Part shown: positions 1 to 64,000 of the stretch, in pieces | Numbering within the stretch: the stretch's first letter is position 1 | How the letters are laid out: every line of letters starts with the position of its first letter | NCBI GenBank assembly: GCA_024682255.1 | Contig: GCA_024682255.1_4716.1 | Length of the DNA stretch: 64,000 bases | Source: a phage | Strand: one strand, 5' to 3' | Translations under genes and position numbers: made by a program | Notes under the pieces: model-generated | Database searches by the model: none | What the model was told of the DNA's origin: nothing | What the model saw: the letters and a program-made list of their open reading frames with translations, nothing else

Positions 1-212
1 AGCGAACGCGGGTTAAACGCTGGTGCAGATCCTTATCAGCAAGTTTCCATAAGGCGCTTTCACCCTTTTGGAGAAGCGAAGCGGATGTCTCGTAGTAAGG
101 AATCGCGGTGTTGTTGATTTCGTCACGGATTGATTCAAGTGCGTCAGCAACACCGGTGCGTTTAAAAAGCGGCTTCAAACCGCGAATGAATTCTTTAAAA
201 TCGATTGCCATG
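1..212 (-). CDS. hypothetical protein, N-terminal ~70 codons only (gene continues past left window edge)
   Basis: Stop-free minus-strand frame from window edge to an ATG near 212 (MAIDFKEFIRGLKPLF...); absent from ORF track because truncated. Confidence 0.3.
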
Positions 213-250
213 AGTGAGCACCTATGCTATTTCGAAACAGGTTGCGTGTA

Positions 251-1357
251 TTAACGAATCTGTGGGACGTTTCCGGTACGGAGCGCCTGGAGGATCGTCA
301 GAAGATCGGAACCCGAGGTTGACGAACTGTTGGATTTTTCCAGTTGCTTGAAGCTTACGGTGGTCCCTTGATCCAAGCTGTGGAAATAGAAGGTCACCAT
401 CTCTTCAGCTTCGTCGATGATGATCAACTGCATTGCGAGGGCTTCAGCCATGACTTTCTGACGTGTGGTATAGTCAGATAAACGACGTCCGATCTTACGC
501 TCGATGGCTTCCTGGTTAGCCTTAGAGATGATATAGGTGGAGGCGATGGCTCCAGAAGAAGGGATCTTTGTGCTCGCTGCAGCTTTTGCGGCATTGATGC
601 GTGCAGCATTAACAGCCTTGCGGATACCCTCTTTATCCATGCGTGAGATTTGTTTGTGTTCGCGAACCAGATCGCTAAGCAGGATCATATCGCTCCAGAA
701 AGACAGCTCACCGGCCATCATGCGATGCCAACGTGCTCGCCAGGTGTTCTGTGGACCACCGATCGCTAAAATCGACGCAAGCACTTCCGCTGGTGAACTT
801 GCGATACGCATGCTGATATTCAGCGGCATTTTCATCGTTGCTTGACCATCGGTCAGCGTCACGGTTAAGAACTTGCCGGTGACCGCGTTCGCATCTTTGT
901 TCAGCAATTCGATCGCAGCGTCGCTGGCTCCAACATCGGCGATATTTTTTTGTTTCCCCTGCAGGTTGAATCCTTTGTCATCAAGGAAAACAAGGCTTTT
1001 GCTATCCGCGCTTTCCAGCGCTAATTTAACAGCCTTATCCATCAGGTTAACGTTACGGTTTGGGTTCACACGACCCAGCGTTTTATCGACACTGATATTA
1101 CCCACCTGCATGATGGTGTTCAACGCCAGTAAATAGAACCCGGTATACATGTTTTCAGCGGTGCGCATGCAGTTGCCTAACGCATTGCGTGCGTCGCTAT
1201 AATACAACTCACGTTCAAAGATCAACGGCGCGATAACGCGTGAAGGTTGTGAGAGTTCAACCAGCGAACCTGGTTGGATAAGTTTATTAACTTCGTAGAC
1301 TTTAGCGATACCGGACGCAACAACGTTAACAGCGTCGGCAATTTCTGATGCTACCAT
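251..1357 (-). CDS. hypothetical protein (368 aa), possibly virion-associated
   Basis: Long ORF with ATG start and AAGGA Shine-Dalgarno about 9 nt upstream; no recognisable motif. Confidence 0.6.
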   Translation of the reverse strand: MVASEIADAVNVVASGIAKVYEVNKLIQPGSLVELSQPSRVIAPLIFERELYYSDARNALGNCMRTAENMYTGFYLLALNTIMQVGNISVDKTLGRVNPNRNVNLMDKAVKLALESADSKSLVFLDDKGFNLQGKQKNIADVGASDAAIELLNKDANAVTGKFLTVTLTDGQATMKMPLNISMRIASSPAEVLASILAIGGPQNTWRARWHRMMAGELSFWSDMILLSDLVREHKQISRMDKEGIRKAVNAARINAAKAAASTKIPSSGAIASTYIISKANQEAIERKIGRRLSDYTTRQKVMAEALAMQLIIIDEAEEMVTFYFHSLDQGTTVSFKQLEKSNSSSTSGSDLLTILQALRTGNVPQIR

Positions 1358-1391
1358 ATTGAAATCCTTATTTACAAATAAAGGAAAGAAA

Positions 1392-2597
1392 ATGTCTAAT
1401 TACTACGACCAAGCTATTCAAACCATTCAGGAGAATAATGCGTCGTTAACACCCGAAGCTGTGGAGGCAGCGGGCAATGCGGTGTTATTCACTGATTCGG
1501 ATTGGGCAATAGCGCGGAAGAATATTCGTACCAGTGTCGGTCAAGGGACATACGAGGACAGTATCGCCAGACGGTATCGGAATGTGTCACCTATTCCAGG
1601 GAACAGCCCGATTCCGATTAACCGCGATCATGCCGGTATTACCTTCTTTACACGACCTAATTTACATCTTACCGACGCGAACTTAAAACGAGATCGACGT
1701 TTGTGGTCGTTACGCACGGATAACCCTAACAGTATTCAGGCTGTTGTCCGCGACTACTTGGACCCTGTGGGTGCCAGAAAGCGGAACCATCGAGGACGTG
1801 CCATCGTCGATGAGCGCAATCCATTCATAAGTATACTGACGGACAACCTGACGGATATCAGCGGTTTCAATGACATGGAAATGCAGGTCTATCAAGGCAA
1901 ACCGGGATTACGCCAAGAAACCGTTGTGATGGCTGACGGCTCAGTGGATATGTTTCAACCCTATAACCTGAACGCGACGTTCAAGAACATCATGGGTAAC
2001 CCCATCATGTTCCTTCATTATATTTGGTTGATTTACATCGCTGGTGTGCATAATGGCGAACTGACGCCAAGCCCTCAGGCCATCATTGATAATGAAATGG
2101 ATTACTGGACAAGATGTTATCGCATCATCCTGGATCCAACTGGGATGTATGTTCGTTATATCTTCGCACCGACCGCGATGTTTCCTGTCGGGTTACCGAT
2201 CGGTAATATGGCCAACTACAGCATCGATAAACCCTTCACGCAAGATAACGAACGTATCACTATCCCATACCAAGCGGTTGGTAACAACGCATTCGATGAA
2301 ATTCTGAAGGATGAATTCAATCGCCTTGTCCTGATGTTCTATTACGGTGAGAACGATACCCGTACGTTCCTTGAAGATGAGGAGTTGGTACCTATCTCAC
2401 CCTATGAGCGTCGAATCATGTCATATCGTGTCGATATGTATCCATTTATTCATCCGTTGACCTCAGAGCTTCTTTGGTTCGTACCCGCTGATGATTACAA
2501 CGAATTCTATCTGGATCTTGAGCCGTCGGCGTTACCACCGGATACGTTCAGTCGCGATCTTGTCCGAACCACCATTCCGCAAAATTACGAGGGATAA
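1392..2597 (+). CDS. hypothetical protein (401 aa)
   Basis: ORF track frame 1359..2597 begins at a TTG; first ATG at 1392 is preceded by AAGGAAAG; divergent from the 251..1357 gene. Confidence 0.6.
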   Translation: MSNYYDQAIQTIQENNASLTPEAVEAAGNAVLFTDSDWAIARKNIRTSVGQGTYEDSIARRYRNVSPIPGNSPIPINRDHAGITFFTRPNLHLTDANLKRDRRLWSLRTDNPNSIQAVVRDYLDPVGARKRNHRGRAIVDERNPFISILTDNLTDISGFNDMEMQVYQGKPGLRQETVVMADGSVDMFQPYNLNATFKNIMGNPIMFLHYIWLIYIAGVHNGELTPSPQAIIDNEMDYWTRCYRIILDPTGMYVRYIFAPTAMFPVGLPIGNMANYSIDKPFTQDNERITIPYQAVGNNAFDEILKDEFNRLVLMFYYGENDTRTFLEDEELVPISPYERRIMSYRVDMYPFIHPLTSELLWFVPADDYNEFYLDLEPSALPPDTFSRDLVRTTIPQNYEG

Positions 2598-2600
2598 TAA

Positions 2601-5594
2601 ATGAGCGTAACCAACAAAGATCTTGCTGAACAGCTCAATCGCTATATGCTTTCACCTATTGAAATGCAGGCTGTTGCAAGCGATATGATCCGTTTGGCCT
2701 CTGATGGCGAGTTAACCCTGGTTGACCCCAGCTGTCCGTTTGTTTATCTGCTGGAGGTTGCAACAGCAACGGCTGCGAACCAGAACGCGCGGGATGAGTC
2801 CCGTGTTCGCGAACTGTATCCGAAGCTTGCAACGAACTGGAACCAGCTCTATCGTTGGATGTATGATGAGTCGTACGTCGGACGTTTCGCAATGCCGGGT
2901 AAAACGGAAATCATTTATTCGTTAGGGTATCAGGAAATCCTCGATCGTGCGGTAGAAATTCCAAACAACGCCACCTCCGATGATTTAAGCCGTTCTTACA
3001 GCCGTAAGTTAGTGATACCACGTACGACGGCGTTTACGGTAGCCGGAATGGATTTCGGATTGCATTATCCCATCGAAATCCAGGTGCAAGCGCACGACCA
3101 GATCCGTGTCGTTTATAACACTGATAACATCAGCCCGCTGCAAACCTTGGAGAGTAACCAAGTTGAGTACGGGGTTGTTCGTGTAAAAGCGGGTAAAGTG
3201 TTGGTGATGCGTATCCCGCTGTTCCAGTTTAAAACGCTGGTAAAAGATGTACCGTTTAACAGCGTTCACGGGATGAACAGCAGCATTACCTTCGAAGATC
3301 AGTTTTACCACTGTCGTGCGTACATGTCGTCGGATAACGATACCTGGACGGAGATAGCGACAACACACAGTCAGCAGATCTACGATCCGTTAACACCAAC
3401 TATCGCGTTACAAGTAGAAGGGAACAAACTTAACTGGCGTGTTCCTGAAATTTATTTGTCTCAAGGTACGATGGATAAAAGCACCATTCGACTCGAGGTG
3501 TTGACGACGAAAGGGAAAATCAGCGTCGACCCGTCTGATTACGACGTGACCGATTGGAAAGATAACTACATCGATTTGTCACCAAAAGCCGAACAGAAAT
3601 ACAGTGCTCCACTAAGCGCGTTCAACATTAAAGGGATTTATAGCGAAGGGGCATTGTCGGGTGGACGATCTGCGTTAACGTTCGAGGAACAACGTGAACG
3701 TGTTATGGCGGGCGTGAACAAAACCAAGGTGCCGATCACAGGAACGCAGGTAGAGCTGGTGCTTCAAGATGCGGGTTATGGGATGGTGACCACCATCGAT
3801 AACGTAACCAATCGTTCGTTCCTGGCAACCCGAGATTTACCGCAATTGAGCGACAGCGTGCCGCAAGCCGGTTCGTTGATGGGGTCTTTCTATACGTCAG
3901 CTGCAGCATTGGTGAAAAGTAAGTTTGTCGCTGATAACGGCGATCGTATTACGATTAAACCGGATTGCTTGTATCGTGACAGTAACGGAAGTATCGCACT
4001 GTTGTCGGACGATGAAATTGACCGTATTAATGCAGGCAACTCCGATGCGAAGTTGAACGCGGTAAACAACGCCATGTTGTTTTACAGTCCGTTTCATTAC
4101 GTATTAGACGCAACAAGCGATTTCGACATCCATGCTTATTACCTGGATGCCCCTAAGATCGGCACACAAGCATTCCTCGACGCGAACGAGACAATCCCGT
4201 TAACCGCTATGGTGACCGGATACCGTCTGGATCGTATCGCTGAAGGATATCGTCTAAGCCTCATTGTAGAAGGTAACGACGCATGGAAGGCGCTCGACGA
4301 TAAAAACGTGCATATCCAGCTGGGGTTCAATCCGCGGGGTGAGGGTGATTATGCGACGATGTTGGCGTCACCGACAACCGATGAACAAGGTCGTCGTTTG
4401 TTCACCTTCGATATCACCACGAATTATGATTTTACGCGGATCCTGGCCGATGATTCCACGGCGTATGAACCGTATATCGCATTGACCTCTTTCTCGATGT
4501 ATGAATCGACACCGCGGGATTATTGGGCATCACTGCAGCAGTACCTGGAAATATTCCATGTGGTGACGGATTACGCACCGGAAGATGTCGACGGTATTTT
4601 ACACAGTGCTTCCGATAATTACCTGGTTAAGAAACTCACGCTTCAAAATGGGTATTGTTTCTACCGTGAACGTCTCACCGCAACCTTTGGTTATGATCTG
4701 GACGGTCTTTGGATGCGCTCTCGTACGGTGGCCTCGGAGATTACGTATAAACGTTACACCGAGAACATCCCGTGGGTGTATGATGAAGATATTCCAGCGA
4801 CGGATGAGACCGGTTCGGTTATCATCGAGCAAGGTGATGATGGTACGTTGTCGGTTAAATATCTACATCGTAAAGGTGACCCGAAATTAAACAGTGATGG
4901 AAGCCAAGCCTATCGTTATCTGAAAGGCGACATCATGAAAGATAATTACGGTAATCCGATCCCTGTCGATGAACGTGAAGTTCTGCGTAACCTGGACATG
5001 TTCTTTATTGATGCGTCGTATCTGCTCGCGAACGATACGGACGTGATTGACTATCGTAACACGATTCCTACTCAGCTTATCGAGTGGATCCAGAACGATA
5101 TCAGCACGTTCAAGAATTTCTGTTATGAGGAAACAGCGATTTCACTGTATCCTAAGCAATCGCTGGGGTATGTGGATGTTATTGTGGAAAACGGATTGGA
5201 AACAACGCTTCCTGCTGCCTTATCGTTCAACGTGACGCTTTACTTACCGGCTAAGCAATACGCAGACTTGGATCTACGTCAAGTCCTTCAAGCGATGGTA
5301 TCGAAAGTCATCAATGAATGTTTAACATCCCGTACAGTGGCTAAAGCAGAAATGATCGCGATGATTCGTGAGGAGGGTGGCGACGACATCCTGAACGTTG
5401 AAATCGATGATTTTGGACCAGGTAAGAACCTCAGTGTTTATACCGCGAAGAACGATGGTGTTCGTTGTGCGGTGAAGAAAGAGCTTTATGTTAAAGCGGA
5501 TGGTATCTTGTCCGTACGCGAAGCGATTGATGTGAATTTTGTGAAACACGCACAAAGCAACAGTTCAGCGCTAGCGGAAGGCCTTCGTGTCTAA
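2601..5594 (+). CDS. large hypothetical protein (997 aa), virion-type
   Basis: Long ORF, ATG 4 nt after the preceding stop, GAGGGA upstream; no catalytic motif recognised. Confidence 0.65.
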   Translation: MSVTNKDLAEQLNRYMLSPIEMQAVASDMIRLASDGELTLVDPSCPFVYLLEVATATAANQNARDESRVRELYPKLATNWNQLYRWMYDESYVGRFAMPGKTEIIYSLGYQEILDRAVEIPNNATSDDLSRSYSRKLVIPRTTAFTVAGMDFGLHYPIEIQVQAHDQIRVVYNTDNISPLQTLESNQVEYGVVRVKAGKVLVMRIPLFQFKTLVKDVPFNSVHGMNSSITFEDQFYHCRAYMSSDNDTWTEIATTHSQQIYDPLTPTIALQVEGNKLNWRVPEIYLSQGTMDKSTIRLEVLTTKGKISVDPSDYDVTDWKDNYIDLSPKAEQKYSAPLSAFNIKGIYSEGALSGGRSALTFEEQRERVMAGVNKTKVPITGTQVELVLQDAGYGMVTTIDNVTNRSFLATRDLPQLSDSVPQAGSLMGSFYTSAAALVKSKFVADNGDRITIKPDCLYRDSNGSIALLSDDEIDRINAGNSDAKLNAVNNAMLFYSPFHYVLDATSDFDIHAYYLDAPKIGTQAFLDANETIPLTAMVTGYRLDRIAEGYRLSLIVEGNDAWKALDDKNVHIQLGFNPRGEGDYATMLASPTTDEQGRRLFTFDITTNYDFTRILADDSTAYEPYIALTSFSMYESTPRDYWASLQQYLEIFHVVTDYAPEDVDGILHSASDNYLVKKLTLQNGYCFYRERLTATFGYDLDGLWMRSRTVASEITYKRYTENIPWVYDEDIPATDETGSVIIEQGDDGTLSVKYLHRKGDPKLNSDGSQAYRYLKGDIMKDNYGNPIPVDEREVLRNLDMFFIDASYLLANDTDVIDYRNTIPTQLIEWIQNDISTFKNFCYEETAISLYPKQSLGYVDVIVENGLETTLPAALSFNVTLYLPAKQYADLDLRQVLQAMVSKVINECLTSRTVAKAEMIAMIREEGGDDILNVEIDDFGPGKNLSVYTAKNDGVRCAVKKELYVKADGILSVREAIDVNFVKHAQSNSSALAEGLRV

Positions 5595-5615
5595 AACAAA
5601 ATAGCATGAGCATAA

Positions 5616-5647
5616 CCCTCCTCCAACCCAACAGGGAAGGAGGAGGG
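5616..5647. terminator. bidirectional hairpin terminator (CCCTCCTCC / GGAGGAGGG stem)
   Basis: Perfect 9-bp GC-rich stem with 14-nt loop containing an inner CCC/GGG mini-stem, between convergent genes ending at 5594 and 5657. Confidence 0.6.
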
Positions 5648-5656
5648 AATATGCTG

Positions 5657-8600
5657 TTATCTTACGTTATTGCTATTCTGCTGTTCGCTGAACCAACCAT
5701 ACACCTTGAGATCGGTACCGTATTTCAATGCGATATACGCATTCAGCGCAGCACAGAACAAAGACGCGAATGCCCATATCAGCGAAGGATCAACATCTTC
5801 CGTTACCACCTGGAGAGTATTATCCGGTTCCCATGATGGAGAACTGTCCATGAACGTTGCGTACCATCCCCGCCGTTGTTCTTCGGTGGTAAAGTCGCTA
5901 TGAGGTTCCAACGCTTCTTTTGCCAGACGTCGATATTCGAACATATGCGTTGCTAAAGCCGATGAGTTACCAGATTCGCCTTCATAGTTCGGATCCACCG
6001 CATAACAGAGTTCTGTTGAATCTAACAAAGCAACCGCCTGTGTGATGCTGTCGGCAGTACCTGCACCATAGAGCTCGATAGACCGCGAAAGCTTTTCACA
6101 GAACGTATTTAACGCGGCAGGATTGGACACCTGAAGGTCAAGGCCTAATGTCCACGGATAGTTACTGAACACACCCGTGAACCGCGGCATAACACCCAAC
6201 AGATGCTGACCGATTACGGCACGGTTATAAACAGCCCGGTTATAGACTTGAAACGCAGCCTCCAAGGCTTGGTTATAATGACGACGAAGTTCATCACGTG
6301 AGTTGCGGAATCTGTTTGCCGCAAGACTCGTGGCTGCGACGCTACAAACATCGTAATTGGTGGACGAAAGCACAACCTCGTTAAGATCGAACGCTTCCTG
6401 TTTCAATGTTCCGCTAACAGCCGCCGCTTCGCTGTTCGCTTTATCGACAACAGTACTCAAGGCGTTGATGTAACGTTTAGCTCGGACTTCCAGCCACTGT
6501 GCGATGCCGAGAATATCCACCGCAGCTTTAGCAAGATCGCGTGCATTCACGATTTCGTTCTTCAACGCCCCTAAACCTTTATTCTCAGGCGAAGAGGCTT
6601 GTTGGCGAATCATGCTGTTCAACATGGTAAGCAGATTATCCAACTCATGTCCACTGACCTTGTTACGCGCATCGGTAATCGGCCCTTGCAGGAATTTACG
6701 GCAACCGTCGTTGTATCGAATCAGTTTATCCACATCGATAGATTCGTTCGTGGATTCCTTGAACTGATCCTTCAATTCTTCACGGTAGTCGTGGATTTCA
6801 CTTGCGAGATTGTCGATAGTGATACCATCATGTCCAAGAAGAACTTTATCGAAGTTACCTTTCTCGAATGCCAGAGCAAGACCTTCACGAATCTTAGCGA
6901 GTTTATCTTGATCGAGTTCACGCCCGTTCGATAGCTCTTTCACTTCCGAACTGATTAGTGCCGCAACGTTACCCAGATTGTCGGTAACGCCTTTGAACGC
7001 TCCCGACCAGATCGTTCCTGCTTCAGCGTATTTCGCAATGGTCTGAATACCGACGGTGTGCAACGACGCTAAACGTTTCTTCGTGCCTTCGGTAAGCAGA
7101 GCGTCTTTAGCTCGTGTAAGCTGACTGTTATTGGCTTCCGCCTGCTGAATCGCTGCTTTCGCACTTCCATTACGCCAGCTCTTAACCAGCCAATCGACCA
7201 AACGTTTTAGAATGTTGACGGTGTATTCCATCGTCCGCCGTAACGTTTCCCACGCGCTTTCTGCGGTATAGATGCCGTACCCTTCCATCTTCAACGCTTT
7301 CAAGCTTGTTTGACGTGCCAACCATTCTACCGTTGCAGAACAAACGTTTACTAATGCTTCTAGGTAGTTGTAATAGACGTCTGTTGCAGCCGTTTCGTTG
7401 AGCTTTGAATGCAGATAAAACTGATCGTAAAGTTCGTCGTCATCGCCGAAGGCATCGTAGTTCCACAGCTCAGTATCGCAGCCTGTGCCGCAGAAGACGT
7501 CTGCTGTTGTAAACTCTTTAAGCGCTTTAGCCGCATCATTCGTCAGGAATTTACCTGTTTCAACTACATCATCGACGTTAAGCTTGGGGAGTTCATCGGT
7601 AACTGGCTCTTGCAACATTAACGTGTTGAAGAATGCGCTGTACTTGTATCCGAGCCATTTTGGATAACTGCTTTCAGGTATCGTAGACAACGGCTTGATT
7701 TTCTTGGCTTCAGCCAGCGTGTCTTTTGCAACCTGATATTGGTTTTCCCCAGCCTTGATGCGTCGTAACGCTTTTTCTTCCAACTGCTGGAGTTTGGCAT
7801 GCCGTGCTTGTGCTGGAGCTTCAACGAGTTTTTGTACCGACTGCATTGCTGAAATCGCTTCTTTTAATACGATCATCGGCATACGAACTTTGCCGTCGTC
7901 AAAACTAAGAGCACGAGCGACACGCTTACTTACGACAGGTTTGTCGTGGATATTTCGTTCCACCCACGATTTGTTTGCGTAAGTTTGAGCGATTTGCTGT
8001 TGGATATTTTCAAGGTATTTCCAGCTTTTGGATGCCTTGCTATCCAAAAGCGGATTCGGTCCCTTCTTATCGAAAAGTTTCAGAATCGGATCAAAGAAAC
8101 CTTCCTGTACAAGATCGATACGTGTATATCCGTCAGCCGCTTCGATTTCTTCTTGGGTTTTATCCCAAAGCTCTTCGCTACGGATAGCAGTAGCGGTTTC
8201 AGATACCGACATAACAAGCTCAGCAACAGCTTCAGCGTAAGTCAGTACGGTACGCACACATTGCACTAACATGCGCTGGTAAACGATACGTGCGTTTTGC
8301 AGACGTGCGATAACCGCTAAATATCCGATGTTGTCAAGATTTTCATCGGCTTGAGCGGATTCAACGCGTTCTAACAGTTGTTTAACTAGCGCCGCTGTTT
8401 CTGGGTAATCGTTCACGACGTCACGCATGATTCGTGATGCGAAAACCGCGGTACCTAAAACGGTGAGAAGTGTTTTACCGTCCCATTCTTTCGGTGCTGC
8501 TACCGATTCAGTAGGGATGAGATTTCCCGCTTGGTCGAAGTACGGCATAAGGACATTGATATCAGTCGACGGAACAGCAGTAACTGCGTTGTACTCTTCA

Positions 8601-9262
8601 TCCGCGCCATCGTTGCCAGACGGCTGTAAAGCAAGTGCTTGCTCAAGGATTTTGCGGTCAACGGCATAAAGCGCCGACAGAGCTTGCGTTACCGCAACCA
8701 GATCAACAATCGGTGACCAGAGCTGTGCGAGCTTACCTTCGTATTTCTGTACAGCGATAGCAAGGTCTTCTTTTACGTCTGGATGATCGATCAAACCACC
8801 CAACGTTTCATGGATGGCAGAAAAACGTTCAGAATGTGCCTGAGTCAATGCGGTAAAATCGTCAACGTAAGACGCATTTTCTTCAAGGCGTGTAAGTTCC
8901 TGCTCCAGAAGATCTTTTACCTGCGTGGTAGAGGCGTTTCTCAACTGTTCCCCGATAATCGCGATGGCTTTATCGACAACACGGCAGGCTTCATTGAAAC
9001 CGGTTGTTGAAGGTAACTCGGTCCATAATGCCAGCGGCTTACCTTCCATTGCGTCAGGAAGGGAATATGACAGCATTGTTAGTTGTTGACGTGATACCTG
9101 TTTGTCACGATGCAATGTTTCTTTCAACGCCAGAAGCTCATCAAGACCCACACTGCTAGGGATCGTGGGATGTGATACAGCGTTGATATTTTCTGTCAAT
9201 GACTCAAGAACCAATAAACCATTTTCAGCGGAAGATAACCCTGCTTTAAGGTATTTGTTCAT
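5657..9262 (-). CDS. giant alpha-helical hypothetical protein (1201 aa), likely virion internal/structural
   Basis: Long ORF, ATG start with GGAG 6 nt upstream; A/L/E/K-rich composition suggesting extended helices. Confidence 0.65.
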   Translation of the reverse strand: MNKYLKAGLSSAENGLLVLESLTENINAVSHPTIPSSVGLDELLALKETLHRDKQVSRQQLTMLSYSLPDAMEGKPLALWTELPSTTGFNEACRVVDKAIAIIGEQLRNASTTQVKDLLEQELTRLEENASYVDDFTALTQAHSERFSAIHETLGGLIDHPDVKEDLAIAVQKYEGKLAQLWSPIVDLVAVTQALSALYAVDRKILEQALALQPSGNDGADEEYNAVTAVPSTDINVLMPYFDQAGNLIPTESVAAPKEWDGKTLLTVLGTAVFASRIMRDVVNDYPETAALVKQLLERVESAQADENLDNIGYLAVIARLQNARIVYQRMLVQCVRTVLTYAEAVAELVMSVSETATAIRSEELWDKTQEEIEAADGYTRIDLVQEGFFDPILKLFDKKGPNPLLDSKASKSWKYLENIQQQIAQTYANKSWVERNIHDKPVVSKRVARALSFDDGKVRMPMIVLKEAISAMQSVQKLVEAPAQARHAKLQQLEEKALRRIKAGENQYQVAKDTLAEAKKIKPLSTIPESSYPKWLGYKYSAFFNTLMLQEPVTDELPKLNVDDVVETGKFLTNDAAKALKEFTTADVFCGTGCDTELWNYDAFGDDDELYDQFYLHSKLNETAATDVYYNYLEALVNVCSATVEWLARQTSLKALKMEGYGIYTAESAWETLRRTMEYTVNILKRLVDWLVKSWRNGSAKAAIQQAEANNSQLTRAKDALLTEGTKKRLASLHTVGIQTIAKYAEAGTIWSGAFKGVTDNLGNVAALISSEVKELSNGRELDQDKLAKIREGLALAFEKGNFDKVLLGHDGITIDNLASEIHDYREELKDQFKESTNESIDVDKLIRYNDGCRKFLQGPITDARNKVSGHELDNLLTMLNSMIRQQASSPENKGLGALKNEIVNARDLAKAAVDILGIAQWLEVRAKRYINALSTVVDKANSEAAAVSGTLKQEAFDLNEVVLSSTNYDVCSVAATSLAANRFRNSRDELRRHYNQALEAAFQVYNRAVYNRAVIGQHLLGVMPRFTGVFSNYPWTLGLDLQVSNPAALNTFCEKLSRSIELYGAGTADSITQAVALLDSTELCYAVDPNYEGESGNSSALATHMFEYRRLAKEALEPHSDFTTEEQRRGWYATFMDSSPSWEPDNTLQVVTEDVDPSLIWAFASLFCAALNAYIALKYGTDLKVYGWFSEQQNSNNVR

Positions 9263-9277
9263 AAAACACTCCGTTGA

Positions 9278-9308
9278 CCTAGGTGGAGGTTATTGGCCTC
9301 CACCTAGG
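9278..9308 (-). promoter_or_regulatory. perfect 12-bp stem hairpin immediately upstream of the 1201-aa gene
   Basis: CCTAGGTGGAGG ... CCTCCACCTAGG with 7-nt loop, ending about 15 nt before the start codon at 9262; possible terminator/attenuator or processing site between two co-oriented giant genes. Confidence 0.5.
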
Positions 9309-9343
9309 GTTGAACAACGCGTACGGTTATACGGTACGCACGA

Positions 9344-12139
9344 TTACGCTAATTTACCGAAACCGGCTTTCTGTAGTTTCTCGTTGATCAGTTTTGCTTC
9401 CGCGAAAACATAATCACGATACGCAGTCACTAACCCGTCCACCCGTGAGCGCAAGGCTTCTTCGAAGCTATACCACGCAGCGATTTCACGAATCTGTGCG
9501 TTGATATAATCAACGGTTGAGCGAAGCTCGGTTGCGTTTTCTTGCGGGATGGCTTTCACCTGGCGAGCAACGTCATTTAAACGACGGAACTGTGTTTCGA
9601 TTTCTTTAAACTTACTGTCCGCAAGTTTGCTGAATTCGTCACCGGAACGGGTGAATAACAGATAGCTGTTGCCGTCAAGTGCGGTTGCTAACTGCTGAAG
9701 TACGTTGGTGTCCGGATACACAGGAGTACCGCTTTGCAGTACTTTCTCACCGAATTCCGCGAAGTCCTTCGGTGGTAAGTGTGCAGACGTTGTCAACTCG
9801 TTGAAACGGAAAGTCAGCGAATTATCATACAGCATCCGGTACGCTTCCATACCCTGTTTCATGGTACCGGCCAGGTTAGCCAGACGCGGAGCAATCTCGC
9901 CTTCTTTAGCGCGTTTCTGGTCTTCTAACGCCCCTTCGAGTTCTTTACACTGGTCGTTCAGATACACGATACGATCGGGACGCAGACGACGCATCTCACG
10001 AAGAATAGTATCCAGCTTACCTTCCTGGAAATAACCTAACGTTAAAGACGTACACGCTTGCTGAAGACGATCGAACACCGGTAAGGTCACCATCTCCTTA
10101 CGGATACCATCAACAATCGCAGAAACAGCCGAAAGTTTCTGTTCTGTCGTTAATGGAACATCAGAGACCGACTTGCTGGGCGCACCAACAACGTTACGCA
10201 TTGCGTCGGTATCCTCGGTTTTATCAACCTCTTTACGAACATGCTCATCAGGAACATAAACGTTCGCGTTACGTTTCGCCTGCTTGATGGCGTCGTTGGC
10301 CGCTTTTTCGGTGGCCGCTACGCTATCGGCACGTTTCTTCAAGAGTTCAATAATCCAGAGCAACAGACGACGAATCGCTGTATAGGCGGTCGTGATGATG
10401 ACACCGATAACAGCCATCTTCATGATACCGAACGATTCCATGGTCGGCTCTAACGCCTGGTCCGGCATATACCGTTCACGCAGCTCCAGATAGATCTGCT
10501 CATCTGGTTTGCTGACCTCACCACGATGTGAAGTCCGATAGATGGCTTCGTCAATCTCAACAAGATCTTTGCGTGCCTGGCGATCGGATTCTGTTAAGTA
10601 AGCACAACCGGATACGTCGTCTTCGAAGCTTAAGAATTTGAAAAAGTCGCTGACATCGACGTTGACCTTCTTCGCTTCATTGTCAACGTTAATGAAATCC
10701 GTTTTACGAGACTGCTGTTGAATCTTAATATCCTTTATCGGTTTAAGCGCTTTGTCTTTTAATGCCTGCATGATCTGTTTCCAGCTGGCATCGCGTTCAA
10801 GAACAAGGAAATAGTTCTTGAGTTCGAATGCGCGATAGCGGGCAACAAGTTGTTCTACCTGAACATGAGCGAGTTGTACGTCCATCAGCCAACGCGACAT
10901 TGCCGAGATCAAACGGCTATAAGCAAGCAGCGTCTGATACGTCAGCTTCATGTGTTTCTCGTACAGCTCAATATCGCCGTCTTGAATATCAGCCGTTGGG
11001 TTCATTTCCTTCGTTGCTTTGAAGATTTGTTCGGCTTCATTTAACGTTTGTTCGAATTTGACTTCATTAAACGTGTCAAACGGTTCGGCCAACTCTACCA
11101 TTCGATCGTGAAGTTCACGAACCCAGGCTTCTTTATTGTTGCGAATAGCTGCGTCATCGTGAAGTTCAGTTTGATGTTTCTGTACCCATTCTTCGACGAT
11201 ATCAGCGGCGGCAACAATTCCTGTACCATCGGAAACTAACGGAACAACTCCAGCAAGTACGCCTACACATGCTGGGGTTTTCCAATAATCGTTCAAAGCG
11301 TTTCTGAATTCAACGATGGATTGTACGTTTGGTACTGTGTCCAAAAACGTACTGCCGTTACGGCTCATTGTCGTTACGATATCAGCGAATTCCTTCTGCT
11401 TAGCGGTAACAAAAGGAACCAGGACCATAAGCCATTCAGCAACCGATTTCGCTTTTTCTTTCAGGTTCTTGTCAGCGATTTCTTTAAGGTTTATCGCACC
11501 ACCGTAACCTGCAAGCTCTTTATATACGTCGCTAAGGGTCATCTGTTTATCCAACATTTCTTTGAAACGTGGATAATCAGCACCTAACGCATCGATAATA
11601 TCGTTGATTACGTCATCGGTTGTTGCAATAAACTTCTTCGTATCAACGTTTGAATATTTCCAGACGTACCGTACGGCTTTCTTGATTCCCGCAAAGATAA
11701 ACGCCCAAATACGCTTGATGAGTTCCCAGACTTTCTTCGCACCGTCGACAAACAGTTTAGAGACCTTGGCAACGAATCCTTCCTGTACCAACTCAACGCC
11801 GTTCCGTGATGGGATTTCGGTGAAGAAAGCATCTGGCAGTTGTTTCGGGAATGCGTCACCAAGACGCATACGCAGTTCCGGTACATCAGCACGAGAAATG
11901 CCGCGTGTTACTAACTGTTCGTGAAGACGAACGTTTTCTTCGCCAGAGGTCACGAATTCGTCAACATCGAAGGAGACCATTGCTTCCTGATCTTCGGTGG
12001 TAACGACGCTTGAACCGTCGCTGGTTTGGATGTCCTCGTCAGGGAACGCCATGAGCATACCGTGACGCATTTCAACCACTCCGTAATCGGTTGCTAAACC
12101 GAATTCGTTGTGATCGGGGGTAATAACCGGGATACTCAT
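9344..12139 (-). CDS. large hypothetical protein (931 aa) with one internal hydrophobic segment
   Basis: Long ORF; ATG overlaps the TGA of the upstream gene (ATGA); hydrophobic stretch MKMAVIGVIITTAYTAIRRLLLWII. Confidence 0.65.
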   Translation of the reverse strand: MSIPVITPDHNEFGLATDYGVVEMRHGMLMAFPDEDIQTSDGSSVVTTEDQEAMVSFDVDEFVTSGEENVRLHEQLVTRGISRADVPELRMRLGDAFPKQLPDAFFTEIPSRNGVELVQEGFVAKVSKLFVDGAKKVWELIKRIWAFIFAGIKKAVRYVWKYSNVDTKKFIATTDDVINDIIDALGADYPRFKEMLDKQMTLSDVYKELAGYGGAINLKEIADKNLKEKAKSVAEWLMVLVPFVTAKQKEFADIVTTMSRNGSTFLDTVPNVQSIVEFRNALNDYWKTPACVGVLAGVVPLVSDGTGIVAAADIVEEWVQKHQTELHDDAAIRNNKEAWVRELHDRMVELAEPFDTFNEVKFEQTLNEAEQIFKATKEMNPTADIQDGDIELYEKHMKLTYQTLLAYSRLISAMSRWLMDVQLAHVQVEQLVARYRAFELKNYFLVLERDASWKQIMQALKDKALKPIKDIKIQQQSRKTDFINVDNEAKKVNVDVSDFFKFLSFEDDVSGCAYLTESDRQARKDLVEIDEAIYRTSHRGEVSKPDEQIYLELRERYMPDQALEPTMESFGIMKMAVIGVIITTAYTAIRRLLLWIIELLKKRADSVAATEKAANDAIKQAKRNANVYVPDEHVRKEVDKTEDTDAMRNVVGAPSKSVSDVPLTTEQKLSAVSAIVDGIRKEMVTLPVFDRLQQACTSLTLGYFQEGKLDTILREMRRLRPDRIVYLNDQCKELEGALEDQKRAKEGEIAPRLANLAGTMKQGMEAYRMLYDNSLTFRFNELTTSAHLPPKDFAEFGEKVLQSGTPVYPDTNVLQQLATALDGNSYLLFTRSGDEFSKLADSKFKEIETQFRRLNDVARQVKAIPQENATELRSTVDYINAQIREIAAWYSFEEALRSRVDGLVTAYRDYVFAEAKLINEKLQKAGFGKLA

Positions 12140-12576
12140 GCATTCTCTCCTTGCAGTGCGTTAGCGAAAGCTGTTGCAAGTTGTGCGACCAGTTTCGGGT
12201 CAACGCCTTCGATAACGTCAGGCAGCCCTGCGGTTTCTTGGTCACGAACAGCGGAGGCTAATAACAGCATGGTTTCAGGTGCAGTTGGCTCATGCACCAT
12301 GCGGTAACGCAGGCACCAGAAGTAGCGAGCAACGTCTAACGCATCAGCTAACCCGATAACCAGTACCTTGTTCAGCTTATCCAGCCCTTCACGGATTTTA
12401 GGGAGATGTTCGCGAACGAAAATGCTATCTGCGGTCAGATCTTCTTTTTCAGCGAATACGGGCATGCTGTAACCAGCAATGTAACCAGCGGCAATACTTA
12501 ACGCACGGGTCTGTTGTTCGGCCGGGAAATCACGAACCAGGTCTTTCAGCTGAACGGCGAAATCAGAAATATTCAT
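12136..12576 (-). CDS. hypothetical protein (146 aa)
   Basis: ORF with ATG and AAGGA upstream; stop overlaps start of next gene. Confidence 0.55.
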   Translation of the reverse strand: MNISDFAVQLKDLVRDFPAEQQTRALSIAAGYIAGYSMPVFAEKEDLTADSIFVREHLPKIREGLDKLNKVLVIGLADALDVARYFWCLRYRMVHEPTAPETMLLLASAVRDQETAGLPDVIEGVDPKLVAQLATAFANALQGENA

Positions 12577-12608
12577 GTTAAATTCCTTTATAGTAAAAAT
12601 AGAAGAGA

Positions 12609-13919
12609 TTAGGCGATAATGGAATCAAGAGTCGCTGCGGTTTTGAACAGATCGCTGTTCATTGTAGAAGAAAGGGCTTGCTGAATTTCTTCCTGTTTAA
12701 CCGCCTTACGAACCCCAGGACGAAGGGCGATAGTCACCATTTGCATGAACGTACGGTTGTTGTTCATTTCTTTCAGTGTATCATCGATTGTTTTAATCGT
12801 GTCTAGCGTAGTTGAACGGATATCGTTAGGGAGATCGCGATCTTTCAGGCGTATAATCAGATCCTGTTTGATCTTACGGAATCGTTCCATATCGTTATCG
12901 TAAATGTTGTATGTTGGATCTAACCAAACTGCAAGCGCCATAGCGGCAACAAATATTGCCATACCGAGAATATTAACCGAGGTGAAGCTGATTGCAATCA
13001 GAATAGCCACGGCGGCATCTTTAATGAAGGAGAGCCAGAACATCGTTTTGGACTTCATGGAGTCTTTGCTATAATACCGATACATTTTAGCAAGCCCGCT
13101 AACGAGATACTCCCCACCACCATGACGTGTAGCGAACTGATCAGCCATGAATTCGGAAGCAACGTCGGTATATCGTCCAGCGTTGTTTACATTTCGTAAT
13201 TGCATCGCTTTGTTAGATACGTAAACCGTGTACCAGACACTACCATCGTCTGAATCACTGATTTTGTCTACGTCGACGTTGGTATCCAGCGTTTTGTTTA
13301 ACGCTTTCGCCAGTTCGATACGTTTTACCTTATCGGTTGTCCCCAACAGTTCACGCTGCACGGTCATGATTGAGGCTTCGACACGAACCGTTTCCGACAA
13401 TGTTTCGAGGAAAGTAAACGCATGACCGATTTCATGCAGCATTATGGCCGCTTTTTCTTCCGGAAGAAAGGGTTCTGTCGCTGCTAGCAGTTCATACGTG
13501 ATGGCAGAACGAATCTTCAACTCCTCAAAGATACCGTAAACACGACCTTTTTCTAAATCGACGTAACCGACAGGCGTATCTTTAATCTTCTTAAGGAGCG
13601 TAACACCATCAGCACCACGCATCCATAACCGATGATAGTCTGCCAAGATCGTGTTGTTTGTCGAAATATCCGGCGGGTACACGTAGGCATTCATCTGGCC
13701 CATTTTCACGTCGACCGAGAATTCGATGTTCAACCCCGTATAGCGTTTAACCATCTCGGTTAAACGACCGTCCTTGAAAACGTTTAAAACATCTTTTTTA
13801 TCCAGTCCCTGTTTGCTTCTGAAGAACTCGGTCATTTCCTTGAACAAGGAACCATCCTGAAACTTGATGGCTTCCATCGTTAATTCGTCATGACCATACA
13901 CGCGTTGTAGTAATGACAT
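12609..13919 (-). CDS. putative zinc metallopeptidase-like membrane protein (436 aa, HEIGH motif)
   Basis: HExxH motif (IMLHEIGHAFTFLE) with downstream Glu, followed by a long C-terminal hydrophobic segment (FWLSFIKDAAVAILIAISFTSVNILGMAIFVAAMALAVWL). Confidence 0.55.
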   Translation of the reverse strand: MSLLQRVYGHDELTMEAIKFQDGSLFKEMTEFFRSKQGLDKKDVLNVFKDGRLTEMVKRYTGLNIEFSVDVKMGQMNAYVYPPDISTNNTILADYHRLWMRGADGVTLLKKIKDTPVGYVDLEKGRVYGIFEELKIRSAITYELLAATEPFLPEEKAAIMLHEIGHAFTFLETLSETVRVEASIMTVQRELLGTTDKVKRIELAKALNKTLDTNVDVDKISDSDDGSVWYTVYVSNKAMQLRNVNNAGRYTDVASEFMADQFATRHGGGEYLVSGLAKMYRYYSKDSMKSKTMFWLSFIKDAAVAILIAISFTSVNILGMAIFVAAMALAVWLDPTYNIYDNDMERFRKIKQDLIIRLKDRDLPNDIRSTTLDTIKTIDDTLKEMNNNRTFMQMVTIALRPGVRKAVKQEEIQQALSSTMNSDLFKTAATLDSIIA

Positions 13920-13931
13920 TGTACACTCTCT

Positions 13932-13947
13932 AAATTTACGTAAATTT
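13932..13947. promoter_or_regulatory. perfect 16-bp palindrome AAATTTACGTAAATTT in divergent intergenic region
   Basis: Self-complementary 16-mer about 13 nt upstream of the start of the HExxH gene, in the 220-bp divergent region between 13919 and 14141. Confidence 0.4.
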
Positions 13948-14140
13948 AAGGGCTAATGGATCGGCTGGCCGCACCAATCACAATGTGTCCGCTGCTATGC
14001 AACGGCATTCATAGAAATACCTTTTGACGGTAACATCACCCATCACACCCCAAGCAATAAGAGTGGTCGGTTAAAAACAACAGAACGTGGGGATGATATA
14101 GAAAATCACCTTTTAACACTTATTACGAGTTTATCAAGCC

Positions 14141-15640
14141 ATGAGCGAACAAGAACGAAAACCTAAGAAGAAACTGCTCGGTATTCAATGTCGACACATC
14201 AGCTATAACGAAGCGAACGATGGCAGCAAGAACGACCTCATGATCGCAAAAGAGATCATGTTCTTTGATGATAATACGCAAGCGACGAACCTTCGCTTCT
14301 TCGAGAATTACAAACGTCCGTTTTGGGTGACGGTAGAGAGTAAACGTAAGAACAAATATAAAAAGGAAAGCGAGAAGCTCTCGCACGTACGTCGCTATGA
14401 TGTCCGTCAAAGTGAACTGGTTGAAAAGATCAGTTCGGTGCTTTATAAAAGACGTGCTGATGATAACACCCGTTTACAGCAGCTTGCACGGAGTCCATAC
14501 CTCTATGGAACGGACGTTAGCGCTAGCTGTTATTTAAAAACCCAATACAATACAAAATGGCCGGAATACGTCGATAAATTACCCGCTTCCATCGCCTGTT
14601 TCGATATCGAAACCGACGTTGTCCATGGACACGGTAAGATCGTCTGTATGTCTATTACAATGGGATACAATGCGATCCTTTGCTATACCAAGGACTTCGT
14701 TGGTCATATTCCGAATGCGATTGAGAAAACCCATGAGAAGATTCGATATTACCTGGCCGAACGTCTAAACACCAAAGAAGATCCGCACGCATTTGAAAAA
14801 TATCAGTACGATGTGCGAATCGTAGAAAGTCCGGCACAAGCGGTCATCCAATGCATGCAGAAGGTTCACGAATGGCAGCCGGATTATCTCCTTGGCTGGA
14901 ATATCGCGTTCGATATTCCGCGCATGCTCCAGGCACTGAACGAAGAAGGGTATCGTCCCGAGGATGTTTTCTCCGATCCCCGTGTACCACCTAAGTATCG
15001 TATTGCTCGCTGGGTACCACCGAAGACCGACAAGGTATCTGCTTCAGGGCGTAAAACCAACCTTACCCTTGAGCAAACCTGGCCGATGTTTTATACGATG
15101 GCTACGTATCAGGTTATGGATGCGATGTGTGGTTATAAGTTCGTTCGTTTAGGAAGACCGGATGAGGGACGTTATTCACTCGATGCGGTATTAGAGCGAA
15201 ATAAATGCCATACGAAATTAAAAGCAATTCCTGGTACAGAAGGGTTCACAGAGCTTGCGTGGCACGAAGAGATGCAAACGAACCATCAAATCGACTACGG
15301 TGTATATAACCTTTGGGATAACCAAGGCATCGAGGCGTTGGACCAGAAAACAAAAGACTATTCGATGACCATCCCTATCCGTTTAGCGGCGTCGGATTTG
15401 AAAGATTTCAGTTCTAACCCTAAACGTATCTGCGATAAACTTTTCTTCGTTTATCTTAACCGTGGGGAAGTCATGGGCTGCACTGCCGACGACATGACCC
15501 AGGAAGAAGATAAGTGGGTTATCTCACGAACCGGACATATCGTCACATTGCCGTGCGATCTCATGGCGGACAACGGCATCCATCTCTTCTGGGATATGCC
15601 GAACCTGAGAAGTTATATTAGATTATTTGTTGCGGATTAA
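14141..15640 (+). CDS. DnaQ-like (DEDDy) 3'-5' exonuclease (499 aa)
   Basis: Exo I (CFDIETD), Exo II (WNIAFDIP) and Exo III (YNLWD) motifs in canonical order; no obvious SD before the ATG. Confidence 0.65.
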   Translation: MSEQERKPKKKLLGIQCRHISYNEANDGSKNDLMIAKEIMFFDDNTQATNLRFFENYKRPFWVTVESKRKNKYKKESEKLSHVRRYDVRQSELVEKISSVLYKRRADDNTRLQQLARSPYLYGTDVSASCYLKTQYNTKWPEYVDKLPASIACFDIETDVVHGHGKIVCMSITMGYNAILCYTKDFVGHIPNAIEKTHEKIRYYLAERLNTKEDPHAFEKYQYDVRIVESPAQAVIQCMQKVHEWQPDYLLGWNIAFDIPRMLQALNEEGYRPEDVFSDPRVPPKYRIARWVPPKTDKVSASGRKTNLTLEQTWPMFYTMATYQVMDAMCGYKFVRLGRPDEGRYSLDAVLERNKCHTKLKAIPGTEGFTELAWHEEMQTNHQIDYGVYNLWDNQGIEALDQKTKDYSMTIPIRLAASDLKDFSSNPKRICDKLFFVYLNRGEVMGCTADDMTQEEDKWVISRTGHIVTLPCDLMADNGIHLFWDMPNLRSYIRLFVAD

Positions 15641-15707
15641 GAAATAAATCGGTTAAGTTTTACCTCCTTTCTCGATAAGTATGATACTAAGCGAGCAAGG
15701 AGTTGAT

Positions 15708-16814
15708 ATGTCGAGTAGTTATGAGTATCCAAAGATTACTGAATGTGTTGTTTCCGAAGAAGGTATCTTCGACCTCGATATGAAGCCGTTACCACTTACC
15801 GTGGAAGATGGAATATCGTACGTCAAACTTGACTGGTACCGTGGTCCCGGTCTGTATGACGCAGGTCTTGTGGTAATGCGTAAACTGCATGCTATCAACA
15901 TATACGAAGATCTGTTAGACGAAGCACATTCGTTGTATATCGATGGGAACCCAGAAAACATCAAACGTGAGAACTTGCTTTATCGTTTCAAGAACGGTAA
16001 GTTGGAACACAAGGGTTATCCGGGCTATTACTACGTCCCTTTCTTTACACACTACGTGATAAACGAGCAAGGCGAAGTGATCAGTCTTTTAACCGGGCAA
16101 AAGAAATCATGGACACGGTCGAAAGGGGATCCGAAACGAAATAAGCGTGCTGGGTACTTATATCAGCGCGTCGTTAATGATAATGGTTTCACAGCCCAAA
16201 TGTTTCAACATCGTGCGATGGGTTACGTGTTCCTGGAATACGGTGCCGACGTGATGACAAAGATCATCAACCACATAAACGGCATCAAATGGGATAATCG
16301 TCCATGCAACATTGAATGGACAACCTATTCTGAGAACAACAAGCATGCGATTGATAGCGGTCTTCGTACAGAAGGCTTACATCCTGTTAAGGTTAAGGAT
16401 TACAACACCGGTGAGGTTAGGGTATTCCCAACAATCGCTGCGTGCTGTGCTGCTTATCCATGCTTGGAACGTAAACGTGTTTGGTATTGGATGACGCGTA
16501 AAACGAAATTCATGCCAGCCTGCAATCTGTATTTCAAAGAAGTCGATGATGATACTCCGTGGCCAGATTGGCAAATCGGACAGCACCGTCGTCTTCAGGA
16601 ATACGATATGGGCCACCCTATCGCAGCTATCGATAAGCAAACCGGTAAACGTTATGTGTTTGCATCAATTGCTCACGCACAACGAGAGACGGGTGTTTCT
16701 AACGTGACTATCACGAAGTACTGTCGTAATAGACTTACAGAAGGTCGTTCTCCATTCATCTTCCGCTATTTTGAAGATGTTAGTTCGATGCCTGTAGGCC
16801 TTAACGACGCTTAA
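15708..16814 (+). CDS. HNH homing endonuclease with C-terminal HTH (NUMOD-like) region
   Basis: HNH motif region INHINGIKWDNRPCNIEWTTYSENNKHA; C-terminal IASIAHAQRETGVSNVTITKYC; ATG at 15708 with AAGGAG 5 nt upstream (track frame starts 15681). Confidence 0.75.
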   Translation: MSSSYEYPKITECVVSEEGIFDLDMKPLPLTVEDGISYVKLDWYRGPGLYDAGLVVMRKLHAINIYEDLLDEAHSLYIDGNPENIKRENLLYRFKNGKLEHKGYPGYYYVPFFTHYVINEQGEVISLLTGQKKSWTRSKGDPKRNKRAGYLYQRVVNDNGFTAQMFQHRAMGYVFLEYGADVMTKIINHINGIKWDNRPCNIEWTTYSENNKHAIDSGLRTEGLHPVKVKDYNTGEVRVFPTIAACCAAYPCLERKRVWYWMTRKTKFMPACNLYFKEVDDDTPWPDWQIGQHRRLQEYDMGHPIAAIDKQTGKRYVFASIAHAQRETGVSNVTITKYCRNRLTEGRSPFIFRYFEDVSSMPVGLNDA

Positions 16815-16827
16815 CCGATTTTAGGTC

Positions 16828-16852
16828 CCGGTGGGGATAACGCCCCCACCGG
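16828..16852 (+). terminator. hairpin after HNH gene (CCGGTGGGG / CCCCACCGG)
   Basis: Perfect 9-bp stem with 7-nt loop, 14 nt after the HNH stop. Confidence 0.5.
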
Positions 16853-16869
16853 ATTCCCGTTAATTGCTG

Positions 16870-17200
16870 GAACCCCCTAAAGCCTTTCGACCACAGCGGA
16901 TTCTGAAAAGAAAAACGCGATGGTTAGAAAACAGAAAGGATGTTCGTAAGGAAGCGATAAATGGGCAATCAGCAGCGAAGCTTCTAAGGGCGTGCGTTAG
17001 CAATAAGACCTAAGAAGAACGTTCAACGACTATCCGGTCGCGCGGAGTAAGGGACAAGCGTCCCCAAACACGGGAGGGGTGCGAAAGCATTCCATGATAT
17101 AGTCTGCTCCTAAGTGAAAGCTTAGGCGGGTGGCACACACCGGCATAAGAGTTGCGTCTTATGTGGACAATGGCTTGACATCTCCTCGTCCTACCCGAAT
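16870..17200 (+). ncRNA. putative group I intron catalytic core (R- and S-like elements, P9-like hairpin)
   Basis: GTTCAACGACTA (about 17021-17032) resembles the R element and GATATAGTC (about 17095-17103) the S element, with complementary GACTA/TAGTC for P7; followed by CCTAAG-TGAAAG-CTTAGG hairpin; sits directly after an HNH gene; boundaries uncertain. Confidence 0.35.
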
Positions 17201-17476
17201 GGGCAGATCCTGTTGAATCTATCCAGAGCATGTGTTTTTCGTGAGCTCTCACGCATTGAGGGCGTCTCTGACTATCAATTCAGGAAGTTAGGTATCAACT
17301 TTATTACCGGAGGTAAAACGAACGCTGTAGACTTCTGTAGAATCGTTTATAAAGCACCGTCGATGTTTGAACTTTTAGAACATTTCGATGCGACGCGTCC
17401 AAAAGAGGAAGCACGGACCATCGAATGAATCAAGTATGTTGATCCTCGTTTAACAAAAAAGAAAACGCATGCGAAG

Positions 17477-17508
17477 CCCCTCCCCCTGGCGGAAGCCGGA
17501 GGGAGGGG
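17477..17508 (-). terminator. hairpin terminator (CCCCTCCC / GGGAGGGG) with T-run on minus strand
   Basis: GC-rich stem followed on the minus strand by TTTTTTGTT; immediately after the gene ending at 17515. Confidence 0.55.
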
Positions 17509-17514
17509 TGGGGT

Positions 17515-18000
17515 TTATGTGTGTTCGTTGCCAACTTTCACTTTGTAATCAGCATCGGTTAAGAAAATAGACAGGAATCCATGTTCTTTGCAAATCTGAC
17601 TAAGGATGTCAGCAATGATTTCGTTGATCATCGGTTTGTTTGCAAGGGCATAGATGTACCCGGGTGTAAAAGAAAGTGCATGATTGATCATAGGCTCATG
17701 AGAAGCCAAGATAAGGATCACGTGATGCTTCCCATCGTCGGTAACGACCGCTTGCGTAGACACGAAGAAATCAGTGAAGCAGCAGCGATCACAGGCTTTA
17801 GGTATATACAAATCACCCAGAGCTTCGTCACGTGCTTTTACGTGTGTTTCAGGGGTAATGCTGCTAAGTTGATCTTCAGCGAGATCCAAGACATCCTCAA
17901 TCGTTTTAAGAATAGCGTTGCGGAAATCCTCGCGGTAGAATGGGATGATATCACGATCGTTCATGTAATCGCCGGATTCGATAGTAAAGTTGATGTTCAT
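17515..18000 (-). CDS. small hypothetical protein (161 aa)
   Basis: ATG with AGGAG 7 nt upstream; own downstream hairpin. Confidence 0.6.
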   Translation of the reverse strand: MNINFTIESGDYMNDRDIIPFYREDFRNAILKTIEDVLDLAEDQLSSITPETHVKARDEALGDLYIPKACDRCCFTDFFVSTQAVVTDDGKHHVILILASHEPMINHALSFTPGYIYALANKPMINEIIADILSQICKEHGFLSIFLTDADYKVKVGNEHT

Positions 18001-18070
18001 TGAATGCTCCTAGTGGTTATGTCGATTGATTGATGTATTGATTTATGTTTGAAGGTGTTGTTCACCTTCG

Positions 18071-18511
18071 TTAGATATCATCATCCGTGGTGCCGTAGGA
18101 CATATGCTGAATTAATTTTCTCGGCTCGATGAAAATACGACATGTGATAAACACATCGGGATCGTATTGCTCCACGCAACGTCCGAAGGCTTGTTTTGCG
18201 GCTTGACGCACCGATGTTATTTCCTGATCGTTCATCGCATTATCGAATTCGATGTTGATCGTGATTTTATCGGGAAATAAATAGATAAAGTAATCGCCAC
18301 TGATACCACCATCATCAAAGTGACGTTCATTGTAACACTGGACGAGCTTACCTTCACGTTCTTTCTGATACCATCCAAGGATACTATTAAGACCTCTGTC
18401 CACGCATTCGAATGCTTGAGTAATAACATCCTCAACGACGGAGGCTGCCGTGGGACCATTGAATAGACGATCTAAGCGCTTTTTCATCGATTTGTCGGTT
18501 TTCATGTTCAT
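18071..18511 (-). CDS. small hypothetical protein (~146 aa)
   Basis: Internal ATG (MNMK...) with AGGAAAAG upstream preferred over the track start at 18538, which would lie inside a hairpin. Confidence 0.55.
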   Translation of the reverse strand: MNMKTDKSMKKRLDRLFNGPTAASVVEDVITQAFECVDRGLNSILGWYQKEREGKLVQCYNERHFDDGGISGDYFIYLFPDKITINIEFDNAMNDQEITSVRQAAKQAFGRCVEQYDPDVFITCRIFIEPRKLIQHMSYGTTDDDI

Positions 18512-18542
18512 TGTTTCTTTTCCTGTTATAGTCAACATATAG

Positions 18543-18573
18543 CCCTTCCCCGGCCTTGACGGCTAGGGAAGGG
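18543..18573 (-). terminator. hairpin (CCCTTCCC / GGGAAGGG)
   Basis: 8-bp GC stem between genes 18589..18984 and 18071..18511; no strong T-run. Confidence 0.4.
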
Positions 18574-18588
18574 TATGTTTACGTATAT

Positions 18589-18984
18589 TTACTCTTTGAC
18601 GTCAGTTGTCGTTTCGACATGCTTCTCACTACTGACGTACCAGAGCAGGTACGCTGGGAAAAGATTGACCTCTAAGCTAAATGGGATATTGTATTTCTCT
18701 TCCATTTTACAGAGATGTTCTTTAAGTAAATTTCTCGCGTCTCTGTCACCACGAACAGAGTGCCAGTCTAGTTCTTTGTTCTCCTTTACCAGGACCTCTA
18801 CGATGATACGTTGCTCGTGAACCTCGGTTTTCACAGTGAAAAGTAAATCGCTGCTATCAAAACGGGTAAAACGAATGTATGAACCTGGTGTTTTTTCTTG
18901 TTTAATAATATCGATCATGGTAGAAATGCGCGGATGATCGATGTTGTCGTTAACAGCTTTAACGATGGATTCTACAATGCTCAT
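18589..18984 (-). CDS. small hypothetical protein (131 aa)
   Basis: ATG with AAGGA upstream. Confidence 0.6.
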   Translation of the reverse strand: MSIVESIVKAVNDNIDHPRISTMIDIIKQEKTPGSYIRFTRFDSSDLLFTVKTEVHEQRIIVEVLVKENKELDWHSVRGDRDARNLLKEHLCKMEEKYNIPFSLEVNLFPAYLLWYVSSEKHVETTTDVKE

Positions 18985-19141
18985 TTTTTATCCTTAATGT
19001 TATCGATTTAGAAATATTACTTAATTACTGTTTTATTTATCGATGGTTGTTACCCATGATGGGAAAGCCGGATGGAAACAGAGCGTGAACGTAACCTTCG
19101 TATCGTATTTAATCGCTGAACTTTATCTTTGATAGACATGA

Positions 19142-19600
19142 TTACCCCTTAGCTCCTTCTTCGTCTGGAGAGTATTCCATCGTGTAGAATTCATAACCAT
19201 CGGAAAACTTGAGTGTTAATGTAATAGGGAAATCGCACGGCATAGCTGATTTCGTAAATGCGTTATTAGCAACATCAGCCAACCGACGTATAGCATCGGT
19301 CCCGCTGACGCTGAACGGTAGTTGTATGTTGATAAGGATACGACGCTTGTAAACATAGAAAACAACGGTACTGTCGAGATAAACGCTATGGAACGGTATT
19401 GTTGGGATGCGTTCCACAATGGTAAAATACGTCCCGTCATTATCGCTATGCCCCATCGACCAAATATCGGATTTGCGTAGATTTTGTTTGAGGGATTCGA
19501 TACTTCGAGTGACGGTCTCAGCAACAGGCGTGACGTAAGTGTCTCTATGCGAGTCGAAAAGTTCGTTGACGTTAGATTCGAATGAATACATTGTTGCCAT
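19142..19600 (-). CDS. small hypothetical protein (152 aa), paralog of 19667..20161
   Basis: ATG with GAGGT upstream; C-terminus FPITLTLKFSDGYEFYTMEYSPDEE resembles MPVILTINGHDGSGLFEFHYDPDNE of the neighbouring gene. Confidence 0.6.
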   Translation of the reverse strand: MATMYSFESNVNELFDSHRDTYVTPVAETVTRSIESLKQNLRKSDIWSMGHSDNDGTYFTIVERIPTIPFHSVYLDSTVVFYVYKRRILINIQLPFSVSGTDAIRRLADVANNAFTKSAMPCDFPITLTLKFSDGYEFYTMEYSPDEEGAKG

Positions 19601-19626
19601 TTTCTACCTCAATAGTTTAACCGGCA

Positions 19627-19652
19627 CGTGTCCCCACCTAACAAGGGACACG
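19627..19652 (-). terminator. hairpin (CGTGTCCC / GGGACACG)
   Basis: Perfect 8-bp stem, 10-nt loop, between two small genes. Confidence 0.45.
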
Positions 19653-19666
19653 ATATCATCGATTAA

Positions 19667-20161
19667 TTACTCTTCTGTGTTTTCATTGTCAGGATCGTAG
19701 TGGAATTCGAACAGCCCTGAACCGTCGTGCCCGTTGATTGTTAGTATAACGGGCATATCGAATCCTCGGACGCGCGAATGAAAACACTGTGCTAATTTGA
19801 GTTTGGCGTATGCCACTATTTCATTGACGGCAATGCACGACTCACCTGTTATACTCAGTATAACGTCGATACTAACAATGTTGTCGTGCAACGCAAAACG
19901 CCAGCGATCGATACGATTATTATCTTTAGCAGGTGTCTCGTTTACGAGATAGACTTTATCGTCAACCGACAAAGCGGGACTCCAGCAACGTTCGTTTATT
20001 AAATTCGCCTGGAGTTTTAGTATCGTCTGATCAATAATATCCCAACACGCAACCAGCGTGGCGTCAGACACTGAATTGAGAAGGGTGAGTACTTTATCCT
20101 TTATTTTAAGTGCTTCCGCAGGACGCCCGCAAATACCATGCATTTCAACTTTCTTATTCAT
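19667..20161 (-). CDS. small hypothetical protein (~164 aa), paralog of 19142..19600
   Basis: Start set to the first ATG (third codon of the track frame); shared C-terminal motif with the previous gene. Confidence 0.55.
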   Translation of the reverse strand: MNKKVEMHGICGRPAEALKIKDKVLTLLNSVSDATLVACWDIIDQTILKLQANLINERCWSPALSVDDKVYLVNETPAKDNNRIDRWRFALHDNIVSIDVILSITGESCIAVNEIVAYAKLKLAQCFHSRVRGFDMPVILTINGHDGSGLFEFHYDPDNENTEE

Positions 20162-20206
20162 ATTCACTTCTTTCTTAATCTAAATGTTAGTTGGGGGATG
20201 GGATGC

Positions 20207-20809
20207 TTACATGCTTTCTAGCATATTGACGATCATGGAACCCATACCGAAACTCGGTCTCTCACCGATATACTCAGCAAGTTGACGGTGTACGTCTTTT
20301 GGATTTCCTTCTTCACCGTCAGCATCGATGTAGACCGAAAAAGAAACCGAATCGGAATCCACGCTGATAACCAGACGACGTTCATTGCGTTCCTTGAGCG
20401 TGTCGACGATAGATGCTTTCAGTACCGGGATCGCATTCATCGCGTGCAAGATATCTCCATCAGGTCTCGCCAGATCGATCTTTTCTTTCAGGTCGATATT
20501 GATGTTGGTTACAATTGGGTTGAGGTCGACCTTGACATAATCGTTGGGATACATGCGAATAATCGCACGATCGATATCTGAACCGTAAAAGTCAACACGT
20601 GGCTTTAACACCTCTTTGTTTGGATCCATGTTTTCATCCATACCCGCCTGCAAGAAACGTTCTACGTTATCCAGTTCACGATAAACTGACGCTTCGATTT
20701 CTTTCAGATAGTTGGCTGCGGTTTCATGTTCTTTACGTAGCTCGTCTTTAAGGAGCTGTACGGTGGTTTCACTGGAACGAATGCTGTTCGCGAATTGGGT
20801 AATTGACAT
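20207..20809 (-). CDS. hypothetical protein (~200 aa)
   Basis: Track frame starts at a TTG; internal ATG (MSITQF...) has AAGGA 8 nt upstream; contains VYIDADGEEG similar to VYIDCDG in the next gene. Confidence 0.55.
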   Translation of the reverse strand: MSITQFANSIRSSETTVQLLKDELRKEHETAANYLKEIEASVYRELDNVERFLQAGMDENMDPNKEVLKPRVDFYGSDIDRAIIRMYPNDYVKVDLNPIVTNINIDLKEKIDLARPDGDILHAMNAIPVLKASIVDTLKERNERRLVISVDSDSVSFSVYIDADGEEGNPKDVHRQLAEYIGERPSFGMGSMIVNMLESM

Positions 20810-20863
20810 ATCGAATTCCTTAAATTCTCTTGAGTTCAATTGATGATGAAAAGCTGTAAAAAA

Positions 20864-20881
20864 GGTGGGGCGAACCCCACC
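20864..20881 (-). terminator. rho-independent terminator (GGTGGGG-CGAA-CCCCACC)
   Basis: 7-bp stem with CGAA tetraloop followed on minus strand by TTTTTTACAGCTTTT; just after the gene ending at 20907. Confidence 0.65.
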
Positions 20882-20906
20882 AAAACGTCAGACACACGCA
20901 GGAAAA

Positions 20907-21332
20907 TTAATTCAGTGACGCATATAAGGCATAACGACTGTAGATTTCAACCGCCGGTCCGTTATGCGTTAACAGACCATCCCGGTTGTAATACTGGAAA
21001 AATGAATAACGTTTGTCGAAGTGATAAACAAAAGCAATGTCTTTGCCGTCAAAACCTGTGATGCGTGGTCTGTTTTTATCTAGCAATGCTTTAACTTTTA
21101 ACAGTGTTGCCGCACGTGCTTTAACGTTAGGGATCAAGCCATCACAATCGATATAAACAGTGTAACCTGTTTCAGATGTTGCGACGGTCGTATTGCGATT
21201 GACGCGGAAGATTTTTGTTTCGTATGTACTATCTTCAAGAATTGGGTTTTGTTTTTCGTATTTTCGTTTACGCAGAAATTCTACAACGGTGATATAGTTA
21301 GCGGTAATATGCCCGGTTATAGCTTGTAACAT
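20907..21332 (-). CDS. small hypothetical protein (141 aa)
   Basis: ATG with AAGGA upstream inside a conserved upstream element duplicated at 48937. Confidence 0.6.
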   Translation of the reverse strand: MLQAITGHITANYITVVEFLRKRKYEKQNPILEDSTYETKIFRVNRNTTVATSETGYTVYIDCDGLIPNVKARAATLLKVKALLDKNRPRITGFDGKDIAFVYHFDKRYSFFQYYNRDGLLTHNGPAVEIYSRYALYASLN

Positions 21333-21364
21333 CTCGACATCCTTTTATATTGGATTGATTGCAA
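21333..21364 (-). promoter_or_regulatory. conserved ~32-nt upstream element (copy 1)
   Basis: gacatccttttatattggattg core shared almost exactly with 48937..48968; contains TATAAAAGGA just 5' of the start codon. Confidence 0.4.
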
Positions 21365-21504
21365 TTGTCTTAAATAGATGATAAGATATTTTGCTCTTAT
21401 CACTAAGGTAACGCTTACGCGTCGCGTTCATGATGCATGGCATCATGAAGGTAATGTAGTCGTGAAATAAACTGCGTTAACACGAAATAAAAAACAGCAT
21501 AGAA

Positions 21505-21536
21505 CCCTCTCCCAACCCGTAAGGGAAGGGAGAGGG
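21505..21536 (-). terminator. two-tier hairpin terminator, exact 32-nt copy of 28673..28704
   Basis: ccctctccc-aacccgtaagggaa-gggagaggg; followed on minus strand by a T-run (TGTTTTTTATTT). Confidence 0.65.
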
Positions 21537-21549
21537 AATATTAAAATTG

Positions 21550-22005
21550 TCACTTTATATTGAACGCTTTTCGCAACGCATTAAGAACTAAATTAATTTC
21601 TTGCGCTTGTAACTTTAATCCCTGTGCTGAGCCATCAAACCCAAGCCAACGCCATACAAGGCATTTTACAGGTTTGTTGCTATCGTCGATACTATATGTG
21701 ATCTCCAGTGTACTTTGATACGCGTAGTCACCATGTGTTTTCAGTGACTGATTGAAATAAATATCAAATGCTTCTTCTATAGCCTGTTTACCGCGATCGT
21801 TACAAACAAACGCGATGTATCCGTCGGAATATCCAACTTCCTCTGGATGTCCTTGGCAGGAGAAAATACTGATGGCGTCTTGCTGAGCAAGATTGAACAC
21901 CGTGAAGAAATCACCAAATAAAGGATCGAGATTTAATGCGTTGTTATCGATAAGGTTCCTTACCGCTTTACGGTATTCTCCCAGACTATTGTTCGCTGTA
22001 AACAT
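21550..22005 (-). CDS. small hypothetical protein (151 aa)
   Basis: ATG with AAAGG upstream. Confidence 0.6.
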   Translation of the reverse strand: MFTANNSLGEYRKAVRNLIDNNALNLDPLFGDFFTVFNLAQQDAISIFSCQGHPEEVGYSDGYIAFVCNDRGKQAIEEAFDIYFNQSLKTHGDYAYQSTLEITYSIDDSNKPVKCLVWRWLGFDGSAQGLKLQAQEINLVLNALRKAFNIK

Positions 22006-22015
22006 TCTTTTACCT

Positions 22016-22417
22016 TTAAATATCGTGGATAGCGGTGCCGTTTAGCCAACAATACAACTTAATGCGACACGGATAGCGATTCGTAGCCAAGAGCAGTTCA
22101 TCGCGTAAACGCTGGTAGATTTCATCCTGGTGTTCGCGATCAATGGGGTAATCGGCCCAACATTCGATCATGACGTCACCATTCGTCAGAATCGTCGTAC
22201 GCATCCTGTCCTGGATACGGCGGTCTTTCCCGGCATTAGGGAAATACATTCCTTCGGTACGAATAAGGTCGCCGCAGGGCATGACTAACCATTCGTTCGT
22301 TTTGCCGGTATTCTTATAATCCATTACAGCTTGCATTGCGGTGTCAACGCTAAAAGAAACATAATTCCAAACGGATGTCCAACGATAGATTGCGGGTTGT
22401 TCGAGTGTTTCGTTCAT
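22016..22417 (-). CDS. small hypothetical protein (133 aa)
   Basis: ATG start; 10-nt gap to downstream gene. Confidence 0.55.
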   Translation of the reverse strand: MNETLEQPAIYRWTSVWNYVSFSVDTAMQAVMDYKNTGKTNEWLVMPCGDLIRTEGMYFPNAGKDRRIQDRMRTTILTNGDVMIECWADYPIDREHQDEIYQRLRDELLLATNRYPCRIKLYCWLNGTAIHDI

Positions 22418-22471
22418 GGAGTGCTTGTCCTATTTTTATTTTCTGCACAGGATAAATTCAACGGCATAAAG

Positions 22472-22503
22472 CCCTTCCCTGCCCTTATATGGGGCGGGAA
22501 GAG
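22472..22503 (-). terminator. imperfect hairpin (CCCTTCCCTGCCC / GGGGCGGGAAGAG)
   Basis: GC-rich bulged stem downstream of the gene ending at 22632. Confidence 0.35.
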
Positions 22504-22631
22504 TTTATGACCGCAATGAGAATCTCTCACGACAAGCTCACGACGATTATCGCATCACCCCGCGAGTGAGGGAGATCAGGATCACCTCCTACGTCGTAAC
22601 GACAGTAATCCCGTTAACGCCACCTTAGGCA

Positions 22632-23258
22632 TTATGCAAAGCGACGCATGTAACCTGCCAGATAGTTACGCGTATCGAAGTAAGCAATTTCAGGAATTGC
22701 GATGTTAAGGTCGATAGCGCGGATTTCAACTTGGCGACGGCTTTCATCATAGATCGCATCCATCAGACGCAGTACTGTCAGGAAAGCCATGCGGGTATGG
22801 TAGTCCAGCGGCATGTTGTCGATACCGCGATACAGATAACGGTTTGCGTTAAATGCCCCTTCGCTGTTATCTTTCCAGATCTTCAGAATATCAGCAAAGG
22901 CGGTGCGGAAAACCTCAGGATTATCCACATCCAGTAACGCACGGAAGGCAGACATTAAAGACCGCTGATGGCGGATCAACGACTGCGGCGTTTGCGGCAT
23001 GGTTGGACCCATTTCTTCCGCATATTTCTGGAACGGGGCAACCAGGGTTGCGGCACGAGAAGCCACGATAGAAACAGCAGGCGATTCTTTCACCGCTGGT
23101 TTCGCAGGCTTTTCTTCAACAACGGTTTCCTTCTTCTCAACAGCGACCGTTTCCGGCTGTGCTACAACATCACTAACCGGAGCATCTGCAACGGTGGTTT
23201 CTACCGCAGTAATCTCCTCGTCCATTTTTGCAGAACGTTGGTCTTTATTCTTGCTCAT
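22632..23258 (-). CDS. hypothetical protein (208 aa) with low-complexity E/K/P/V-rich N-terminus
   Basis: ATG with AAGGA 8 nt upstream. Confidence 0.6.
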   Translation of the reverse strand: MSKNKDQRSAKMDEEITAVETTVADAPVSDVVAQPETVAVEKKETVVEEKPAKPAVKESPAVSIVASRAATLVAPFQKYAEEMGPTMPQTPQSLIRHQRSLMSAFRALLDVDNPEVFRTAFADILKIWKDNSEGAFNANRYLYRGIDNMPLDYHTRMAFLTVLRLMDAIYDESRRQVEIRAIDLNIAIPEIAYFDTRNYLAGYMRRFA

Positions 23259-23283
23259 GTTTATTTCCTTTTGTTTAACAAGG

Positions 23284-24585
23284 TTAACTAATATAAAGTT
23301 CAGGATCGTAAGGCGCTAACGATACACTGGCGTTATGCATTGCTTTCATCATAGTGTTCATGAAAACGTTGTTTACACCGGTGATCTCTGCCCCGATCGC
23401 ATCTGGGGTTGGAGCCATCGCGTTACCGCAACAGGTAGCACAGTATTCCAATGGGCCTGCTTTACAACGTTGAGGATCACGTAACTTGATGGTCTGTCCT
23501 TCCAAGGAAGCGAGTAATTCAGCATCAATAAGTTTAAGCGCCGCGCCGTCGATCATGTAACGGCCGACAAGCAGCTTATCTTTGATGTGGTCGCGGTTTA
23601 CCGTGAACAGAATATGTTCGTGGGTACCACAGTCGTCCATCGTGATTTTAAGGTTCTGTGTCGCACGTTGCGATTCTTTCGCCGTCTGTCCAGCTAAAGC
23701 GGTCAACGCACCACGTGAGAACGAACCAGCACGTGCGCTGTTGTTGTACTCCGCCCAATGGTCGACACGCATCCCTTCAGCCAGGCTGTGTGTGATAACG
23801 TTACGTTTACCGGGGTCAACGAAGTCGGCTTCAACCCCCATCATGATGTGCGTTTTCTTTCGAGTATTACCGAAACTCTTGCCTGGGTTAATATAGAACC
23901 CTTCCGATTCATCGCCCTTAAAGGATTCCTTATCCATTTTGGTTAGCGTGGCTTCGAGTTTGATCAGTTCTTCAGGCGTGAACTTACCTTCCTCTTGTAA
24001 GCGTGCTAACTCTTTATCGCGATAGGCAATAATATCATCATCGACCGTTAACGCTTTATCGCTCATCGATGGGACAATTAAACGGTTGATAGCGGTTAAC
24101 GCACTGATATTGTTGGTGAATTTCTTCACTTCGCTTGCGTACAGCGGGCCAATAGGACGTTCGTTAGGATCGGGTATTCCCTCTTCGGGATCGTCAGCTA
24201 CGCGTGGCGCAATCAGTGACTCCAGTGTGCCGCTGGTCAACCGTCCTGCCTGGTATTCAATCTGAATACCGAAAGCATCATAAAGGACGTACATATTGAA
24301 CAGAGCTTCGCCGAAGGTTGTGGTGGTTGTGTTCTTAACCGACGGTAGATCGCCAGGTGCGAGCTCCAATGGCTCCCAGAAACTCAACAAGGGTTTTGTT
24401 GGCTCGGTTTCCCATTGGTGTTCTTCACCGTCGATGGTAACCGTAACGACGTTACCTTGACGACGTAATTTAGGCTGATACTTCTCAGCGCCGCCTTCCG
24501 TAAAAGCAAATGCGTCGTTAATCCATTCAAGATAACGGTAGTGCCCTTCACGCATCGCGTAAAGGAAATATTCACGAGGTGTCAT
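23284..24585 (-). CDS. hypothetical protein (433 aa) with C-terminal Cys cluster
   Basis: ATG with AAGGAG upstream; C-terminal CKAGPLEYCATCCGN may bind metal; no catalytic motif recognised. Confidence 0.6.
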   Translation of the reverse strand: MTPREYFLYAMREGHYRYLEWINDAFAFTEGGAEKYQPKLRRQGNVVTVTIDGEEHQWETEPTKPLLSFWEPLELAPGDLPSVKNTTTTTFGEALFNMYVLYDAFGIQIEYQAGRLTSGTLESLIAPRVADDPEEGIPDPNERPIGPLYASEVKKFTNNISALTAINRLIVPSMSDKALTVDDDIIAYRDKELARLQEEGKFTPEELIKLEATLTKMDKESFKGDESEGFYINPGKSFGNTRKKTHIMMGVEADFVDPGKRNVITHSLAEGMRVDHWAEYNNSARAGSFSRGALTALAGQTAKESQRATQNLKITMDDCGTHEHILFTVNRDHIKDKLLVGRYMIDGAALKLIDAELLASLEGQTIKLRDPQRCKAGPLEYCATCCGNAMAPTPDAIGAEITGVNNVFMNTMMKAMHNASVSLAPYDPELYIS

Positions 24586-24598
24586 GTAACAACTCCTT

Positions 24599-25471
24599 TT
24601 AAACCCGGGTCAGGTCACCGTGACGTGAAACGAACTCTGATAACGCTCGGGTTGCTTCTTTGGATTCTTCAGCCATCGGGAAGTTTGCGGTAATAAGTTC
24701 TCGTAAGACAGGGACGAGTTCGTTATCTTCGAGATCAGAAGCTAAAGCGAATGCAATCAGTTCTTGGGTGTATGCATACGGTTGCTGACGTAATGCAGTA
24801 AGCTGATCCCGACACTGCGACATTAGCAGGTCCAGTGGAACCGCTATCGTACCCCCTTCATCAATATACTGGCTGAACACCGGTGGGAACGCATCGCTGA
24901 TGACACGAATACGTCGACGAATATGATCCGGAATCTGGACGTTTTCTTCGTCGACGACGTTTTCGCTATCTTTCTCCAGCTTCTTGGTCAGTACCTGTTG
25001 AATGCGTGGGAGTAAGCTTGAATGTACGAAACCGATTAATGGGGTTACATTCGCAGCATCGACGCCGTAAATGTGACGCGTACATTCTGCTAACGCTTCA
25101 GCTGCGGTGTAGTCTTCATCTTCAACGATAGCAAGTAGAAAAGCGGTATCGTCGTGTGTTTCCAGGTCTAATAACGTAGACGCTAGCGCATGAAGATATT
25201 TCAGGCTATCCAGCGATAGCTGTCCTTCGTTAATTCGGATCCCGAAGGCAAGCAATTGTTGTTTATAAAGTTCGATACATCCGTTTGTTAAAATGATGTC
25301 TAATTCGTTTAAATCGTATTGTTCCCCAGCACCTGACAACATCGTACTGCAGAACGTTTCCAGTTGTTCACATTTAAAATCTTGGTATAAACGATGCGTG
25401 CAGTGCTGTAACAGCGTACGCCTTGTTTCAGGGATCTTACCTTCTAACAAAGCCAAGACGGAATCAATCAT
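24599..25471 (-). CDS. acidic Leu-rich hypothetical protein (~290 aa)
   Basis: First ATG is the third codon of the track frame, with GGAG 6 nt upstream. Confidence 0.55.
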   Translation of the reverse strand: MIDSVLALLEGKIPETRRTLLQHCTHRLYQDFKCEQLETFCSTMLSGAGEQYDLNELDIILTNGCIELYKQQLLAFGIRINEGQLSLDSLKYLHALASTLLDLETHDDTAFLLAIVEDEDYTAAEALAECTRHIYGVDAANVTPLIGFVHSSLLPRIQQVLTKKLEKDSENVVDEENVQIPDHIRRRIRVISDAFPPVFSQYIDEGGTIAVPLDLLMSQCRDQLTALRQQPYAYTQELIAFALASDLEDNELVPVLRELITANFPMAEESKEATRALSEFVSRHGDLTRV

Positions 25472-25567
25472 ATCCACTCCGATGCGGTAAATGTCTACTA
25501 GCTCTCATAATCTATTGAAGAAACTACCAGCTTACGCCAACTTAGATTAATCAGGAGTAACCATCCC

Positions 25568-26041
25568 ATGCCAGTTTCATCCAAACCAAGAAAAAAATCC
25601 GTAGGAAACCCTAAAGCTCAGGAAACAACAGCAATTCGTTGGGACGAGTTACGTGAACCTATCGAAAACTGCGAATTGTTATTAGGTACCCTGGGTGCGG
25701 CTATTTACCAAGCGACGCAGCCCTGTCGTTTACGATTAACCCAAAACAAACGTGATGAGTTCGTTGCGTTATCAACAAGCACGAATAAAGATCTGACCGA
25801 ACTTCAAACCGAATTGACGACGATCAAGAACTCCATTACGCCGATGTACGGTAAAGAAGTTGATGAACAAAGTATTCTGTTACAGTACAACTACGGGATG
25901 TCGTTAATGAACATCCTGGAACGCGCATCCGATATTCTGCGTCCTGACGTTGCACGCCTGAGCCAACTGCGTGTTGAAGGGATGGAGAACCAGATCCGAT
26001 TCGCTAACAGCGTTAAATCTCAAGGAGCCACCGAAGCATGA
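25568..26041 (+). CDS. hypothetical protein (157 aa)
   Basis: ATG with AGGAG upstream; stop overlaps next start (ATGA). Confidence 0.6.
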   Translation: MPVSSKPRKKSVGNPKAQETTAIRWDELREPIENCELLLGTLGAAIYQATQPCRLRLTQNKRDEFVALSTSTNKDLTELQTELTTIKNSITPMYGKEVDEQSILLQYNYGMSLMNILERASDILRPDVARLSQLRVEGMENQIRFANSVKSQGATEA

Positions 26042-27723
26042 GCGAACAAGAAAAAGAAGTCGTGACGAATCAGGAAGCCGTTGAGCGTTCAGAGTCGTCT
26101 GTTGAAACAACGATTCCGGCAAGTTCCGAGCCTGTTGGTTCCGTACAGCAGGAAAGTAAAGACGAAGTCAACACTACTAAAGAAGATGTAGTGGCTCCAG
26201 AAGCAACCCGTGAAGAAGAACCGTCACATCCACCGCTAATCGATTTCTCGAAGGCGACGATACGTTTCCAATGCGAAGACATTCGTCCTAAGAGTCCGAA
26301 GAAAACAAAACGTCAGCCGTTGGTGTTACCGTTATATTCTCCGCGTGTGCAGACAACGTATTACCGGGAATACATCAACGAAGCAATGGATACCGTGCAA
26401 GCCATTGTCGCTCAACGCGGTAAACCGACAGACGAACAGTTTGATAAATTCAGTAAAGCGGTGGTGCAATCGGTTGCTGATGGACAATATCATCCGCGTG
26501 GTCCAGCTCACGATCGCGCGTTGGAACGTAAAGGCAGTCAGTGGACTAACGTACCCGTAGACTCATCGGGTGTTGGTCGCGTTATTCCTGGCATTCCGCA
26601 ACCGAACCATATTCCTGATGATGTCGAAGCGCCGCTGACAGGAACCGATGCGATCTATTTTGCTATCCGTAATACGAAATCAGGCGCACCTGCGGTAATG
26701 CCGTTATGGCATAGCGGTATTAAGCTGCAGTTCAATCCGCCGTCAAATGAACGTGTTGCAATTATGCACGAACGTATTGCACGCGATAAAATCCTGGGTG
26801 GTCGTGATAGCACCGGTTTCCTGTTTTCGGCAACCTCGATTATCACCATGAAGCACGCAATCGAATTAGCGTTAGAATGCTGTTACATGGCCAACGTACC
26901 GAACCTGGATATCCAGCGTTTGAAAGACATTATTCCGGTTACCGATGTTCCGGCGTTGTTGTTGAACGTGCTGGTAACCATGTATCCGTACGGGTATCCT
27001 TACGTACAGACCTGCTATCAGAATCCAGAAACCTGCGACTATCGTGTCGAAGATACCGTAAGCTTTGCGAAGCTCTATCAAGTTGACAACAGCGCAATTA
27101 CCAAACGTATGCGACAGATCATGACCGAAGGTCCGGTCATGACAGATGAACTTTTGCGTGAGTATGCGAACGAGCTGGGTGAAACGAACTCCCGTACGCT
27201 GGATCTGTCCGACAACGGTTCTGTTATCATTGAACTCGAAGTACCGAAGATCTCACGACAAATCGCCATGGGTGAACGTTGGTTAAGCGATACGCTGGAA
27301 GATCTGCGTGATATTCTATCGCGTCCGTCGATGACCGAAGAAGAGCGTGATCGTGTTATTCGTGAACGTCAGTTCTATAGCTGGATGCGTCAGTATGATG
27401 CGTGGATCAAATCGATGCATGTGTCGGTAAACGGTACCATGCGTCGTGTAAGCGATGCAGATACGGCAACGGTATTAGCACAGCTGTCTCGTGACAGCGA
27501 CCTTCGTGAACGCTATATCGATGGGCTGATGCAATTCATCGGTGATTCGACGATTGCGCTCGCAGCGATGCCTGCCTGGAAATGTCCGAAATGTAATGCC
27601 GATATTGCTGACAATCTGCGTGACCAGAAATACTACGATCTGATTGCTTTGGATGTACCCCAGCTTTTTTTTACCCTAAACTCCGTCCAATCTCTTCAGG
27701 AGGGGATGGACGCGGTATTCTAA
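26038..27723 (+). CDS. hypothetical protein (561 aa)
   Basis: Long ORF coupled to the upstream gene; C-terminal WKCPKCNA may be a zinc-ribbon-like element. Confidence 0.6.
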   Translation: MSEQEKEVVTNQEAVERSESSVETTIPASSEPVGSVQQESKDEVNTTKEDVVAPEATREEEPSHPPLIDFSKATIRFQCEDIRPKSPKKTKRQPLVLPLYSPRVQTTYYREYINEAMDTVQAIVAQRGKPTDEQFDKFSKAVVQSVADGQYHPRGPAHDRALERKGSQWTNVPVDSSGVGRVIPGIPQPNHIPDDVEAPLTGTDAIYFAIRNTKSGAPAVMPLWHSGIKLQFNPPSNERVAIMHERIARDKILGGRDSTGFLFSATSIITMKHAIELALECCYMANVPNLDIQRLKDIIPVTDVPALLLNVLVTMYPYGYPYVQTCYQNPETCDYRVEDTVSFAKLYQVDNSAITKRMRQIMTEGPVMTDELLREYANELGETNSRTLDLSDNGSVIIELEVPKISRQIAMGERWLSDTLEDLRDILSRPSMTEEERDRVIRERQFYSWMRQYDAWIKSMHVSVNGTMRRVSDADTATVLAQLSRDSDLRERYIDGLMQFIGDSTIALAAMPAWKCPKCNADIADNLRDQKYYDLIALDVPQLFFTLNSVQSLQEGMDAVF

Positions 27724-27815
27724 TCGATCCGCGATACGGGTTACATGACGGACAACTTGTTCGTAATGATGAAAAAATCTGGGAATTGCTGTTAGCGCGT
27801 AAAGGCGATGGTGGC

Positions 27816-28145
27816 ATGAAACTGAACATCGAAATGGGTATAGCGTACGATACCATGTTTGGTTTGTACGACCGCGTTAACGAATGGACACCGTTGAAAT
27901 GGGTGGCTCAGCATCCCGCTGAAGATCCCTGGGACAGATTAGGGATTAAACCCTTAATCGAGGATTATGTTCGATTCGGTATTAAAGAGTTCATGACGCT
28001 GGATGCGTTTTTAAAAGCACCGTATCCTTACGCGCAAACGGTACTCAAAATCGCACAAGACGAACTGCGGAAACGTAGTGCGGTACTGGACGACGATGAG
28101 GACAAGTTACGACGAGAAGAAGAACGTTTACGAAACGGAAAATAA
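27816..28145 (+). CDS. small hypothetical protein (~109 aa)
   Basis: Track frame starts at a TTG at 27786; first ATG at 27816; start uncertain. Confidence 0.45.
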   Translation: MKLNIEMGIAYDTMFGLYDRVNEWTPLKWVAQHPAEDPWDRLGIKPLIEDYVRFGIKEFMTLDAFLKAPYPYAQTVLKIAQDELRKRSAVLDDDEDKLRREEERLRNGK

Positions 28146-28146
28146 A

Positions 28147-28656
28147 ATGGCGAGATTTACCAGTTTGATTGGGTTGGATATTTGGGAAACACCGGCTGAC
28201 GTTCGGGTTATTCCTGTTAACACCGTCGGTGTGATGGGACGTGGTCTTGCTAAGCAGGCAGCCGATCGTGTGCCCGGTCTTCTTGAAGCGTACCGTAAGC
28301 AATGTCAAGATGGGTTTAAGGTGGGAGAAGTCGTGTCATATCAACACGGTGATAACGATCAACTCACTTACGTGCTGTTTCCATCAAAATCGGATTGGCG
28401 TGAAAGAACACGACGCGAGTATATCGTTAACGGTTTACTGGCGTTAAAAGCGTGGTTATTGGAGCTTCAGTTCGAAAGAGACGGCTTCTCATATCGGCGT
28501 CCGGCTGAACCGCTGATCGTTGCAATTCCTCCGGTTGGTTCTGGCTGCGGTAATATCGGCTACGGACAATCCGAAACAATCCAGCCTCAATGGGTACGCG
28601 CACAAATCAAACAGTATCTTGCCACCGTGCCAAACGTTCATTTCTACTTGTTCTAA
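28147..28656 (+). CDS. macro-domain-like (ADP-ribose-binding fold) protein, putative ADP-ribosyl hydrolase
   Basis: Two glycine-rich loops in macro-domain order and spacing: VIPVNTVGVMGRGLA and IVAIPPVGSGCGNIG; ATG one nt after the preceding TAA. Confidence 0.5.
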   Translation: MARFTSLIGLDIWETPADVRVIPVNTVGVMGRGLAKQAADRVPGLLEAYRKQCQDGFKVGEVVSYQHGDNDQLTYVLFPSKSDWRERTRREYIVNGLLALKAWLLELQFERDGFSYRRPAEPLIVAIPPVGSGCGNIGYGQSETIQPQWVRAQIKQYLATVPNVHFYLF

Positions 28657-28672
28657 TGTAAAGGTAACATAA

Positions 28673-28704
28673 CCCTCTCCCAACCCGTAAGGGAAGGGAG
28701 AGGG
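28673..28704. terminator. bidirectional two-tier hairpin, exact copy of 21505..21536
   Basis: Identical 32-nt ccctctcccaacccgtaagggaagggagaggg between convergent genes ending at 28656 and 28722. Confidence 0.6.
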
Positions 28705-28721
28705 CTTATGCTGTTATGCTG

Positions 28722-29096
28722 TTAATCTTCGTTCCAGATGGCATCTTCCGGTGGAACAATAGGATCTTTCTTCGGCATTGATGGCACTTCATGACGATGC
28801 TTACGGAACTGCCTATCAATAACCTCACGAAGCCGGTACGCATCAACCCATGTTGATTTATTGAACAGCTCCAACGTCACAGTTAGCCGTGTTCTCGACA
28901 TTGAATAGCTTTTCTTTGCAATCAAATTGGGATAATTCAGTTGAGCGAACCACGCACGTATTTGTGCTTCGGTAAAAGCGATGCTGTAATAACTAAGTTT
29001 ACCGTCATTAAAATCGTGCGCGTGGGTGTAGCGTCCAGCGTAACGCCAGACAAGATGCACATTCAGATCGATCCATGGTGGGGTGGTATCAGCCAT
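28722..29096 (-). CDS. hypothetical protein (124 aa)
   Basis: ATG with GAGGG upstream. Confidence 0.55.
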   Translation of the reverse strand: MADTTPPWIDLNVHLVWRYAGRYTHAHDFNDGKLSYYSIAFTEAQIRAWFAQLNYPNLIAKKSYSMSRTRLTVTLELFNKSTWVDAYRLREVIDRQFRKHRHEVPSMPKKDPIVPPEDAIWNED

Positions 29097-29105
29097 GTGT
29101 TACCC

Positions 29106-29675
29106 TCAACGATTCTTCATCACTTTACCTAGGCTTTCGATATTATCCCAAAAGCGATTTTTACTTGGCGCATCACCGACGATAACCGACATCAAATCAC
29201 GACGTTCACGACTGATGATGCCTTGTGATTTCCAGATCACCATCGTCCAGCAAGCTGCCAGAACGAACAGATGGTTAATGCTTGGTTTGGTTTGCGCAAT
29301 GAACGCAAGCCATGCCCAGATACCGGTGTATACTATCGTCACTAAAAAGAGCGAGATTGTTGCAACGACAACAACGAAGTTTTGGACAGCGGGTTGATTC
29401 GCGTTATCATGAATAGCGGTAAGATCAGGAAGGTTACCTTCAACTGAACTCGTTTCATCGATTTCCAATTCTTCGATTTCTTTTCGTGTGTCAGGAGCTA
29501 ATCCAGCATCATCGAGATGCTTTTTTAACCGCTGTATGCTTAATCGTTGACCGACAGGAATGTTGATGTTGTCGTAACTATTAAGCGCATCGACCAGGGA
29601 GCGTCCGTCAACGAGAACCAAGCTCGCGGTACCCATCGTTTGCGGTTTTATTTTGTAAAGGTCTTTTACTTTCAT
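29106..29675 (-). CDS. membrane protein (189 aa, multiple TM segments)
   Basis: ATG with GGAGGT upstream; hydrophobic segments VVVVATISLFLVTIVYTGIWAWLAFI and LFVLAACWTMVIW. Confidence 0.55.
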   Translation of the reverse strand: MKVKDLYKIKPQTMGTASLVLVDGRSLVDALNSYDNINIPVGQRLSIQRLKKHLDDAGLAPDTRKEIEELEIDETSSVEGNLPDLTAIHDNANQPAVQNFVVVVATISLFLVTIVYTGIWAWLAFIAQTKPSINHLFVLAACWTMVIWKSQGIISRERRDLMSVIVGDAPSKNRFWDNIESLGKVMKNR

Positions 29676-29696
29676 GTAGACACCACCTCCAACGTG

Positions 29697-32309
29697 TTAA
29701 GCGTCCGGCGTAAAATCAAAAGGAATGTCCGTACGAATGATATCATAACGTTTTCCGAGGAAATAGAACTCTTCGGGAACCTGGCCTGGAATGATGCTAT
29801 CACCGATGAACTGCGGATACGCCCAGATGTACTGGGTGAGTCCTTCGAACATATCCAGGTTATTTGCGTGGTTGCCCATGATACGTTTCCAGAGTTCGCG
29901 TTTATACGGCGTTTTAACATCGAACCCATAAAGCGGTGCGAGGTCTTCACCAGGAACAAATCCCAGGTAATAGTGGATCTGACTAACTGGGAAACCAAGG
30001 GTATCTCGCGGAATGGTGATCGCTTGCTCAGCCTTGGTGACATGCGTCTCAATAATCCAGTCATAGCACTCTGAATAGAACCGATCGAATTTCTCTGGAT
30101 TATACCACGCTTTGGGAAGATTGAGTTTCTCCGTGAACGCGTTCGACATGATCGTCGGCAAGAACGGAAGAACGCCGGTTTTGATCTGCGTGTATTTCGA
30201 TTTTACCCGGTTAACGAGATTCCAGCAACTGTATCCTAACTGTTCGTTACAAAACTCAACATAGAGATCGTAGTCACCACCGGATAACGGGTTGTTAATA
30301 TCACCGATGTCTGCGGCGTATTTGTTGGGATATCGGTTATTGAAAGCCAGTTTGGTTTGGTAGTCGTAGATACACGGTTTGTTGTTCGCTGTATTGATCC
30401 ACCACCAGGGTTCACCTACTTGTACACAAATGTCCTGGACATGAGGGTAAATGATATCAGCAAACGCGGTTAACACATCCCCTAACCACGTCATCGCCTG
30501 TTGGTTACATGGAGACAACAACCAAGACGGTGGCGTATATCCGGTTGCTGCGATGTTTCCTTCCCAATCCTGCTGCGCCCACTCGAACGGGCATGCGGTA
30601 CTCATCAATTCGTAACTTAAACTGATGGTGACGGAGAAATGGTGTTTTGCAGCATATGCGGCGAAAGCTTCATGCCACGCGATACAGGCCGGATTTAATA
30701 CATCCGTGGTGTTCACCAGTAACTTACCCGCACTTGGCGTCCAGACAGTATCGTAGAAATGCGACATCCCAACATAATGCACTAATTCATCTTGATACCC
30801 CGCATAAACCAGGTTCTCAAATACGCGCTCCGGCGTGATGTTGTAATGGTCATCATAAGCGGTTATCGCACGAAGTTCGTGTGGCGTACAGTGGTGGCGA
30901 CTAACCGTCATTTCCTGATACACCCCATCGATAGGAAGAATCTCGATGGTTAAACCGAGGTCGATTGGCGTTTCCAGATAGGTCGTTTCAGTCGCATCTT
31001 CCTTATAATGTCGAGAACTCATGCTGAACATCAACGACGTTACCGATTCGAGTTCGATGGGTTCGTCAGCATAGAACCCCGCCATTGCGTCATTGAAATC
31101 GATCGTCACGATTGCGCTTCTACCGTCTTCAGAGACATCGGTCGCATATCGGGTTAATGAGATATACTGACGGCTATCGTCTTTGTGTACGACGGTTAAA
31201 ACCGGCGGGTGTTCGGTATCTGCAAAGTTACGCTGATCGCCAGTAAACGTGACCTTCGCTTTAAAGATCAAACCGAGTAACGATGTCATGGGATCATACG
31301 CAATACATCCGTGATCCAGCGTATCCGTTGTCCGCCATTCTATCCCGACCAACCCGTTAGCGGTATGACATCGCATATACGCATTAAGTGTCATGTCCTC
31401 ACTGACAACCGCGAAGTTCTCTGTTGACTGACCGTTGATAATCCAATACATCGGTTGCCAGAGGTTACGCGTACCTTTTGCGTAGCGGTAGGTTGGTGCG
31501 CCTTTGGGGTTGCCATTATTAAGATGGAATACGGCAGTACCTTGATAATGGTCGTTCGTATTAATCGGAACACTGTAAGCATCGCCGAGGTCCGTACGTT
31601 CCACCTTCGTGACTGTCGCGTTTTCAAATAACCCACGTAGCGCGGGTAAACCGATATCTTCCGGCGCGTTTTCTCGACGAATCGCATCCGCGATGCGGTG
31701 GGCTAAGGCGGGGTAAATGACCTCACCCTGTTGTAGGTTTGCAAGACCTACAAAGCGATCGGGAGCGATACCAGCAATCAATAACTCGACATCACCCTTC
31801 GTTCTATCGTCGTTAAGATATTTCAGTCCGGTAAGGTCAAGATGCTGAATAAGCGACAACAGGTTGTATTTACGGTTTTCAACAGTTAGTACAAGATCGC
31901 CCGCCCAAACCAAACTTCCCTCATCCGCTGTTACTTTAACGGATTGTCGGCCCGTGGTAGACGTTGTTGTCGTTTTATTTAATTGTCCTTGTAGGAAGTC
32001 GGTTGCGAGGTCAAAGGCGATACCGTAACGGTCAGCGACCGCTTGCATGATTTCACGTAACTGGGTATCTTCTTCAATGATAATCTTGACAGGTATTCCC
32101 AAGAACGCTTTAGCGAGGTCTCGTTTAACCAACGAGACGAATACGGATTTGTAGTATCGGCTTCCATCTTTCCCTTTAAAAAGAATGGAGGTTGTTTCGG
32201 GTGCCGATAGAACACGTGCAAATACAACATCGTCGGAAGTAAGAGAAAGTCCGTTTTTCTCGTTGACCAATCTTAGTATTTCATTTTGCGCGGTTTCATG
32301 TAACTTCAT
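29697..32309 (-). CDS. tailspike / tail-fibre-like protein (870 aa) with N-terminal anchor domain
   Basis: N-terminal region (RDLAKAFLGIPVKIIIEE ... DRYGIAFDLATDF) is paralogous to the short proteins at 38096..38623 and 42439..43269; long Trp/Tyr-rich C-terminal domain. Confidence 0.55.
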   Translation of the reverse strand: MKLHETAQNEILRLVNEKNGLSLTSDDVVFARVLSAPETTSILFKGKDGSRYYKSVFVSLVKRDLAKAFLGIPVKIIIEEDTQLREIMQAVADRYGIAFDLATDFLQGQLNKTTTTSTTGRQSVKVTADEGSLVWAGDLVLTVENRKYNLLSLIQHLDLTGLKYLNDDRTKGDVELLIAGIAPDRFVGLANLQQGEVIYPALAHRIADAIRRENAPEDIGLPALRGLFENATVTKVERTDLGDAYSVPINTNDHYQGTAVFHLNNGNPKGAPTYRYAKGTRNLWQPMYWIINGQSTENFAVVSEDMTLNAYMRCHTANGLVGIEWRTTDTLDHGCIAYDPMTSLLGLIFKAKVTFTGDQRNFADTEHPPVLTVVHKDDSRQYISLTRYATDVSEDGRSAIVTIDFNDAMAGFYADEPIELESVTSLMFSMSSRHYKEDATETTYLETPIDLGLTIEILPIDGVYQEMTVSRHHCTPHELRAITAYDDHYNITPERVFENLVYAGYQDELVHYVGMSHFYDTVWTPSAGKLLVNTTDVLNPACIAWHEAFAAYAAKHHFSVTISLSYELMSTACPFEWAQQDWEGNIAATGYTPPSWLLSPCNQQAMTWLGDVLTAFADIIYPHVQDICVQVGEPWWWINTANNKPCIYDYQTKLAFNNRYPNKYAADIGDINNPLSGGDYDLYVEFCNEQLGYSCWNLVNRVKSKYTQIKTGVLPFLPTIMSNAFTEKLNLPKAWYNPEKFDRFYSECYDWIIETHVTKAEQAITIPRDTLGFPVSQIHYYLGFVPGEDLAPLYGFDVKTPYKRELWKRIMGNHANNLDMFEGLTQYIWAYPQFIGDSIIPGQVPEEFYFLGKRYDIIRTDIPFDFTPDA

Positions 32310-32331
32310 TAAAAACCTCAGCCCTTTAGAA

Positions 32332-32973
32332 TTAGATGTACTGCTTACCGCCCACGAAGGAAGTTAACCAGTTCCCGCTGACGAGTTGTGATACCCAGCC
32401 TGGAACGGCTCTACCATTCTGGCTCATGATGTTACCACACCAACCAGGGAATCCGGGACGGATGTAATAGAAAGTTAAATTGTAGAGATGACAGTTCCAT
32501 ACCGCAACGTTATGTTTACCAGAAACCGCTTTAAAGACAAACGCGACAGGTAACGGAGACGATAACAATTCGGTCACAGGGACAGCTGACCAGTTCGCAT
32601 TCGCGTTCCATGGTTGCCAGGTATGACTACGCGAGTCGCAATATACGTTACCGTTGCTACCGCGTCCGCCCGCGTTCCACCATAGCGACGGACTCATGTT
32701 TTTAAGTGAGGTAAATTGCTGTGGTGGTATATTCGGAATGATAACAGGGTTGGTACCTTGTCCGTGTTTCTTTTCTTTTGTGTTCACATAGCCGTTTATC
32801 GATTCGAGGTATTTCGTACCAGGATAATTGTTCTGGACTTGTGTCGCAATATCACGAACGTCGAACGTCCAGCAGATCATGGTGTTATAGTAAGCGTCGG
32901 TGTTATCGTGCCATGAGTTACCATCTTGTAAACGTGCGCCGCTATTCGGTGTTTTATCTGTACTTATAGCCAT
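32332..32973 (-). CDS. Trp-rich hypothetical protein (213 aa), receptor-binding module
   Basis: ATG with AGGA upstream; located between the lipoprotein gene and the 870-aa tailspike-like gene. Confidence 0.55.
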   Translation of the reverse strand: MAISTDKTPNSGARLQDGNSWHDNTDAYYNTMICWTFDVRDIATQVQNNYPGTKYLESINGYVNTKEKKHGQGTNPVIIPNIPPQQFTSLKNMSPSLWWNAGGRGSNGNVYCDSRSHTWQPWNANANWSAVPVTELLSSPLPVAFVFKAVSGKHNVAVWNCHLYNLTFYYIRPGFPGWCGNIMSQNGRAVPGWVSQLVSGNWLTSFVGGKQYI

Positions 32974-33112
32974 GGTCTTGTCCTATACGTTGGTGGTTGA
33001 AGTGGCGGATATCGGATGCATGCTGGACGTGAACCCTATAGTTCGCGCTATCGCCATTTTCTACCTCGTTTCTATTCTCAAAAAGGAAATTTCATACGAT
33101 GACGCCATAGCA

Positions 33113-33142
33113 GCTCCTCCTTCCCTGACGGGTTGGAGGAGC
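33113..33142 (-). terminator. two-tier hairpin of the same family in opposite orientation
   Basis: GCTCCTCC-ttccctgacgggtt-GGAGGAGC; loop is the reverse complement form of the aaccc-N4-gggaa loop seen at 5616, 21505 and 28673. Confidence 0.5.
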
Positions 33143-33150
33143 ATACTTAA

Positions 33151-33657
33151 TTACTTACTGATAACCTCAACGGAGTTGGGATCAGCGATCAATGCACGGT
33201 CGGTAGAACAATTGAAGAAGACCATCCCAACACCATCGCCGTTCGAGTTCAGGGTCGAACTTGCGTAAGACAATGTTGGTTTGTTCATGCGGTAGAAGCG
33301 TTCGCTGGTTGCGGTATTGAACCCCAGGTCAACGTAGTCTTTCACCGTGGTATACAACTGGGTGGACTCGAAAACGGTTACCGGAGAGTCAACGGTAAAC
33401 TGACTGCCTTCATCCACAACCAGAACTTTATCGTTCCAGATTTCAGTGGTTGAGAACTTCGGTTTCCAATGTTCGAATTCCTGGGTTGCACCCCAGCAAG
33501 AATACACAGCGAGATTGCTGTTCTTCTCAACAGGTTTTAACCCCACCAGTTGCGTCAGGTCTTTATCCAGGTTCGGTAAACCTTCCAGCGTAGCACACCC
33601 ACCCAGAGAAAGCACCATCAACATACCAAGAACGATCGCGCAAAGTTTCTTTGTCAT
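33151..33657 (-). CDS. lipoprotein (168 aa), candidate receptor-masking / superinfection-exclusion factor
   Basis: Signal peptide with lipobox (MTKKLCAIVLGMLMVLSLGGC); GAGGA upstream; directly downstream of the fibre and Tfa genes. Confidence 0.6.
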   Translation of the reverse strand: MTKKLCAIVLGMLMVLSLGGCATLEGLPNLDKDLTQLVGLKPVEKNSNLAVYSCWGATQEFEHWKPKFSTTEIWNDKVLVVDEGSQFTVDSPVTVFESTQLYTTVKDYVDLGFNTATSERFYRMNKPTLSYASSTLNSNGDGVGMVFFNCSTDRALIADPNSVEVISK

Positions 33658-33698
33658 CGGATTTCCTCATGTGTTAACGGGAGTGATTTCCATAGTAA

Positions 33699-34115
33699 TT
33701 ACACAGTTGTAGGAAATTCCGGCCAATCGATATTTGGTGCAGCATCGGTATCGACAGCAGTCACCGCATCAGTGTAATCCAAAACAGCATTAAGTCGGGT
33801 CGTTTCTTCCGGAGTCAGTTTTCGCCCAGCCCGTAATTTTAACTGAATAAGATCGATGGAAGCCAGCGCAGAATCAATCAAAGATTGTTTTATCTGTTCT
33901 GCTTCGGCGACGAGATCTTCGTGTTGCCGCTCGGGTTCCGGAGGTGCGGTAAACTCACCATTTGAGTATGACCAACCTATTCCAGGTGACACAGCCTCCT
34001 TATCGTCGATATGAACCAACTGCTGATTGTCGAATATATCGAGCTCTGCTTCACCATCGTAAACAATCGTGTTTACTACCACTCCATTTTCAATAACAGC
34101 GTATAATGTACTCAT
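33699..34115 (-). CDS. tfa: tail fibre assembly protein (Tfa-like chaperone)
   Basis: C-terminal LNAVLDYTDAVTAVDTDAAPNIDWPEFP matches the Tfa signature (...VDTSxAPxIxWP); ATG overlaps TAA of the fibre gene (TAATG). Confidence 0.7.
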   Translation of the reverse strand: MSTLYAVIENGVVVNTIVYDGEAELDIFDNQQLVHIDDKEAVSPGIGWSYSNGEFTAPPEPERQHEDLVAEAEQIKQSLIDSALASIDLIQLKLRAGRKLTPEETTRLNAVLDYTDAVTAVDTDAAPNIDWPEFPTTV

Positions 34116-37100
34116 TACATAAACTCCTCGATGATGCAAATCCCATTAGCACCGCGCCCACCAGGCTTAGCGGTTCCTGAGTAAGAGTTATCGTAAGCAG
34201 CACCACCACCCGAACCAGGCGCGAGGCCGTTATGGGCGGTGCCGACACCAGCACGGCCGCCACCGCCCCAATATGACGCACCCCCACATCCACCGGCGGC
34301 AAGAGTACCGGCTTGTCCATCGCTACCGTCTCCGCCCGGAATGCGTATATCCCCGGTAGTAGGTACGCCCCCATAGCCACCGCCAGTGTTTGTGACAGTT
34401 GTTTTTCCTGCGCCTTGCCCGCCGGGAGCAGTTAGCAGGGATGCAAATTTACTATCTCCACCCCCGTTCCCATTCGTCGCCCCAGAGCCACCGGAACCAC
34501 CAGAACCAATTATAACAGAATAACTAGCAGCTGCTACCGTTATAACCGAAATTACTGTTCCGCCAGCTCCTCCTCCAGCGCCAAAAAACGTTTCGCTGTT
34601 GGAATAAGCCTGACAACCGCCACCGCCACCGCCACCACCGGTTATCGTTACTCTAATCCGTTTTGTTCCTTGTGTTGGGGTGTACGTCCCTGACGATGTG
34701 AAAACACGCATATTCAGTAAACGCCCGACATATCCACTAGAATCGGCTAAACCAAGATCTTTAGCTGCTAACGTGATATTAGCCGTACCGTCGAAAGGTT
34801 TACCGTTAATCGTGCGCGCAGTTTGCAGCTTCGTCGCCGTTGCTGCGTTCCCTGATGTATTCTGGTTCCCCGCGGCGTTAACACCTGGTAGATTGATGTT
34901 CGCACTACCGTCGAACGCGACACCACCGATCGTCCTTGCTGTTTGCAGTTTTGTCGCCGTGGCGGCATTACCGGTCGTGTCTTGGTTACCGGTGGTGTTT
35001 ACCCCAGGCAGGTTGATATTTGCCGTTCCGTTAAATGAGACACCACCAATCGTCCTTGCCGTTTGCAACCTCGTTGCGGATGCCGCATTCCCCGTGGTGT
35101 TTTGGTTACCTGTTGCATTCACACCTGGGATACTATCCTTAGATGTGTAGATCTGTGCCCATTCCGACCAGTTCGCATCGGTTGAATCACGACGTGAACG
35201 TAAATAAGCTGGAGCGTGTGCACCTGAGGTACCTGACCACCCAATGAGGATTTCGCCTTCGCCGACCGATGAAGCACCTTTAAGATGAACAATGTTGCCG
35301 TAGGCTGTAGGGTATCCGTTATTGTACGCTTCATACATCTGGATACCCGTGTTGCTGCCCTGGGTCGCATTAGCTAAAGCGGTGACCCGTCCTTTGGAAG
35401 CGAGCACGTTAATGCTAAAGCTAATATCGGTTGTACCGTCAAAGGCGACCCCGTTAATCTTCCGTGCTGTTTGGAGTTTCGTGGCAGTAGCCGCATTACC
35501 AGAGGTACTCTGATTACCTGCTTTGTTCACACCCGGTAAATCAATGTTGGCTGTTCCATCAAAGGACACGCCCCCTATGGTTCTCGCTGTCTGGAGTTTT
35601 GTTGCTGAACCAGCGTTTCCGGAAGTGCTTTGATTACCTGCCGCGTTGACACCTGGTAGGTTAATGCTAGCAGAGCCATCAAAAGAAACTCCGCCGATCG
35701 TGATCGGTGTTTTCAATTTCGTGGCTGTCGCGGCGTTACCCGTCGTATTCTGATTGCCAGCCGCATTAACGCCTGGTAATGCGATATCGGTCGTACCATC
35801 GAACGCAACACCACCGATTTTACGGGCGGTCTGTAGCTTGGTCGCTGTAGCCGCGTTGCCGCTGGTATTTTGCGTGCCCGCTTCATTTACGCCTGGTAAA
35901 TCAATGTTCGCAGTACCATCAAAAGAAACACCCCCGATGGTTCTCGCGGTCTGCAACTTCGTTGCACTTCCTGCGTTTCCGCTGGTGCTTTGATTTCCCG
36001 CTGCATTAACACCTGGTAGACTGATGCTGGCTGAACCATCGAAACTCACACCACCGATCGTAACAGCGGTTTTCAATTTCGTGGCGGTTGCTGCGTTACC
36101 GGTTGTATTTTGGTTGCCTGTCGCATTCACGCCAGGTAATGCAATATCCGCTGTTCCGTCAAAGGCAACGCCACCGATTTTACGTGCAGTTTGTAGCTTG
36201 GTTGCACTAGCAGCGTTACCGCTGGTATTCTGGGTGCCTGCTTTGTTAACACCGGGGAGATCGATGTTAGCAGAACCATCGAAGCTGACGCCACCTATCG
36301 TTCTTGCGGTAGCGAGTTTAGCTGCTGTGGCTGCATTATTACCCACTTTCAGCCAATCATCCCATGGACCATCCTGGCCGTTCCATGATGCCGTTAAACT
36401 ACGTACGTAAATATTGCCGGTACGTACAGTGTAACGTTGCGTTCCACCGAATTGCCCGGTTGGGAGCACTTCAATGTAACCTGCGGCGTTTGCTTCAGGG
36501 AAATTGTGGGCGATGTCCGCGTTCGTTGTTACTGGTTTAGACCAAATACCAACAGACGCTTCGACTGGGCCGAAGGTATTCAGATTTGCGTCTATCGCCA
36601 TAGCGCCATTAAATTTCAGGTATGTCTCTGGCGATAATCCGATCGTTTTAGCAAACGCAGCTTTATCTACGATATCACTACCGTTATTCCCTGCTTGCAA
36701 CGCCGTCTTAGCTGCCTTTATGGTTTCGGTCAATCCAAGATATTGTAAGATCGCATCAACGCTTCCTTTGTTTAGCAGATTCAGACCTGTTGACGTTACG
36801 TTAGTTAGTCCGATTTGGTTCCGTCCAGTAAAATAAGGGAGTTTATTCGCTTCTGTTGTTAGGTTAGACCACGCAGTCAACAACGCGTTCAAAGGCTGTT
36901 TACCCGCCAACGCATTGGTTACTGTCGTTGCGAAATTAGGATCGTTCCCTAAAGCTTGAGCCAGCTCATTAAGCGTATTTAGCGCTTCTGGAGACGAGTC
37001 GATCAGCGATGCGATAGCGCGCATCACAAATTCCGTGTTGGCAATCTGTCGACTGCTATCGTTCTCTGCAGCCGTAGGCGCTGCCGGGATACCGGTGAAC

Positions 37101-38089
37101 ACGGGGCTATTAAGATCTGCCTTGAGCGCGATGAGACGTTTAAGTGCGTCGACATCGACTTTCAGGTTTTCCCACCCGATGAGAGAACCACCACTGCTGG
37201 CATGATAACGGTTATACCAGAAGTCACCGTTAATGCCTAAAAAGAATATTCCCTTCTCTTCGTTTTGTGGGCCAGAACTGTTCCGTGACGAGCTGATGTA
37301 ATTGATTTCAATAAGACCGGTAAACGTCACTCCTGGAATTATTTTATTGTCTCCAGCTGACTGTGATACCTGGTAAATCCCCGGGGTTGCGGCTTTAACC
37401 CATGTTAAGAATTCTGTTACTCCAGCGGTGCCGCTAAAATTCTTAACGTCGGTAAGTATTGCCCCATAACCGAACATACCGGGTAGAGCCACTCGTCCGC
37501 TGGTACGGTCACGAATATCTGTTACAACAACGGGCAATTGTTTACGAACGGCATTAACCGCTTTAGGCGTGGCCGATTTTGTCTCGTCGTCGCTATCGGT
37601 TGCATTACTTAGAATAGTTAAACCGCGTGTAGCAGTAGTTGCATCAGGAAGAAATGCGTTATCCAACACCTTAAGCTGTACTGCACTCGTATTACTAACA
37701 ACGACATGCACTTGACAGTTAAGAACGCTGGTTGCGCCTTCGGCAGGCGTAGGCTTATATCTTTCTGGTGCACTGCAGACGGCAATCAGAACACCTTGAT
37801 CATCATACAGACCGATCTCACGTACCCAGAACCCACCTTGACCAGCAGGAATAATACCCTCAACGATAATCCTGGTTGTGCTATCACCATCCGCATGGAT
37901 ATTAGAAACTTCCCCACGATAAACTTCGTGGACAAGCGCTGTTTGGCTGGCGGACGGGGTTGGGATCGAGCCGTTACCATCACCAACGGCAAAGTGTGTG
38001 ATTTTTAGTTTCTCACCGTCGGGAAGTAACGCAGCGGTGATACGTTCTGCTCCTTTATCGGTAACTACCGTTATATATGCTGTACTCAT
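34115..38089 (-). CDS. long tail fibre protein (1324 aa): Stf-like N-terminus, 40-aa tandem repeats, Gly-rich C-terminus
   Basis: N-terminus (AVGDGNG, LVHEVYRGE, GGFWVREIGLYDDQG, APERYKP) resembles lambda-type side tail fibres; about 11 tandem 40-aa repeats (TIGGVSFDGSANIDLPGVN...GNAATATKLQTAR); C-terminal poly-Gly region. Confidence 0.8.
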   Translation of the reverse strand: MSTAYITVVTDKGAERITAALLPDGEKLKITHFAVGDGNGSIPTPSASQTALVHEVYRGEVSNIHADGDSTTRIIVEGIIPAGQGGFWVREIGLYDDQGVLIAVCSAPERYKPTPAEGATSVLNCQVHVVVSNTSAVQLKVLDNAFLPDATTATRGLTILSNATDSDDETKSATPKAVNAVRKQLPVVVTDIRDRTSGRVALPGMFGYGAILTDVKNFSGTAGVTEFLTWVKAATPGIYQVSQSAGDNKIIPGVTFTGLIEINYISSSRNSSGPQNEEKGIFFLGINGDFWYNRYHASSGGSLIGWENLKVDVDALKRLIALKADLNSPVFTGIPAAPTAAENDSSRQIANTEFVMRAIASLIDSSPEALNTLNELAQALGNDPNFATTVTNALAGKQPLNALLTAWSNLTTEANKLPYFTGRNQIGLTNVTSTGLNLLNKGSVDAILQYLGLTETIKAAKTALQAGNNGSDIVDKAAFAKTIGLSPETYLKFNGAMAIDANLNTFGPVEASVGIWSKPVTTNADIAHNFPEANAAGYIEVLPTGQFGGTQRYTVRTGNIYVRSLTASWNGQDGPWDDWLKVGNNAATAAKLATARTIGGVSFDGSANIDLPGVNKAGTQNTSGNAASATKLQTARKIGGVAFDGTADIALPGVNATGNQNTTGNAATATKLKTAVTIGGVSFDGSASISLPGVNAAGNQSTSGNAGSATKLQTARTIGGVSFDGTANIDLPGVNEAGTQNTSGNAATATKLQTARKIGGVAFDGTTDIALPGVNAAGNQNTTGNAATATKLKTPITIGGVSFDGSASINLPGVNAAGNQSTSGNAGSATKLQTARTIGGVSFDGTANIDLPGVNKAGNQSTSGNAATATKLQTARKINGVAFDGTTDISFSINVLASKGRVTALANATQGSNTGIQMYEAYNNGYPTAYGNIVHLKGASSVGEGEILIGWSGTSGAHAPAYLRSRRDSTDANWSEWAQIYTSKDSIPGVNATGNQNTTGNAASATRLQTARTIGGVSFNGTANINLPGVNTTGNQDTTGNAATATKLQTARTIGGVAFDGSANINLPGVNAAGNQNTSGNAATATKLQTARTINGKPFDGTANITLAAKDLGLADSSGYVGRLLNMRVFTSSGTYTPTQGTKRIRVTITGGGGGGGGCQAYSNSETFFGAGGGAGGTVISVITVAAASYSVIIGSGGSGGSGATNGNGGGDSKFASLLTAPGGQGAGKTTVTNTGGGYGGVPTTGDIRIPGGDGSDGQAGTLAAGGCGGASYWGGGGRAGVGTAHNGLAPGSGGGAAYDNSYSGTAKPGGRGANGICIIEEFM
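34777..36334 (-). repeat. tandem ~120-bp coding repeats inside the tail fibre gene (two blocks)
   Basis: Protein residues ~586-895 and ~985-1105 are 40-aa repeats with alternating 80-aa super-period; antisense ORFs on the track (34680..35150, 35754..35993, 36024..36410) mirror the repeat. Confidence 0.7.
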
Positions 38090-38095
38090 GGTGTT

Positions 38096-38623
38096 TTATC
38101 CTGGATAAATAGTGATGATATCACCAATGACGGTTGTGGCACCGGCGTAAAGATGAGCCGGAGATACATCGTGTTGGTTTGTCACAGTAAGATCCAATCG
38201 ACCACGCCAAACCATGGAGGTATTCGCGATGGGGATAGAAATCTTTTTGGATATATCGTCACGAAAATCAATAACAGTGGCAAGGGTAACCGCATCAAAA
38301 TCAACGTCGGGGTCAAAGACGAACCCGTATCGATCTGAAATAGCTCGAATAATCGCATGTATAGTTGTTGTCTCAACAGACTCTAAAACGATTTTTACCG
38401 GTATGCCTAAAAATGCCTTCGCGATATCGCGTCGGGCGTAAACGATAAAGCATTCACCGCACCACTTTGTTCCTTCATTTGCTGTGACGATCACTTTTGC
38501 CCTGTTAGCACCAGAACTCCCATCCAAGGTTAATGTAAGATCGGAGCTGCTGAACACGCTACCGTTACGTTGGTTTATCAACGTAATCAGTTCGTCTTTC
38601 CATGGCGGGTAAAGTGAACGCAT
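38096..38623 (-). CDS. fibre anchor-domain protein (~175 aa), paralog of the 870-aa protein N-terminus
   Basis: RRDIAKAFLGIPVKIVLES ... DRYGFVFDPDVDFD; internal ATG with GGAGG upstream chosen (track start is TTG). Confidence 0.55.
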   Translation of the reverse strand: MRSLYPPWKDELITLINQRNGSVFSSSDLTLTLDGSSGANRAKVIVTANEGTKWCGECFIVYARRDIAKAFLGIPVKIVLESVETTTIHAIIRAISDRYGFVFDPDVDFDAVTLATVIDFRDDISKKISIPIANTSMVWRGRLDLTVTNQHDVSPAHLYAGATTVIGDIITIYPG

Positions 38624-38736
38624 AAGCGCACCCTCCTCCAACAATCAAATTAAAATATATAACTCCTCGAAACCAGAGTGCGATTCGAGGTAAGCGTAAA
38701 CAGTCCAGACGACCGCATAAAATTCCGCGCATATTG

Positions 38737-38768
38737 CCCCTCTATCTCGACAAAGCGAGATAGAGGGG
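38737..38768 (-). terminator. perfect 13-bp stem hairpin after the 1198-aa gene
   Basis: CCCCTCTATCTCG-acaaag-CGAGATAGAGGGG between 38829 and 38623. Confidence 0.5.
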
Positions 38769-38828
38769 AGGATAATACGATTATGCTGCCGCACTCCAAA
38801 GTTCATGGGGCGGTAACCGCCCCATCGG

Positions 38829-41800
38829 TTAAATGGTTGGTTTTACATCACGTAATAAGGCAATATAATAGCCTAATCCTCGGAGGATCTCCCCACTCCA
38901 GAAACCAAAATACATTCCGTCTCTGCCGAGATTAGCGCTATCTGGTGCAGGACTCCACCCACCATTCATTACGTCGTCAACAGTGTAATGGTTGATGTAG
39001 TTCTCAACGATTTCGTTATAAGCATTAACCGCAACAGAATAGCCTTTATCGTTGGGATGTCCGTACAACATTGCTAACGACGCACCCGCCAACCATAATC
39101 CCGCCATGTGACCAGTAAAGTCATTAGGGATAAAAGCAGGGGGTTTATCCATCGGAAAATCCGTAGGGGATTGATAAGCGTTTTCCTGTTGATACGTAAA
39201 CAAGAAATCGATCCAATGACTGATGTAAGTGGTTAATTTCTCAGGGACAGCCAAACCATGATCAAGCAGCCCAGCATAAAGCCTCACCGCTGAGAAGAAA
39301 GCCCTCGGCTGATAACCGGACCATGCCGTCTGATCGCCGAAGTGGTACATCGTAAAATCGTTAACTTTTGATCCGCTTGGCGCATCCCAACGATCCCACA
39401 CGTACGCACTTGCCCCTGGCCCTAAAACCCCGAATTTCTGATAATACCACTGTTGTGAGTCATACCAGAAATTCACAACGTTCTGAATCATGAGGTCACG
39501 TCGTTCAGTCGGTACTTCCATATCCAGGAAGACCCATGGATGTTGGTAGCCGGGATAAGGCTGACCACGCCAACTGTCGAACGTCGGTGCGTTAGGGATA
39601 TAGTTGTTCGAGAACGGAATAATACCCGGAGTATAAGGCAACGGATCGAGACGTTGGTTAACGATCGTGCAATCACCAACACGTAATGTTCCCTCTGCCT
39701 CAAAGGTTGCTTTTAACGTAAACAACATGGTATATCCGTCATCCGTGGTGTATGTTGACGGTGGATTGTTGATGGCGTAAAGCTTAAATACCCCTTCAGC
39801 GATATCGCTGTCGTCAGGCAAGAACAGAATTTCAGTTGAGCCATCGCCCCACACAGGTGCAGAAGGTCTAGGGTCAGTATCAGTGTGGTTCGGTTGATAC
39901 CCTGAGAGCGTCCATCCGTTCGTCGAAAGCGTCAGCGTATTTCTTGCTGTGGTAGCCGGTAGCATCTGCCACCATCGCCAACCATTTGCATCTTCTACAC
40001 GAACGTTGTAGTCAATCGACGCGAAATAACTGACCTGCCTTACGATCTGTTTTGCGGTTGGATTGAATTCAAATTGCCCGCCTGCTGCAGTAAGCTGTGC
40101 TTTTAGGAACAACCCATCCCAGGAATCTTCCACTGCTTCGCTGAATTCTGTTGTGATGGCGACATCATCTTTCCAGCCGACTTTATCAGCCGATACCAAC
40201 ACAGAACCTGTAACAGCATCACCGGTTGGTGTTGATGCTTCATCAACCGCATCAGCAGGAATCAACGAGCCTATTTTGAAATCCCATCCTTTCGGTTCAG
40301 CGCTGGAAGGTAATACCAGTTTGTACGTTTTGGCGTTCGCTTCGGTTTTGTCCAAAGAAAGCGATAATGAGATCTCAACCGGAATTGCGACACCGGCTGT
40401 ATCTTTACCTCCGCAGGTTACACGAAGAATTGAATCCCGATTTACGCGGAACGGAATGGCCTGCTGCTCAAGGTAAATTTGTGCTGAAGATGCTTGAATC
40501 ACGATCCAGCCATCGGTATCACGCGTGATTGTAAATGGTGCTTTCGATGGGTATGTATACGTGTAAGCGATACCGTCGGTGTCGTAACGATCGGTTCCTT
40601 TTACCTGACGGAAGAACTTATCGTTGGCGTCGATACGGGTATATTCTTCAATCGTAAACAACGATGCCTTGTACGCTTTCTGATAGCGCTCCTGCTGCGT
40701 TAAACGATATAAGGTGTAGGCTGCTTCACAAAACCACTGTTCGGCGTCTGATGCGTTTCCCATGTAGTCTCTGGTGACCGGCACCTGGATCGGTCGGTTA
40801 TGCTGACATTCGTTTGTTTTGATGAGGTATCCACCATATTCAACAGGAACGCGGGGTGCCCATGCAACCAAGTAAGAACCGCTGACGGATTTATCTTTGA
40901 GTACGATGGTACCTACTTCATCGTCGGTACACGCTTCAAGATCGTCTCCGTCAGCACTTACGTAACGTTTTGTGCGTAACGCAACTTTCTCGATAGGGAA
41001 CACCGTACCCTTTGTATCCCAGTCAATTGTCCCATCATCATTGGTTTTGAACACATCCGCGTTCAAATTCTGCCAGCCGAGTTTACCCTCATAGACCTGA
41101 ACAACAAGATCCATGTATTCCCCGAACGTGGGCGCGCCATGTGTTATTTTTCCGATACCGTTGGTGAATGTAACCGCTGTGTCATGGAAACCGCCATGTG
41201 TTGGGTAATCGTCTTTTGCAAGAGGATAATGGGCCAACACAGGTTGTTTACCATTAACAATCCAGTTAGCGATCCAGCGTGCTGGTGTATCCGGTGGTTC
41301 AAGGCCTGCATAGAACGCATTTATATACGCATCGAACGATGCCTCCGCTAATGTGAGATAATGCGCTTTAAGCTTGGTATCATCCGTTGTATGACTGAAT
41401 ATACCCGCACCCAGAATTAACAACGACTGTCCTTCTGTTGTTGCGTCACCGTCCGGTTGTGCTTCTTGTCGTGTTGCTGCAATGAAATGACGGTTGTTTA
41501 CCATGACTCCGCTTTCATTTAACACGTAATGATCGGTTTCTGGATCGGTAAACGTTCCTGTGTTTCGGGTTAAGAATCTTGCATGACCATAACCAACGAA
41601 ATTAACCGGCGACGCCGTAAGCACCCATTTACCGATAAGTTGAGCGACGTCATTATAACGCTCCGATGCGGTGATTTGTTTCACGTACCAATCTTTACGG
41701 TTAAATGTCCAGAGCAAGAAGTAATAGGTCGTATTGATTTCCATTACCGGAAACGTTGGTGTTAACGGCTCCAGCGTTAAGTAGTTGCTCCAATCAATCT

Positions 41801-42425
41801 GTCCACCAACAACCGATGAGGTAATCTCTAATAACTGACACCATTCATAACGGTTCGGTACACTACTGGACGTTGTTGGTAAAGGTAACTTGTATACGCC
41901 AGTACGATTCAGATCGAACGCTTTTCTAGCCGATCCTAAATCAACATAAATACTCGATGATGCGCTTGCATCAGATGCCTCCAAAGCACCTAGCGTTGAC
42001 CGATACATTGAGATGAACAACGTATCTTTCCAGTAAGGGTTATCCTCGGTTGGTTCTAAAGCGATTTGTGCGGAGATGCTGTTCCATGTCCCTAACTGGT
42101 ATGCTGCATTTAAAGATTCTTCCGTGAAATAACTTTCCGCAATCGCCAGATGGAACTGTTCATTCAATAACGCGAGTGCACTGCGACCGGTAACATCCTC
42201 ATTACCGGTTTCTTTTTTCATGATCGCGCCGAACGGAAACAGTGTCGCGAATGACCGTTTTGGTTTATTAACCGTAATCGTCCCCGTGTAGTTTCCAACA
42301 CCGTCAAGTTTTTGACTATCGCCAACAGCAGTGACTGCGATACCATCAGCCGGGATATCTGTTTTATTTAGTACATTGAGTTGGTCAACCAGATCCTGCT
42401 TATCGTCGGGTAAGAATGTCGCCAT
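38829..42425 (-). CDS. giant tailspike-like protein (1198 aa), possible polysaccharide-degrading domain
   Basis: ATG with AAGGTGGAG upstream; aromatic-rich C-terminal region; any enzymatic assignment is inference only. Confidence 0.55.
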   Translation of the reverse strand: MATFLPDDKQDLVDQLNVLNKTDIPADGIAVTAVGDSQKLDGVGNYTGTITVNKPKRSFATLFPFGAIMKKETGNEDVTGRSALALLNEQFHLAIAESYFTEESLNAAYQLGTWNSISAQIALEPTEDNPYWKDTLFISMYRSTLGALEASDASASSSIYVDLGSARKAFDLNRTGVYKLPLPTTSSSVPNRYEWCQLLEITSSVVGGQIDWSNYLTLEPLTPTFPVMEINTTYYFLLWTFNRKDWYVKQITASERYNDVAQLIGKWVLTASPVNFVGYGHARFLTRNTGTFTDPETDHYVLNESGVMVNNRHFIAATRQEAQPDGDATTEGQSLLILGAGIFSHTTDDTKLKAHYLTLAEASFDAYINAFYAGLEPPDTPARWIANWIVNGKQPVLAHYPLAKDDYPTHGGFHDTAVTFTNGIGKITHGAPTFGEYMDLVVQVYEGKLGWQNLNADVFKTNDDGTIDWDTKGTVFPIEKVALRTKRYVSADGDDLEACTDDEVGTIVLKDKSVSGSYLVAWAPRVPVEYGGYLIKTNECQHNRPIQVPVTRDYMGNASDAEQWFCEAAYTLYRLTQQERYQKAYKASLFTIEEYTRIDANDKFFRQVKGTDRYDTDGIAYTYTYPSKAPFTITRDTDGWIVIQASSAQIYLEQQAIPFRVNRDSILRVTCGGKDTAGVAIPVEISLSLSLDKTEANAKTYKLVLPSSAEPKGWDFKIGSLIPADAVDEASTPTGDAVTGSVLVSADKVGWKDDVAITTEFSEAVEDSWDGLFLKAQLTAAGGQFEFNPTAKQIVRQVSYFASIDYNVRVEDANGWRWWQMLPATTARNTLTLSTNGWTLSGYQPNHTDTDPRPSAPVWGDGSTEILFLPDDSDIAEGVFKLYAINNPPSTYTTDDGYTMLFTLKATFEAEGTLRVGDCTIVNQRLDPLPYTPGIIPFSNNYIPNAPTFDSWRGQPYPGYQHPWVFLDMEVPTERRDLMIQNVVNFWYDSQQWYYQKFGVLGPGASAYVWDRWDAPSGSKVNDFTMYHFGDQTAWSGYQPRAFFSAVRLYAGLLDHGLAVPEKLTTYISHWIDFLFTYQQENAYQSPTDFPMDKPPAFIPNDFTGHMAGLWLAGASLAMLYGHPNDKGYSVAVNAYNEIVENYINHYTVDDVMNGGWSPAPDSANLGRDGMYFGFWSGEILRGLGYYIALLRDVKPTI

Positions 42426-42438
42426 TATTTACTCCACC

Positions 42439-43269
42439 TTAATCGTAACTAAAATAAAGTTTGCTGCTGACGCCGCTATCGGAATGAGGTTTTAATACCA
42501 GAACAGAACTTCCGAACGACGGAAGTATTGGAACATTTAAATCGTTTGCGTCGGCAACTTTTCCATTATAAACGACACTGGCTGTTGTGATGAGTTCCCA
42601 AGCCGAGGCATAACTCATTGAAATCAGCGATGAGGCTAAACGGAATGCGTTGTATCCTTCTGGAGTATCTCCAACTGACATCGAACGTATCGCATCTTGC
42701 GGCGGTAAATTTAGCTTGATGCCGTAGGTACTGAATGTGTGGAAATCCCCTTGTTTACTATCTTCTGGATAGTACGAGGTTAGTGGTTCTCGCACCGTAA
42801 ACAGTTCGCTAATATCGGTACTTACCGCTTTTCGTGCGAGGAATTGAAACGTACCGTACCACGATGCTGATGCATCAGAACGAACGGGAACAGATATGGT
42901 TTTCTCGCCGCTTTCAAATTTAACCTGTGATGCTAACGCTGAAGAATCAAAGATCGTTAAATCGATCTTCAGCCCATACTTCTTAAACAGCTGCGTTAAG
43001 CAATCTGCTATCGTCGTCTTATCAGCAACGACAATAAAAGGTTGGTGTTTGATAAAGAGCTTATTAATGTCACGACGTTGAAGATAAACCTGTACGGGGT
43101 CTTCGATATAGTAAGTCGATTGTGGTGTGGGGACTATAGAAAGGCGTAACCGACCTGATGCACCATACCAGGCTGGCGTTAACGTAATGTCTGACAGGGA
43201 TAACGGATGCTGGAGATAGGTGTTTATTTTAGATAACACTTCCTCCTGCCATGATGCTTCAGGATACAT
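42439..43269 (-). CDS. fibre anchor-domain protein (276 aa), paralog of the 870-aa protein N-terminus
   Basis: RRDINKLFIKHQPFIVVADKTTIADCLTQLFKKYGLKIDLTIFD aligns with the anchor region of the other two paralogs; ATG with GAGGT upstream. Confidence 0.55.
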   Translation of the reverse strand: MYPEASWQEEVLSKINTYLQHPLSLSDITLTPAWYGASGRLRLSIVPTPQSTYYIEDPVQVYLQRRDINKLFIKHQPFIVVADKTTIADCLTQLFKKYGLKIDLTIFDSSALASQVKFESGEKTISVPVRSDASASWYGTFQFLARKAVSTDISELFTVREPLTSYYPEDSKQGDFHTFSTYGIKLNLPPQDAIRSMSVGDTPEGYNAFRLASSLISMSYASAWELITTASVVYNGKVADANDLNVPILPSFGSSVLVLKPHSDSGVSSKLYFSYD

Positions 43270-43353
43270 GCTGACCTCATAGATGATCGTTGATAGGAAA
43301 GAGACCTAATTCATACCATGGGAACCTTAAAAAAAAAAAGAAAAATAGGAAAA

Positions 43354-43383
43354 CGGTGTTCATCCCTAAAAGGATGAACACCG
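43354..43383 (-). terminator. rho-independent terminator (12-bp perfect stem + T-run)
   Basis: CGGTGTTCATCC-ctaaaa-GGATGAACACCG followed on minus strand by a long T-run (plus strand shows aaaaaaaaaagaaaaa). Confidence 0.75.
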
Positions 43384-43403
43384 CGTACCGTTATATCGAA
43401 CGA

Positions 43404-43979
43404 TTAGTAAGGAATCAGATCGTTAAGCTTTTCTTCTTCAATGACAAAGAAGTTGTTCTGGTCGTCTAAATCTGTTAACAGGACTTGCCCAACAGTAAAG
43501 CAAGTGCCGCCTTTCTTAGGCACCCATACAGGCTCGTTCGTTACCTTATCGGGATACCATTTGAAACGATTGGTATCTAAGAAGAACGCTGCTTTGTTCG
43601 CTTTATCAGTTGAACGATAGCTAACTAGCGCAGGCCACTCAATCCAGGTGTTTGTGCACGGCACATGTAAAGGATACCATGCGCGCCAGCGTTTGCCTGG
43701 CCTGTTAGGATCAACCCAATACTCGGCAGTCAATACAGCATCTTTATAATGTTTCTGCATTAACATTTCGAGCACAAGCTCATTGCCTTTTGATGCGTCT
43801 AACGTCACTTCCGTCATATAAAGCGATTTAGGTAATTCAGACTGTTTTGCGGGTGTTACAACACCGGTAACCAACGGTCTGCTCGGTTTACGTTTCTGTT
43901 CTTTCCGACGTGTGTAAAAGAATAGTCCGACAGATACGGCAACAAGTATAATAAACAACACTACCTTAATCCAATTCAT
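43404..43979 (-). CDS. membrane-anchored protein (191 aa, N-terminal TM)
   Basis: MNWIKVVLFIILVAVSVGLFFYTRRK; ATG overlaps upstream stop (ATGA). Confidence 0.55.
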   Translation of the reverse strand: MNWIKVVLFIILVAVSVGLFFYTRRKEQKRKPSRPLVTGVVTPAKQSELPKSLYMTEVTLDASKGNELVLEMLMQKHYKDAVLTAEYWVDPNRPGKRWRAWYPLHVPCTNTWIEWPALVSYRSTDKANKAAFFLDTNRFKWYPDKVTNEPVWVPKKGGTCFTVGQVLLTDLDDQNNFFVIEEEKLNDLIPY

Positions 43980-44725
43980 TCGTCAATATCTCCTTCTACA
44001 AACAGAGTCAATTTGATTTCAGGGTCATAGAACATAGTAATCACATCATCCTGCTCTACTGAACGCTGTGCTGTCCATATTAACTGTTCATCCCGAATAT
44101 CAAATTTATGTCGTTCGTCACTCACCACAGCTTCCGCATCAACGTAATGGTAAACCTCACCGAGAGGATTCTCAATCCAACCGCGTACCATCAAACGTTC
44201 TTTTTGTTTACGTGTAAAGAAGCGATAAGGATCTTCGCACGTGCGCCACACGTCCCCGTTCTCGTTAACCAGCTCATCATAAACTTTAGAGAGTTCGTCA
44301 GGTACCGGAATCAAAATGTTATCTTGATAGTTAGACCAGAAACGACGTACGTCTTGGATCAACTCATCGTCTGGGAGTTTAGTCGCTATGTTACTATAAT
44401 CGATTTCAACAGTATCGATATCAGGACGGGTAAACGGAAGAGCGTCTAGATTTCCCACCATGACCTCGATACTATCATGATGAACACGAATCCATCCATC
44501 GAACCATCTATACCCATCAGCTTGATATAACGTTGTATGATAAGTGACGACGTTAATGTCTTCGAACGATTCTAATAAGGCTTTAGCGGCTAAAAGCGGC
44601 GAAAAGTTCTTTGATTGTCCTGGTTTACGTATTTCTTCTTTGATGAACAATTTACCAAGCGCCGGGTGTTCGATAACAAAACCACAGGAGAGCATGATGC
44701 TTCCTTGATAACGTGCTTCTTGCAT
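43976..44725 (-). CDS. hypothetical protein (~249 aa)
   Basis: Internal ATG (MQEARYQ...) has AAGGA 8 nt upstream; track start at 44764 is also an ATG but lacks an SD. Confidence 0.5.
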   Translation of the reverse strand: MQEARYQGSIMLSCGFVIEHPALGKLFIKEEIRKPGQSKNFSPLLAAKALLESFEDINVVTYHTTLYQADGYRWFDGWIRVHHDSIEVMVGNLDALPFTRPDIDTVEIDYSNIATKLPDDELIQDVRRFWSNYQDNILIPVPDELSKVYDELVNENGDVWRTCEDPYRFFTRKQKERLMVRGWIENPLGEVYHYVDAEAVVSDERHKFDIRDEQLIWTAQRSVEQDDVITMFYDPEIKLTLFVEGDIDE

Positions 44726-44801
44726 TTTCCATTCCTTAAACAAAGTGTGTCTTTTACGCGACATGATTACAAGTACACAGGTTACTGAATTTCTGTAAAA
44801 G

Positions 44802-45302
44802 TTAATGTTTGTTCTTTACGAACTCTATCGCCTCCAGAATACCAGCGTTTAATCGTTGACCGCGTTCCTCCATTGTCCCACCATCGCGATGTTTGAAATT
44901 AACCGAGTGGATATCCCAAGCCCAGTAATGTGTCTCCGGCGTGTCGTCTTCTTTGGTGGGATCGCTCAATCTGTTAACCCCAATTCGCCAAATATAATCA
45001 GCGGGTTGTCGTCGTAAGCATTCACCTATAGCGTCTATATAAGACAACCCTTCGGTCGTCACAGCGACGACAACGTGTGGGTGTTTTTTGACTTCTTTGG
45101 TTGTTTGTTTGCCGTCCAATGTCACGCTGATCTTTTGAATTTCGTGTCCTTCGCACGACCATATCGGTGCAATACCTGGCGCATCTAACAACGCCTGGCA
45201 TGCGGGTAATATACCAGGTTCAATGACTCCTTCCTTGATAGCCATCCATGCACGTTCTTTGAATTTCGCTAATTGTTCTTCGGTGACAACAAAAGAAAAC
45301 AT
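44802..45302 (-). CDS. hypothetical protein (~166 aa)
   Basis: ATG (MFSFVV...) with AAGGAG 6 nt upstream; track start at 45332 is a GTG. Confidence 0.55.
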   Translation of the reverse strand: MFSFVVTEEQLAKFKERAWMAIKEGVIEPGILPACQALLDAPGIAPIWSCEGHEIQKISVTLDGKQTTKEVKKHPHVVVAVTTEGLSYIDAIGECLRRQPADYIWRIGVNRLSDPTKEDDTPETHYWAWDIHSVNFKHRDGGTMEERGQRLNAGILEAIEFVKNKH

Positions 45303-45374
45303 GATTACTCCTTTCTGGTTCTTCCCCTCCACAGCCTCAGGAAGAGAAGAACCGTTTGCTAAGTTGCTAAGTAA

Positions 45375-45632
45375 TTAAAATGCGTTGATTGGGTTGTTCA
45401 GCGCTTTATCGCGGATTTGAATCGCCGCCAGCATTGCTTTCTGGTACGAATCGTAAGCATCAACAGAAACCGTCATATCAACCAATTTCTCTAATACGGA
45501 TTCAGCCGCTTTTACGCGGATGCGGAACTTGGTGATGGCGTTATCTTTGTTACGATAAACCGTGATGTGGTGCAACGGTTGAACGTTAGTTTTATTCGTT
45601 TTAACGGATTTAGTTGCTTTGATCGTTTTCAT
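45375..45632 (-). CDS. small basic protein (85 aa)
   Basis: ATG with GAAGGAAA upstream; Lys-rich N-terminus. Confidence 0.5.
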   Translation of the reverse strand: MKTIKATKSVKTNKTNVQPLHHITVYRNKDNAITKFRIRVKAAESVLEKLVDMTVSVDAYDSYQKAMLAAIQIRDKALNNPINAF

Positions 45633-45686
45633 GGTGATTTCCTTCTTTATTAGGATGATTACATTTAGTCAGTTTAACAGCATAAA

Positions 45687-45711
45687 CCCTTCCTGCCTTA
45701 CGCAGGAAGGG
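45687..45711 (-). terminator. hairpin after the endolysin gene (CCCTTCCTGC / GCAGGAAGGG)
   Basis: Perfect 10-bp stem, 5-nt loop, 15 nt downstream of the gene ending at 45726. Confidence 0.55.
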
Positions 45712-45725
45712 CATACGGATTTGTT

Positions 45726-46223
45726 TTACGTGTGTCGTCGTTTACCAAAGAAAATGTGACTGTCTACCACGGTGATATTGGTAGCATGTTTTCTGAAATG
45801 TTTAGGGCGAAGATGTTTCGCGTTAAAGAATACGGCTCCTCGTGTTGGGTCGGCTTTATGGTAAGCCGCAATGTCAATATAACGTAATGTTGCGACCTCT
45901 CGCGCTATTGCTCTTGCTCGCTCAAAAGCAGCATGATCGCGTATGACAATACGCCTTTGTTTTGTCCAGGGGAATTGACCTCTTTGCAGTACGACGTCTT
46001 TGACGTTCGTAGGGAATCGGTAGTCCATAGATCGATTATGTATTAAAAACGCCACGGAGTATTGCCCTTTTACAGATTCGCCTCTGGCTTCCATATACAC
46101 AGCACATGCGACGATCTCTTTCCGGCAATCGATTCTAGGTCCTGCGTTCACTGATGCTTGACTGAACGGTGTGATAAGCAACATAACAAGCCCTAAAATC
46201 AACGTGTGTAAAATACCTTGCAT
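45726..46223 (-). CDS. SleB/CwlJ-type cell wall hydrolase with N-terminal signal or SAR sequence (endolysin candidate)
   Basis: CAVYMEARGES ... LQRGQFPWTK resemble the Hydrolase_2 family; hydrophobic N-terminus MQGILHTLILGLVMLLITPFSQA. Confidence 0.65.
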   Translation of the reverse strand: MQGILHTLILGLVMLLITPFSQASVNAGPRIDCRKEIVACAVYMEARGESVKGQYSVAFLIHNRSMDYRFPTNVKDVVLQRGQFPWTKQRRIVIRDHAAFERARAIAREVATLRYIDIAAYHKADPTRGAVFFNAKHLRPKHFRKHATNITVVDSHIFFGKRRHT

Positions 46224-46475
46224 CTTAATAACCTCACGATAAGGTGCTGTCCACTGGCGTCTTGATAACGCATCCCATCATCGGGTTGTTCTATTCAGCG
46301 GGCAGCAGGTTAGCGTCAGATGTTTGCCCGACATCCACGACAGAAATAAGCGGTACTGAAATTACGGTCTCCTCTGGTTTGGCAATAAACATAACGTTGG
46401 ATAACAGAACCCATTTCCCGCATCCAACGCGGTAAAGGTGTACATCGTTTGAATTCATATAGTTTCTCAAAGATG

Positions 46476-46787
46476 TTAACCTCTACCGTCAAGCCATAGG
46501 TTGTATTTATCCCGAACATACGGATCGCGATAAATACGTCGATAGACTTGATGTGGTATAAACTTGCAATGTACGAGTTCATCGCTTAATTTATGCCGTC
46601 GTTCCACACCGTTGTGAATACGACGTATCTCCCGGATATTAAAGGTTGTTTTATTCAAGAGAATAGACATAATGGCGGATCGATGATCCAGATTAAAGAT
46701 CGCCATCACGCTTCGTATCTCACGTAAAACAACTTCTCTATCGACAAGGATGCGATTAGTTAACTTAAGATTCTCCGTGATACCCAT
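46476..46787 (-). CDS. basic hypothetical protein (~103 aa); start uncertain
   Basis: Track frame 46476..46844 begins at a GTG; internal ATG with GAGGA upstream; overlaps another track ORF (46316..46582), so gene model is uncertain. Confidence 0.35.
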   Translation of the reverse strand: MGITENLKLTNRILVDREVVLREIRSVMAIFNLDHRSAIMSILLNKTTFNIREIRRIHNGVERRHKLSDELVHCKFIPHQVYRRIYRDPYVRDKYNLWLDGRG

Positions 46788-47136
46788 AACCTTCATCCTC
46801 GACACGTCGACACATCGGTAAAAATAAACACCAGCTTGTTGCACTGAGGATCGCCGTTGCGATGATATTTGCGATATCGCTCAGTCGGGCATCGACCTGC
46901 CACATAACAAGCATAAAAAGAACGTATGCGAACCCATACACGACAAACCGTCTGATGTTACGCGTCGACCACGTACAAATATACAAAAGGGGAAGCTGCC
47001 CTATAACACAAACGATGGTTCGGATAACGTAATAAACGCGTTCCGTCGTTGTTTCAAAATCGATATTCGTTGCAGAAATCCCGATCATTATAAAAGTGAA
47101 AATGAAATAGATTTTTGCGTATGTCTTTAAACTCAT
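46765..47136 (-). CDS. polytopic membrane protein (123 aa, about 4 TM)
   Basis: Hydrophobic segments IYFIFTFIMIGI, VIGQLPLLYICTW, VVYGFAYVLFMLVMW, ATAILSATSWCLFL; part of the lysis-type cluster. Confidence 0.5.
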   Translation of the reverse strand: MSLKTYAKIYFIFTFIMIGISATNIDFETTTERVYYVIRTIVCVIGQLPLLYICTWSTRNIRRFVVYGFAYVLFMLVMWQVDARLSDIANIIATAILSATSWCLFLPMCRRVEDEGYGYHGES

Positions 47137-47152
47137 GGCTTTTCCCGATCGT

Positions 47153-47347
47153 TTATTTGTGTTTTCCTACATTCCTCAACAAGGTAACGATAACGAATAC
47201 CGCTATCATCAAGAAGACGAACCATAACCCTACGTTAATTCGGGCGGCTGGTACATCCACCATGAAGAACATCGTCCCACAAAACCCAATGACTATCCAT
47301 GCTAGAACCATCCCTGTTAATCCCCGCAGCAACTTAAGCCAGATCAT
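47153..47347 (-). CDS. small two-TM membrane protein (64 aa), holin-like
   Basis: ATG (MIWLKLL...) with AAGGAG 7 nt upstream; two hydrophobic helices and charged C-terminus (RNVGKHK). Confidence 0.5.
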   Translation of the reverse strand: MIWLKLLRGLTGMVLAWIVIGFCGTMFFMVDVPAARINVGLWFVFLMIAVFVIVTLLRNVGKHK

Positions 47348-47520
47348 AAACTTCTCCTTACTTTTTCTGATAAAGCGATGATTCAAATTTTAGAAACATC
47401 CCTAATGCGAATGCGAGTAATAACGCACGTATCCACATACCTCCTTGACAACTGTTGTACAACATAAAGACCAGAGCGATGCCGCCCATATGCAGGCGGC
47501 ACTTATCGAACAGTGTTGGT

Positions 47521-47730
47521 TTATACATAAGAGATCAATCGTTGAATGATTTTTACTTTGCCTTTACCTGGGCCTTTCTTGCGGCGATTCAACAGACGGA
47601 TACTGTTTCCAGTTACGGTGTCGCCATCATAATCAGCCCGGAACTGTGATAAAAAAGCAGGTTGTATCTGATCGACACCAGGATTGCTGTAGAAAGGATT
47701 GAGACTTAAAAGAGGGTTAGCTGGAATCAT
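47521..47730 (-). CDS. small hypothetical protein (~69 aa)
   Basis: ATG with AAGGA 8 nt upstream; track start is a TTG. Confidence 0.4.
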   Translation of the reverse strand: MIPANPLLSLNPFYSNPGVDQIQPAFLSQFRADYDGDTVTGNSIRLLNRRKKGPGKGKVKIIQRLISYV

Positions 47731-47748
47731 CGTATCGTCCTTACTCAA

Positions 47749-48099
47749 TTATTTACCCAGATAGAGGTATTCACCACCCTGAACAACACCGGTTGCTGGA
47801 TCAACAAGTATACGAACCCGCGCGTAGGTCTTGAAAGAGGGGTTGAAGACTTCGAAGTCTGCCACTTTCAATTTCACGCTGGGGTTGGTAGGGTTCTTAA
47901 CTCCGGGAAGTTCTTTCGGGGTACCGAAATCAACACCACATTCTTCAAGGTCTGCTGGCGTCATGCTCTCCATGGCCATGTAGATTGCTTTTGCTTTATC
48001 GTAAACTTCCGGGCTATCCAGCAACCCAGCCTGTGCTGAACCGACAACACTACCGAACAGAATAGCAACAGCAACAAACAATTTAGTTAACGTTTTCAT
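47749..48099 (-). CDS. secreted protein (116 aa, cleavable signal peptide)
   Basis: MKTLTKLFVAVAILFGSVVGSAQA signal peptide; GAGGAAAA upstream. Confidence 0.6.
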   Translation of the reverse strand: MKTLTKLFVAVAILFGSVVGSAQAGLLDSPEVYDKAKAIYMAMESMTPADLEECGVDFGTPKELPGVKNPTNPSVKLKVADFEVFNPSFKTYARVRILVDPATGVVQGGEYLYLGK

Positions 48100-48135
48100 G
48101 ATATTTTCCTCGAAAGTAAAATGTTACAATACCTA

Positions 48136-48558
48136 TTAACGTACGGCCGCTACGCTGTTAGCGCATGCCTGAATATCATCGGTATTTACGATGATGGTTT
48201 CGTTAAACGCACGAATACGCGCACGACGTGCTTCTTTAAGGCTGGCGATTGCGCTAGCAGCTTGATCTGTATTCGCAAGGCTAATAACCGGGATCAAACG
48301 CATATCGGGACTGCAGATATTCAATGCTTGGTATACACGTCCATTGATTCCTACGGTATCAGACATCGGATAGTGCGCACGGCATTGAAATTGACCCATG
48401 ACAACAAGCGAACGATCGGAGATACCAATCTGATAACGACCGTCTTCGCTGTAGGCGTAACAGTTATTCCCACGAGCCATCCAGTTAGCCTGTGCTTGCG
48501 TGCTAACAAAAGCCAGAGTGGTGACGATAGCGAATGCGATATTTTTGAACAGTTTCAT
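48136..48558 (-). CDS. secreted protein (140 aa, cleavable signal peptide)
   Basis: MKLFKNIAFAIVTTLAFVSTQAQA signal peptide; GAGGA upstream. Confidence 0.6.
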   Translation of the reverse strand: MKLFKNIAFAIVTTLAFVSTQAQANWMARGNNCYAYSEDGRYQIGISDRSLVVMGQFQCRAHYPMSDTVGINGRVYQALNICSPDMRLIPVISLANTDQAASAIASLKEARRARIRAFNETIIVNTDDIQACANSVAAVR

Positions 48559-48595
48559 GATAAAGATCCTCGTTGAAATAAAATCGGTATAAAGG

Positions 48596-48613
48596 CCCCC
48601 CCATTTAGGGGGA
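48596..48613 (-). terminator. short hairpin (CCCCC-attta-GGGGG)
   Basis: G/C runs flanking ATTTA between genes 48619..48936 and 48136..48558. Confidence 0.35.
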
Positions 48614-48618
48614 CCTGA

Positions 48619-48936
48619 TTAGTTTGCACGTAAGAAATGACCCAGAACCGTTACGATTGGAAACAGCCCTGTAACAGTATCATCGCCCGAAAACATCATC
48701 ATTGTTCCGTTAACGGTGATGAAACGGATGTCGGTTGCGGACCCATCGATAGCGACAAAACGCATCGAGTTCGGTGGAAGGTCCTCAACAACTTCCACGA
48801 GATACTCGCGATTATCAAAGGCTTCTTTAACACGACGCATGAAACGAATCAATGTTCCTTCCGCGTCGGCTTCCAAATGACCTAAGATATCGCGATTATT
48901 ACGAATAGCGAATACAGCCATTTTAAACATACTCAT
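48619..48936 (-). CDS. hypothetical protein (105 aa)
   Basis: ATG with AAGGA upstream inside the conserved upstream element (copy 2). Confidence 0.55.
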   Translation of the reverse strand: MSMFKMAVFAIRNNRDILGHLEADAEGTLIRFMRRVKEAFDNREYLVEVVEDLPPNSMRFVAIDGSATDIRFITVNGTMMMFSGDDTVTGLFPIVTVLGHFLRAN

Positions 48937-48968
48937 CTTGACATCCTTTTATATTGGATTGGTTGCTA
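48937..48968 (-). promoter_or_regulatory. conserved ~32-nt upstream element (copy 2)
   Basis: gacatccttttatattggattg core nearly identical to 21333..21364. Confidence 0.4.
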
Positions 48969-48977
48969 ATAATTCAA

Positions 48978-49006
48978 GGTGAAGCTGATTACTGCATTGC
49001 TTCACC
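48978..49006 (-). terminator. hairpin (GGTGAAGC / GCTTCACC)
   Basis: Perfect 8-bp stem, 13-nt loop, downstream of the gene ending at 49045. Confidence 0.45.
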
Positions 49007-49044
49007 TAAGTAATATAGCCGTGAAAATTAATGTATTAACCTAT

Positions 49045-50001
49045 TCACGCTTTTGCTAAGTAGGGTTGGATCTCATTAATCCGTTTAACCACAACCTCAG
49101 GGAAAAGTTTGAGTATTTTATCAGGTGGTATTGAACCTTCCGTCCAACGATAGCGTTCAACCATCTCAATGCGTGGACTCCCTCCGACGTCAGCGATACG
49201 AAAGATACAGGCGATGCCTAAATCGAAGCATACGCTGTAAATATCTTCCGTACCTCCTTTATCAGCAAGTATTTTCGCAAAATGCTCGTTATCGGGAAGA
49301 ATGGCTAAATTACGGATACACCAAACATTATTCCCCATTTCTTCAAGTTTTGGGTAGGTTAAAGTGTGCCCGTATTGCGTTAACCATCGATGATTTTCGA
49401 GGTAGAAGTCCTTATCCCCTGGCCGATAACCCAGTATCACTCCCGTGTAGAAGAGATTGGGCATATCAAGCAGTTCTTGCACTGTCGGGCCGGTATGCTC
49501 CCAAAGACAGATTTGTTTACGGTCTATATCGTAATCTGTGACGTTACTCACCTCCCAACTTATCGTAAGTTCATCGGCAACGTGCCAACCTAAAGCGTGT
49601 TCGCCGCCAAGCAGATTAACAATGGTTGACACTTCATACTTGTCAAATACGCCTAAATTACGCGGTGGTTGCATCGTACGTAATGGCTCCCACAGCACAC
49701 TGTAATCATAGAGCAAATGGCGACATAAACTTTTTGTTAGGGGCGTCTGTTCAGTGAACAGGGGAAGAATCACCGTATCCAATAACGGGCGTAACGGATG
49801 ACCATCCGCTGGTAACGGGGCAGCCAGCCGACCTCCTTCTTTGGGGTAATCGAGACCAAACCCGTAACGCTCCGAAATGAGCGCAATCAACACTTTTGCT
49901 ACGCGGTTACGTAGCATGCGATGGATATCATCACTGTAACTGAATTTCGGTTTATTACCGCAAACGAAGGTGAAGTATCTGGGCGTTAGCACAGCCATCA
50001 T
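49045..50001 (-). CDS. hypothetical protein (318 aa)
   Basis: ATG with GAGGGAAAG upstream. Confidence 0.6.
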   Translation of the reverse strand: MMAVLTPRYFTFVCGNKPKFSYSDDIHRMLRNRVAKVLIALISERYGFGLDYPKEGGRLAAPLPADGHPLRPLLDTVILPLFTEQTPLTKSLCRHLLYDYSVLWEPLRTMQPPRNLGVFDKYEVSTIVNLLGGEHALGWHVADELTISWEVSNVTDYDIDRKQICLWEHTGPTVQELLDMPNLFYTGVILGYRPGDKDFYLENHRWLTQYGHTLTYPKLEEMGNNVWCIRNLAILPDNEHFAKILADKGGTEDIYSVCFDLGIACIFRIADVGGSPRIEMVERYRWTEGSIPPDKILKLFPEVVVKRINEIQPYLAKA

Positions 50002-50008
50002 CTTTCCC

Positions 50009-50455
50009 TCAATCTAAATAGTACGTGATGGATAGGTCTTTTCCATCGAATACAATATCCGTGCAGTCGTGAATGGTCGGTAATACCATTTTTGCTGCTA
50101 TTGGGACGTATGCCTGCAGTTCCATGTAGTTATTCATACGGAACGCACGACGCACCATCAACGGCGTTAATGTAAACGTTACGCTGACGTTACCGCTTGG
50201 GAGTAGGTGCATTATCGCATGCCCGTGATCACACCAGCAATGGTTTTCGATCCATCCGGTGTAAATCAGAATGTCTTTATTCTCGTCGTAATAAGCAATG
50301 CCTGACTGCTTTAAGTGGCTGGTAAACCGAGAGGCTTGCTCGTAGCCTGCGCGCAACATTCGAGCAACCAGTCGAGTATTGTTAGCGATTCGATTCTGTT
50401 CGTTGGTTTTTGTGGTTTTGAAAATTTCGATACGTTCTGCTTTTGTAATTTGCAT
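50009..50455 (-). CDS. hypothetical protein (148 aa) with His/Cys cluster
   Basis: ATG with AGGA upstream; NHCWCDHGHAIMH may bind metal. Confidence 0.55.
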   Translation of the reverse strand: MQITKAERIEIFKTTKTNEQNRIANNTRLVARMLRAGYEQASRFTSHLKQSGIAYYDENKDILIYTGWIENHCWCDHGHAIMHLLPSGNVSVTFTLTPLMVRRAFRMNNYMELQAYVPIAAKMVLPTIHDCTDIVFDGKDLSITYYLD

Positions 50456-50532
50456 GGTTACTGTCCTATTGCATTGTGTTTAGATAAGGAGGATTTACCC
50501 GGTATTAAAAAGTTATTTGGTGTGTAATGTTT

Positions 50533-51132
50533 TTACTTAGGTTCCAGTATTGGTCCGAACAACCAGAATGTCAGGCGCTGGTAAACCTGTTCGATGACTG
50601 CGGCTTCTGTTTGTTCTTCTAGTGCTTTCCCTTTCTTATGTTGTATTTCTGGCGGGATGTCGCCGTTGTAAACATACCCTGTTGAGAAGTCCCACGCCAA
50701 CCGTTTACCGAAAGTGGGTAAGAACACCTCTTCGAATCGGAACGCTTTCGAATTCCAATGAAGCAGCTGATCGGATTCAACATGTAAAGCTTTATTACGT
50801 TTGCTTGGCATGTTTCCGAAGTACTGAACGATAGCTGATTTCATAACCTGATCTGCGAAGTCTTTAGCTTCGGCCTCATCGAGGGGAGGCAGACGATGTG
50901 ATAGATTCAGCTTGCGTTGTTCAACATCAATCTTACGCATCGCTTTAATCAAATCACCAGGAACGATTTTACCCTTATGGCCTTCCTGTCGGTGTACGAA
51001 ACACCCCTGGAATAACACGCAAAGTTCTTGAGGCGCGCTGCTTTCCATTCGTCCGTAAGCAACGATCACCGATCGACGACGATCGATAACTTCGCGGATA
51101 AACCGCGGCTCAGTAATACTCACCACTGTCAT
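50533..51132 (-). CDS. hypothetical protein (199 aa)
   Basis: ATG with AGAGGG upstream. Confidence 0.55.
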   Translation of the reverse strand: MTVVSITEPRFIREVIDRRRSVIVAYGRMESSAPQELCVLFQGCFVHRQEGHKGKIVPGDLIKAMRKIDVEQRKLNLSHRLPPLDEAEAKDFADQVMKSAIVQYFGNMPSKRNKALHVESDQLLHWNSKAFRFEEVFLPTFGKRLAWDFSTGYVYNGDIPPEIQHKKGKALEEQTEAAVIEQVYQRLTFWLFGPILEPK

Positions 51133-51176
51133 TTAAAGCCCTCTTTATCTTTTTCCATTTCTCTTTACATAACCAC

Positions 51177-51863
51177 TTAAGACGTTGCCATCTTATCTTC
51201 CAGAGACTTCTTCGGTAAACCATGGATAACTCCTTCCGGGGTTAAGAACACACAGTCTGGATTCTGCGTTCGTGAACGGTCGTCTGGACTGTTCAACGAA
51301 AACAGCAATGCAGAAATACCTTTTGTCCGATTTAACGTTGCGACGATCACGTCAAGCTGCCGTAGCGCATCCGATACGGTTCGATGAGGAACGATTCGTG
51401 ACTGTTTGAAGCTGGCTAACCGCCAAGTCTCGAACAAACAACGCAGTTTAAACACGTCGGACGGAATAGCTGTAGATCCCTGTTCAATAACCTCAACCCG
51501 ATCCGCTTCAGGATAACCTACAGCAACCGCACTAAAGTGTCTTACCCCATTATGAAAATCATCGATAGACGCTTCAGCGTATTTACATACCGTGCCAGAA
51601 ACGACCATCACTTTTGCTAAACCGCGATAATTGATCGTTAACGGAATACGAAATACGCGTAAAGCATGTTCCGGATTTAATGAGACGTCATTCACTTTCG
51701 CAGATACCAACGCACCTCGTTCATATCGAGCTTTGAACGGCAGCCCATTATAAACAGGATTGATCACAACGCCCCCTGGGGAGGCGTTAGCGTTAAGATG
51801 AATGTTAAGCCAATCGGATACTTCCTGTCTGCTGGTTACGATTAACATAAAACGGTCCTCCAT
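51177..51863 (-). CDS. hypothetical protein (~229 aa)
   Basis: ATG (MEDRFM...) with AAGGAAAAG upstream, just after the methyltransferase stop; earlier in-frame ATG would overlap that gene. Confidence 0.5.
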   Translation of the reverse strand: MEDRFMLIVTSRQEVSDWLNIHLNANASPGGVVINPVYNGLPFKARYERGALVSAKVNDVSLNPEHALRVFRIPLTINYRGLAKVMVVSGTVCKYAEASIDDFHNGVRHFSAVAVGYPEADRVEVIEQGSTAIPSDVFKLRCLFETWRLASFKQSRIVPHRTVSDALRQLDVIVATLNRTKGISALLFSLNSPDDRSRTQNPDCVFLTPEGVIHGLPKKSLEDKMATS

Positions 51864-51873
51864 TTCTTTTCCT

Positions 51874-52524
51874 TCATTCATGGCGCATATCTTCCAAATC
51901 ATCCTTTTGTTTTGTAAATTCTGATTGCTTGCGATAAACCTCCCATGAGTCGTATATACCGTAAAAGTTCAAATGGCGTGCATTTAAGTTCACAGTAAAT
52001 TCTTCCACAGAGGCAAAATCCGAACGAAGCATCGAATGGAAGGTGTCATCTCCAGTGCAGCCTCCGTATCCTTCACCCTGATAGACCAAAAGCTGGTGAG
52101 GTTGGATACGTGCGGCAACCAATGCGGCTTGTGGTTCGTCGTAAGGTGGCCATGACAGTAGAATAACGTCGTACTGTGAAAGATCGATGTTTGTGTAGTC
52201 GGCTTGCTGAATGTCCTCGATAAACGGGTGGGGATGTAATTCCGTATCGTAAGCGGCAATGTCCTCAACACCAAGTTTACGCAACACATAGGTCAGGTAA
52301 CCTGTCCCACAACCCAGGTCAGCAACACGTCGCCCGTAACAGATGTTCGCTAACTGGAGCGCGGTATCCATGGTTAACAACGACCATCCGACGTGTTGGG
52401 TATATTCTTCACGCACAATCCATTGTTGATGGTGCGTCATCGGTTCTAAGATAGCAGCAAGCTGCTGGTACGCCAACGGCATTTTGGTTTCGCCTTGCGT
52501 GAGTAATGCAATAACATCGTTCAT
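51874..52524 (-). CDS. class I SAM-dependent methyltransferase (~217 aa)
   Basis: Motif I VADLGCGTGYLT, acidic post-I residue (AYDTE), motif IV-like LLSWPPY; ATG (MNDVIALL...) chosen because the track N-terminus spans a terminator hairpin. Confidence 0.6.
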   Translation of the reverse strand: MNDVIALLTQGETKMPLAYQQLAAILEPMTHHQQWIVREEYTQHVGWSLLTMDTALQLANICYGRRVADLGCGTGYLTYVLRKLGVEDIAAYDTELHPHPFIEDIQQADYTNIDLSQYDVILLSWPPYDEPQAALVAARIQPHQLLVYQGEGYGGCTGDDTFHSMLRSDFASVEEFTVNLNARHLNFYGIYDSWEVYRKQSEFTKQKDDLEDMRHE

Positions 52525-52548
52525 TTTGTTTCCTTTTATCGGCATAAG

Positions 52549-52567
52549 CCCTCCCATGCCGGGAGGG
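52549..52567 (-). terminator. hairpin (CCCTCCC-atgcc-GGGAGGG)
   Basis: Perfect 7-bp stem just after the gene ending at 52573. Confidence 0.5.
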
Positions 52568-52572
52568 TACAA

Positions 52573-53001
52573 TTATTCATTTTCAATAACTTTAAGATTC
52601 GGTGTACCGAGCGTTTTCTTCACCAACGCCTCGGCAACACGTTTCTCGATGAAATCGGTCGCATTGCTTCCGTCTATCGTGCGCATGTCACCACGGAAGT
52701 TATTGAAGACCATAAACAAGTCACAACCGTCGATAGGTATCGCAAGATCATAACTGACTTGTGATGCTGTGAAATGGACACCCACGACAACGGCGGGAAC
52801 GAATTTAACCGCTGTGTTATCTCCTTCTTCTCCGGTTCCGAACGGAAGCTCAACACGATCACCGATAGAGAACTGTGAGACATCATTAATCGCGTGAGTT
52901 AGTGCGATTCGTTGCATGTCGGCGATCTTTTCCTTATTCGCGTCGCAAGGTAGGTTCAAGACTTCTTCCAACGTGAAGAATTTACGATCGAACCAGCTCA
53001 T
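52573..53001 (-). CDS. hypothetical protein (142 aa)
   Basis: ATG with AAGGAG 7 nt upstream. Confidence 0.6.
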   Translation of the reverse strand: MSWFDRKFFTLEEVLNLPCDANKEKIADMQRIALTHAINDVSQFSIGDRVELPFGTGEEGDNTAVKFVPAVVVGVHFTASQVSYDLAIPIDGCDLFMVFNNFRGDMRTIDGSNATDFIEKRVAEALVKKTLGTPNLKVIENE

Positions 53002-53002
53002 G

Positions 53003-53536
53003 TTAAGCTCCTTTCTGTTTTACGGACGATGTTAACCAGGACGATCTTACCGTGAAACCCTCAGACTCATAGAACGCCTGGGCTTCAGCGTTATCGGCAC
53101 GAACATCCAGGCCAATAGAATGCCCACCGCACTGGTAAGCGATGTTACGTGCTTCGTTCATCAAGGCGTGGCCGATACCACGTCCGCGATATTCGGGTTT
53201 TACAACAATCGATGTAACGTCATGAATGCCCATATGGCTCTCTATATTCACTTCCAAGAGGCCTACCGGCATCGAAGCGATGGCGTCGATCATAACGACC
53301 AACTTTGCAGTGTCCGGTAAACGCTTTTCTAATTCTAAGGCATCGTACTCGCGTTTTAAATCGGGGATATTCTCAAACATAAACGTGGTAGCCCAAGCCT
53401 CTGATTCTACGTCGTCGAGAATACGGTACAGCTCACGAATCTGTCGTTTATGTGGGTAAAGGTGTGGATCGGCGGCCGTTGAGGCGATAACGCAATAGAA
53501 CGGCCGTTCATTAATAACTACTGTTTTGATGCTCAT
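53003..53536 (-). CDS. GNAT-family N-acetyltransferase (177 aa)
   Basis: Acetyl-CoA-binding motif region VVKPEYRGRGIGHALMNEA; ATG overlaps upstream TGA. Confidence 0.65.
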   Translation of the reverse strand: MSIKTVVINERPFYCVIASTAADPHLYPHKRQIRELYRILDDVESEAWATTFMFENIPDLKREYDALELEKRLPDTAKLVVMIDAIASMPVGLLEVNIESHMGIHDVTSIVVKPEYRGRGIGHALMNEARNIAYQCGGHSIGLDVRADNAEAQAFYESEGFTVRSSWLTSSVKQKGA

Positions 53537-54039
53537 GCTAAAATTCCCTCATTACCTAACAGTCGATTACGATGACGTCGGTACATTTGACAAAGTGTTG
53601 TGATTTGATAATGTTTGTTGTAACGCACCTCGATACGTTTTTGCACCTCTTTCCATGGAAGTTTATCGTATTGCCGATAACGATGGATTTCATTTAACAT
53701 ACGAAGACGAGTAGGATCGGTGTTCTTTATCGTCGTGAGCTTCACGCGTTGGTATCCGCGCTGTAGTCCCGATTCGGAATACGTGACATCAAACTCATCC
53801 TGAATGATGGTAATGATCTCCCGCCACCGACGGTTCTCGCCATCACGTAAATGGACAACCCGCGATAAGATATCGTTCCGATTACGATGACTCAGTTTGA
53901 TGTTAAGCATTGAAGCAATCGCGCTAATGGCTCTCTGACTCCGTCCTAACGCTTCACCTATTTCTTTCGATGTCATGACGCCCGCGTTTCGGCGTATGAA
54001 TGCGATTTCGGTTGTTGTGTATTCTTTACCTGCTGCCAT
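53533..54039 (-). CDS. HTH-domain protein, member 6 of a tandem paralog array
   Basis: YTTTEIAFIRRNAGVMTSKEIGEALGRSQRAISAIASML helix-turn-helix-like unit plus conserved C-terminal region; 67-nt overlap with the upstream gene. Confidence 0.5.
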   Translation of the reverse strand: MAAGKEYTTTEIAFIRRNAGVMTSKEIGEALGRSQRAISAIASMLNIKLSHRNRNDILSRVVHLRDGENRRWREIITIIQDEFDVTYSESGLQRGYQRVKLTTIKNTDPTRLRMLNEIHRYRQYDKLPWKEVQKRIEVRYNKHYQITTLCQMYRRHRNRLLGNEGILA

Positions 54040-54503
54040 TTCTTACCACGTGTGTTATAATAGTAACGCTGACAAAGATGTGTGTGACGATACTCCCGTT
54101 TGAACTCGACGCTAATGATGCGAGCAACTTCTCTCCAGTTAACCCCTTCACGTCGAAGTGCTGTAATACGGTCTGAAATTTTGCACCATTCATCTGGGTC
54201 GTATCGACGTAGCTTAAGTCGTCGTATTACGGAGGCGACGCTCGCTCTCGATCGGCCAAGATGATTTGACAGCTGTTTAACCGAGTATCTGTGGATATTG
54301 TCACGAATATAGGAAATCTCGTTGTTCGTATATGCCTCATTGGTTCTCGACGAAGGGAACAGCATATACAACTTATTCTTAATCGCGCTTTCTGTGCGTT
54401 GAAATACAGCAGCCAGCTCACTAACCGGTGGTCTGGGTATCTGGTCCGCGTAATTCTCGAGGCGTGAGAGTTCCTCATCTGTCCAGCGACGGTATTTGCG
54501 CAT
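53973..54503 (-). CDS. double-HTH protein, member 5 of the array
   Basis: Start set to ATG (MRKYRRWTDEEL...) with AAGGAG upstream; two HTH-like units. Confidence 0.55.
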   Translation of the reverse strand: MRKYRRWTDEELSRLENYADQIPRPPVSELAAVFQRTESAIKNKLYMLFPSSRTNEAYTNNEISYIRDNIHRYSVKQLSNHLGRSRASVASVIRRLKLRRYDPDEWCKISDRITALRREGVNWREVARIISVEFKREYRHTHLCQRYYYNTRGKKWQQVKNTQQPKSHSYAETRAS

Positions 54504-54978
54504 AGGCAGCTCCTTTGTTTTTCGTGTAGTAACACCAACGTTGATACAACGCATGTTTATTCGTTGTAATCCCAAATTTAACAACAACGTCGTAGGTAAT
54601 AACATCCCAATTTTGGGTGACGTTAAGTCGTTCCGCGATAAACGCGATAATCGCTTCCCGTTCTTGCTTGGTGAGCGCACGACGAATTCCGTTAAGCCGT
54701 ATAAACTGACGAACCGAGTCATACGAACGGTTTAAATCGTACGCAATCTCCCGCAGCGATTTTTGTCTGATTACCGACTTGATGTATGCGCGTTCTTCTT
54801 CCGTGTACGGCCGATGCTTTTGACGTTGACGTATTCCCAAACGCCCCAGACGCGCGTCGACGCTGGCGCGTGTTCGTCCTGTCCGTTGCGCAATTTCATC
54901 AATCGTCATCGACGTGTTCAAATACAGATGCGTAACATCTTTCAGCTCGTCGTCACGCCACGGTTGAGATCGTCCCAT
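54475..54978 (-). CDS. double-HTH protein, member 4 of the array
   Basis: WRDDELKDVTHLYLNTSMTIDEIAQRTGRTRASVDARL and YTEEERAYIKSVIRQKSLREIAYDLNRSYDSVRQFI units; GAGGGA upstream. Confidence 0.6.
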   Translation of the reverse strand: MGRSQPWRDDELKDVTHLYLNTSMTIDEIAQRTGRTRASVDARLGRLGIRQRQKHRPYTEEERAYIKSVIRQKSLREIAYDLNRSYDSVRQFIRLNGIRRALTKQEREAIIAFIAERLNVTQNWDVITYDVVVKFGITTNKHALYQRWCYYTKNKGAAYAQIPSLDR

Positions 54979-55456
54979 CTTGTATCCCTCTTTTCTTTCT
55001 ATGATGCCACCAACGCTGATAGACAGCTTGCTTCGTACGTGTTATACCGAAATGCTCATTAACCCGTTCAGCAATGTAGTACCAATCCTGTGTTTCTTCC
55101 AACAATCTATCAACGAAGGCTATGAAGATCTTAGTATCAGCCTCGCTTAACCGCTTAAAACCATGACGGTGTGCAATCGTTCTAATACTGTTTGGATCCC
55201 TGTTTAAATCGCGTGCGAGTTGTTTGTAACTTTTGTGTTTGCAGTGCACTCTGATATATTCCAGCTCACCGACGCTGAAACGTTTATGGGGTTTACGACG
55301 TTCAACATTTAAGTATACCAACCTCGATTTAATTGCACCGTACGTTGTTTCCATGATTTCTGCGATTTCACGGATTTTTAATTTCGGGTGACGATAGTAC
55401 AATTCCAGCAACTGTTCATCATCCTTACGATTCCATCGTCGTACTGGAGGTTTCAC
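54953..55456 (-). CDS. double-HTH protein, member 3 of the array
   Basis: GTG start with AGGAG upstream; WNRKDDEQLLELYY...IREIAEIMETTYGAIKSRL and second unit. Confidence 0.55.
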   Translation of the reverse strand: MKPPVRRWNRKDDEQLLELYYRHPKLKIREIAEIMETTYGAIKSRLVYLNVERRKPHKRFSVGELEYIRVHCKHKSYKQLARDLNRDPNSIRTIAHRHGFKRLSEADTKIFIAFVDRLLEETQDWYYIAERVNEHFGITRTKQAVYQRWWHHRKKRGIQDGTISTVA

Positions 55457-55469
55457 AACGAGATTTCTC

Positions 55470-55937
55470 CTATTCTACGCGTTTTAATGCTTGAGTGTAG
55501 TAGAGGCTATGAACACCGCTTAACGTGTAATGGGTGTTAAATTCATTATTGATGATGTTCCGTATTCTCTCCCAGGTGTTATTCTCTTTTCTAAGGGCGT
55601 GTATTCGATAATAAATCATCTCTCGACGTTGCGCTTTGCATGCAACAATACCGTAACGGTAGCAGAGTTTAGCGATTGCGTCCACGCTACGATTGAACAT
55701 CGCTGCAGCTTCTTTTACGCTATGCGTCTTAAGATAATCAGCTAACATCACACGTTCTTCGAAACAACAATAGCGGTGACGCGACATGAGTTTCCAGCGC
55801 TTGCGATTGCGGTTAATTCGACCTTGAACAGAGCCTTCTGTTCGGTCAAGCCGTGCCGCAATCTCTTGCATCGGGATACCGTTTCGGTACAGGGTAATCA
55901 ATATCGCGTCTTCTTCGGGTGTCCAGTCCTTGACCAT
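55470..55937 (-). CDS. double-HTH protein, member 2 of the array
   Basis: WTPEEDAILITLYRNGIPMQEIAARLDRTEGSVQGRI and second unit; ATG start. Confidence 0.6.
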   Translation of the reverse strand: MVKDWTPEEDAILITLYRNGIPMQEIAARLDRTEGSVQGRINRNRKRWKLMSRHRYCCFEERVMLADYLKTHSVKEAAAMFNRSVDAIAKLCYRYGIVACKAQRREMIYYRIHALRKENNTWERIRNIINNEFNTHYTLSGVHSLYYTQALKRVE

Positions 55938-55949
55938 AGCGCCACCCCA

Positions 55950-58613
<2,664 letters not shown>

Positions 58614-58720
58614 GTTGTCGTTTCCTCCATACGAAACCAAAAAATTGTCAAAATGTACATCAGCATAACGCCCGTGCCCGCCCATGATGGGAGGGACACA
58701 GGCAATACGCTTTTATTTCG

Positions 58721-59329
58721 TCAAGACTTCACGACGCATTCGACTTCGTCGTTCATATAAGCTTCGTATAACGACAGCACTTCCTTCATTTTAATTTCAG
58801 GTAACGCGACGGAACGAATCGCTTTCAGGATATTCCGTGTTTGATGGTGTTTAACCTTCGCTTCACGTAGTTTACAGAATTGACGGATACAGGTATTAAC
58901 CTTACCCCCTTCAGCACGTTCGAGGGCGACATGCAGTTTCAGGTCAAGTAATACTTCCGTGAGTTCCTGGGTGGCAGGATCGTTACGAATAAGTCGCACT
59001 GTACGCTCATCTGGATTCAGCATCTCGAGATACTGAAGCTTGATATGTTCAGGTACGGGTTTCGTGTTCATCATGATGGCATCAAGCTGTTCCTTAACAC
59101 CCGGCTCATTAAACACGTAACGTTCGATGCTTACGACGTGTGCTTTTCCTGACTCACCATAAACCGCCATCGCGCGATAGTCATCAAACAACACAGCATA
59201 CAACAAATCCTGTTCTGGTCCGATGGTACCGTCGATGAGATTCGGCGCATGCTTCTTCAGGAAGCCGTAGCGAACAGCTTCATCAGGCATGAGTGCCCAC
59301 GCATTAACGGGTTGCTTTACGAGTTCCAT
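58721..59329 (-). CDS. hypothetical protein (~202 aa)
   Basis: ATG (MELVKQ...) with GAGGTG upstream; track frame begins with GTG at 59353. Confidence 0.55.
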   Translation of the reverse strand: MELVKQPVNAWALMPDEAVRYGFLKKHAPNLIDGTIGPEQDLLYAVLFDDYRAMAVYGESGKAHVVSIERYVFNEPGVKEQLDAIMMNTKPVPEHIKLQYLEMLNPDERTVRLIRNDPATQELTEVLLDLKLHVALERAEGGKVNTCIRQFCKLREAKVKHHQTRNILKAIRSVALPEIKMKEVLSLYEAYMNDEVECVVKS

Positions 59330-59597
59330 GTAACACCTCATCAAGATTATCACTTACACCTGGCGGTACCACGATACCGGTACGAATCACGGCAGCAACT
59401 TCCTGCATGCCTTTACCCTTCAACGCATAGGTTTCATGTACCGTATTACGTCGCGTCGTTAACCCAACAAATTTACATACAACCATGTTGTTTTCTGAAA
59501 GGTAAGCGGTGTCGAGTTCACCGTGCAACAATTCTTTCTCTTTGGTATCAATACCCAATAACGCAATTTGATAAGCTGAAAGTTTCCAATAGCGCAT
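59304..59597 (-). CDS. hypothetical protein (~97 aa)
   Basis: Internal ATG with GGGTGA upstream; 26-nt overlap with the downstream gene; start uncertain. Confidence 0.4.
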   Translation of the reverse strand: MRYWKLSAYQIALLGIDTKEKELLHGELDTAYLSENNMVVCKFVGLTTRRNTVHETYALKGKGMQEVAAVIRTGIVVPPGVSDNLDEVLHGTRKATR

Positions 59598-59613
59598 GTT
59601 ATCACCCAAACTG

Positions 59614-60030
59614 TTAAGAAGCATCCTGTTTAATGTCGATGAGTATTTCCGTTCGAACCGGATTAGTCAGCACAGCACGCATGCGTTCAAGCATCATCGG
59701 GTTATCCGTAACCACCACATCGGCGTAACACAACGGATGGCTTTCGAATACTTCGGTGTCACTTACTAACAGAACGCCCATCACATTTACGTATTGCGGT
59801 ATGCGTCCACGGATGCGTTGCCACATGTCTTGAGTAATGTCTTCGTTTTCTAATGCAACCACGACAACAGGACTGATATTTACCGGGAAACGTGGATGCA
59901 CCGTGCGGCGAAAGGTTACCCAGCTTTCGACGTGGGTTAATGCAAGTTCGAGAGAACAGCACTTTGGAGAGATCTGTATGTTTATTTGCTGAATCAATGA
60001 AAGGGGGTTTTGTACAGTCGCTTCAGCCAT
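59614..60030 (-). CDS. hypothetical protein (138 aa)
   Basis: ATG with AGGAAAAAG upstream. Confidence 0.55.
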   Translation of the reverse strand: MAEATVQNPLSLIQQINIQISPKCCSLELALTHVESWVTFRRTVHPRFPVNISPVVVVALENEDITQDMWQRIRGRIPQYVNVMGVLLVSDTEVFESHPLCYADVVVTDNPMMLERMRAVLTNPVRTEILIDIKQDAS

Positions 60031-61008
60031 TTACTTTTTCCTGAAAATTAATGTCGGTAAGCCGTTTCTTACAGCATAATACAACACTAAGAGGTTAATC
60101 TTGCCAGCGGATACAGTAAGCATTTTACGACGACGTGGTAAACCAACCGGTACGGTAGATGCCATCGTTGCGCTGTTCTTGAACGTTTGGGAATAACGTC
60201 GCAGCGACGCTTCACCTAACAATGGAAGGAACAGATCCTCGGTAAGAATATCATCGCAGATATACGTAATCGCAAGTAACGGCGGATTCCACTCGTTCAG
60301 GAACTCGAAAATCTCGTTTGCGATACCCAGCGCGTTATTGGGAAGCGGAACCTCACGAACGTATTTCTGATTGCCTTTATCCAGCAGGATTCTTGACATA
60401 CAGTAATCGTGGATTATACCCGAAATATCATCCGCTGTTTCTGCGCTCTGCATCAACGCCTGTGCTTCTTCCCAGGTCAGTTGACGTTTTGTTTCGTAGT
60501 AGGTTGGTTTCAAAACCGCGTAGAAATCATGGATTAAACGACCAACGTCGCCACGGGTTTTCTCTGCCAACGCGATCGCGTACGCTTTCTTCTCCGCATC
60601 CGTTAAGATCTGATTACGCCACAGTTCGTATTCGTCTAACAGCTCGGTGTATTTGGCTGTCCATTCAGAGGAAAGATAATAACCAATACTATCAATCAGA
60701 GCATGTGTTAAAACACCCAGACGCTCGCGTCTTGGATCGACCGACGGCTCATAGACAAAAGGTAGCTTCGGTTTTTCAAAGCCGCTGGCTACGACGGTAT
60801 CTGAAAAAGCGTTAGCGAAAACACCCATCGGTTTCCACGACGTAAGGAGATCCTGATACAGCATTGGATGAACGTTATTAATCGCTGTGAGTTTATCATC
60901 GAAAAGACTCACGCTTGGATGTTCGGCATTCGCAAGCTCAAAATAAATTCTTTCGAGCAACGCCTTTACCGCATCGCGTGTCTTATCGATTGGGCCAACA
61001 GAAGCCAT
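60031..61008 (-). CDS. hypothetical protein (325 aa)
   Basis: ATG with GAGGA upstream; abuts the next gene. Confidence 0.6.
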   Translation of the reverse strand: MASVGPIDKTRDAVKALLERIYFELANAEHPSVSLFDDKLTAINNVHPMLYQDLLTSWKPMGVFANAFSDTVVASGFEKPKLPFVYEPSVDPRRERLGVLTHALIDSIGYYLSSEWTAKYTELLDEYELWRNQILTDAEKKAYAIALAEKTRGDVGRLIHDFYAVLKPTYYETKRQLTWEEAQALMQSAETADDISGIIHDYCMSRILLDKGNQKYVREVPLPNNALGIANEIFEFLNEWNPPLLAITYICDDILTEDLFLPLLGEASLRRYSQTFKNSATMASTVPVGLPRRRKMLTVSAGKINLLVLYYAVRNGLPTLIFRKK

Positions 61009-61022
61009 GTAAATTATCCTCG

Positions 61023-61289
61023 TTAAAAAGTACCCATGATCGATAGGGCAATATGGTCTTTGTTCGCACGCGCTTGTAACGACATATCAAGACCGCTTTT
61101 CTTAATATGCCAACGTGCCACCAGTTCCGGTTGGTCAACGGAATACAACCCTTCTCGATGTTGATTCAACCATTTAGCAATTGGATGCAATTTATCAGGA
61201 TCGACCACACCCAATTCCAACCCACCGGGTGTTAATGGTTTAGAATAAAAGTCAAGTGCGTTCCGTAAAAAGTCATCCTCGATGCTCAT
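61023..61289 (-). CDS. hypothetical protein (88 aa)
   Basis: ATG overlapping the stop of an unlisted upstream small ORF (ATGA). Confidence 0.5.
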   Translation of the reverse strand: MSIEDDFLRNALDFYSKPLTPGGLELGVVDPDKLHPIAKWLNQHREGLYSVDQPELVARWHIKKSGLDMSLQARANKDHIALSIMGTF

Positions 61290-61402
61290 CGTAGCATACC
61301 TACCATGCCAATTACGGCAAACAGTACGCCGACGGCGCTATACGCAAGCAGCGCTTTAGCAACCCAAGATTTTATTTCCGTAAGCTCGTCATTATTCACC
61401 AT
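61286..61402 (-). CDS. very small membrane protein (38 aa), not on ORF track
   Basis: ATG with GAGGTGA 4 nt upstream; MVNNDELTEIKSWVAKALLAYSAVGVLFAVIGMVGMLR has one TM helix; stop overlaps next ATG. Confidence 0.4.
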   Translation of the reverse strand: MVNNDELTEIKSWVAKALLAYSAVGVLFAVIGMVGMLR

Positions 61403-61454
61403 GTTTCACCTCGTTCGGTTGTTGTCTGATCTCATACCTTTACTTAAGCGTATC

Positions 61455-61473
61455 CCCCGTCATTAAGACGGGG
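61455..61473 (-). terminator. hairpin (CCCCGTC-attaa-GACGGGG)
   Basis: Perfect 7-bp stem downstream of the gene ending at 61480. Confidence 0.45.
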
Positions 61474-61479
61474 TGCTTA

Positions 61480-61854
61480 TCACCAGAGACGATTACCTTC
61501 CTCGTCCCACCAAGCAATCGCTCGTGTCGACTCGAATGCGTTAGGGCGTAATGTCATACCCTTGCGGTCAACGATTAACCGCAACTCAGTACCGAACCAT
61601 TCAATCGAGATAAACAAACCCTTCCGAATGACTGCTTGATAACCTGATAGCCGCTCAAAGAGTCGTTGAAAGATCTCATCGTGCCCACACGACACTAATG
61701 CTTCTGAATAGCGTCGCATCGATATTGCATCGCTAGGTAAGCGTGTTTTACAGTCCCACCATAACACAGCGTACATCAATGCGGCATTACGCAATCGTAA
61801 AGATTGAACTGGCGTTAGTTGTCGTCCTTCAACATCATCGATAATAACGTACAT
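61480..61854 (-). CDS. hypothetical protein (124 aa)
   Basis: ATG start; Trp-rich. Confidence 0.55.
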   Translation of the reverse strand: MYVIIDDVEGRQLTPVQSLRLRNAALMYAVLWWDCKTRLPSDAISMRRYSEALVSCGHDEIFQRLFERLSGYQAVIRKGLFISIEWFGTELRLIVDRKGMTLRPNAFESTRAIAWWDEEGNRLW

Positions 61855-61860
61855 TGCGTC

Positions 61861-62049
61861 TTATTCCGCGCTTGTTTCCTTAACATGGACACATTCCGCA
61901 TCGATAATCACACCGGTAGAACGACTGGTCTCGTGGGTAGAATCAAATCCGCTGTTGAACAACATGGCGAACGTGTTATTATCCATACGAGCAAAGGTCT
62001 CCGCAATACGATCGGGATGAAAATCGGTGCGGTTGATGGTCGATTTCAC
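61861..62049 (-). CDS. small hypothetical protein (~62 aa); start uncertain
   Basis: GTG with AGGAG 6 nt upstream inside a frame whose track start is a TTG. Confidence 0.3.
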   Translation of the reverse strand: MKSTINRTDFHPDRIAETFARMDNNTFAMLFNSGFDSTHETSRSTGVIIDAECVHVKETSAE

Positions 62050-62088
62050 AAAAACTCCTATAAACAATTTAATTATTGGTATTAAAGA

Positions 62089-62574
62089 TTAAAGCAGGAT
62101 CTGCGGACAGCAGCATGATTCGTAACCACCTTCATGTGGTAACGTATTGCTGGTGTCAGGCCAAACGAGCTGAATACCTGCAACTTTTTTACCATATCGA
62201 GCGAAAGCCGCTATCGCATACACTTCGTTGAAGGATTCAATATCCTCGATTTCGCGTACGTCAAGACGCAAGGTTTCACCCGTACCTTTCAAAGTCAGAT
62301 TACCATCGAACGCGCCTAACGGGATGGTCTTTGCCTTCACCATGAAGTTACCCAGTTTGTTGATTGCTGAACCGAGCGCCGGACAGTAACCGGATACGAA
62401 GATTTCCGGCATTCCGTGTTCGGTTAGACCAACAGTATACATAAAGCCAGGCTCGTCGCTTCCCTCATCAGGAGCGACACTGATAATAGCCCATTGCTTT
62501 TTCTCGATATATTCTTCGATAAAATCGTCCATTTTTGAAAAATTGTTTTCATTAAGTTTAACTGTGTTACTCAT
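62089..62574 (-). CDS. hypothetical protein (161 aa)
   Basis: ATG start; stop-start overlap with upstream gene. Confidence 0.55.
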   Translation of the reverse strand: MSNTVKLNENNFSKMDDFIEEYIEKKQWAIISVAPDEGSDEPGFMYTVGLTEHGMPEIFVSGYCPALGSAINKLGNFMVKAKTIPLGAFDGNLTLKGTGETLRLDVREIEDIESFNEVYAIAAFARYGKKVAGIQLVWPDTSNTLPHEGGYESCCCPQILL

Positions 62575-62860
62575 GTTCTTTATCCTTTAAAGCGTTTTCT
62601 AACCAGCGGACATAACTTTCACGATAAAGGTGAATATGTCTTTTACCGTCGCGAAAGTTAGGGTCAATAAGATGAATCGCAGCATGGGTTGAAGTCATCG
62701 CATGCTGTAAATGTTTTCGTGTTAATCGCCCAAGTTTTACCCAGCGTTGAATATACCGCGCGTCTGCCGCTAAACAGGTACGTTCGTCGATGAAAGGTAC
62801 CAATACCTGAACGATACTACCGTAATACACCATCGAACTGTTGAACATCTGCGTCTCCAT
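62567..62860 (-). CDS. hypothetical protein (97 aa)
   Basis: ORF in operon-like series. Confidence 0.5.
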   Translation of the reverse strand: METQMFNSSMVYYGSIVQVLVPFIDERTCLAADARYIQRWVKLGRLTRKHLQHAMTSTHAAIHLIDPNFRDGKRHIHLYRESYVRWLENALKDKEHE

Positions 62861-62878
62861 GCAAATGAATGGGGTGGA

Positions 62879-63187
62879 TTAGTGAAGAATTACTGTTTGC
62901 GACCCTTTCTCGTATTCGGTAAGTAACTCGTCGTACCGACGATCGACCGCCTTGATCGCATTATCGATCTCTGTCGTGTCTGATACAACAGATCGTTTCG
63001 CTTCCAGTCGATATACTAACGCATCACGCATACCCTCGGCTGCAGCGAGTTCGCAAGTTGCTTGATGTTTATTATCCGAAAAGACGAAGAATGGTTTGTT
63101 CTCTTCATCAGCCAGGAAGTAGTCACGAATCGCAACCAACCTTTCTTCTGGAACCAGTTCACAATTGTTTTCGTTCATTTTCATCAT
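62879..63187 (-). CDS. hypothetical protein (102 aa)
   Basis: ORF in operon-like series. Confidence 0.5.
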   Translation of the reverse strand: MMKMNENNCELVPEERLVAIRDYFLADEENKPFFVFSDNKHQATCELAAAEGMRDALVYRLEAKRSVVSDTTEIDNAIKAVDRRYDELLTEYEKGSQTVILH

Positions 63188-63192
63188 CTCTC

Positions 63193-63519
63193 TTAAAGTT
63201 TTAACGTATTGACGCCGCTTATAAAGGCGTTGATTTCATTGTCGATGTCGCCAGTTTGCTCGATAATCTTCTCCACCATCAATCTTGGTTTGTTATAAGC
63301 AATGCTTACAGCATCGGGACCATTTCCATACATGCTCGCGACGTAAATTCGAAGTTCTTTTAAACGATCGAGCAACAACTGCGCGATTTCCAGAACTTCT
63401 TCTGTGGCGGTCTGTGTGTTGCATTCGCGTAACTTGTGCTCTAACAGCGAAGTCGCAGCATCGAGCATGGATGTGTATTTACGATAGTTATAAATATCAA
63501 TTATAGCTGTCTGATTCAT
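63193..63519 (-). CDS. hypothetical protein (108 aa)
   Basis: ORF in operon-like series. Confidence 0.5.
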   Translation of the reverse strand: MNQTAIIDIYNYRKYTSMLDAATSLLEHKLRECNTQTATEEVLEIAQLLLDRLKELRIYVASMYGNGPDAVSIAYNKPRLMVEKIIEQTGDIDNEINAFISGVNTLKL

Positions 63520-63530
63520 ACATACGCTAC

Positions 63531-63899
63531 TTATTTGTTAGGGTCTATTAGCGTCAGATACAACGTATACAGATCGGTAATCCCTTTTCTAATATACCGT
63601 GCTTGAAGACGTCTCATATCCCGGGTTTTATAAGGGAAATCAGGATCCATATACAAACGATAATTCGCTTTCATTAAAACCAACACATCCTCTATAAACC
63701 GAAGATATTGCTTGATAGCTGGATCTGTATCATACGCGTAATGGCGCGCCCCACCGAATCCCAATTCCCTGTTCAGCTCTCTTAGTCGTATCGATACTAA
63801 TCCGAAATCAACAAGCTCGACGAGCTGACGTAAATTACGATTAAACCAATATCGATACCAAAATGACTGTATACCCCAACCAGTTCTATTTAACTTCAT
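63531..63899 (-). CDS. hypothetical protein (122 aa)
   Basis: ATG overlapping TGA of an upstream partial gene. Confidence 0.5.
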   Translation of the reverse strand: MKLNRTGWGIQSFWYRYWFNRNLRQLVELVDFGLVSIRLRELNRELGFGGARHYAYDTDPAIKQYLRFIEDVLVLMKANYRLYMDPDFPYKTRDMRRLQARYIRKGITDLYTLYLTLIDPNK

Positions 63900-64000
63900 T
63901 GATACCTTCTATTAGTTGTACAGCAACTTCTTTTTCGGTGCTATAAAAGAACTTGCGGTGGAACTGAACAAGAAGCTTTTCGAATTTACATTGAACGATC
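63900..64000 (-). CDS. hypothetical protein, C-terminal fragment (gene starts beyond right window edge)
   Basis: Stop-free minus-strand frame from the window edge ending ...TNRRYQ with TGA overlapping the next ATG. Confidence 0.3.

Follow-up and report, generated by a model that had tools for sequence, protein, structure and literature searches.

The window analysed here, i.e., the whole stretch of 64,000 nucleotides of phage DNA, contains a gene for a genuine macrodomain of the DarG class, and with a probability of about 80% we consider its product to be an AdfM, an antitoxin-like orphan enzyme with DNA ADP-ribosyl glycohydrolase activity that counters the DarTG2 system of E. coli. The finding as such is already known and its value as a discovery is small, since the orthologue in Escherichia phage vB_EcoM_Goslar is annotated and the family was characterised in 2026 by Morgan et al. 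(Cell Rep, PMC13309987), who established the mechanism in sister phages and list Goslar gp83 as an AdfM.

The gene is an open reading frame with 169 codons followed by a stop, and its translation is identical to the protein on which the original prediction of a macro-domain-like product had been based. Both glycine-rich loops of that prediction were recovered in the 169-aa product where it had placed them, namely VIPVNTVGVMGRGLA at residues 21–35 and IVAIPPVGSGCGNIG at residues 124–138. Its likening of the first loop to NAAN-x-L-x-GGGV was right with regard to the glycine loop, but not with regard to the motif class, since this consensus is the MacroD-type motif and the loop found here is of the DarG/TARG1 type (V-N-T-V-G-V-M-G-x-G-x-A). 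The features of the gene and of the remaining window are compiled in Table 1.

Table 1. Position of the features described in the text, numbered along the window.
Feature	Position	Strand	Description
adfM-like gene	28147..28656	+	169-aa stand-alone DarG-type macrodomain; orthologue of Goslar gp83, homologue of phiKZ gp104 and PhiPA3 gp108
Loop 1, residues 23–35, PVNTVGVMGRGLA	28213..28251	+	holds N25 (codon 28219–28221)
P-S-K-S-D-W-R motif	28381..28401	+	holds K81 (codon 28387–28389)
Insertion relative to bacterial DarG, about residues 107–122	28465..28512	+	between long helix and following strand
Loop 2, residues 128–138, PPVGSGCGNIG	28528..28560	+	diphosphate-binding glycine loop (G131, G133, G135)
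Extra upstream codons of the Goslar gp083 call	28096–28146; Goslar NC_048170.1 92868–92918		basis: record comparison
Upstream co-directional gene	27786..28145	+	Goslar gp82 orthologue without known domain; stop 1 nt before the adfM start
G+C-rich hairpin	28668..28710		separates the adfM-like gene from the convergent gene 28722–29096 on the minus strand; folding z -4.0 and z -5.7
1201-aa ORF	5657–9262	-	Goslar counterpart gp064, 930 aa
HNH_3/NUMOD1 homing-endonuclease ORF	15681–16814	+	inside unmatched stretch 15640–17191, directly after DNA polymerase fragment gene 14141–15640
ORFs in unmatched stretches	18589–18984; 21550–22005	both -	no Pfam domains
870-aa protein	29697–32309	-	Pfam "Non-contractile tail sheath protein TIM barrel" 1.5e-84, DUF7941, NCTSP_N
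NAD-dependent DNA ligase, LigA type	56263–58332	-	adenylation (Pfam 1e-80), OB, Zn-finger, HhH and BRCT domains; complete

Comparison at the nucleotide level clearly placed the window next to phage Goslar, a nucleus-forming jumbo phage of the Chimalliviridae: a 3-kb query (window 27000–30000) matched it over its full length with 96% identity, and the remaining window aligned to it at 83–97% identity. At the protein level, the gene product was 97% identical to Goslar gp83 (HOV27_gp083; RefSeq "macro domain-containing protein"), and over the full length it shared 33% and 31% identity with phiKZ gp104 and PhiPA3 gp108, respectively. The codons differing from the Goslar orthologue comprise 24 synonymous and 5 non-synonymous changes, and the resulting pN/pS of 0.07 shows that the gene is maintained by strong purifying selection. 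A 99%-identical copy labelled as a hypothetical protein (P0001) was also detected on an 809-bp contig of Salmonella enterica serovar Muenchen, which is probably Goslar-like phage DNA inside a bacterial assembly.

In the RefSeq and GenBank records of Goslar, gp083 starts 17 codons further upstream, giving a product of 186 aa that overlaps the end of gp082. The co-directional gene upstream terminates 1 nt ahead of the ATG at 28147, and the N-terminus MA-x-F that this ATG yields is common to the window protein, phiKZ gp104, PhiPA3 gp108 and more distant relatives (down to 47% identity). Based on this conserved N-terminus and the stop-then-ATG junction, the start giving 169 aa is indicated as the correct one. 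The gene closes a block of four genes on the plus strand (25568–28656), of which the gp82 orthologue is the third. The order of this block is kept in a metagenomic relative with 47% identity in the macrodomain and 43% and 54% in its neighbours, where the gene call begins at the matching MA-x-F as well. Three co-directional genes upstream and two convergent genes downstream carry no Pfam domain, and the gene following them is tail-sheath-like. Synteny holds within the Goslar clade; with respect to PhiPA3, the upstream window proteins revealed no significant BLASTP similarity to gp106 and gp107 in the neighbourhood of its adfM, so that the orthology to the phiKZ and PhiPA3 proteins rests on the protein itself. 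Downstream of the gene, the strong G+C-rich hairpin is probably a bidirectional transcription terminator; the Goslar record carries a terminator annotation at this place. A scan of 25300–29200 for sigma-70 promoters and U-tract terminators gave nothing useful, and the hairpin was missed by the U-tract consensus; since Goslar-type phages use their own RNA polymerases, such a scan is uninformative here.

Searches against domain libraries consistently assigned the protein to the macrodomains, with a similarity well in excess of what chance would give. Residues 23–141 matched positions 3–113 of the 118 positions of the Pfam Macro profile PF01661 with 25.9 bits (E=1e-5), exceeding the curated gathering score of 22 bits, and PHROG 335 was matched at 1e-18. 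The DarG model was the sole or top match in the PADLOC library (4e-22), and antitoxin_DarG was the top match in the NCBIfam library (9e-23). Apart from that, Pfam DUF7242 stayed below threshold (17.9 bits vs a cutoff of 27), covering only the N-terminus and loop 1 (residues 4–55). When the single sequence was searched against the PDB, the best hits were the DarG macrodomains of T. aquaticus (5m31/5m3e, 5e-15) and M. tuberculosis (5m3i, 4e-11). A family profile from an alignment of 14 sequences (A1) raised the DarG structures to 7e-42, 9e-42 and 5e-35, followed by human TARG1 with 5e-14 and the other macrodomain classes (Poa1p, PARP14, macroH2A and viral nsP3) with 6e-8 or weaker. Thus, both by profile and by the structural comparison described below, DarG is closer to the window protein than any other class of macrodomains.

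This ranking also bears on the names under which such genes are found in databases. The PHROG 335 label reads "phosphatase", the Goslar record cites cd02901 Macro_Poa1p_like, and several homologues are annotated as Appr-1-p processing or O-acetyl-ADP-ribose deacetylase proteins, which would make the product a housekeeping metabolite enzyme, i.e., a Poa1p-like ADP-ribose 1''-phosphate phosphatase or an O-acetyl-ADP-ribose deacetylase. We consider this very improbable, as these labels are inherited names and not tests, the Poa1p structures reached only 7e-5 to 1.7e-4 by profile in comparison to 7e-42 for DarG and ranked 21 or lower in Foldseek, the DarG-type catalytic Lys is conserved, and it is not apparent why a phage should require a phosphatase of a tRNA-splicing by-product. 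The phosphatase or Poa1p-like label was therefore rejected.

Extremely improbable in our view is a role as a binder or degrader of free ADP-ribose or of an NAD-derived immune signal, which would shield the phage from defences that are Thoeris-like or deplete NAD. Degradation of such signals had been part of the original prediction, and it is true that macrodomains in general bind ligands containing ADP-ribose and that the phage ligase depends on NAD. However, the nearest relatives are glycohydrolases of ADP-ribosylated DNA and not signal-degrading enzymes, the protein keeps the catalytic residues expected of a glycohydrolase, and searches of PADLOC, PHROGs and the PDB revealed no similarity to known sponges or degraders, DarG being the sole defence-related match. 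The NAD-dependent ligase brought forward in this context was indeed found in the genome, but its relevance to the gene was not borne out, as it lies 28 kb away in an unrelated context. The suggested importance of NAD pool integrity is not supported either, since the DarT2 defence modifies DNA rather than depleting NAD.

Though of the DarG class, the protein is not a DarG2 antitoxin, an identity that was rejected because it has no C-terminal DarT-binding domain and no adjoining toxin gene. NCBIfam model NF048014 was matched only over positions 7–146 of 338 with 81.1 bits, compared to an equivalog cutoff of 250, and the 169-aa protein covered only positions 8–143 of the 329 positions of the PADLOC DarG model. 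A darT toxin gene was not detected by Pfam among the flanking genes, nor is one annotated at this place in Goslar. With the DarG2 proteins of T. aquaticus (5M31/5M3E), M. tuberculosis (5M3I) and Thermosipho (7OMU), the window protein shares the macrodomain subclass, the catalytic residues, the fold and presumably the chemistry, i.e., hydrolysis of thymidine-linked ADP-ribose on single-stranded DNA, but it is a phage protein and would act against the system rather than as a part of it.

An AlphaFold2 model based on alignment A1 displayed a three-layer alpha/beta/alpha macro fold with a mean pLDDT of 86.5 and a pTM of 0.85. Foldseek comparison with the PDB ranked T. aquaticus DarG in complex with ADP-ribose first (5m3e, E=2e-13, target-normalised TM 0.87). 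Ranks 1–4 were all occupied by DarG macrodomains, including those of M. tuberculosis and of the DarTG complex from Thermosipho, and TARG1 came next. Altogether, 150 PDB matches were obtained at E<=1e-3, and among the matches listed, 50 of 50 were macrodomains or macrodomain-scaffold designs. Structure prediction, which had been proposed as a way to expose a non-macro fold, thus returned the macro fold with DarG at the top, and in the alignment with verified macro domains proposed along with it, for which DarG was used here, N25 and K81 were present. In HMMER alignments with DarG, N25 corresponds to N22 of T. aquaticus DarG, and it aligns to N23 of phiKZ AdfM; K81 falls on the Lys that is catalytic in DarG (K80 in T. 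aquaticus, K78 in phiKZ). Morgan et al. (PMC13309987) designate N22 and K80 of T. aquaticus DarG as catalytic.

Conservation of these residues was counted over 149 of the best-scoring family representatives aligned with the window protein. N25 and K81 were each present in 148 of the 149, and the loop glycines were similarly invariant (G31, G33 and G135 in 149/149, G131 in 148/149, G133 in 145/149). Residue 136 deviates from this pattern, being Asn in the window protein and Gly in 101 of the 149 representatives. Immediately after loop 2, at about residues 136–146, follows an insertion that is confined to the Goslar clade and was modelled with low confidence; residues 135–141, which overlap its start, had a pLDDT below 50. 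A still longer insertion at this site was seen in the relatives P0006 and P0007. The second insertion, at about residues 107–122, was modelled with moderate confidence (about residues 111–120 belong to the less confident parts of the model), and phiKZ gp104 and PhiPA3 gp108 carry an insertion of different sequence at the same site.

Human TARG1/OARD1 (C6orf130; 4J5Q–4J5S) is the second-closest class, with a TM of about 0.82–0.86 and the catalytic Lys at the same position, but it shares only 15–18% identity with the window protein, is eukaryotic, and acts mainly on protein-linked ADP-ribose. Its second catalytic residue, which we take to be the Asp of a GLDRL motif (D125), is presumably matched by Asn136 in the window protein. 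These data are relevant to the question whether the product might be a broader or different eraser that removes ADP-ribose from proteins or RNA and counters other ADP-ribosyltransferase defences or effectors, e.g., mRNA ADP-ribosylation by CmdT, instead of or besides the modification of DNA by DarT2. Such a function, which we regard as unlikely, would agree with TARG1 being the next-closest class by structure and sequence, with the clade-specific insertion and the G-to-N change beside loop 2, which could alter substrate choice, and with the existence of an mRNA ADP-ribosyltransferase defence in E. coli (PMC11618068). On the other hand, DarG macrodomains exceed TARG1 by about 28 orders of magnitude in the profile search, Asn rather than Asp occupies the position of the second catalytic residue of TARG1, and the tested homologues act on DNA (PMC13309987).

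The experimental basis for reading the gene as an AdfM comes from its homologues in other chimalliviruses. Phage phiKZ gp104 was named AdfM ("anti-DarT factor macro"), as was its homologue PhiPA3 gp108, while Goslar gp83 (YP_009820768.1) appears in the same study in the AdfM alignment of Figure 1B only (PMC13309987). Purified phiKZ gp104 stripped ADP-ribose added by DarT2 from a DNA oligonucleotide in vitro, with reduced activity of the N23A variant, and AdfM neutralised the toxicity of DarT2 (PMC13309987). The AdfM proteins of phiKZ, PhiPA3 and Asesino localised to the phage nucleus, and deletion of AdfM cost phiKZ and PhiPA3 3–6 logs in titre on hosts with DarTG2 (PMC13309987). The possibility that a macro-domain eraser reverses DarT-like toxins, as originally put forward for the window protein, is thus in agreement with sequence, profile and fold as well as with these experiments. 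Earlier, phiKZ gp104 had served as a model cargo for nuclear import dependent on PicA, which in Goslar is gp174, and an antisense knock-down screen classed this macro-domain protein as non-core, its phenotype in the defence-poor host being no more than mild.

Like the AdfM proteins of chimalliviruses (phiKZ gp104, PhiPA3 gp108, Asesino gp217 and Goslar gp83), the window protein is a stand-alone, DarG-like protein of about 160–170 aa from a jumbo phage, with the Asn/Lys catalytic pair, the MA-x-F N-terminus and an insertion before the beta-strand leading into loop 2. It differs from the tested phiKZ and PhiPA3 proteins by the low identity given above and by the post-loop-2 insertion of the Goslar clade, and its host is E. 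coli in place of Pseudomonas or Erwinia. T4 Tk.4 was independently named AdfM, and its macrodomain is needed for resistance of T4 to DarTG2 in E. coli (bioRxiv 10.1101/2025.11.20.689424). Though it agrees with the window protein in being a stand-alone phage macrodomain directed against DarTG2 in E. coli, in name and in proposed mechanism, it has a Tyr at the site of the catalytic Lys, and T4 forms no phage nucleus. The relationship is remote (BLASTP 2e-5, 25% identity over 114 residues; hhalign probability 93.5%), and a tblastn search with the window protein returned no T4-like records at E<=10. An identity with T4 AdfM was therefore rejected, and the remoteness of Tk.4 together with the Tyr at the K81 position leads us to conclude that the two proteins named AdfM belong to separate macrodomain lineages, the window protein being a member of the DarG-like lineage of the chimalliviruses. 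AdfN, represented by T4 30.3 and further NADAR proteins of phages (Johannesman et al. 2025, PMC11825919), is likewise an orphan copy of an antitoxin domain that erases DNA ADP-ribosylation made by DarT and is directed against DarTG1 in T4-like phages, but it has a NADAR fold, acts on guanosine-linked ADP-ribose (DarT1) and does not counter DarTG2.

Based on these comparisons, we propose the following mechanism for the DarG-type macrodomain of the window. In an E. coli host with DarTG2, the thymidines of single-stranded phage DNA are ADP-ribosylated by DarT2 at the expense of NAD+, which blocks replication and packaging. The phage macrodomain would bind the ADP-ribose with both glycine loops, and N25 and K81, the Asn/Lys pair of the DarG type, would cut the bond between ADP-ribose and thymidine and thereby restore unmodified DNA. 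As in phiKZ, PhiPA3 and Asesino, the protein probably enters the chimallin-bounded nucleus that houses the phage DNA. Its hydrolase activity, its import into the nucleus and the protection it confers from DarTG2 are in this way predicted from the homologues, and for the removal of ADP-ribose from DNA we infer the same from the conserved residues. The substrate preference could differ from that of the tested AdfMs in view of the 31–33% identity, the insertion after loop 2 and Asn136. That this insertion and the Asn alter the substrate range or a partner, giving access to another ADP-ribosylated base or RNA or forming a species-specific surface for nuclear import, seems rather unlikely to us. 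Nuclear import in chimalliviruses is species-specific and depends on surface features that are unpredictable from sequence (PMC11087766).

Related genes were found well beyond the Goslar clade. At E<=1e-5, 167 phage records contained a homologue according to tblastn (phiKZ-like phages at 2e-14), mostly phiKZ-like, SPN3US-like and Erwinia jumbo phages and some phiEco32-like Escherichia phages of 76–79 kb. Related stand-alone DarG-like macrodomains were seen in phiEco32 (EU330206.1, 34905–35231), Bas91 (PQ850614.1), Thermus phage phiMa (MH673674.1, 27047–27466) and, for cyanophages, Pseudanabaena phage PA-SR01. The phiEco32-like, Thermus and cyanophage carriers stand outside the jumbo phages or the known chimalliviruses, and in the literature consulted their macrodomains do not appear among the tested anti-DarT2 factors. 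A word-indexed homologue search had yielded 15 proteins only; the size of the family was revealed by an exhaustive search of representatives, in which 2,897 representatives were related at E<=1e-3. Most members of this wider family of about 2,900 clusters are stand-alone proteins of about 150 aa, which suggests that orphan DarG-like macrodomains are common.

Apart from the adfM-like gene, several differences from Goslar were noted in the window. The homing-endonuclease ORF showed no detectable DNA similarity to Goslar or other phage records, and Goslar gp069 sits at the matching position, which suggests that a different endonuclease allele replaced the gp069-type at one site. In the 1201-aa ORF, about 1.7 kb in the middle (7292–8964) had neither a blastn match to Goslar nor a Pfam domain and represent a hypervariable or expanded region of a large protein. 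Two stretches of about 600 bp each (18573–19156 and 21411–22016) without a match in Goslar are probably accessory-gene swaps between Goslar-like phages. Conversely, Goslar gp108 (115238–115654) has no counterpart in the window (junction at about 50487/50533), and the same applies to gp120 (121396–122103), where the deletion is essentially exact (junction 56273/56274) and abuts the 3' end of the ligase gene. For the 870-aa protein, the Goslar orthologue gp086 is annotated only as "hypothetical protein", with "weakly similar to capsid protein" added as a remark; the Pfam name of a non-contractile sheath is odd in this case, as the prefix vB_EcoM denotes a myovirus with a contractile tail.

Altogether, from the assignment of the gene one would expect Goslar-type jumbo phages of E. 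coli to be resistant to DarTG2, which has a bearing on their host range and on the design of phage therapy. As Goslar and E. coli are genetically more tractable for knock-down than phiKZ, they would make a good test bed for the cooperation of an anti-defence enzyme with the phage nucleus.

Follow-up and report, generated by a model that had tools for sequence, protein, structure and literature searches.

How does one phage mount several unlike host-recognition proteins on its virion, and through which domain are they held? This question is raised by a run of genes at positions 29,697–43,269 of a 64,000-nucleotide phage contig (NCBI GenBank assembly GCA_024682255.1), the whole of which is hereafter called the window. 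A sequence-only reading of the locus had proposed that an N-terminal anchor of about 150 aa is shared by three proteins, one of 870 aa and two short ones, and that at least three receptor-binding proteins attach through exchangeable adaptors. Its open reading frames were all found where it had placed them, on the minus strand (Table 1).

The locus and its relation to phage Goslar

The stretch is 93.8% identical in DNA to Escherichia phage Goslar over 15 kb, with proteins 90–100% identical; at about 94% DNA identity, the phage is a separate isolate from Goslar. By sequence comparison, we assign the locus to the accessory receptor-binding genes of a Goslar-like nucleus-forming jumbo phage (Chimalliviridae), a close relative of E. 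coli phage Goslar. Direct orthologues of Goslar gp86, gp91, gp92 and gp93 are present, with matching gene order and lengths, and these four Goslar proteins have already been listed as DUF7941 proteins in a 2026 preprint (bioRxiv 10.64898/2026.04.21.720040). The sharing of DUF7941 among the receptor-binding genes is thus solid, but already known from that work; our additions are the pairing of gp93 with gp92, the variation of the locus among relatives and the chimeric paralogues.

Table 1. Features of the receptor-binding locus, in coordinates of the window.
Feature	Position	Strand	Basis or remark
Terminator-like hairpin	43353..43384	-	14-pair stem then T-rich tail; between gp94 homologue and first DUF7941 gene
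276-aa DUF7941-only protein (Goslar gp93 orthologue, 95.3% identical)	42439..43269	-	Pfam DUF7941 38.3 bits
276-aa N-domain	42799-43269	-	
276-aa disordered linker	42724-42798	-	
276-aa C-domain	42442-42723	-	
1198-aa protein (Goslar gp92 orthologue, 96.3% identical)	38829..42425	-	Custom HMM, AF2, Foldseek
1198-aa divergent DUF7941 N-domain	42003-42416	-	
1198-aa low-confidence linker	~residues 144-270	-	
1198-aa body	38832-41618	-	
Structured intergenic spacer, 205 nt	38624..38828	-	Three hairpins; between 1198-aa and 175-aa genes
175-aa protein (Goslar gp91 orthologue, 97.7% identical)	38096..38623	-	DUF7941 N-domain, residues 7-150, 58.0 bits; short conserved tail
1324-aa tail fibre, P1 S/lambda Stf type (Goslar gp90 orthologue, 90% identical)	34115..38089	-	Pfam, PHROGs tail-fibre families, TRF
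Tfa, tail fibre assembly chaperone (Goslar gp89)	33699..34115	-	Caudo_TAP PF02413 72.3 bits, PHROG 188, Goslar annotation
168-aa predicted lipoprotein (Goslar gp88 orthologue)	33151..33657	-	Signal peptide and lipobox LGGC in translation
213-aa protein (Goslar gp87 orthologue)	32332..32973	-	Directly upstream of 870-aa gene
870-aa protein (Goslar gp86 orthologue, 98.0% identical)	29697..32309	-	Pfam, PDB matches
870-aa full DUF7941	31479-32309	-	Pfam 149.6 bits
870-aa N4 gp65-like NCTSP_N domain	30984-31460 (residues 284-442)	-	Pfam 41.8 bits
870-aa N4 gp64/gp65-like TIM barrel (TIM-barrel_NCTSP)	29799-30884 (residues 476-837)	-	Pfam 284.4 bits

Four proteins begin with a DUF7941 domain

The N-terminal similarity of the 870-, 175- and 276-aa proteins is real and far beyond chance in formal alignment. 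More specifically, BLASTP aligned the 175-aa protein with the 870-aa protein at E=2e-23 (32% identity over 142 aa), and the 276-aa protein with the 175-aa and 870-aa proteins at E=2e-12 and E=0.003, respectively; all three score above the Pfam DUF7941 (PF25613) gathering cut-off of 27 bits. A shared unit of about 150 aa describes the 175-aa protein, which has only the N-domain and a short tail, but not the 870-aa (residues 2–277) and 276-aa proteins, which carry the longer, full DUF7941 made of N-domain, linker and C-domain. The AF2 model of the 276-aa protein (mean pLDDT 82.9) is ordered at residues 1–157 and 183–276 and disordered at 160–182, in agreement with the N-domain, linker and C-domain published for Goslar gp22 (bioRxiv 10.64898/2026.04.21.720040), and its sole structural match is the outer-baseplate protein gp127 of phage phiKZ.

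The number of proteins sharing the anchor rises from the proposed three to four. A custom HMM trained on 132 representative N-domains of the family, with no gp92 orthologue among them, matched residues 4–141 of the 1198-aa protein (25.7 bits; E=2.1e-7, computed over all 477 six-frame open reading frames of the window) and no further open reading frame of the window at E≤1. This N-domain is divergent, falling below the Pfam cut-off (16.5 bits, E 0.006), and its AF2 model, of moderate confidence (pLDDT ~60–83), has the helix and strand order of the 276-aa model. The 1198-aa protein is therefore not anchor-less.

The DUF7941 module is chimallivirus-specific. Among 308 family representatives it almost always starts at residues 1–20, and protein lengths are about 160–195, 270–300 or 380–2581 aa. 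The commonest architectures are N-domain-only (160–195 aa) and full DUF7941-only (270–300 aa); C-terminal partners comprise DUF285, GP38 adhesin, Laminin_G_3, LRR_5 and beta-propeller domains. All four DUF7941 genes of the locus are under purifying selection (dN/dS 0.06–0.25).

Two candidate host-recognition heads

Judged by sequence, the body of the 870-aa protein resembles the receptor-binding sheath gp64/gp65 of phage N4, with PDB matches to N4 gp64 (9lc0, E 2.5e-29) and to the N4 non-contractile tail sheath (E 1.4e-7). In coliphage N4, gp65 is the protein that binds the receptors NfrA and NGR glycan, gp64/gp65 being the host-recognition element, and both N4 and this phage type infect E. 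coli. In N4 a six-fold sheath surrounds a podovirus tail tube, whereas in this myovirus the module is carried by a DUF7941 anchor and most of gp65 is missing (870 against 1382 aa, gp65 having 10 domains, D1–D10). The gp86 gene was found in every related locus reaching its position.

The 1198-aa protein had been described as tailspike-like. Foldseek matched its body to CBM11, GH116, GH105, GH88 and GH48, and the modelled body consists of CBM-like beta-sandwich domains and an (alpha/alpha)6 glycosidase-like barrel, which rules out a beta-helix or classical tailspike. The same body is widespread in phages and prophages as a tail protein of ~920–1000 aa, and in P0040 and P0041 it is fused to a canonical DUF7941. 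Goslar gp86 and gp92 have been described as carrying carbohydrate-binding and glycoside-hydrolase domains behind an N-terminal DUF7941 (bioRxiv 10.64898/2026.04.21.720040). Both heads are putatively enzymatic.

DUF7941 chains as proposed tethers

Orthologues of all four proteins, the short paralogues included, were detected by mass spectrometry in purified Goslar virions (Table S4 of bioRxiv 10.64898/2026.04.21.720040), a preparation that also held non-virion assemblies such as chimallin and PhuZ. The preprint further reports that purified gp22 forms filaments in negative-stain EM and that AlphaFold predicts head-to-tail oligomers of DUF7941 proteins, with paralogues linked in a hetero-oligomer network. 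Its model is that these proteins join head-to-tail into filaments rooted on the outer baseplate; the Goslar baseplate map did not resolve densities for DUF7941.

The published model has the N-domain of one protomer as a socket, into which the linker and C-domain of its neighbour would fit as a plug. Such docking may extend to the four proteins of this locus, by analogy with the AlphaFold models of the preprint and with the single protein gp22. In phiKZ the homologue gp127 caps the gp139 band at the baseplate's outer rim; the chains would be anchored at this rim and would therefore tether host-recognition heads to the baseplate. We hold this overall reading to be probable (about 0.7). One head would be the 870-aa protein, with its N4 gp64/gp65-like carbohydrate-binding domain and TIM barrel, and the other the 1198-aa protein. 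In phiKZ, gp127 lies with gp126 in the outer peripheral baseplate (PDB 9XQD) and is DUF7941-only and 17–19% identical; phiKZ fibres differ in using another anchor, gp131-like N-domains, and we found no DUF7941–enzyme fusions reported for phiKZ in the sources consulted.

On a literal reading of the preprint's model, the four proteins might instead be sparse, randomly incorporated decorations of a micron-scale, high-copy DUF7941 ‘fibre cloud’ consisting mainly of gp22 and gp23, with no fixed sites or specific pairings. The gp22 filaments and the predicted network would fit such an arrangement, as would the more than 2500 DUF7941 protomers estimated per Goslar virion (bioRxiv 10.64898/2026.04.21.720040). 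However, in the same data gp85, gp86, gp92 and gp93 all occur at 4.5–4.9 copies per virion, by label-free values that are rough (~±50%). Nearly one copy for each position of the six-fold baseplate is suggestive of defined sites and not of random incorporation, and gp93 and gp92 are inherited and lost together. Random decoration is possible but rather doubtful.

A probable pairing of the 276-aa and 1198-aa proteins

The sequence-only proposal can be read as assigning to every short paralogue one neighbour for which it would be an exchangeable adaptor: the 276-aa protein would serve the 1198-aa protein, the 175-aa protein the fibre, and three receptor-binding proteins would sit on discrete adaptors. 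Both adjacencies are tight, with gaps of 13 nt from the 276-aa to the 1198-aa gene and of 6 nt from the 175-aa to the fibre gene.

The first partnership holds up well. Even in a distant phage without the remainder of the module (L011/L012, which have neither gp91 nor the fibre nor gp86), gp93 and gp92 lie next to each other, again 13 nt apart, and gp93 is conserved there at 40% identity. Elsewhere the two genes are deleted or absent together (L003/L004, L005, L008). A Goslar virion is estimated to contain 4.8 copies of gp93 and 4.9 of gp92 (bioRxiv 10.64898/2026.04.21.720040); conserved together and equimolar, the two are probable partners. The 1198-aa protein having its own N-domain argues against a plain adaptor; rather, the most likely role of the 276-aa protein would be that of a dedicated connector, present like the 1198-aa protein in about six copies per virion, by which the latter is joined to the chain or baseplate.

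The second partnership fares worse. The 175-aa gene lies directly upstream of the fibre in L002–L005 and L007 despite the differences between their fibre tips, but in Goslar virions gp91 amounts to ~1.2 copies (2 peptides) against ~43 for the fibre (bioRxiv 10.64898/2026.04.21.720040). Furthermore, gp91 is retained under purifying selection in two lineages in which the fibre gene is precisely deleted (L008, L009), and the fibre has a canonical attachment domain of its own. The 175-aa protein thus hardly qualifies as a stoichiometric fibre adaptor, and three receptor-binding proteins on discrete adaptors are an unlikely arrangement as a whole, the published model being head-to-tail polymerisation of DUF7941. 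Within a tethering chain, this N-domain-only protein may be a minor element or cap. Its homologues form 35 clusters, down to 59% identity, of which 27 are full-length (175–176 aa) and share the conserved C-terminal tail.

That the short DUF7941-only genes are non-functional stubs of deleted C-terminal heads, with no attachment role, is highly improbable: deletions demonstrably make stubs and chimeras and gp91 is barely detected in virions, but this reading is at odds with dN/dS values of 0.15–0.25 (gp91) and 0.12–0.19 (gp93), with the conserved length and tail of gp91, with the distant gp93 that still adjoins gp92, and with the short architectures being the commonest of the family and those of the high-copy Goslar gp22 and gp23 (bioRxiv 10.64898/2026.04.21.720040).

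A conventional fibre with its own chaperone

The lambda Stf-like fibre with its own Tfa, as proposed earlier, is borne out. The fibre has Pfam domains Phage_tail_fib (141 bits), Phage_fiber_2 and Gly_rich_2, and its Phage_tail_fib N-domain is followed by serial 40-aa repeats (DNA periods of 120 and 360 nt by TRF) and a glycine-rich C-terminal tip; the Goslar annotation reads ‘similar to gpS [P1]’. Two blocks of ~100 aa in the repeat region diverge from the Goslar fibre, at 56–57% identity. The fibre stop codon and the Tfa start share 1 nt; Tfa has 138 aa from the ATG at 34115, or 146 aa from an upstream TTG at 34139. The combination of Phage_tail_fib N-domain, repeats and overlapping Caudo_TAP gene is as in lambda Stf-Tfa, P1 S-U and P2 H-G; unlike in those systems, the fibre belongs to a chimallivirus baseplate and its repeat run is unusually long. 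It would serve as a separate, conventional receptor-binding protein, attached through its own N-domain.

Turnover of the locus among relatives

Branched multi-receptor-binding-protein systems with adaptor domains include CBA120 TSP1-4, G7C gp63.1/gp66, the K1-5/SP6 adaptor proteins and Klebsiella phage PhiK64-1. They are alike in principle: enzymatic or binding heads are held on one baseplate by conserved N-terminal modules, and heads are swapped between phages. Exchange of cassettes, also suggested for this locus, is seen in its relatives as fibre-tip swaps, gene gain and loss, and chimeric paralogues; several of the comparison loci are metagenomic contigs and possibly defective genomes. The tip here is Gly_rich_2 with Tfa, whereas L002 and L005 have a self-chaperoning Peptidase_S74 tip and L007 a third type. 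A 584-aa DUF7941-DUF285 gene has been gained or lost, gp93 and gp92 have been lost jointly, and the fibre has been lost precisely.

In L005, L008 and L009, chimeric 176-aa genes follow the 584-aa gene up to the RRDIA(K/N)AF codons and gp91 thereafter. The present-day 584-aa gene and gp91 have at most 8 consecutive identical nucleotides at the crossover; the recombination therefore either used short homology or predates their current divergence. Deletion products comprise these 584N::gp91C chimeras, gp93 fragments of 172 and 215 aa, and gp92 remnants. Because several adjoining genes have a common first domain, heads would be added, removed and re-joined through deletions and gene fusions, leading to natural variation in the receptor-binding set.

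The extra 584-aa gene of L002–L004 occupies the position of the structured spacer (RNA fold -76.6 kcal/mol, z=-3.6), after which a ribosome-binding site, GGAGGAGGG, serves the 175-aa gene. The hairpin upstream of the first DUF7941 gene is the strongest terminator-like site in 28500–44500 and is likely the upstream limit of the transcription unit.

Two smaller genes also lie within the module. The 168-aa predicted lipoprotein matches PHROG 9559, a family without assigned function, and its Goslar orthologue gp88 was estimated at ~740 copies per virion preparation (Table S4 of bioRxiv 10.64898/2026.04.21.720040); whether the protein belongs to the receptor-binding apparatus is uncertain. The 213-aa protein had no match in Pfam or PHROG searches, and an extra 255-aa paralogue of it, 37–39% identical, is present in L002/L003.

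Organization of the locus and match to phage Goslar

Between 29000 and 44000 the window is 93.8% identical at the DNA level, over the entire stretch, to Escherichia phage vB_EcoM_Goslar, a nucleus-forming jumbo phage of the genus Goslarvirus. The genes are colinear with Goslar gp84-gp95 and are named here after their Goslar orthologues (see table). All genes of the receptor-binding module lie on the minus strand and are transcribed in the order gp93, gp92, gp91, fibre, Tfa, gp88, gp87, gp86. Chimalliviruses use their own RNA polymerases, and we therefore draw no promoter conclusions from a sigma-70 scan, which was uninformative (13 sites versus 23 expected).

Features of the receptor-binding locus, with protein identity to Goslar and estimated copies per Goslar virion (copies from Table S4, bioRxiv 10.64898/2026.04.21.720040)
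Feature	Position	Strand	Length	Identity to Goslar (%)	Copies per virion
gp85 homologue	29106-29675	-	189 aa		4.6
gp86	29697-32309	-	870 aa	98.0	4.5
gp87	32332-32973	-	213 aa	97.2	
gp88	33151-33657	-	168 aa	98.8	~740
gp89 (Tfa)	33699-34115	-		90.6	
gp90 (fibre)	34115-38089	-	1324 aa	90.2	43
Fibre repeat region	35529-36280				
gp91	38096-38623	-	175 aa	97.7	1.2
Spacer	38624-38828	-	205 nt		
gp92	38829-42425	-	1198 aa	96.3	4.9
gp93	42439-43269	-	276 aa	95.3	4.8

Much of the biology of this module has been described for Goslar itself. A preprint of April 2026 lists gp22, gp23, gp31, gp33, gp34, gp86, gp91, gp92, gp93 and gp161 as its DUF7941 family, assigns carbohydrate-binding, glycoside-hydrolase or LRR domains to gp86, gp92 and gp161, shows filaments of gp22 by negative-stain electron microscopy, predicts from AlphaFold 3 dimers a head-to-tail docking of linker and C-domain onto the next N-domain, and puts forward a 'fibre cloud' with its anchor at the peripheral baseplate (bioRxiv 10.64898/2026.04.21.720040). 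Because this family and the orthologues are published, the core of our finding is already known for Goslar proteins that are 95-98% identical, and the finding mainly confirms that work, carbohydrate-active fusions included, in a second isolate. What we add are the pairing of gp93 with gp92, the recombination junctions, natural variants lacking the fibre or gp92, and the constancy of gp86.

Three proteins share a DUF7941 domain

The N-terminal similarity that a sequence-only reading had noticed among gp86, gp91 and gp93 holds in formal alignment. BLASTP aligns the N-termini of gp91 and gp86 at E=2e-23, of gp93 and gp91 at E=2e-12, and of gp93 and gp86 at E=0.003, and Pfam DUF7941 (PF25613), a family of chimallivirus proteins of the peripheral baseplate and of filaments, matches gp86, gp91 and gp93 with 149.6, 58.0 and 38.3 bits, respectively, all above the gathering score of 27 bits. 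The domain is thus real in all three proteins; it was its proposed length of about 150 aa that needed correction. Since the Pfam match spans residues 2-277 of gp86 and extends to the C-terminus of gp93, the unit common to these two proteins is about 276 aa long; gp91 consists of the N-domain only. A three-sequence HMM of the common domain found no members in the window beyond these three.

The AlphaFold2 (AF2) model of gp93 (mean pLDDT 82.9) has an N-domain at residues 1-157 (pLDDT >90), a linker at 160-182 (<50) and an ordered C-domain at 183-276, which is the architecture expected of DUF7941: a globular N-domain, a disordered linker and an optional globular C-domain. The fold agrees with that of phiKZ gp127, the experimentally placed member of the family (PDB 9XQD), and a family sequence profile matches PHIKZ127 across its full length (E 3.8e-24). 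Each star lobe in the phiKZ atlas is crossed by a band of gp139 dimers, which ends at gp127 (PMC13250141).

C-terminal partners across the family include DUF285, GP38 adhesin, Laminin_G_3, LRR_5 and beta-propellers, and such variable partners are the signature of a conserved anchor with exchangeable heads. A distant 233-kb jumbo-phage contig (L010, 4446-13340) carries five consecutive DUF7941 genes of 515, 160, 153, 1072 and 1010 aa, which include a body of the gp92 type and a head with a beta-propeller; mixed tandem arrays of short and long DUF7941 genes therefore occur generally in the family.

gp92 carries its own divergent DUF7941 domain

The 276-aa gp93 had been proposed to act as a split anchor for a spike without one, an arrangement at odds with what we find at the N-terminus of gp92. 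A first alignment suggested that this N-terminus is colinear with the domain, with KRSFATLF opposite RRDIAKAF and a conserved Trp. Against Pfam DUF7941 gp92 scored below the cut-off (16.5 bits, E 0.006), and single-sequence hhalign against a seven-sequence profile was suggestive only (E 0.032, probability 1.6%). We then searched 1.84 billion proteins for the family and built an N-domain HMM from 132 of its representatives, among which there was no gp92 orthologue. Among all 477 six-frame ORFs of the window this model returned exactly four matches at E<=1, one of them to residues 4-141 of gp92 (25.7 bits, E=2.1e-7). This broader model alone resolved the domain, unlike the three-sequence HMM or hhalign.

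Three homologous proteins bear on the assignment. The motif is clearer (KRDFAKLF) in P0037, a 48%-identical gp92 orthologue that scores 46.1 bits (E 2.1e-15 within a nine-sequence test set), and the jumbo-phage proteins P0040 and P0041 carry a gp92-type body behind a canonical DUF7941 domain that passes Pfam. In AF2 models the secondary-structure elements of the gp92 and gp93 N-termini follow one another in the same order (H-E-E-E-E-H-H-E-E), with one extra short helix in gp92, whose N-domain is followed by a long low-confidence segment. Word-indexed homologue searches with gp91 and with the gp92 N-terminus returned nothing beyond close Goslar-like relatives, so the alignment behind the gp92 N-domain is shallow and model confidence moderate. 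On the HMM match, the three homologues and the modelled order of its N-domain, gp92 is therefore self-anchored.

Folds of the gp92 and gp86 bodies

The same protein had been called tailspike-like, a label that its modelled fold does not bear out. The body of gp92 is predicted with pLDDT mostly of 80-98, and a fold search with this model recovered CBM11-type beta-sandwiches and the (alpha/alpha)6 barrels of GH116, GH105, GH88 and GH48, with no beta-helix enzyme among the top matches; a beta-helix tailspike resembling P22 gp9 is ruled out by this fold. Only the fold search was informative, as PDB sequence searches with the body, either as a single sequence or as a 34-sequence profile, gave nothing significant. 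Unrelated phages and prophages widely carry this gp92-type body as a module of about 920-1000 aa.

Nor is the body of gp86 a classical beta-helix, since Pfam identifies a TIM barrel (TIM-barrel_NCTSP, PF23845, 284.4 bits) together with NCTSP_N (PF23844, 41.8 bits). In the PDB it matches gp64 of phage N4 (9lc0, E 2.5e-29) as well as gp65, the non-contractile tail sheath of that phage; as a heterodimer, gp64 and gp65 constitute the N4 receptor-binding sheath (PMC13434306). N4 gp65 has 1382 aa and ten domains and builds a six-fold gp64-gp65 sheath around the tail tube of a podovirus, whereas gp86 shares only the NCTSP_N and TIM-barrel domains, begins with DUF7941 and comes from a contractile-tailed chimallivirus. 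gp86 is therefore not a sheath protein but has domains in common with one.

Receptor-binding cassettes are gained, lost and re-joined in relatives

The cassette exchange that the sequence-only reading had envisaged is evident in related Goslar-like loci. One relative (L007) has the gene set of the window with a 1174-aa fibre that differs in its distal part and lacks Tfa. Another (L002) has an additional 584-aa DUF7941-DUF285 gene between gp92 and gp91, an extra gp87 paralogue, and a fibre with a Peptidase_S74 self-chaperone in place of Tfa. The gp93-gp92 segment is the site of repeated loss: a single deletion of about 3 kb joins gp93 residue 215 to gp92 residue 928 in L003/L004, both genes are missing from L005, gp92 is cut down to residues 742-1198 in L008, and in L009 gp93 is shortened to 172 aa and gp92 split into 194 and 994 aa.

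Two metagenomic Goslar-like genomes (L008 and L009) lack the whole 4-kb fibre gene and retain an intact, orphan Tfa chaperone gene. The deletion is precise and leaves Tfa, gp88, gp87 and gp86 in place; its junction (L008 3871-4843, L009 7571-8525) joins window position 38076 to 34115 through about 14 nt that the fibre and Tfa genes have in common at their similar 5' ends. These losses are evidence that gp86 is the head kept most constantly among the relatives and that natural phages can do without the fibre and gp92.

The 'gp91' gene is chimeric in L005, L008 and L009. In the L005 protein (P0033), residues 1-68 match the 584-aa protein at 89% identity and the remainder matches a gp91 variant (P0004) at 94-95%. 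At the DNA level the switch falls at about nt 195-222, within the RRDIA(K/N)AF(L/T)GIP codons, which places the crossover in the best-conserved motif. At this junction the copies of today match over no more than eight consecutive nucleotides, so either the recombination used short homology or it predates the divergence seen now; homologous recombination was considered as the mechanism and is not claimed. A scan of IMG/VR viral contigs for the RRDIAKAF pattern found three Goslar-like loci only.

gp93 and gp92 as a probable functional pair

In a more distant phage (L011/L012), 13 nt separate the gene of a 279-aa gp93 orthologue (40% identity) from the downstream gene of a 1375-aa gp92 orthologue (48-58% identity, N-domain included), with gp85 and gp84 homologues directly after it; gp91, the fibre and gp86 are absent. 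This adjacency, the joint losses and the equal virion abundance support gp93 and gp92 as a functional pair. Most likely, the linker and C-domain of gp93 would plug into the N-domain of gp92.

A corresponding role of gp91 as adaptor of the fibre is a weak idea, given the roughly 35-fold gap in copy number, the retention of gp91 where the fibre is deleted, and the fibre's own canonical attachment domain. Decaying stubs are rejected for the short genes on length conservation and on dN/dS (0.15-0.25 for gp91, 0.12-0.19 for gp93), which shows that they are not debris. Absence from virions, which would have spoken against an attachment role of the short paralogues, is not the case either: the Goslar orthologues of gp86, gp91, gp92 and gp93 were all detected (Table S4 of the Goslar preprint).

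The sequence-only reading had envisaged exchangeable adaptors that carry at least three receptor-binding proteins. Of this reading, the anchor function and the exchange of cassettes survive; the layout becomes four DUF7941-headed proteins, an independent fibre and one plausible connector-head pair. We hypothesize, with a probability of roughly one in three (0.35), that the DUF7941 N-domain has a dual role. As a plug-and-socket connector, it would hold a two-component glycosidase of gp93 and gp92 and the N4-sheath-like gp86, each in about six copies, at fixed sites on the baseplate rim, not in a diffuse cloud. As a recombination handle, it would let chimalliviruses add, drop and re-join receptor-binding heads. 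If so, some natural lineages would run on gp86 alone, without a long fibre.

Host recognition by nucleus-forming jumbo phages is still poorly understood, and their ability to escape many bacterial defences makes these phages interesting for therapy. The locus holds most candidate host-range determinants of Goslar-like phages; the gp93-gp92 pairing is testable, and the points at which cassettes naturally break and re-join would guide host-range engineering.

The fibre and neighbouring genes

The description of gp90 as a lambda Stf-like fibre with its own Tfa was borne out. Pfam assigns Phage_tail_fib (PF12571, 141.2 bits), Phage_fiber_2 (PF03406, 34.5 bits) and Gly_rich_2 (PF21722, 44.5 bits) to the fibre and Caudo_TAP (PF02413, 72.3 bits) to the following ORF, whose start overlaps the fibre stop by 1 nt. 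The window thus has all the elements of the lambda Stf and P1 S-type arrangement: a Phage_tail_fib N-domain, fibre repeats and an adjoining Caudo_TAP chaperone gene. The repeat region comprises 120-nt (40-aa) tandem repeats within a 360-nt super-repeat. It is the only place with blocks strongly divergent from Goslar (56-57% identity over about 100 aa), and this confinement suggests repeat shuffling or a change of register.

gp88 is among the most abundant proteins of the Goslar virion preparation (bioRxiv 10.64898/2026.04.21.720040, Table S4). Its homologue, encoded amid the receptor-binding genes, bears a textbook lipoprotein signal peptide with the lipobox MTKKLCAIVLGMLMVLSLGG|C (LSGC in relatives). 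A secreted lipoprotein is not expected inside a virion assembled in the cytoplasm; by analogy with T5 Llp and Cor, which are receptor-masking or superinfection-exclusion lipoproteins, gp88 may therefore serve such a function and co-purify on membrane vesicles.

The gp85 homologue, encoded directly downstream of gp86, has long hydrophobic, probably transmembrane segments. It is equimolar with gp86, gp92 and gp93 in Goslar, directly follows the gp92-like gene in L011, and may belong to the same apparatus as those proteins. gp87 has no family match and is always encoded just upstream of gp86. In some relatives a 255-aa paralogue is inserted alongside (L002 14986-15753), and the two share the conserved C-terminal motif RPGFPGW.GNIMSQNG.AVPGW.SQLV.GNWLTSFVGGKQY.

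In its predicted fold (MFE -76.6 kcal/mol, z=-3.6), the spacer between gp92 and gp91 has three strong hairpins, one with a perfect 13-bp stem. Relatives carry the extra 584-aa DUF7941-DUF285 gene at exactly this site, and the spacer could be a terminator, a processing site or the scar left by loss of that gene.

What the first reader, a model, noticed from the sequence alone, without database searches (positions are those of the whole stretch)
51874..53536. Small methyltransferase with atypical SWPPY motif clustered with a GNAT acetyltransferase
The methyltransferase has motif I (VADLGCGTGYLT) followed by a motif IV-like SWPPY in place of the canonical (D/N/S)PP(Y/F/W) of amino-methyltransferases, and no separate target-recognition domain (about 217 aa). 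Two genes away is a GNAT acetyltransferase, with unknown proteins between and around them. This could be a nucleic-acid or protein modification module (for example an anti-restriction modification or modification of a host factor) rather than a standard DNA methyltransferase.
Basis: partly seen in the sequence, partly recalled or inferred. Interest (0 to 1): 0.4.

Follow-up and report, generated by a model that had tools for sequence, protein, structure and literature searches.

The report
Orphan viral methyltransferase beside unrelated acetyltransferase
A small gene in a Goslar-like giant E. coli phage encodes a real but uncharacterised methyltransferase-type enzyme from a large family found almost only in big viruses; it is not a DNA methylase, and the acetyltransferase nearby is only a neighbour in this phage lineage, not a conserved partner.

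Summary
The window is about 95% identical to the nucleus-forming jumbo phage Goslar. It encodes a 216-aa class I SAM methyltransferase-fold protein (Goslar gp111), a 142-aa unknown protein (gp112) and a GNAT acetyltransferase (gp113), all on the minus strand.

SWPPY does sit where the (D/N/S)PP(Y/F/W) motif of amino-methyltransferases sits, directly after strand beta4. Across 159 relatives, however, the conserved motif is [S/C/T]-W-P-x-Y: the Trp is invariant and the second Pro is variable. The family also has a near-invariant G-E-G-x-G-G-C-T-[G/A]-D-D loop after beta5.

This catalytic half matches nothing in PDB or Pfam. The family is large: 1305 clusters at E<=1e-30. It is almost entirely virus-borne (jumbo phages, haloarchaeal viruses, giant viruses), acidic, single-domain and without any characterised member. 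A standard DNA methyltransferase is very unlikely.

The methyltransferase-GNAT "module" is not supported. About 33 non-Goslar loci have no GNAT nearby and no recurrent neighbour of any kind. In Klebsiella jumbo phages that carry both genes, they lie about 105-200 kb apart.

My best reading is a stand-alone accessory SAM-dependent enzyme acting on a non-DNA substrate. The substrate is unknown.

The parts
51874..52524 (-). CDS of the 216-aa class I SAM methyltransferase-fold protein, orthologue of Goslar gp111. An alternative in-frame ATG at 52545 gives 223 aa.
52291..52326 (-). Motif I, VADLGCGTGYLT (aa 67-78): the GxGxG SAM-binding loop after beta1.
   Evidence: Translation. G71, G73 and G75 are conserved in 143-158 of 159 homologues.
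52141..52155 (-). SWPPY (aa 124-128), at the motif IV position directly after beta4. The family consensus is [S/C/T]-W-P-x-Y.
   Evidence: Translation. Strand 120-124 in the AF2 model. W is in 159/159, P in 157/159 and Y in 138/159 homologues; position 127 varies (P/D/C/N/E...).
52045..52077 (-). GEGYGGCTGDD (aa 150-160): family-specific Gly-rich loop after beta5 with near-invariant Glu151 and Cys156.
   Evidence: Translation. G150 is in 159/159, E151 in 157/159, G155 in 157/159, C156 in 157/159 and T157 in 147/159 homologues. This loop has low pLDDT in the model (block 151-160 = 62), so it is probably flexible.
52549..52567 (-). Intergenic hairpin CCCUCCC-GGCAU-GGGAGGG between gp112 and the methyltransferase gene. 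Its 3' arm is the Shine-Dalgarno-like GGGAGGG of the upstream ATG.
   Evidence: Sequence. The stem is identical while the loop differs in five Goslar-lineage genomes, with loops GGCAT, GTGTC, GACAT and GGTAT. It is the only such hairpin in the window, against 0 expected. The z-score of the wider 71-nt fold is only -1.58.
52573..53001 (-). CDS of the 142-aa acidic protein of unknown function (Goslar gp112 orthologue).
   Evidence: ORF list. No Pfam, PHROG, NCBIfam or PADLOC hit. Outside Goslar the only phage homologue is in Erwinia phage Bue1, at E 7e-4 and in an unrelated context. dN/dS is 0.10.
53003..53536 (-). CDS of the 177-aa GNAT N-acetyltransferase (Goslar gp113 orthologue). Acetyl-CoA motif A, RGRGIG, is at 53171-53188.
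   Evidence: Pfam Acetyltransf_1 at 56.1 bits (cut-off 20.7), plus Acetyltransf_7 and Acetyltransf_10. Its matches to RimI (56 bits) and PaiA are below the equivalog cut-offs. PDB relatives are SpeG and other diamine acetyltransferases and RimI, at E 1e-5 to 1e-7. Motif coordinates.

Best explanation
The 216-aa protein is a catalytically competent, stand-alone SAM-dependent transferase with the class I methyltransferase fold. It is an accessory gene of a Goslar-like nucleus-forming jumbo phage. It belongs to a large, almost exclusively virus-borne family with no characterised member.

**Shown**
- The Rossmann methyltransferase fold.
- An intact SAM-binding GxGxG loop and the beta2 acidic residue D93.
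- Two family-specific loops at the expected substrate cleft. One is [S/C/T]-W-P-x-Y after beta4. The other is G-E-G-x-G-G-C-T-[G/A]-D-D after beta5. Further conserved residues are R38 and the G-I-H/Y-D192-x-W194 segment.

**Inferred**
- SAM binds as in other class I enzymes.
- Its methyl group is passed to a nucleophile held between the Trp/Tyr aromatic faces and the acidic, Cys-containing loop.

**Substrate**
- The Trp replaces the D/N/S that binds the target amino group in amino-methyltransferases.
- The protein has no nucleic-acid-binding domain and a net charge of about -18.
- The substrate is therefore most likely not DNA.
- My best guess, at about 35%, is a cationic target. This could be a lysine or N-terminus of a basic host or phage protein, or an amine metabolite.
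- Free nucleotides or RNA come next.

**The GNAT**
It is an ordinary, independently evolving RimI/SpeG-like N-acetyltransferase that happens to lie two genes upstream in this lineage.
For: **Identity**
- The region is 95.2% identical to Goslar over 7.5 kb and carries the RefSeq annotation.
- Goslar is described as nucleus-forming in PMC11895373.

**Fold**
- AF2 pLDDT is 85.5.
- Foldseek against PDB gives only generic hits at E around 1e-5.

**Family size and motifs**
- The profile search gives 8035, 5101 and 1305 cluster representatives at E<=1e-3, 1e-10 and 1e-30.

**Uniqueness**
- A profile of the half from beta4 onward finds nothing in PDB at E<=10 and nothing in Pfam.
- Pfam and NCBIfam hits on the whole protein are all below cut-off and confined to motifs I-IV.

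**Viral distribution**
- 33 phage records, comprising jumbo phages and the haloarchaeal viruses PhiCh1, phiH and HGTV-1.
- Klosneuvirus-type giant viruses in BFVD.
- 25 IMG/VR loci, including a giant-virus MAG.
- Only 3 MAG loci among 185,579 species genomes.

**Substrate hints**
- Acidic composition: query pI 4.67; the median of 235 members is 5.2.
- Protein-type hints: a TPR fusion in P0102, METTL21A as the top Foldseek hit, and PrmA as the best NCBIfam hit, at E 8.8e-5 and far below its cut-off.

**No module**
and 16 compared with 40.

**Purifying selection**
Against: **No biochemistry exists for any family member.** Sources give only the names 'hypothetical protein' or 'SAM-dependent methyltransferase', and PhiH1_425/PhiCh1 ORF83 are listed as uncharacterised in PMC6210493.

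**The substrate class rests on indirect arguments:** charge, absence of extra domains and rare fusions.

**Some evidence points toward nucleic acid.**
- The best PDB sequence matches are METTL5 (single sequence, E 0.002) and an archaeal 23S rRNA m5U methyltransferase (profile, E 5e-6).
- PhiCh1/phiH homologues sit directly after an N4-cytosine DNA methyltransferase.
- One metagenomic locus has a C5 DNA methyltransferase 1.3 kb upstream.

**An invariant Cys is not needed for N- or O-methylation.** This hints at different chemistry.

**The methyltransferase, gp112 and the GNAT could still cooperate in this lineage.** They are co-directional and tightly spaced throughout it.
Confidence: 0.6

Rival explanations
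1. It is a nucleic-acid base methyltransferase. It would either modify phage DNA to evade restriction or modify host or phage RNA (rRNA or tRNA), acting as a minimal catalytic core derived from (N/D)PP(F/Y) amino-methyltransferases.
Against: The invariant Trp replaces the D/N/S that hydrogen-bonds the exocyclic amine, and the second Pro is not conserved. There is no target-recognition or RNA-binding domain in 216 aa. Net charge is -17.7, and 78% of family members have pI below 6. All methyltransferase family hits fall below curated cut-offs and cover only motifs I-IV. DNA-methyltransferase adjacency does not recur in the 33-locus comparison. Goslar replicates its DNA inside a protein shell, which already limits restriction (general knowledge; nucleus formation is cited).
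Confidence: 0.2
2. It uses covalent catalysis like pyrimidine C5-methyltransferases. Cys156 in the loop after beta5 would attack C6 of a uracil or cytosine, with Glu151 and the Asp pair assisting. The substrate would possibly be a free nucleotide held by the Gly-rich loop.
Confidence: 0.12
3. The methyltransferase, gp112 and the GNAT form one functional unit that modifies a common substrate. One example would be methylation plus acetylation of amines such as polyamines or a host protein.
For: The three genes are co-directional and tightly packed. The GNAT start overlaps the stop of the gene upstream of it (gp114), gp112 starts 1 nt after the GNAT stop, and the methyltransferase follows after 48 nt. 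The order is kept in all Goslar-lineage contigs examined. The GNAT's nearest solved relatives include spermidine and diamine N-acetyltransferases. The methyltransferase cleft is aromatic and acidic, compatible with amine substrates (inference).
Against: Synteny is seen only among phages that are more than 80% identical, where it carries no information. There is no GNAT or gp112 homologue within 4 kb of the methyltransferase in about 33 other loci. In four Klebsiella/Serratia-type jumbo phages with both genes, they are about 105-200 kb apart. The gp112 and GNAT homologues elsewhere lack the partners. The whole block of more than 25 genes is co-directional, so proximity is the default. A conserved hairpin separates the methyltransferase from GNAT-gp112.
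Confidence: 0.1
4. It is not an enzyme but a SAM-binding protein, either a sink or a sensor, or a degenerate methyltransferase fold used as a scaffold.
For: Degenerate copies do exist: P0122, a 1932-aa protein, carries four repeats that have lost the W-P and GEG..C motifs. No activity has been shown for any member.
Against: Near-invariance of about 15 polar, aromatic and Gly residues clustered in the two cleft loops across sequences only about 25-40% identical is the signature of catalysis. dN/dS is 0.157.
Confidence: 0.05

Closest known systems
Small 'MTS'-type amino-methyltransferases with an (N/D)PP(F/Y) motif: METTL5, RsmC/RsmD, HemK/PrmC, Mtq2 (Pfam PF05175)
   Different: The first motif IV residue is an invariant Trp instead of Asn/Asp, and the second Pro is variable. 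The protein scores below the PF05175 cut-off, 18.8 against 23 bits. It also has the extra GEGxGGCTGDD loop, which has no counterpart in PDB or Pfam, and it is strongly acidic.
RumA/TrmA-type RNA uracil-C5 methyltransferases (for example P. horikoshii 23S rRNA m5U747 methyltransferase, PDB 8z62)
   Different: The match covers only motifs I-IV. The Cys spacing differs, there is no TRAM or RNA-binding domain, and the C-terminal half is unmatched.
Seven-beta-strand protein methyltransferases: the METTL21 family, PrmA, CypM
   Same: Compact class I enzymes that methylate protein amines and have an aromatic residue three positions after the first post-beta4 residue. METTL21A is the top Foldseek PDB hit, and PrmA is the top NCBIfam hit. 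A family member is fused to TPR repeats.
   Different: Similarity is generic: TM at most 0.52, with E around 1e-5 for METTL21A and about 9e-5 for PrmA. The acidic D/E of their D-x-x-Y motif is Trp here. No protein substrate is known.
RimI and SpeG/PaiA-type GNAT N-acetyltransferases (for the neighbouring gene)
   Same: GNAT fold with the acetyl-CoA motif RGRGIG. Best NCBIfam hit is RimI at 56 bits. PDB hits are SpeG, diamine acetyltransferases and RimI.
   Different: It falls below the equivalog cut-offs (56 against 86.4 for RimI; 35 against 250 for PaiA), so the substrate cannot be assigned. Close homologues exist only in Goslar-like phages.

Membership tests
Class I (Rossmann-fold) SAM-dependent methyltransferase superfamily | Gly-rich motif I (GxGxG) after beta1 | tested here: met
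   VADLGCGTGYLT at aa 67-78. G71, G73 and G75 are conserved in 143-158 of 159 homologues.
Class I (Rossmann-fold) SAM-dependent methyltransferase superfamily | Acidic residue at the end of beta2 that binds the SAM ribose | tested here: met
   D93 ends strand 89-93 in the AF2 model. It is Asp in 152 and Glu in 3 of 159 homologues.
Class I (Rossmann-fold) SAM-dependent methyltransferase superfamily | Alternating alpha/beta fold with the seven-stranded sheet | tested here: met
Class I (Rossmann-fold) SAM-dependent methyltransferase superfamily | Binds SAM and transfers a methyl group | not testable with these tools
   Needs biochemistry. No family member has been characterised.
Amino-methyltransferases (N6-adenine/N4-cytosine DNA methyltransferases and relatives) | Motif IV (D/N/S)-P-P-(Y/F/W) directly after beta4 | tested here: not met
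   The first loop residue after beta4 is Trp in 159/159 homologues. The following Pro is conserved but the next position varies (P/D/C/N/E...). The preceding S/C/T is the last residue of the strand.
Amino-methyltransferases (N6-adenine/N4-cytosine DNA methyltransferases and relatives) | Target-recognition domain for DNA | tested here: not met
   The 216 aa are fully accounted for by the methyltransferase core plus four N-terminal helices. pI is 4.67 and net charge -17.7.
Pyrimidine C5-methyltransferases (DNA m5C; RNA m5C/m5U) | Catalytic Cys in motif IV (P-C) or directly after beta5 (T-C / S-C-N-P), plus family-level sequence match | tested here: inconclusive
   There is no Cys in motif IV. 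A near-invariant Cys156 lies in the post-beta5 loop but with different spacing. There is no Pfam DNA_methylase or m5U family hit. The 8z62 match covers only motifs I-IV, and the C-terminal half is unmatched.
PHROG 19090 (phage protein family of unknown function) | Significant profile match over most of the protein | tested here: met
   E 3.1e-18, with residues 53-214 matching profile positions 34-190 of 191.
GNAT acetyltransferase superfamily (neighbouring gene 53003-53536) | Pfam GNAT domain above the gathering score, and acetyl-CoA motif A (R/Q-x-x-G-x-G/A) | tested here: met
   Acetyltransf_1 at 56.1 bits (cut-off 20.7), Acetyltransf_7 at 50.4 (cut-off 27). RGRGIG at aa 117-122.
RimI (ribosomal protein S18 alanine acetyltransferase) equivalog | Score above the NCBIfam TIGR01575 cut-off | tested here: not met
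   56 bits against a cut-off of 86.4.
Conserved methyltransferase-GNAT gene module | The two genes are neighbours in independent lineages | tested here: not met
   No GNAT lies within 4 kb of the methyltransferase in about 33 non-Goslar loci. The two genes are about 105-200 kb apart in Klebsiella/Serratia-type jumbo phages that have both.

The most novel reading that the evidence does not exclude
The Goslar-type protein is the first member in a culturable E. coli phage of a virus-wide enzyme family spanning jumbo phages, haloarchaeal viruses and giant viruses. In this reading the family uses the methyltransferase fold for chemistry not yet described for class I enzymes. The chemistry would be Cys156/Glu151-dependent modification of a free nucleotide, an immune signalling molecule or an amine metabolite, serving host takeover or counter-defence. 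A point in its favour is that one distant jumbo-phage homologue sits directly beside a homologue of the Thoeris inhibitor Tad3.
Probability: 0.12. Interest if true: 0.7.

Novelty: new variant of a known kind. Interest (0 to 1): 0.35.

Why it matters
For this locus alone the result is deflating: the methyltransferase-GNAT "module" is just gene order inherited within one phage genus.

The methyltransferase itself is a better lead. It represents a family of more than a thousand sequence clusters that is almost confined to large viruses of bacteria, archaea and eukaryotes. The family keeps a full SAM-binding site but has replaced the catalytic motif of amino-methyltransferases and added an invariant Cys/Glu loop. 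Nothing in PDB or Pfam resembles that half.

Goslar grows on E. coli and is already a cell-biology model for the phage nucleus. A knockout and a substrate screen are therefore practical, and they would assign a function to the whole family.

Tried and rejected
**Known families.** I looked for a curated family among Pfam, NCBIfam, PADLOC and PDB sequences. Only sub-threshold, motif I-IV hits appeared.

**Domain fusions.** TPR repeats in one protein. A possible transglutaminase-like tail in two, not significant at E 0.15. Other extensions had no hits.

**Conserved neighbours.** I examined 10 contig look-ups, 7 annotated phage regions and 25 IMG/VR loci, then ran all-against-all BLASTP and phmmer on the neighbouring ORFs. 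Nothing recurs.
- DNA-methyltransferase adjacency occurs in PhiCh1/phiH and L016.
- Tad3 adjacency occurs in L019.
- Each was seen in a single lineage, so I rejected both as general associations.

**Literature.** Searches on Goslar gp111, Chimalliviridae methyltransferases, phage methyltransferases in anti-defence, PhiCh1 ORF83 and Tad3 found no functional data.

**The 223-aa RefSeq start.** Rejected in favour of the 216-aa start.
Full report
**What the window is.** The region 49000-56500 is 95.2% identical at the DNA level to Escherichia phage vB_EcoM_Goslar, a 237-kb jumbo phage. PMC11895373 describes Goslar as nucleus-forming. The flagged genes are the orthologues of three Goslar genes:
- gp111, annotated 'class I SAM-dependent methyltransferase'
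- gp112, hypothetical
- gp113, acetyltransferase

They lie in a long block of co-directional minus-strand genes. That block also contains an NAD-dependent DNA ligase and an array of Myb/SANT-like proteins.

**Checking the observation.**
- The methyltransferase ORF ends at 51874 and has in-frame ATGs at 52545 and 52524.
- In a related Goslar-lineage contig (L050) the upstream ATG is out of frame, and the gene is called as 216 aa.
- In the window the upstream Shine-Dalgarno-like GGGAGGG is the 3' arm of a conserved hairpin, while AAGGAA precedes the ATG at 52524.
- I therefore take 52524 as the start, giving 216 aa.
- VADLGCGTGYLT is at 52291-52326 and SWPPY at 52141-52155.
- The 142-aa ORF is at 52573-53001. 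The GNAT is at 53003-53536 (Pfam Acetyltransf_1 at 56.1 bits against a cut-off of 20.7; motif RGRGIG).
- All three genes are under purifying selection relative to Goslar, with dN/dS of 0.157, 0.10 and 0.054.

**What the methyltransferase is.** An AlphaFold2 model built on 18 homologues is confident (pLDDT 85.5, pTM 0.84). It shows the class I methyltransferase fold preceded by four N-terminal helices.
- Motif I follows beta1.
- D93 ends beta2.
- SWPPY begins exactly where strand beta4 (residues 120-124) stops.

Beyond the fold, assignment fails.
- Every Pfam and NCBIfam hit is below its curated cut-off and covers only motifs I-IV.
- Foldseek against PDB gives generic hits at E around 1e-5 with TM at most 0.52.
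- The only specific match is PHROG 19090, 'unknown function'.

**The family.**
- A word-indexed search found 21 relatives.
- A profile search of 1.84 billion cluster representatives found 8035, 5101 and 1305 at E<=1e-3, 1e-10 and 1e-30. Nearly all are stand-alone proteins of 170-260 aa.
- Across 159 aligned members, conserved positions are R38, G71, G73, G75 and D93. Conservation continues with W125 (159/159), P126 (157/159), Y128 (138/159) and G150 (159/159). It also covers E151, G155 and C156 (157/159 each), T157, G/A158, D159, D160, F162, H184, G189, D192 and W194.
- The residue before the Trp is S, C or T, and the residue after the first Pro is variable.
- The real motif is therefore [S/C/T]-W-P-x-Y, not a variant of (D/N/S)PP(Y/F/W).
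- A profile of the half from beta4 onward finds nothing in PDB at E<=10 and nothing in Pfam.
- No source gives the family a name other than 'hypothetical protein' or 'SAM-dependent methyltransferase'. The halovirus members PhiH1_425 and PhiCh1 ORF83 are listed as uncharacterised.

**Where the family lives.**
- Among sequenced phages it occurs in 33 records. Most are jumbo phages of Aeromonas, Klebsiella, Salmonella, Xanthomonas, Stenotrophomonas, Pseudomonas and Raoultella. The rest are the haloarchaeal viruses PhiCh1, phiH and HGTV-1, and a Streptococcus phage.
- Structure search of viral proteins adds Klosneuvirus-type giant viruses, Bodo saltans virus and Fadolivirus.
- IMG/VR gave 25 loci, including a giant-virus MAG.
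- A comparable pattern scan of one genome for each of 185,579 bacterial and archaeal species returned only three MAG contigs.
- The family is therefore essentially virus-borne. The caveat is that these scans used narrow peptide patterns.

**Is there a methyltransferase-GNAT module?** No.
- The order GNAT-gp112-methyltransferase is kept in Goslar-like phages that are 83-97% identical. At that distance synteny says nothing about function.
- I collected about 33 non-redundant loci from other lineages, extracted all ORFs within 4 kb of the methyltransferase and compared them all against all. No neighbour family is shared by three or more loci, and none is shared with the window.
- phmmer with the window's GNAT, gp112 and gp110 finds only themselves.
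- Four Klebsiella/Serratia-type jumbo phages carry both a family member and a GNAT homologue, but about 105-200 kb apart.
- The gp112 homologue in Erwinia phage Bue1 and the GNAT homologue in Serratia phage Moabite have neither partner nearby.
- Within the window, GNAT and gp112 are separated by 1 nt. The methyltransferase follows after 48 nt containing a hairpin whose stem is conserved and whose loop varies among five lineage members.

**What it most likely does.**
- *Shown:* the fold, an intact cofactor site, and clustering of the conserved polar, aromatic and Gly residues in the two loops (after beta4 and after beta5). In class I enzymes these two loops frame the substrate next to the SAM methyl group.
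- *Inferred:* it is an active SAM-dependent transferase.
- The substrate is unknown, but some classes can be ranked.
- DNA is unlikely, for four reasons. The H-bonding D/N/S is replaced by Trp. There is no recognition domain. The protein carries a net charge of about -18 (pI 4.67). The family as a whole is acidic, with median pI 5.2 and 78% of members below 6.
- An aromatic-plus-acidic cleft suits a cationic nucleophile such as a protein lysine, an N-terminus or an amine metabolite. Supporting hints are a TPR-fused member and protein methyltransferases at the top of the Foldseek and NCBIfam lists. I put this at roughly 35%.
- RNA or DNA base methylation of the ordinary kind gets about 20%. A non-catalytic role gets about 5%.

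**The GNAT.** It is a typical GNAT with the acetyl-CoA motif. Its nearest characterised relatives are RimI and spermidine or diamine acetyltransferases, but it falls well below the equivalog cut-offs. Close homologues are confined to Goslar-like phages. Its substrate cannot be assigned.

**Comparison with known systems and novelty.** The protein is a member of the class I methyltransferase superfamily; motif I, the beta2 acid and the fold were all tested and met.
- It is not a member of the (D/N/S)PP(Y/F/W) amino-methyltransferases. Motif IV and a recognition domain were both tested and not met.
- It cannot be placed among the C5-methyltransferases; that test was inconclusive.
- RefSeq already labels it generically.
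- What is new is the recognition that it belongs to a large virus-restricted family with its own catalytic signature and no characterised member. I rate this a new variant of a known kind.

**Verdict.** 'Not a standard DNA methyltransferase' is supported, and 'modification module with the GNAT' is not. Interest is moderate to low (0.35): as first framed, the locus is ordinary. The methyltransferase family is a reasonable target for functional work because Goslar is experimentally tractable.

Noticed in passing
window 53536-56270 (- strand): Six tandem genes directly upstream of the GNAT (Goslar gp114-gp119 orthologues) are paralogues of one another, at 23-38% identity with E down to 1e-27. They carry Myb/SANT-like helix-turn-helix repeats, and several have overlapping stop and start codons. 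PHROG 323 labels one of them 'transcriptional regulator, D5-like'.
   Followed up: partly
window 50456-50532 and 56263-56270, compared with L001 (Goslar) 4459-4875 and 10617-11324: Two Goslar genes, gp108 (138 aa) and gp120 (235 aa), are absent from the entire 64-kb window. They look like gene-sized indels between closely related phages. gp120 is also missing between the ligase and the Myb array in L018, L050 and L051.
   Followed up: partly
window 52549-52567 (- strand): A 7-bp GC-only hairpin, CCCUCCC-N5-GGGAGGG, lies between gp112 and the methyltransferase gene. Its stem is identical in five Goslar-lineage genomes but the loops differ (four variants). It has no U-tract and is unique in the window. 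It may be an RNA processing or stability element, or a translational occluder of the upstream ATG.
   Followed up: partly
L019 5816-6946 (metagenomic 236.6-kb jumbo-phage contig): The gene immediately downstream of a 41%-identical methyltransferase family member matches Pfam PF25185, 'Type I Thoeris inhibitor Tad3', at E 4e-22. This places that homologue in an anti-defence neighbourhood. It was seen in one locus only.
   Followed up: partly
proteins P0122, P0067, P0129 (from; sequences): Some family members are internally repeated. P0122 (1932 aa, high-GC) has four copies of the domain that have lost the W-P and GEG..C motifs and look like pseudo-enzymes. P0067 and P0129 (AT-rich, giant-virus-like) carry two copies each, mostly with the motifs intact (the second copy of P0129 is degenerate).
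   Followed up: no
proteins P0140, P0167, P0102: Rare fusions occur. Two members carry a roughly 130-aa C-terminal domain with a Cys...His...Asp pattern that weakly resembles transglutaminase-like cores (Pfam E 0.15, not significant). One 871-aa member has N-terminal TPR repeats.
   Followed up: partly
L011 2056-3974 (PhiCh1) and phiH: In the haloviruses PhiCh1 and phiH, the family member (ORF83/PhiH1_425) overlaps the stop of an N4-cytosine DNA methyltransferase gene (M.PhiCh1-III), and a C5 methyltransferase lies two genes further upstream. This is the only lineage where the family sits inside a DNA-methylation cluster.
   Followed up: partly
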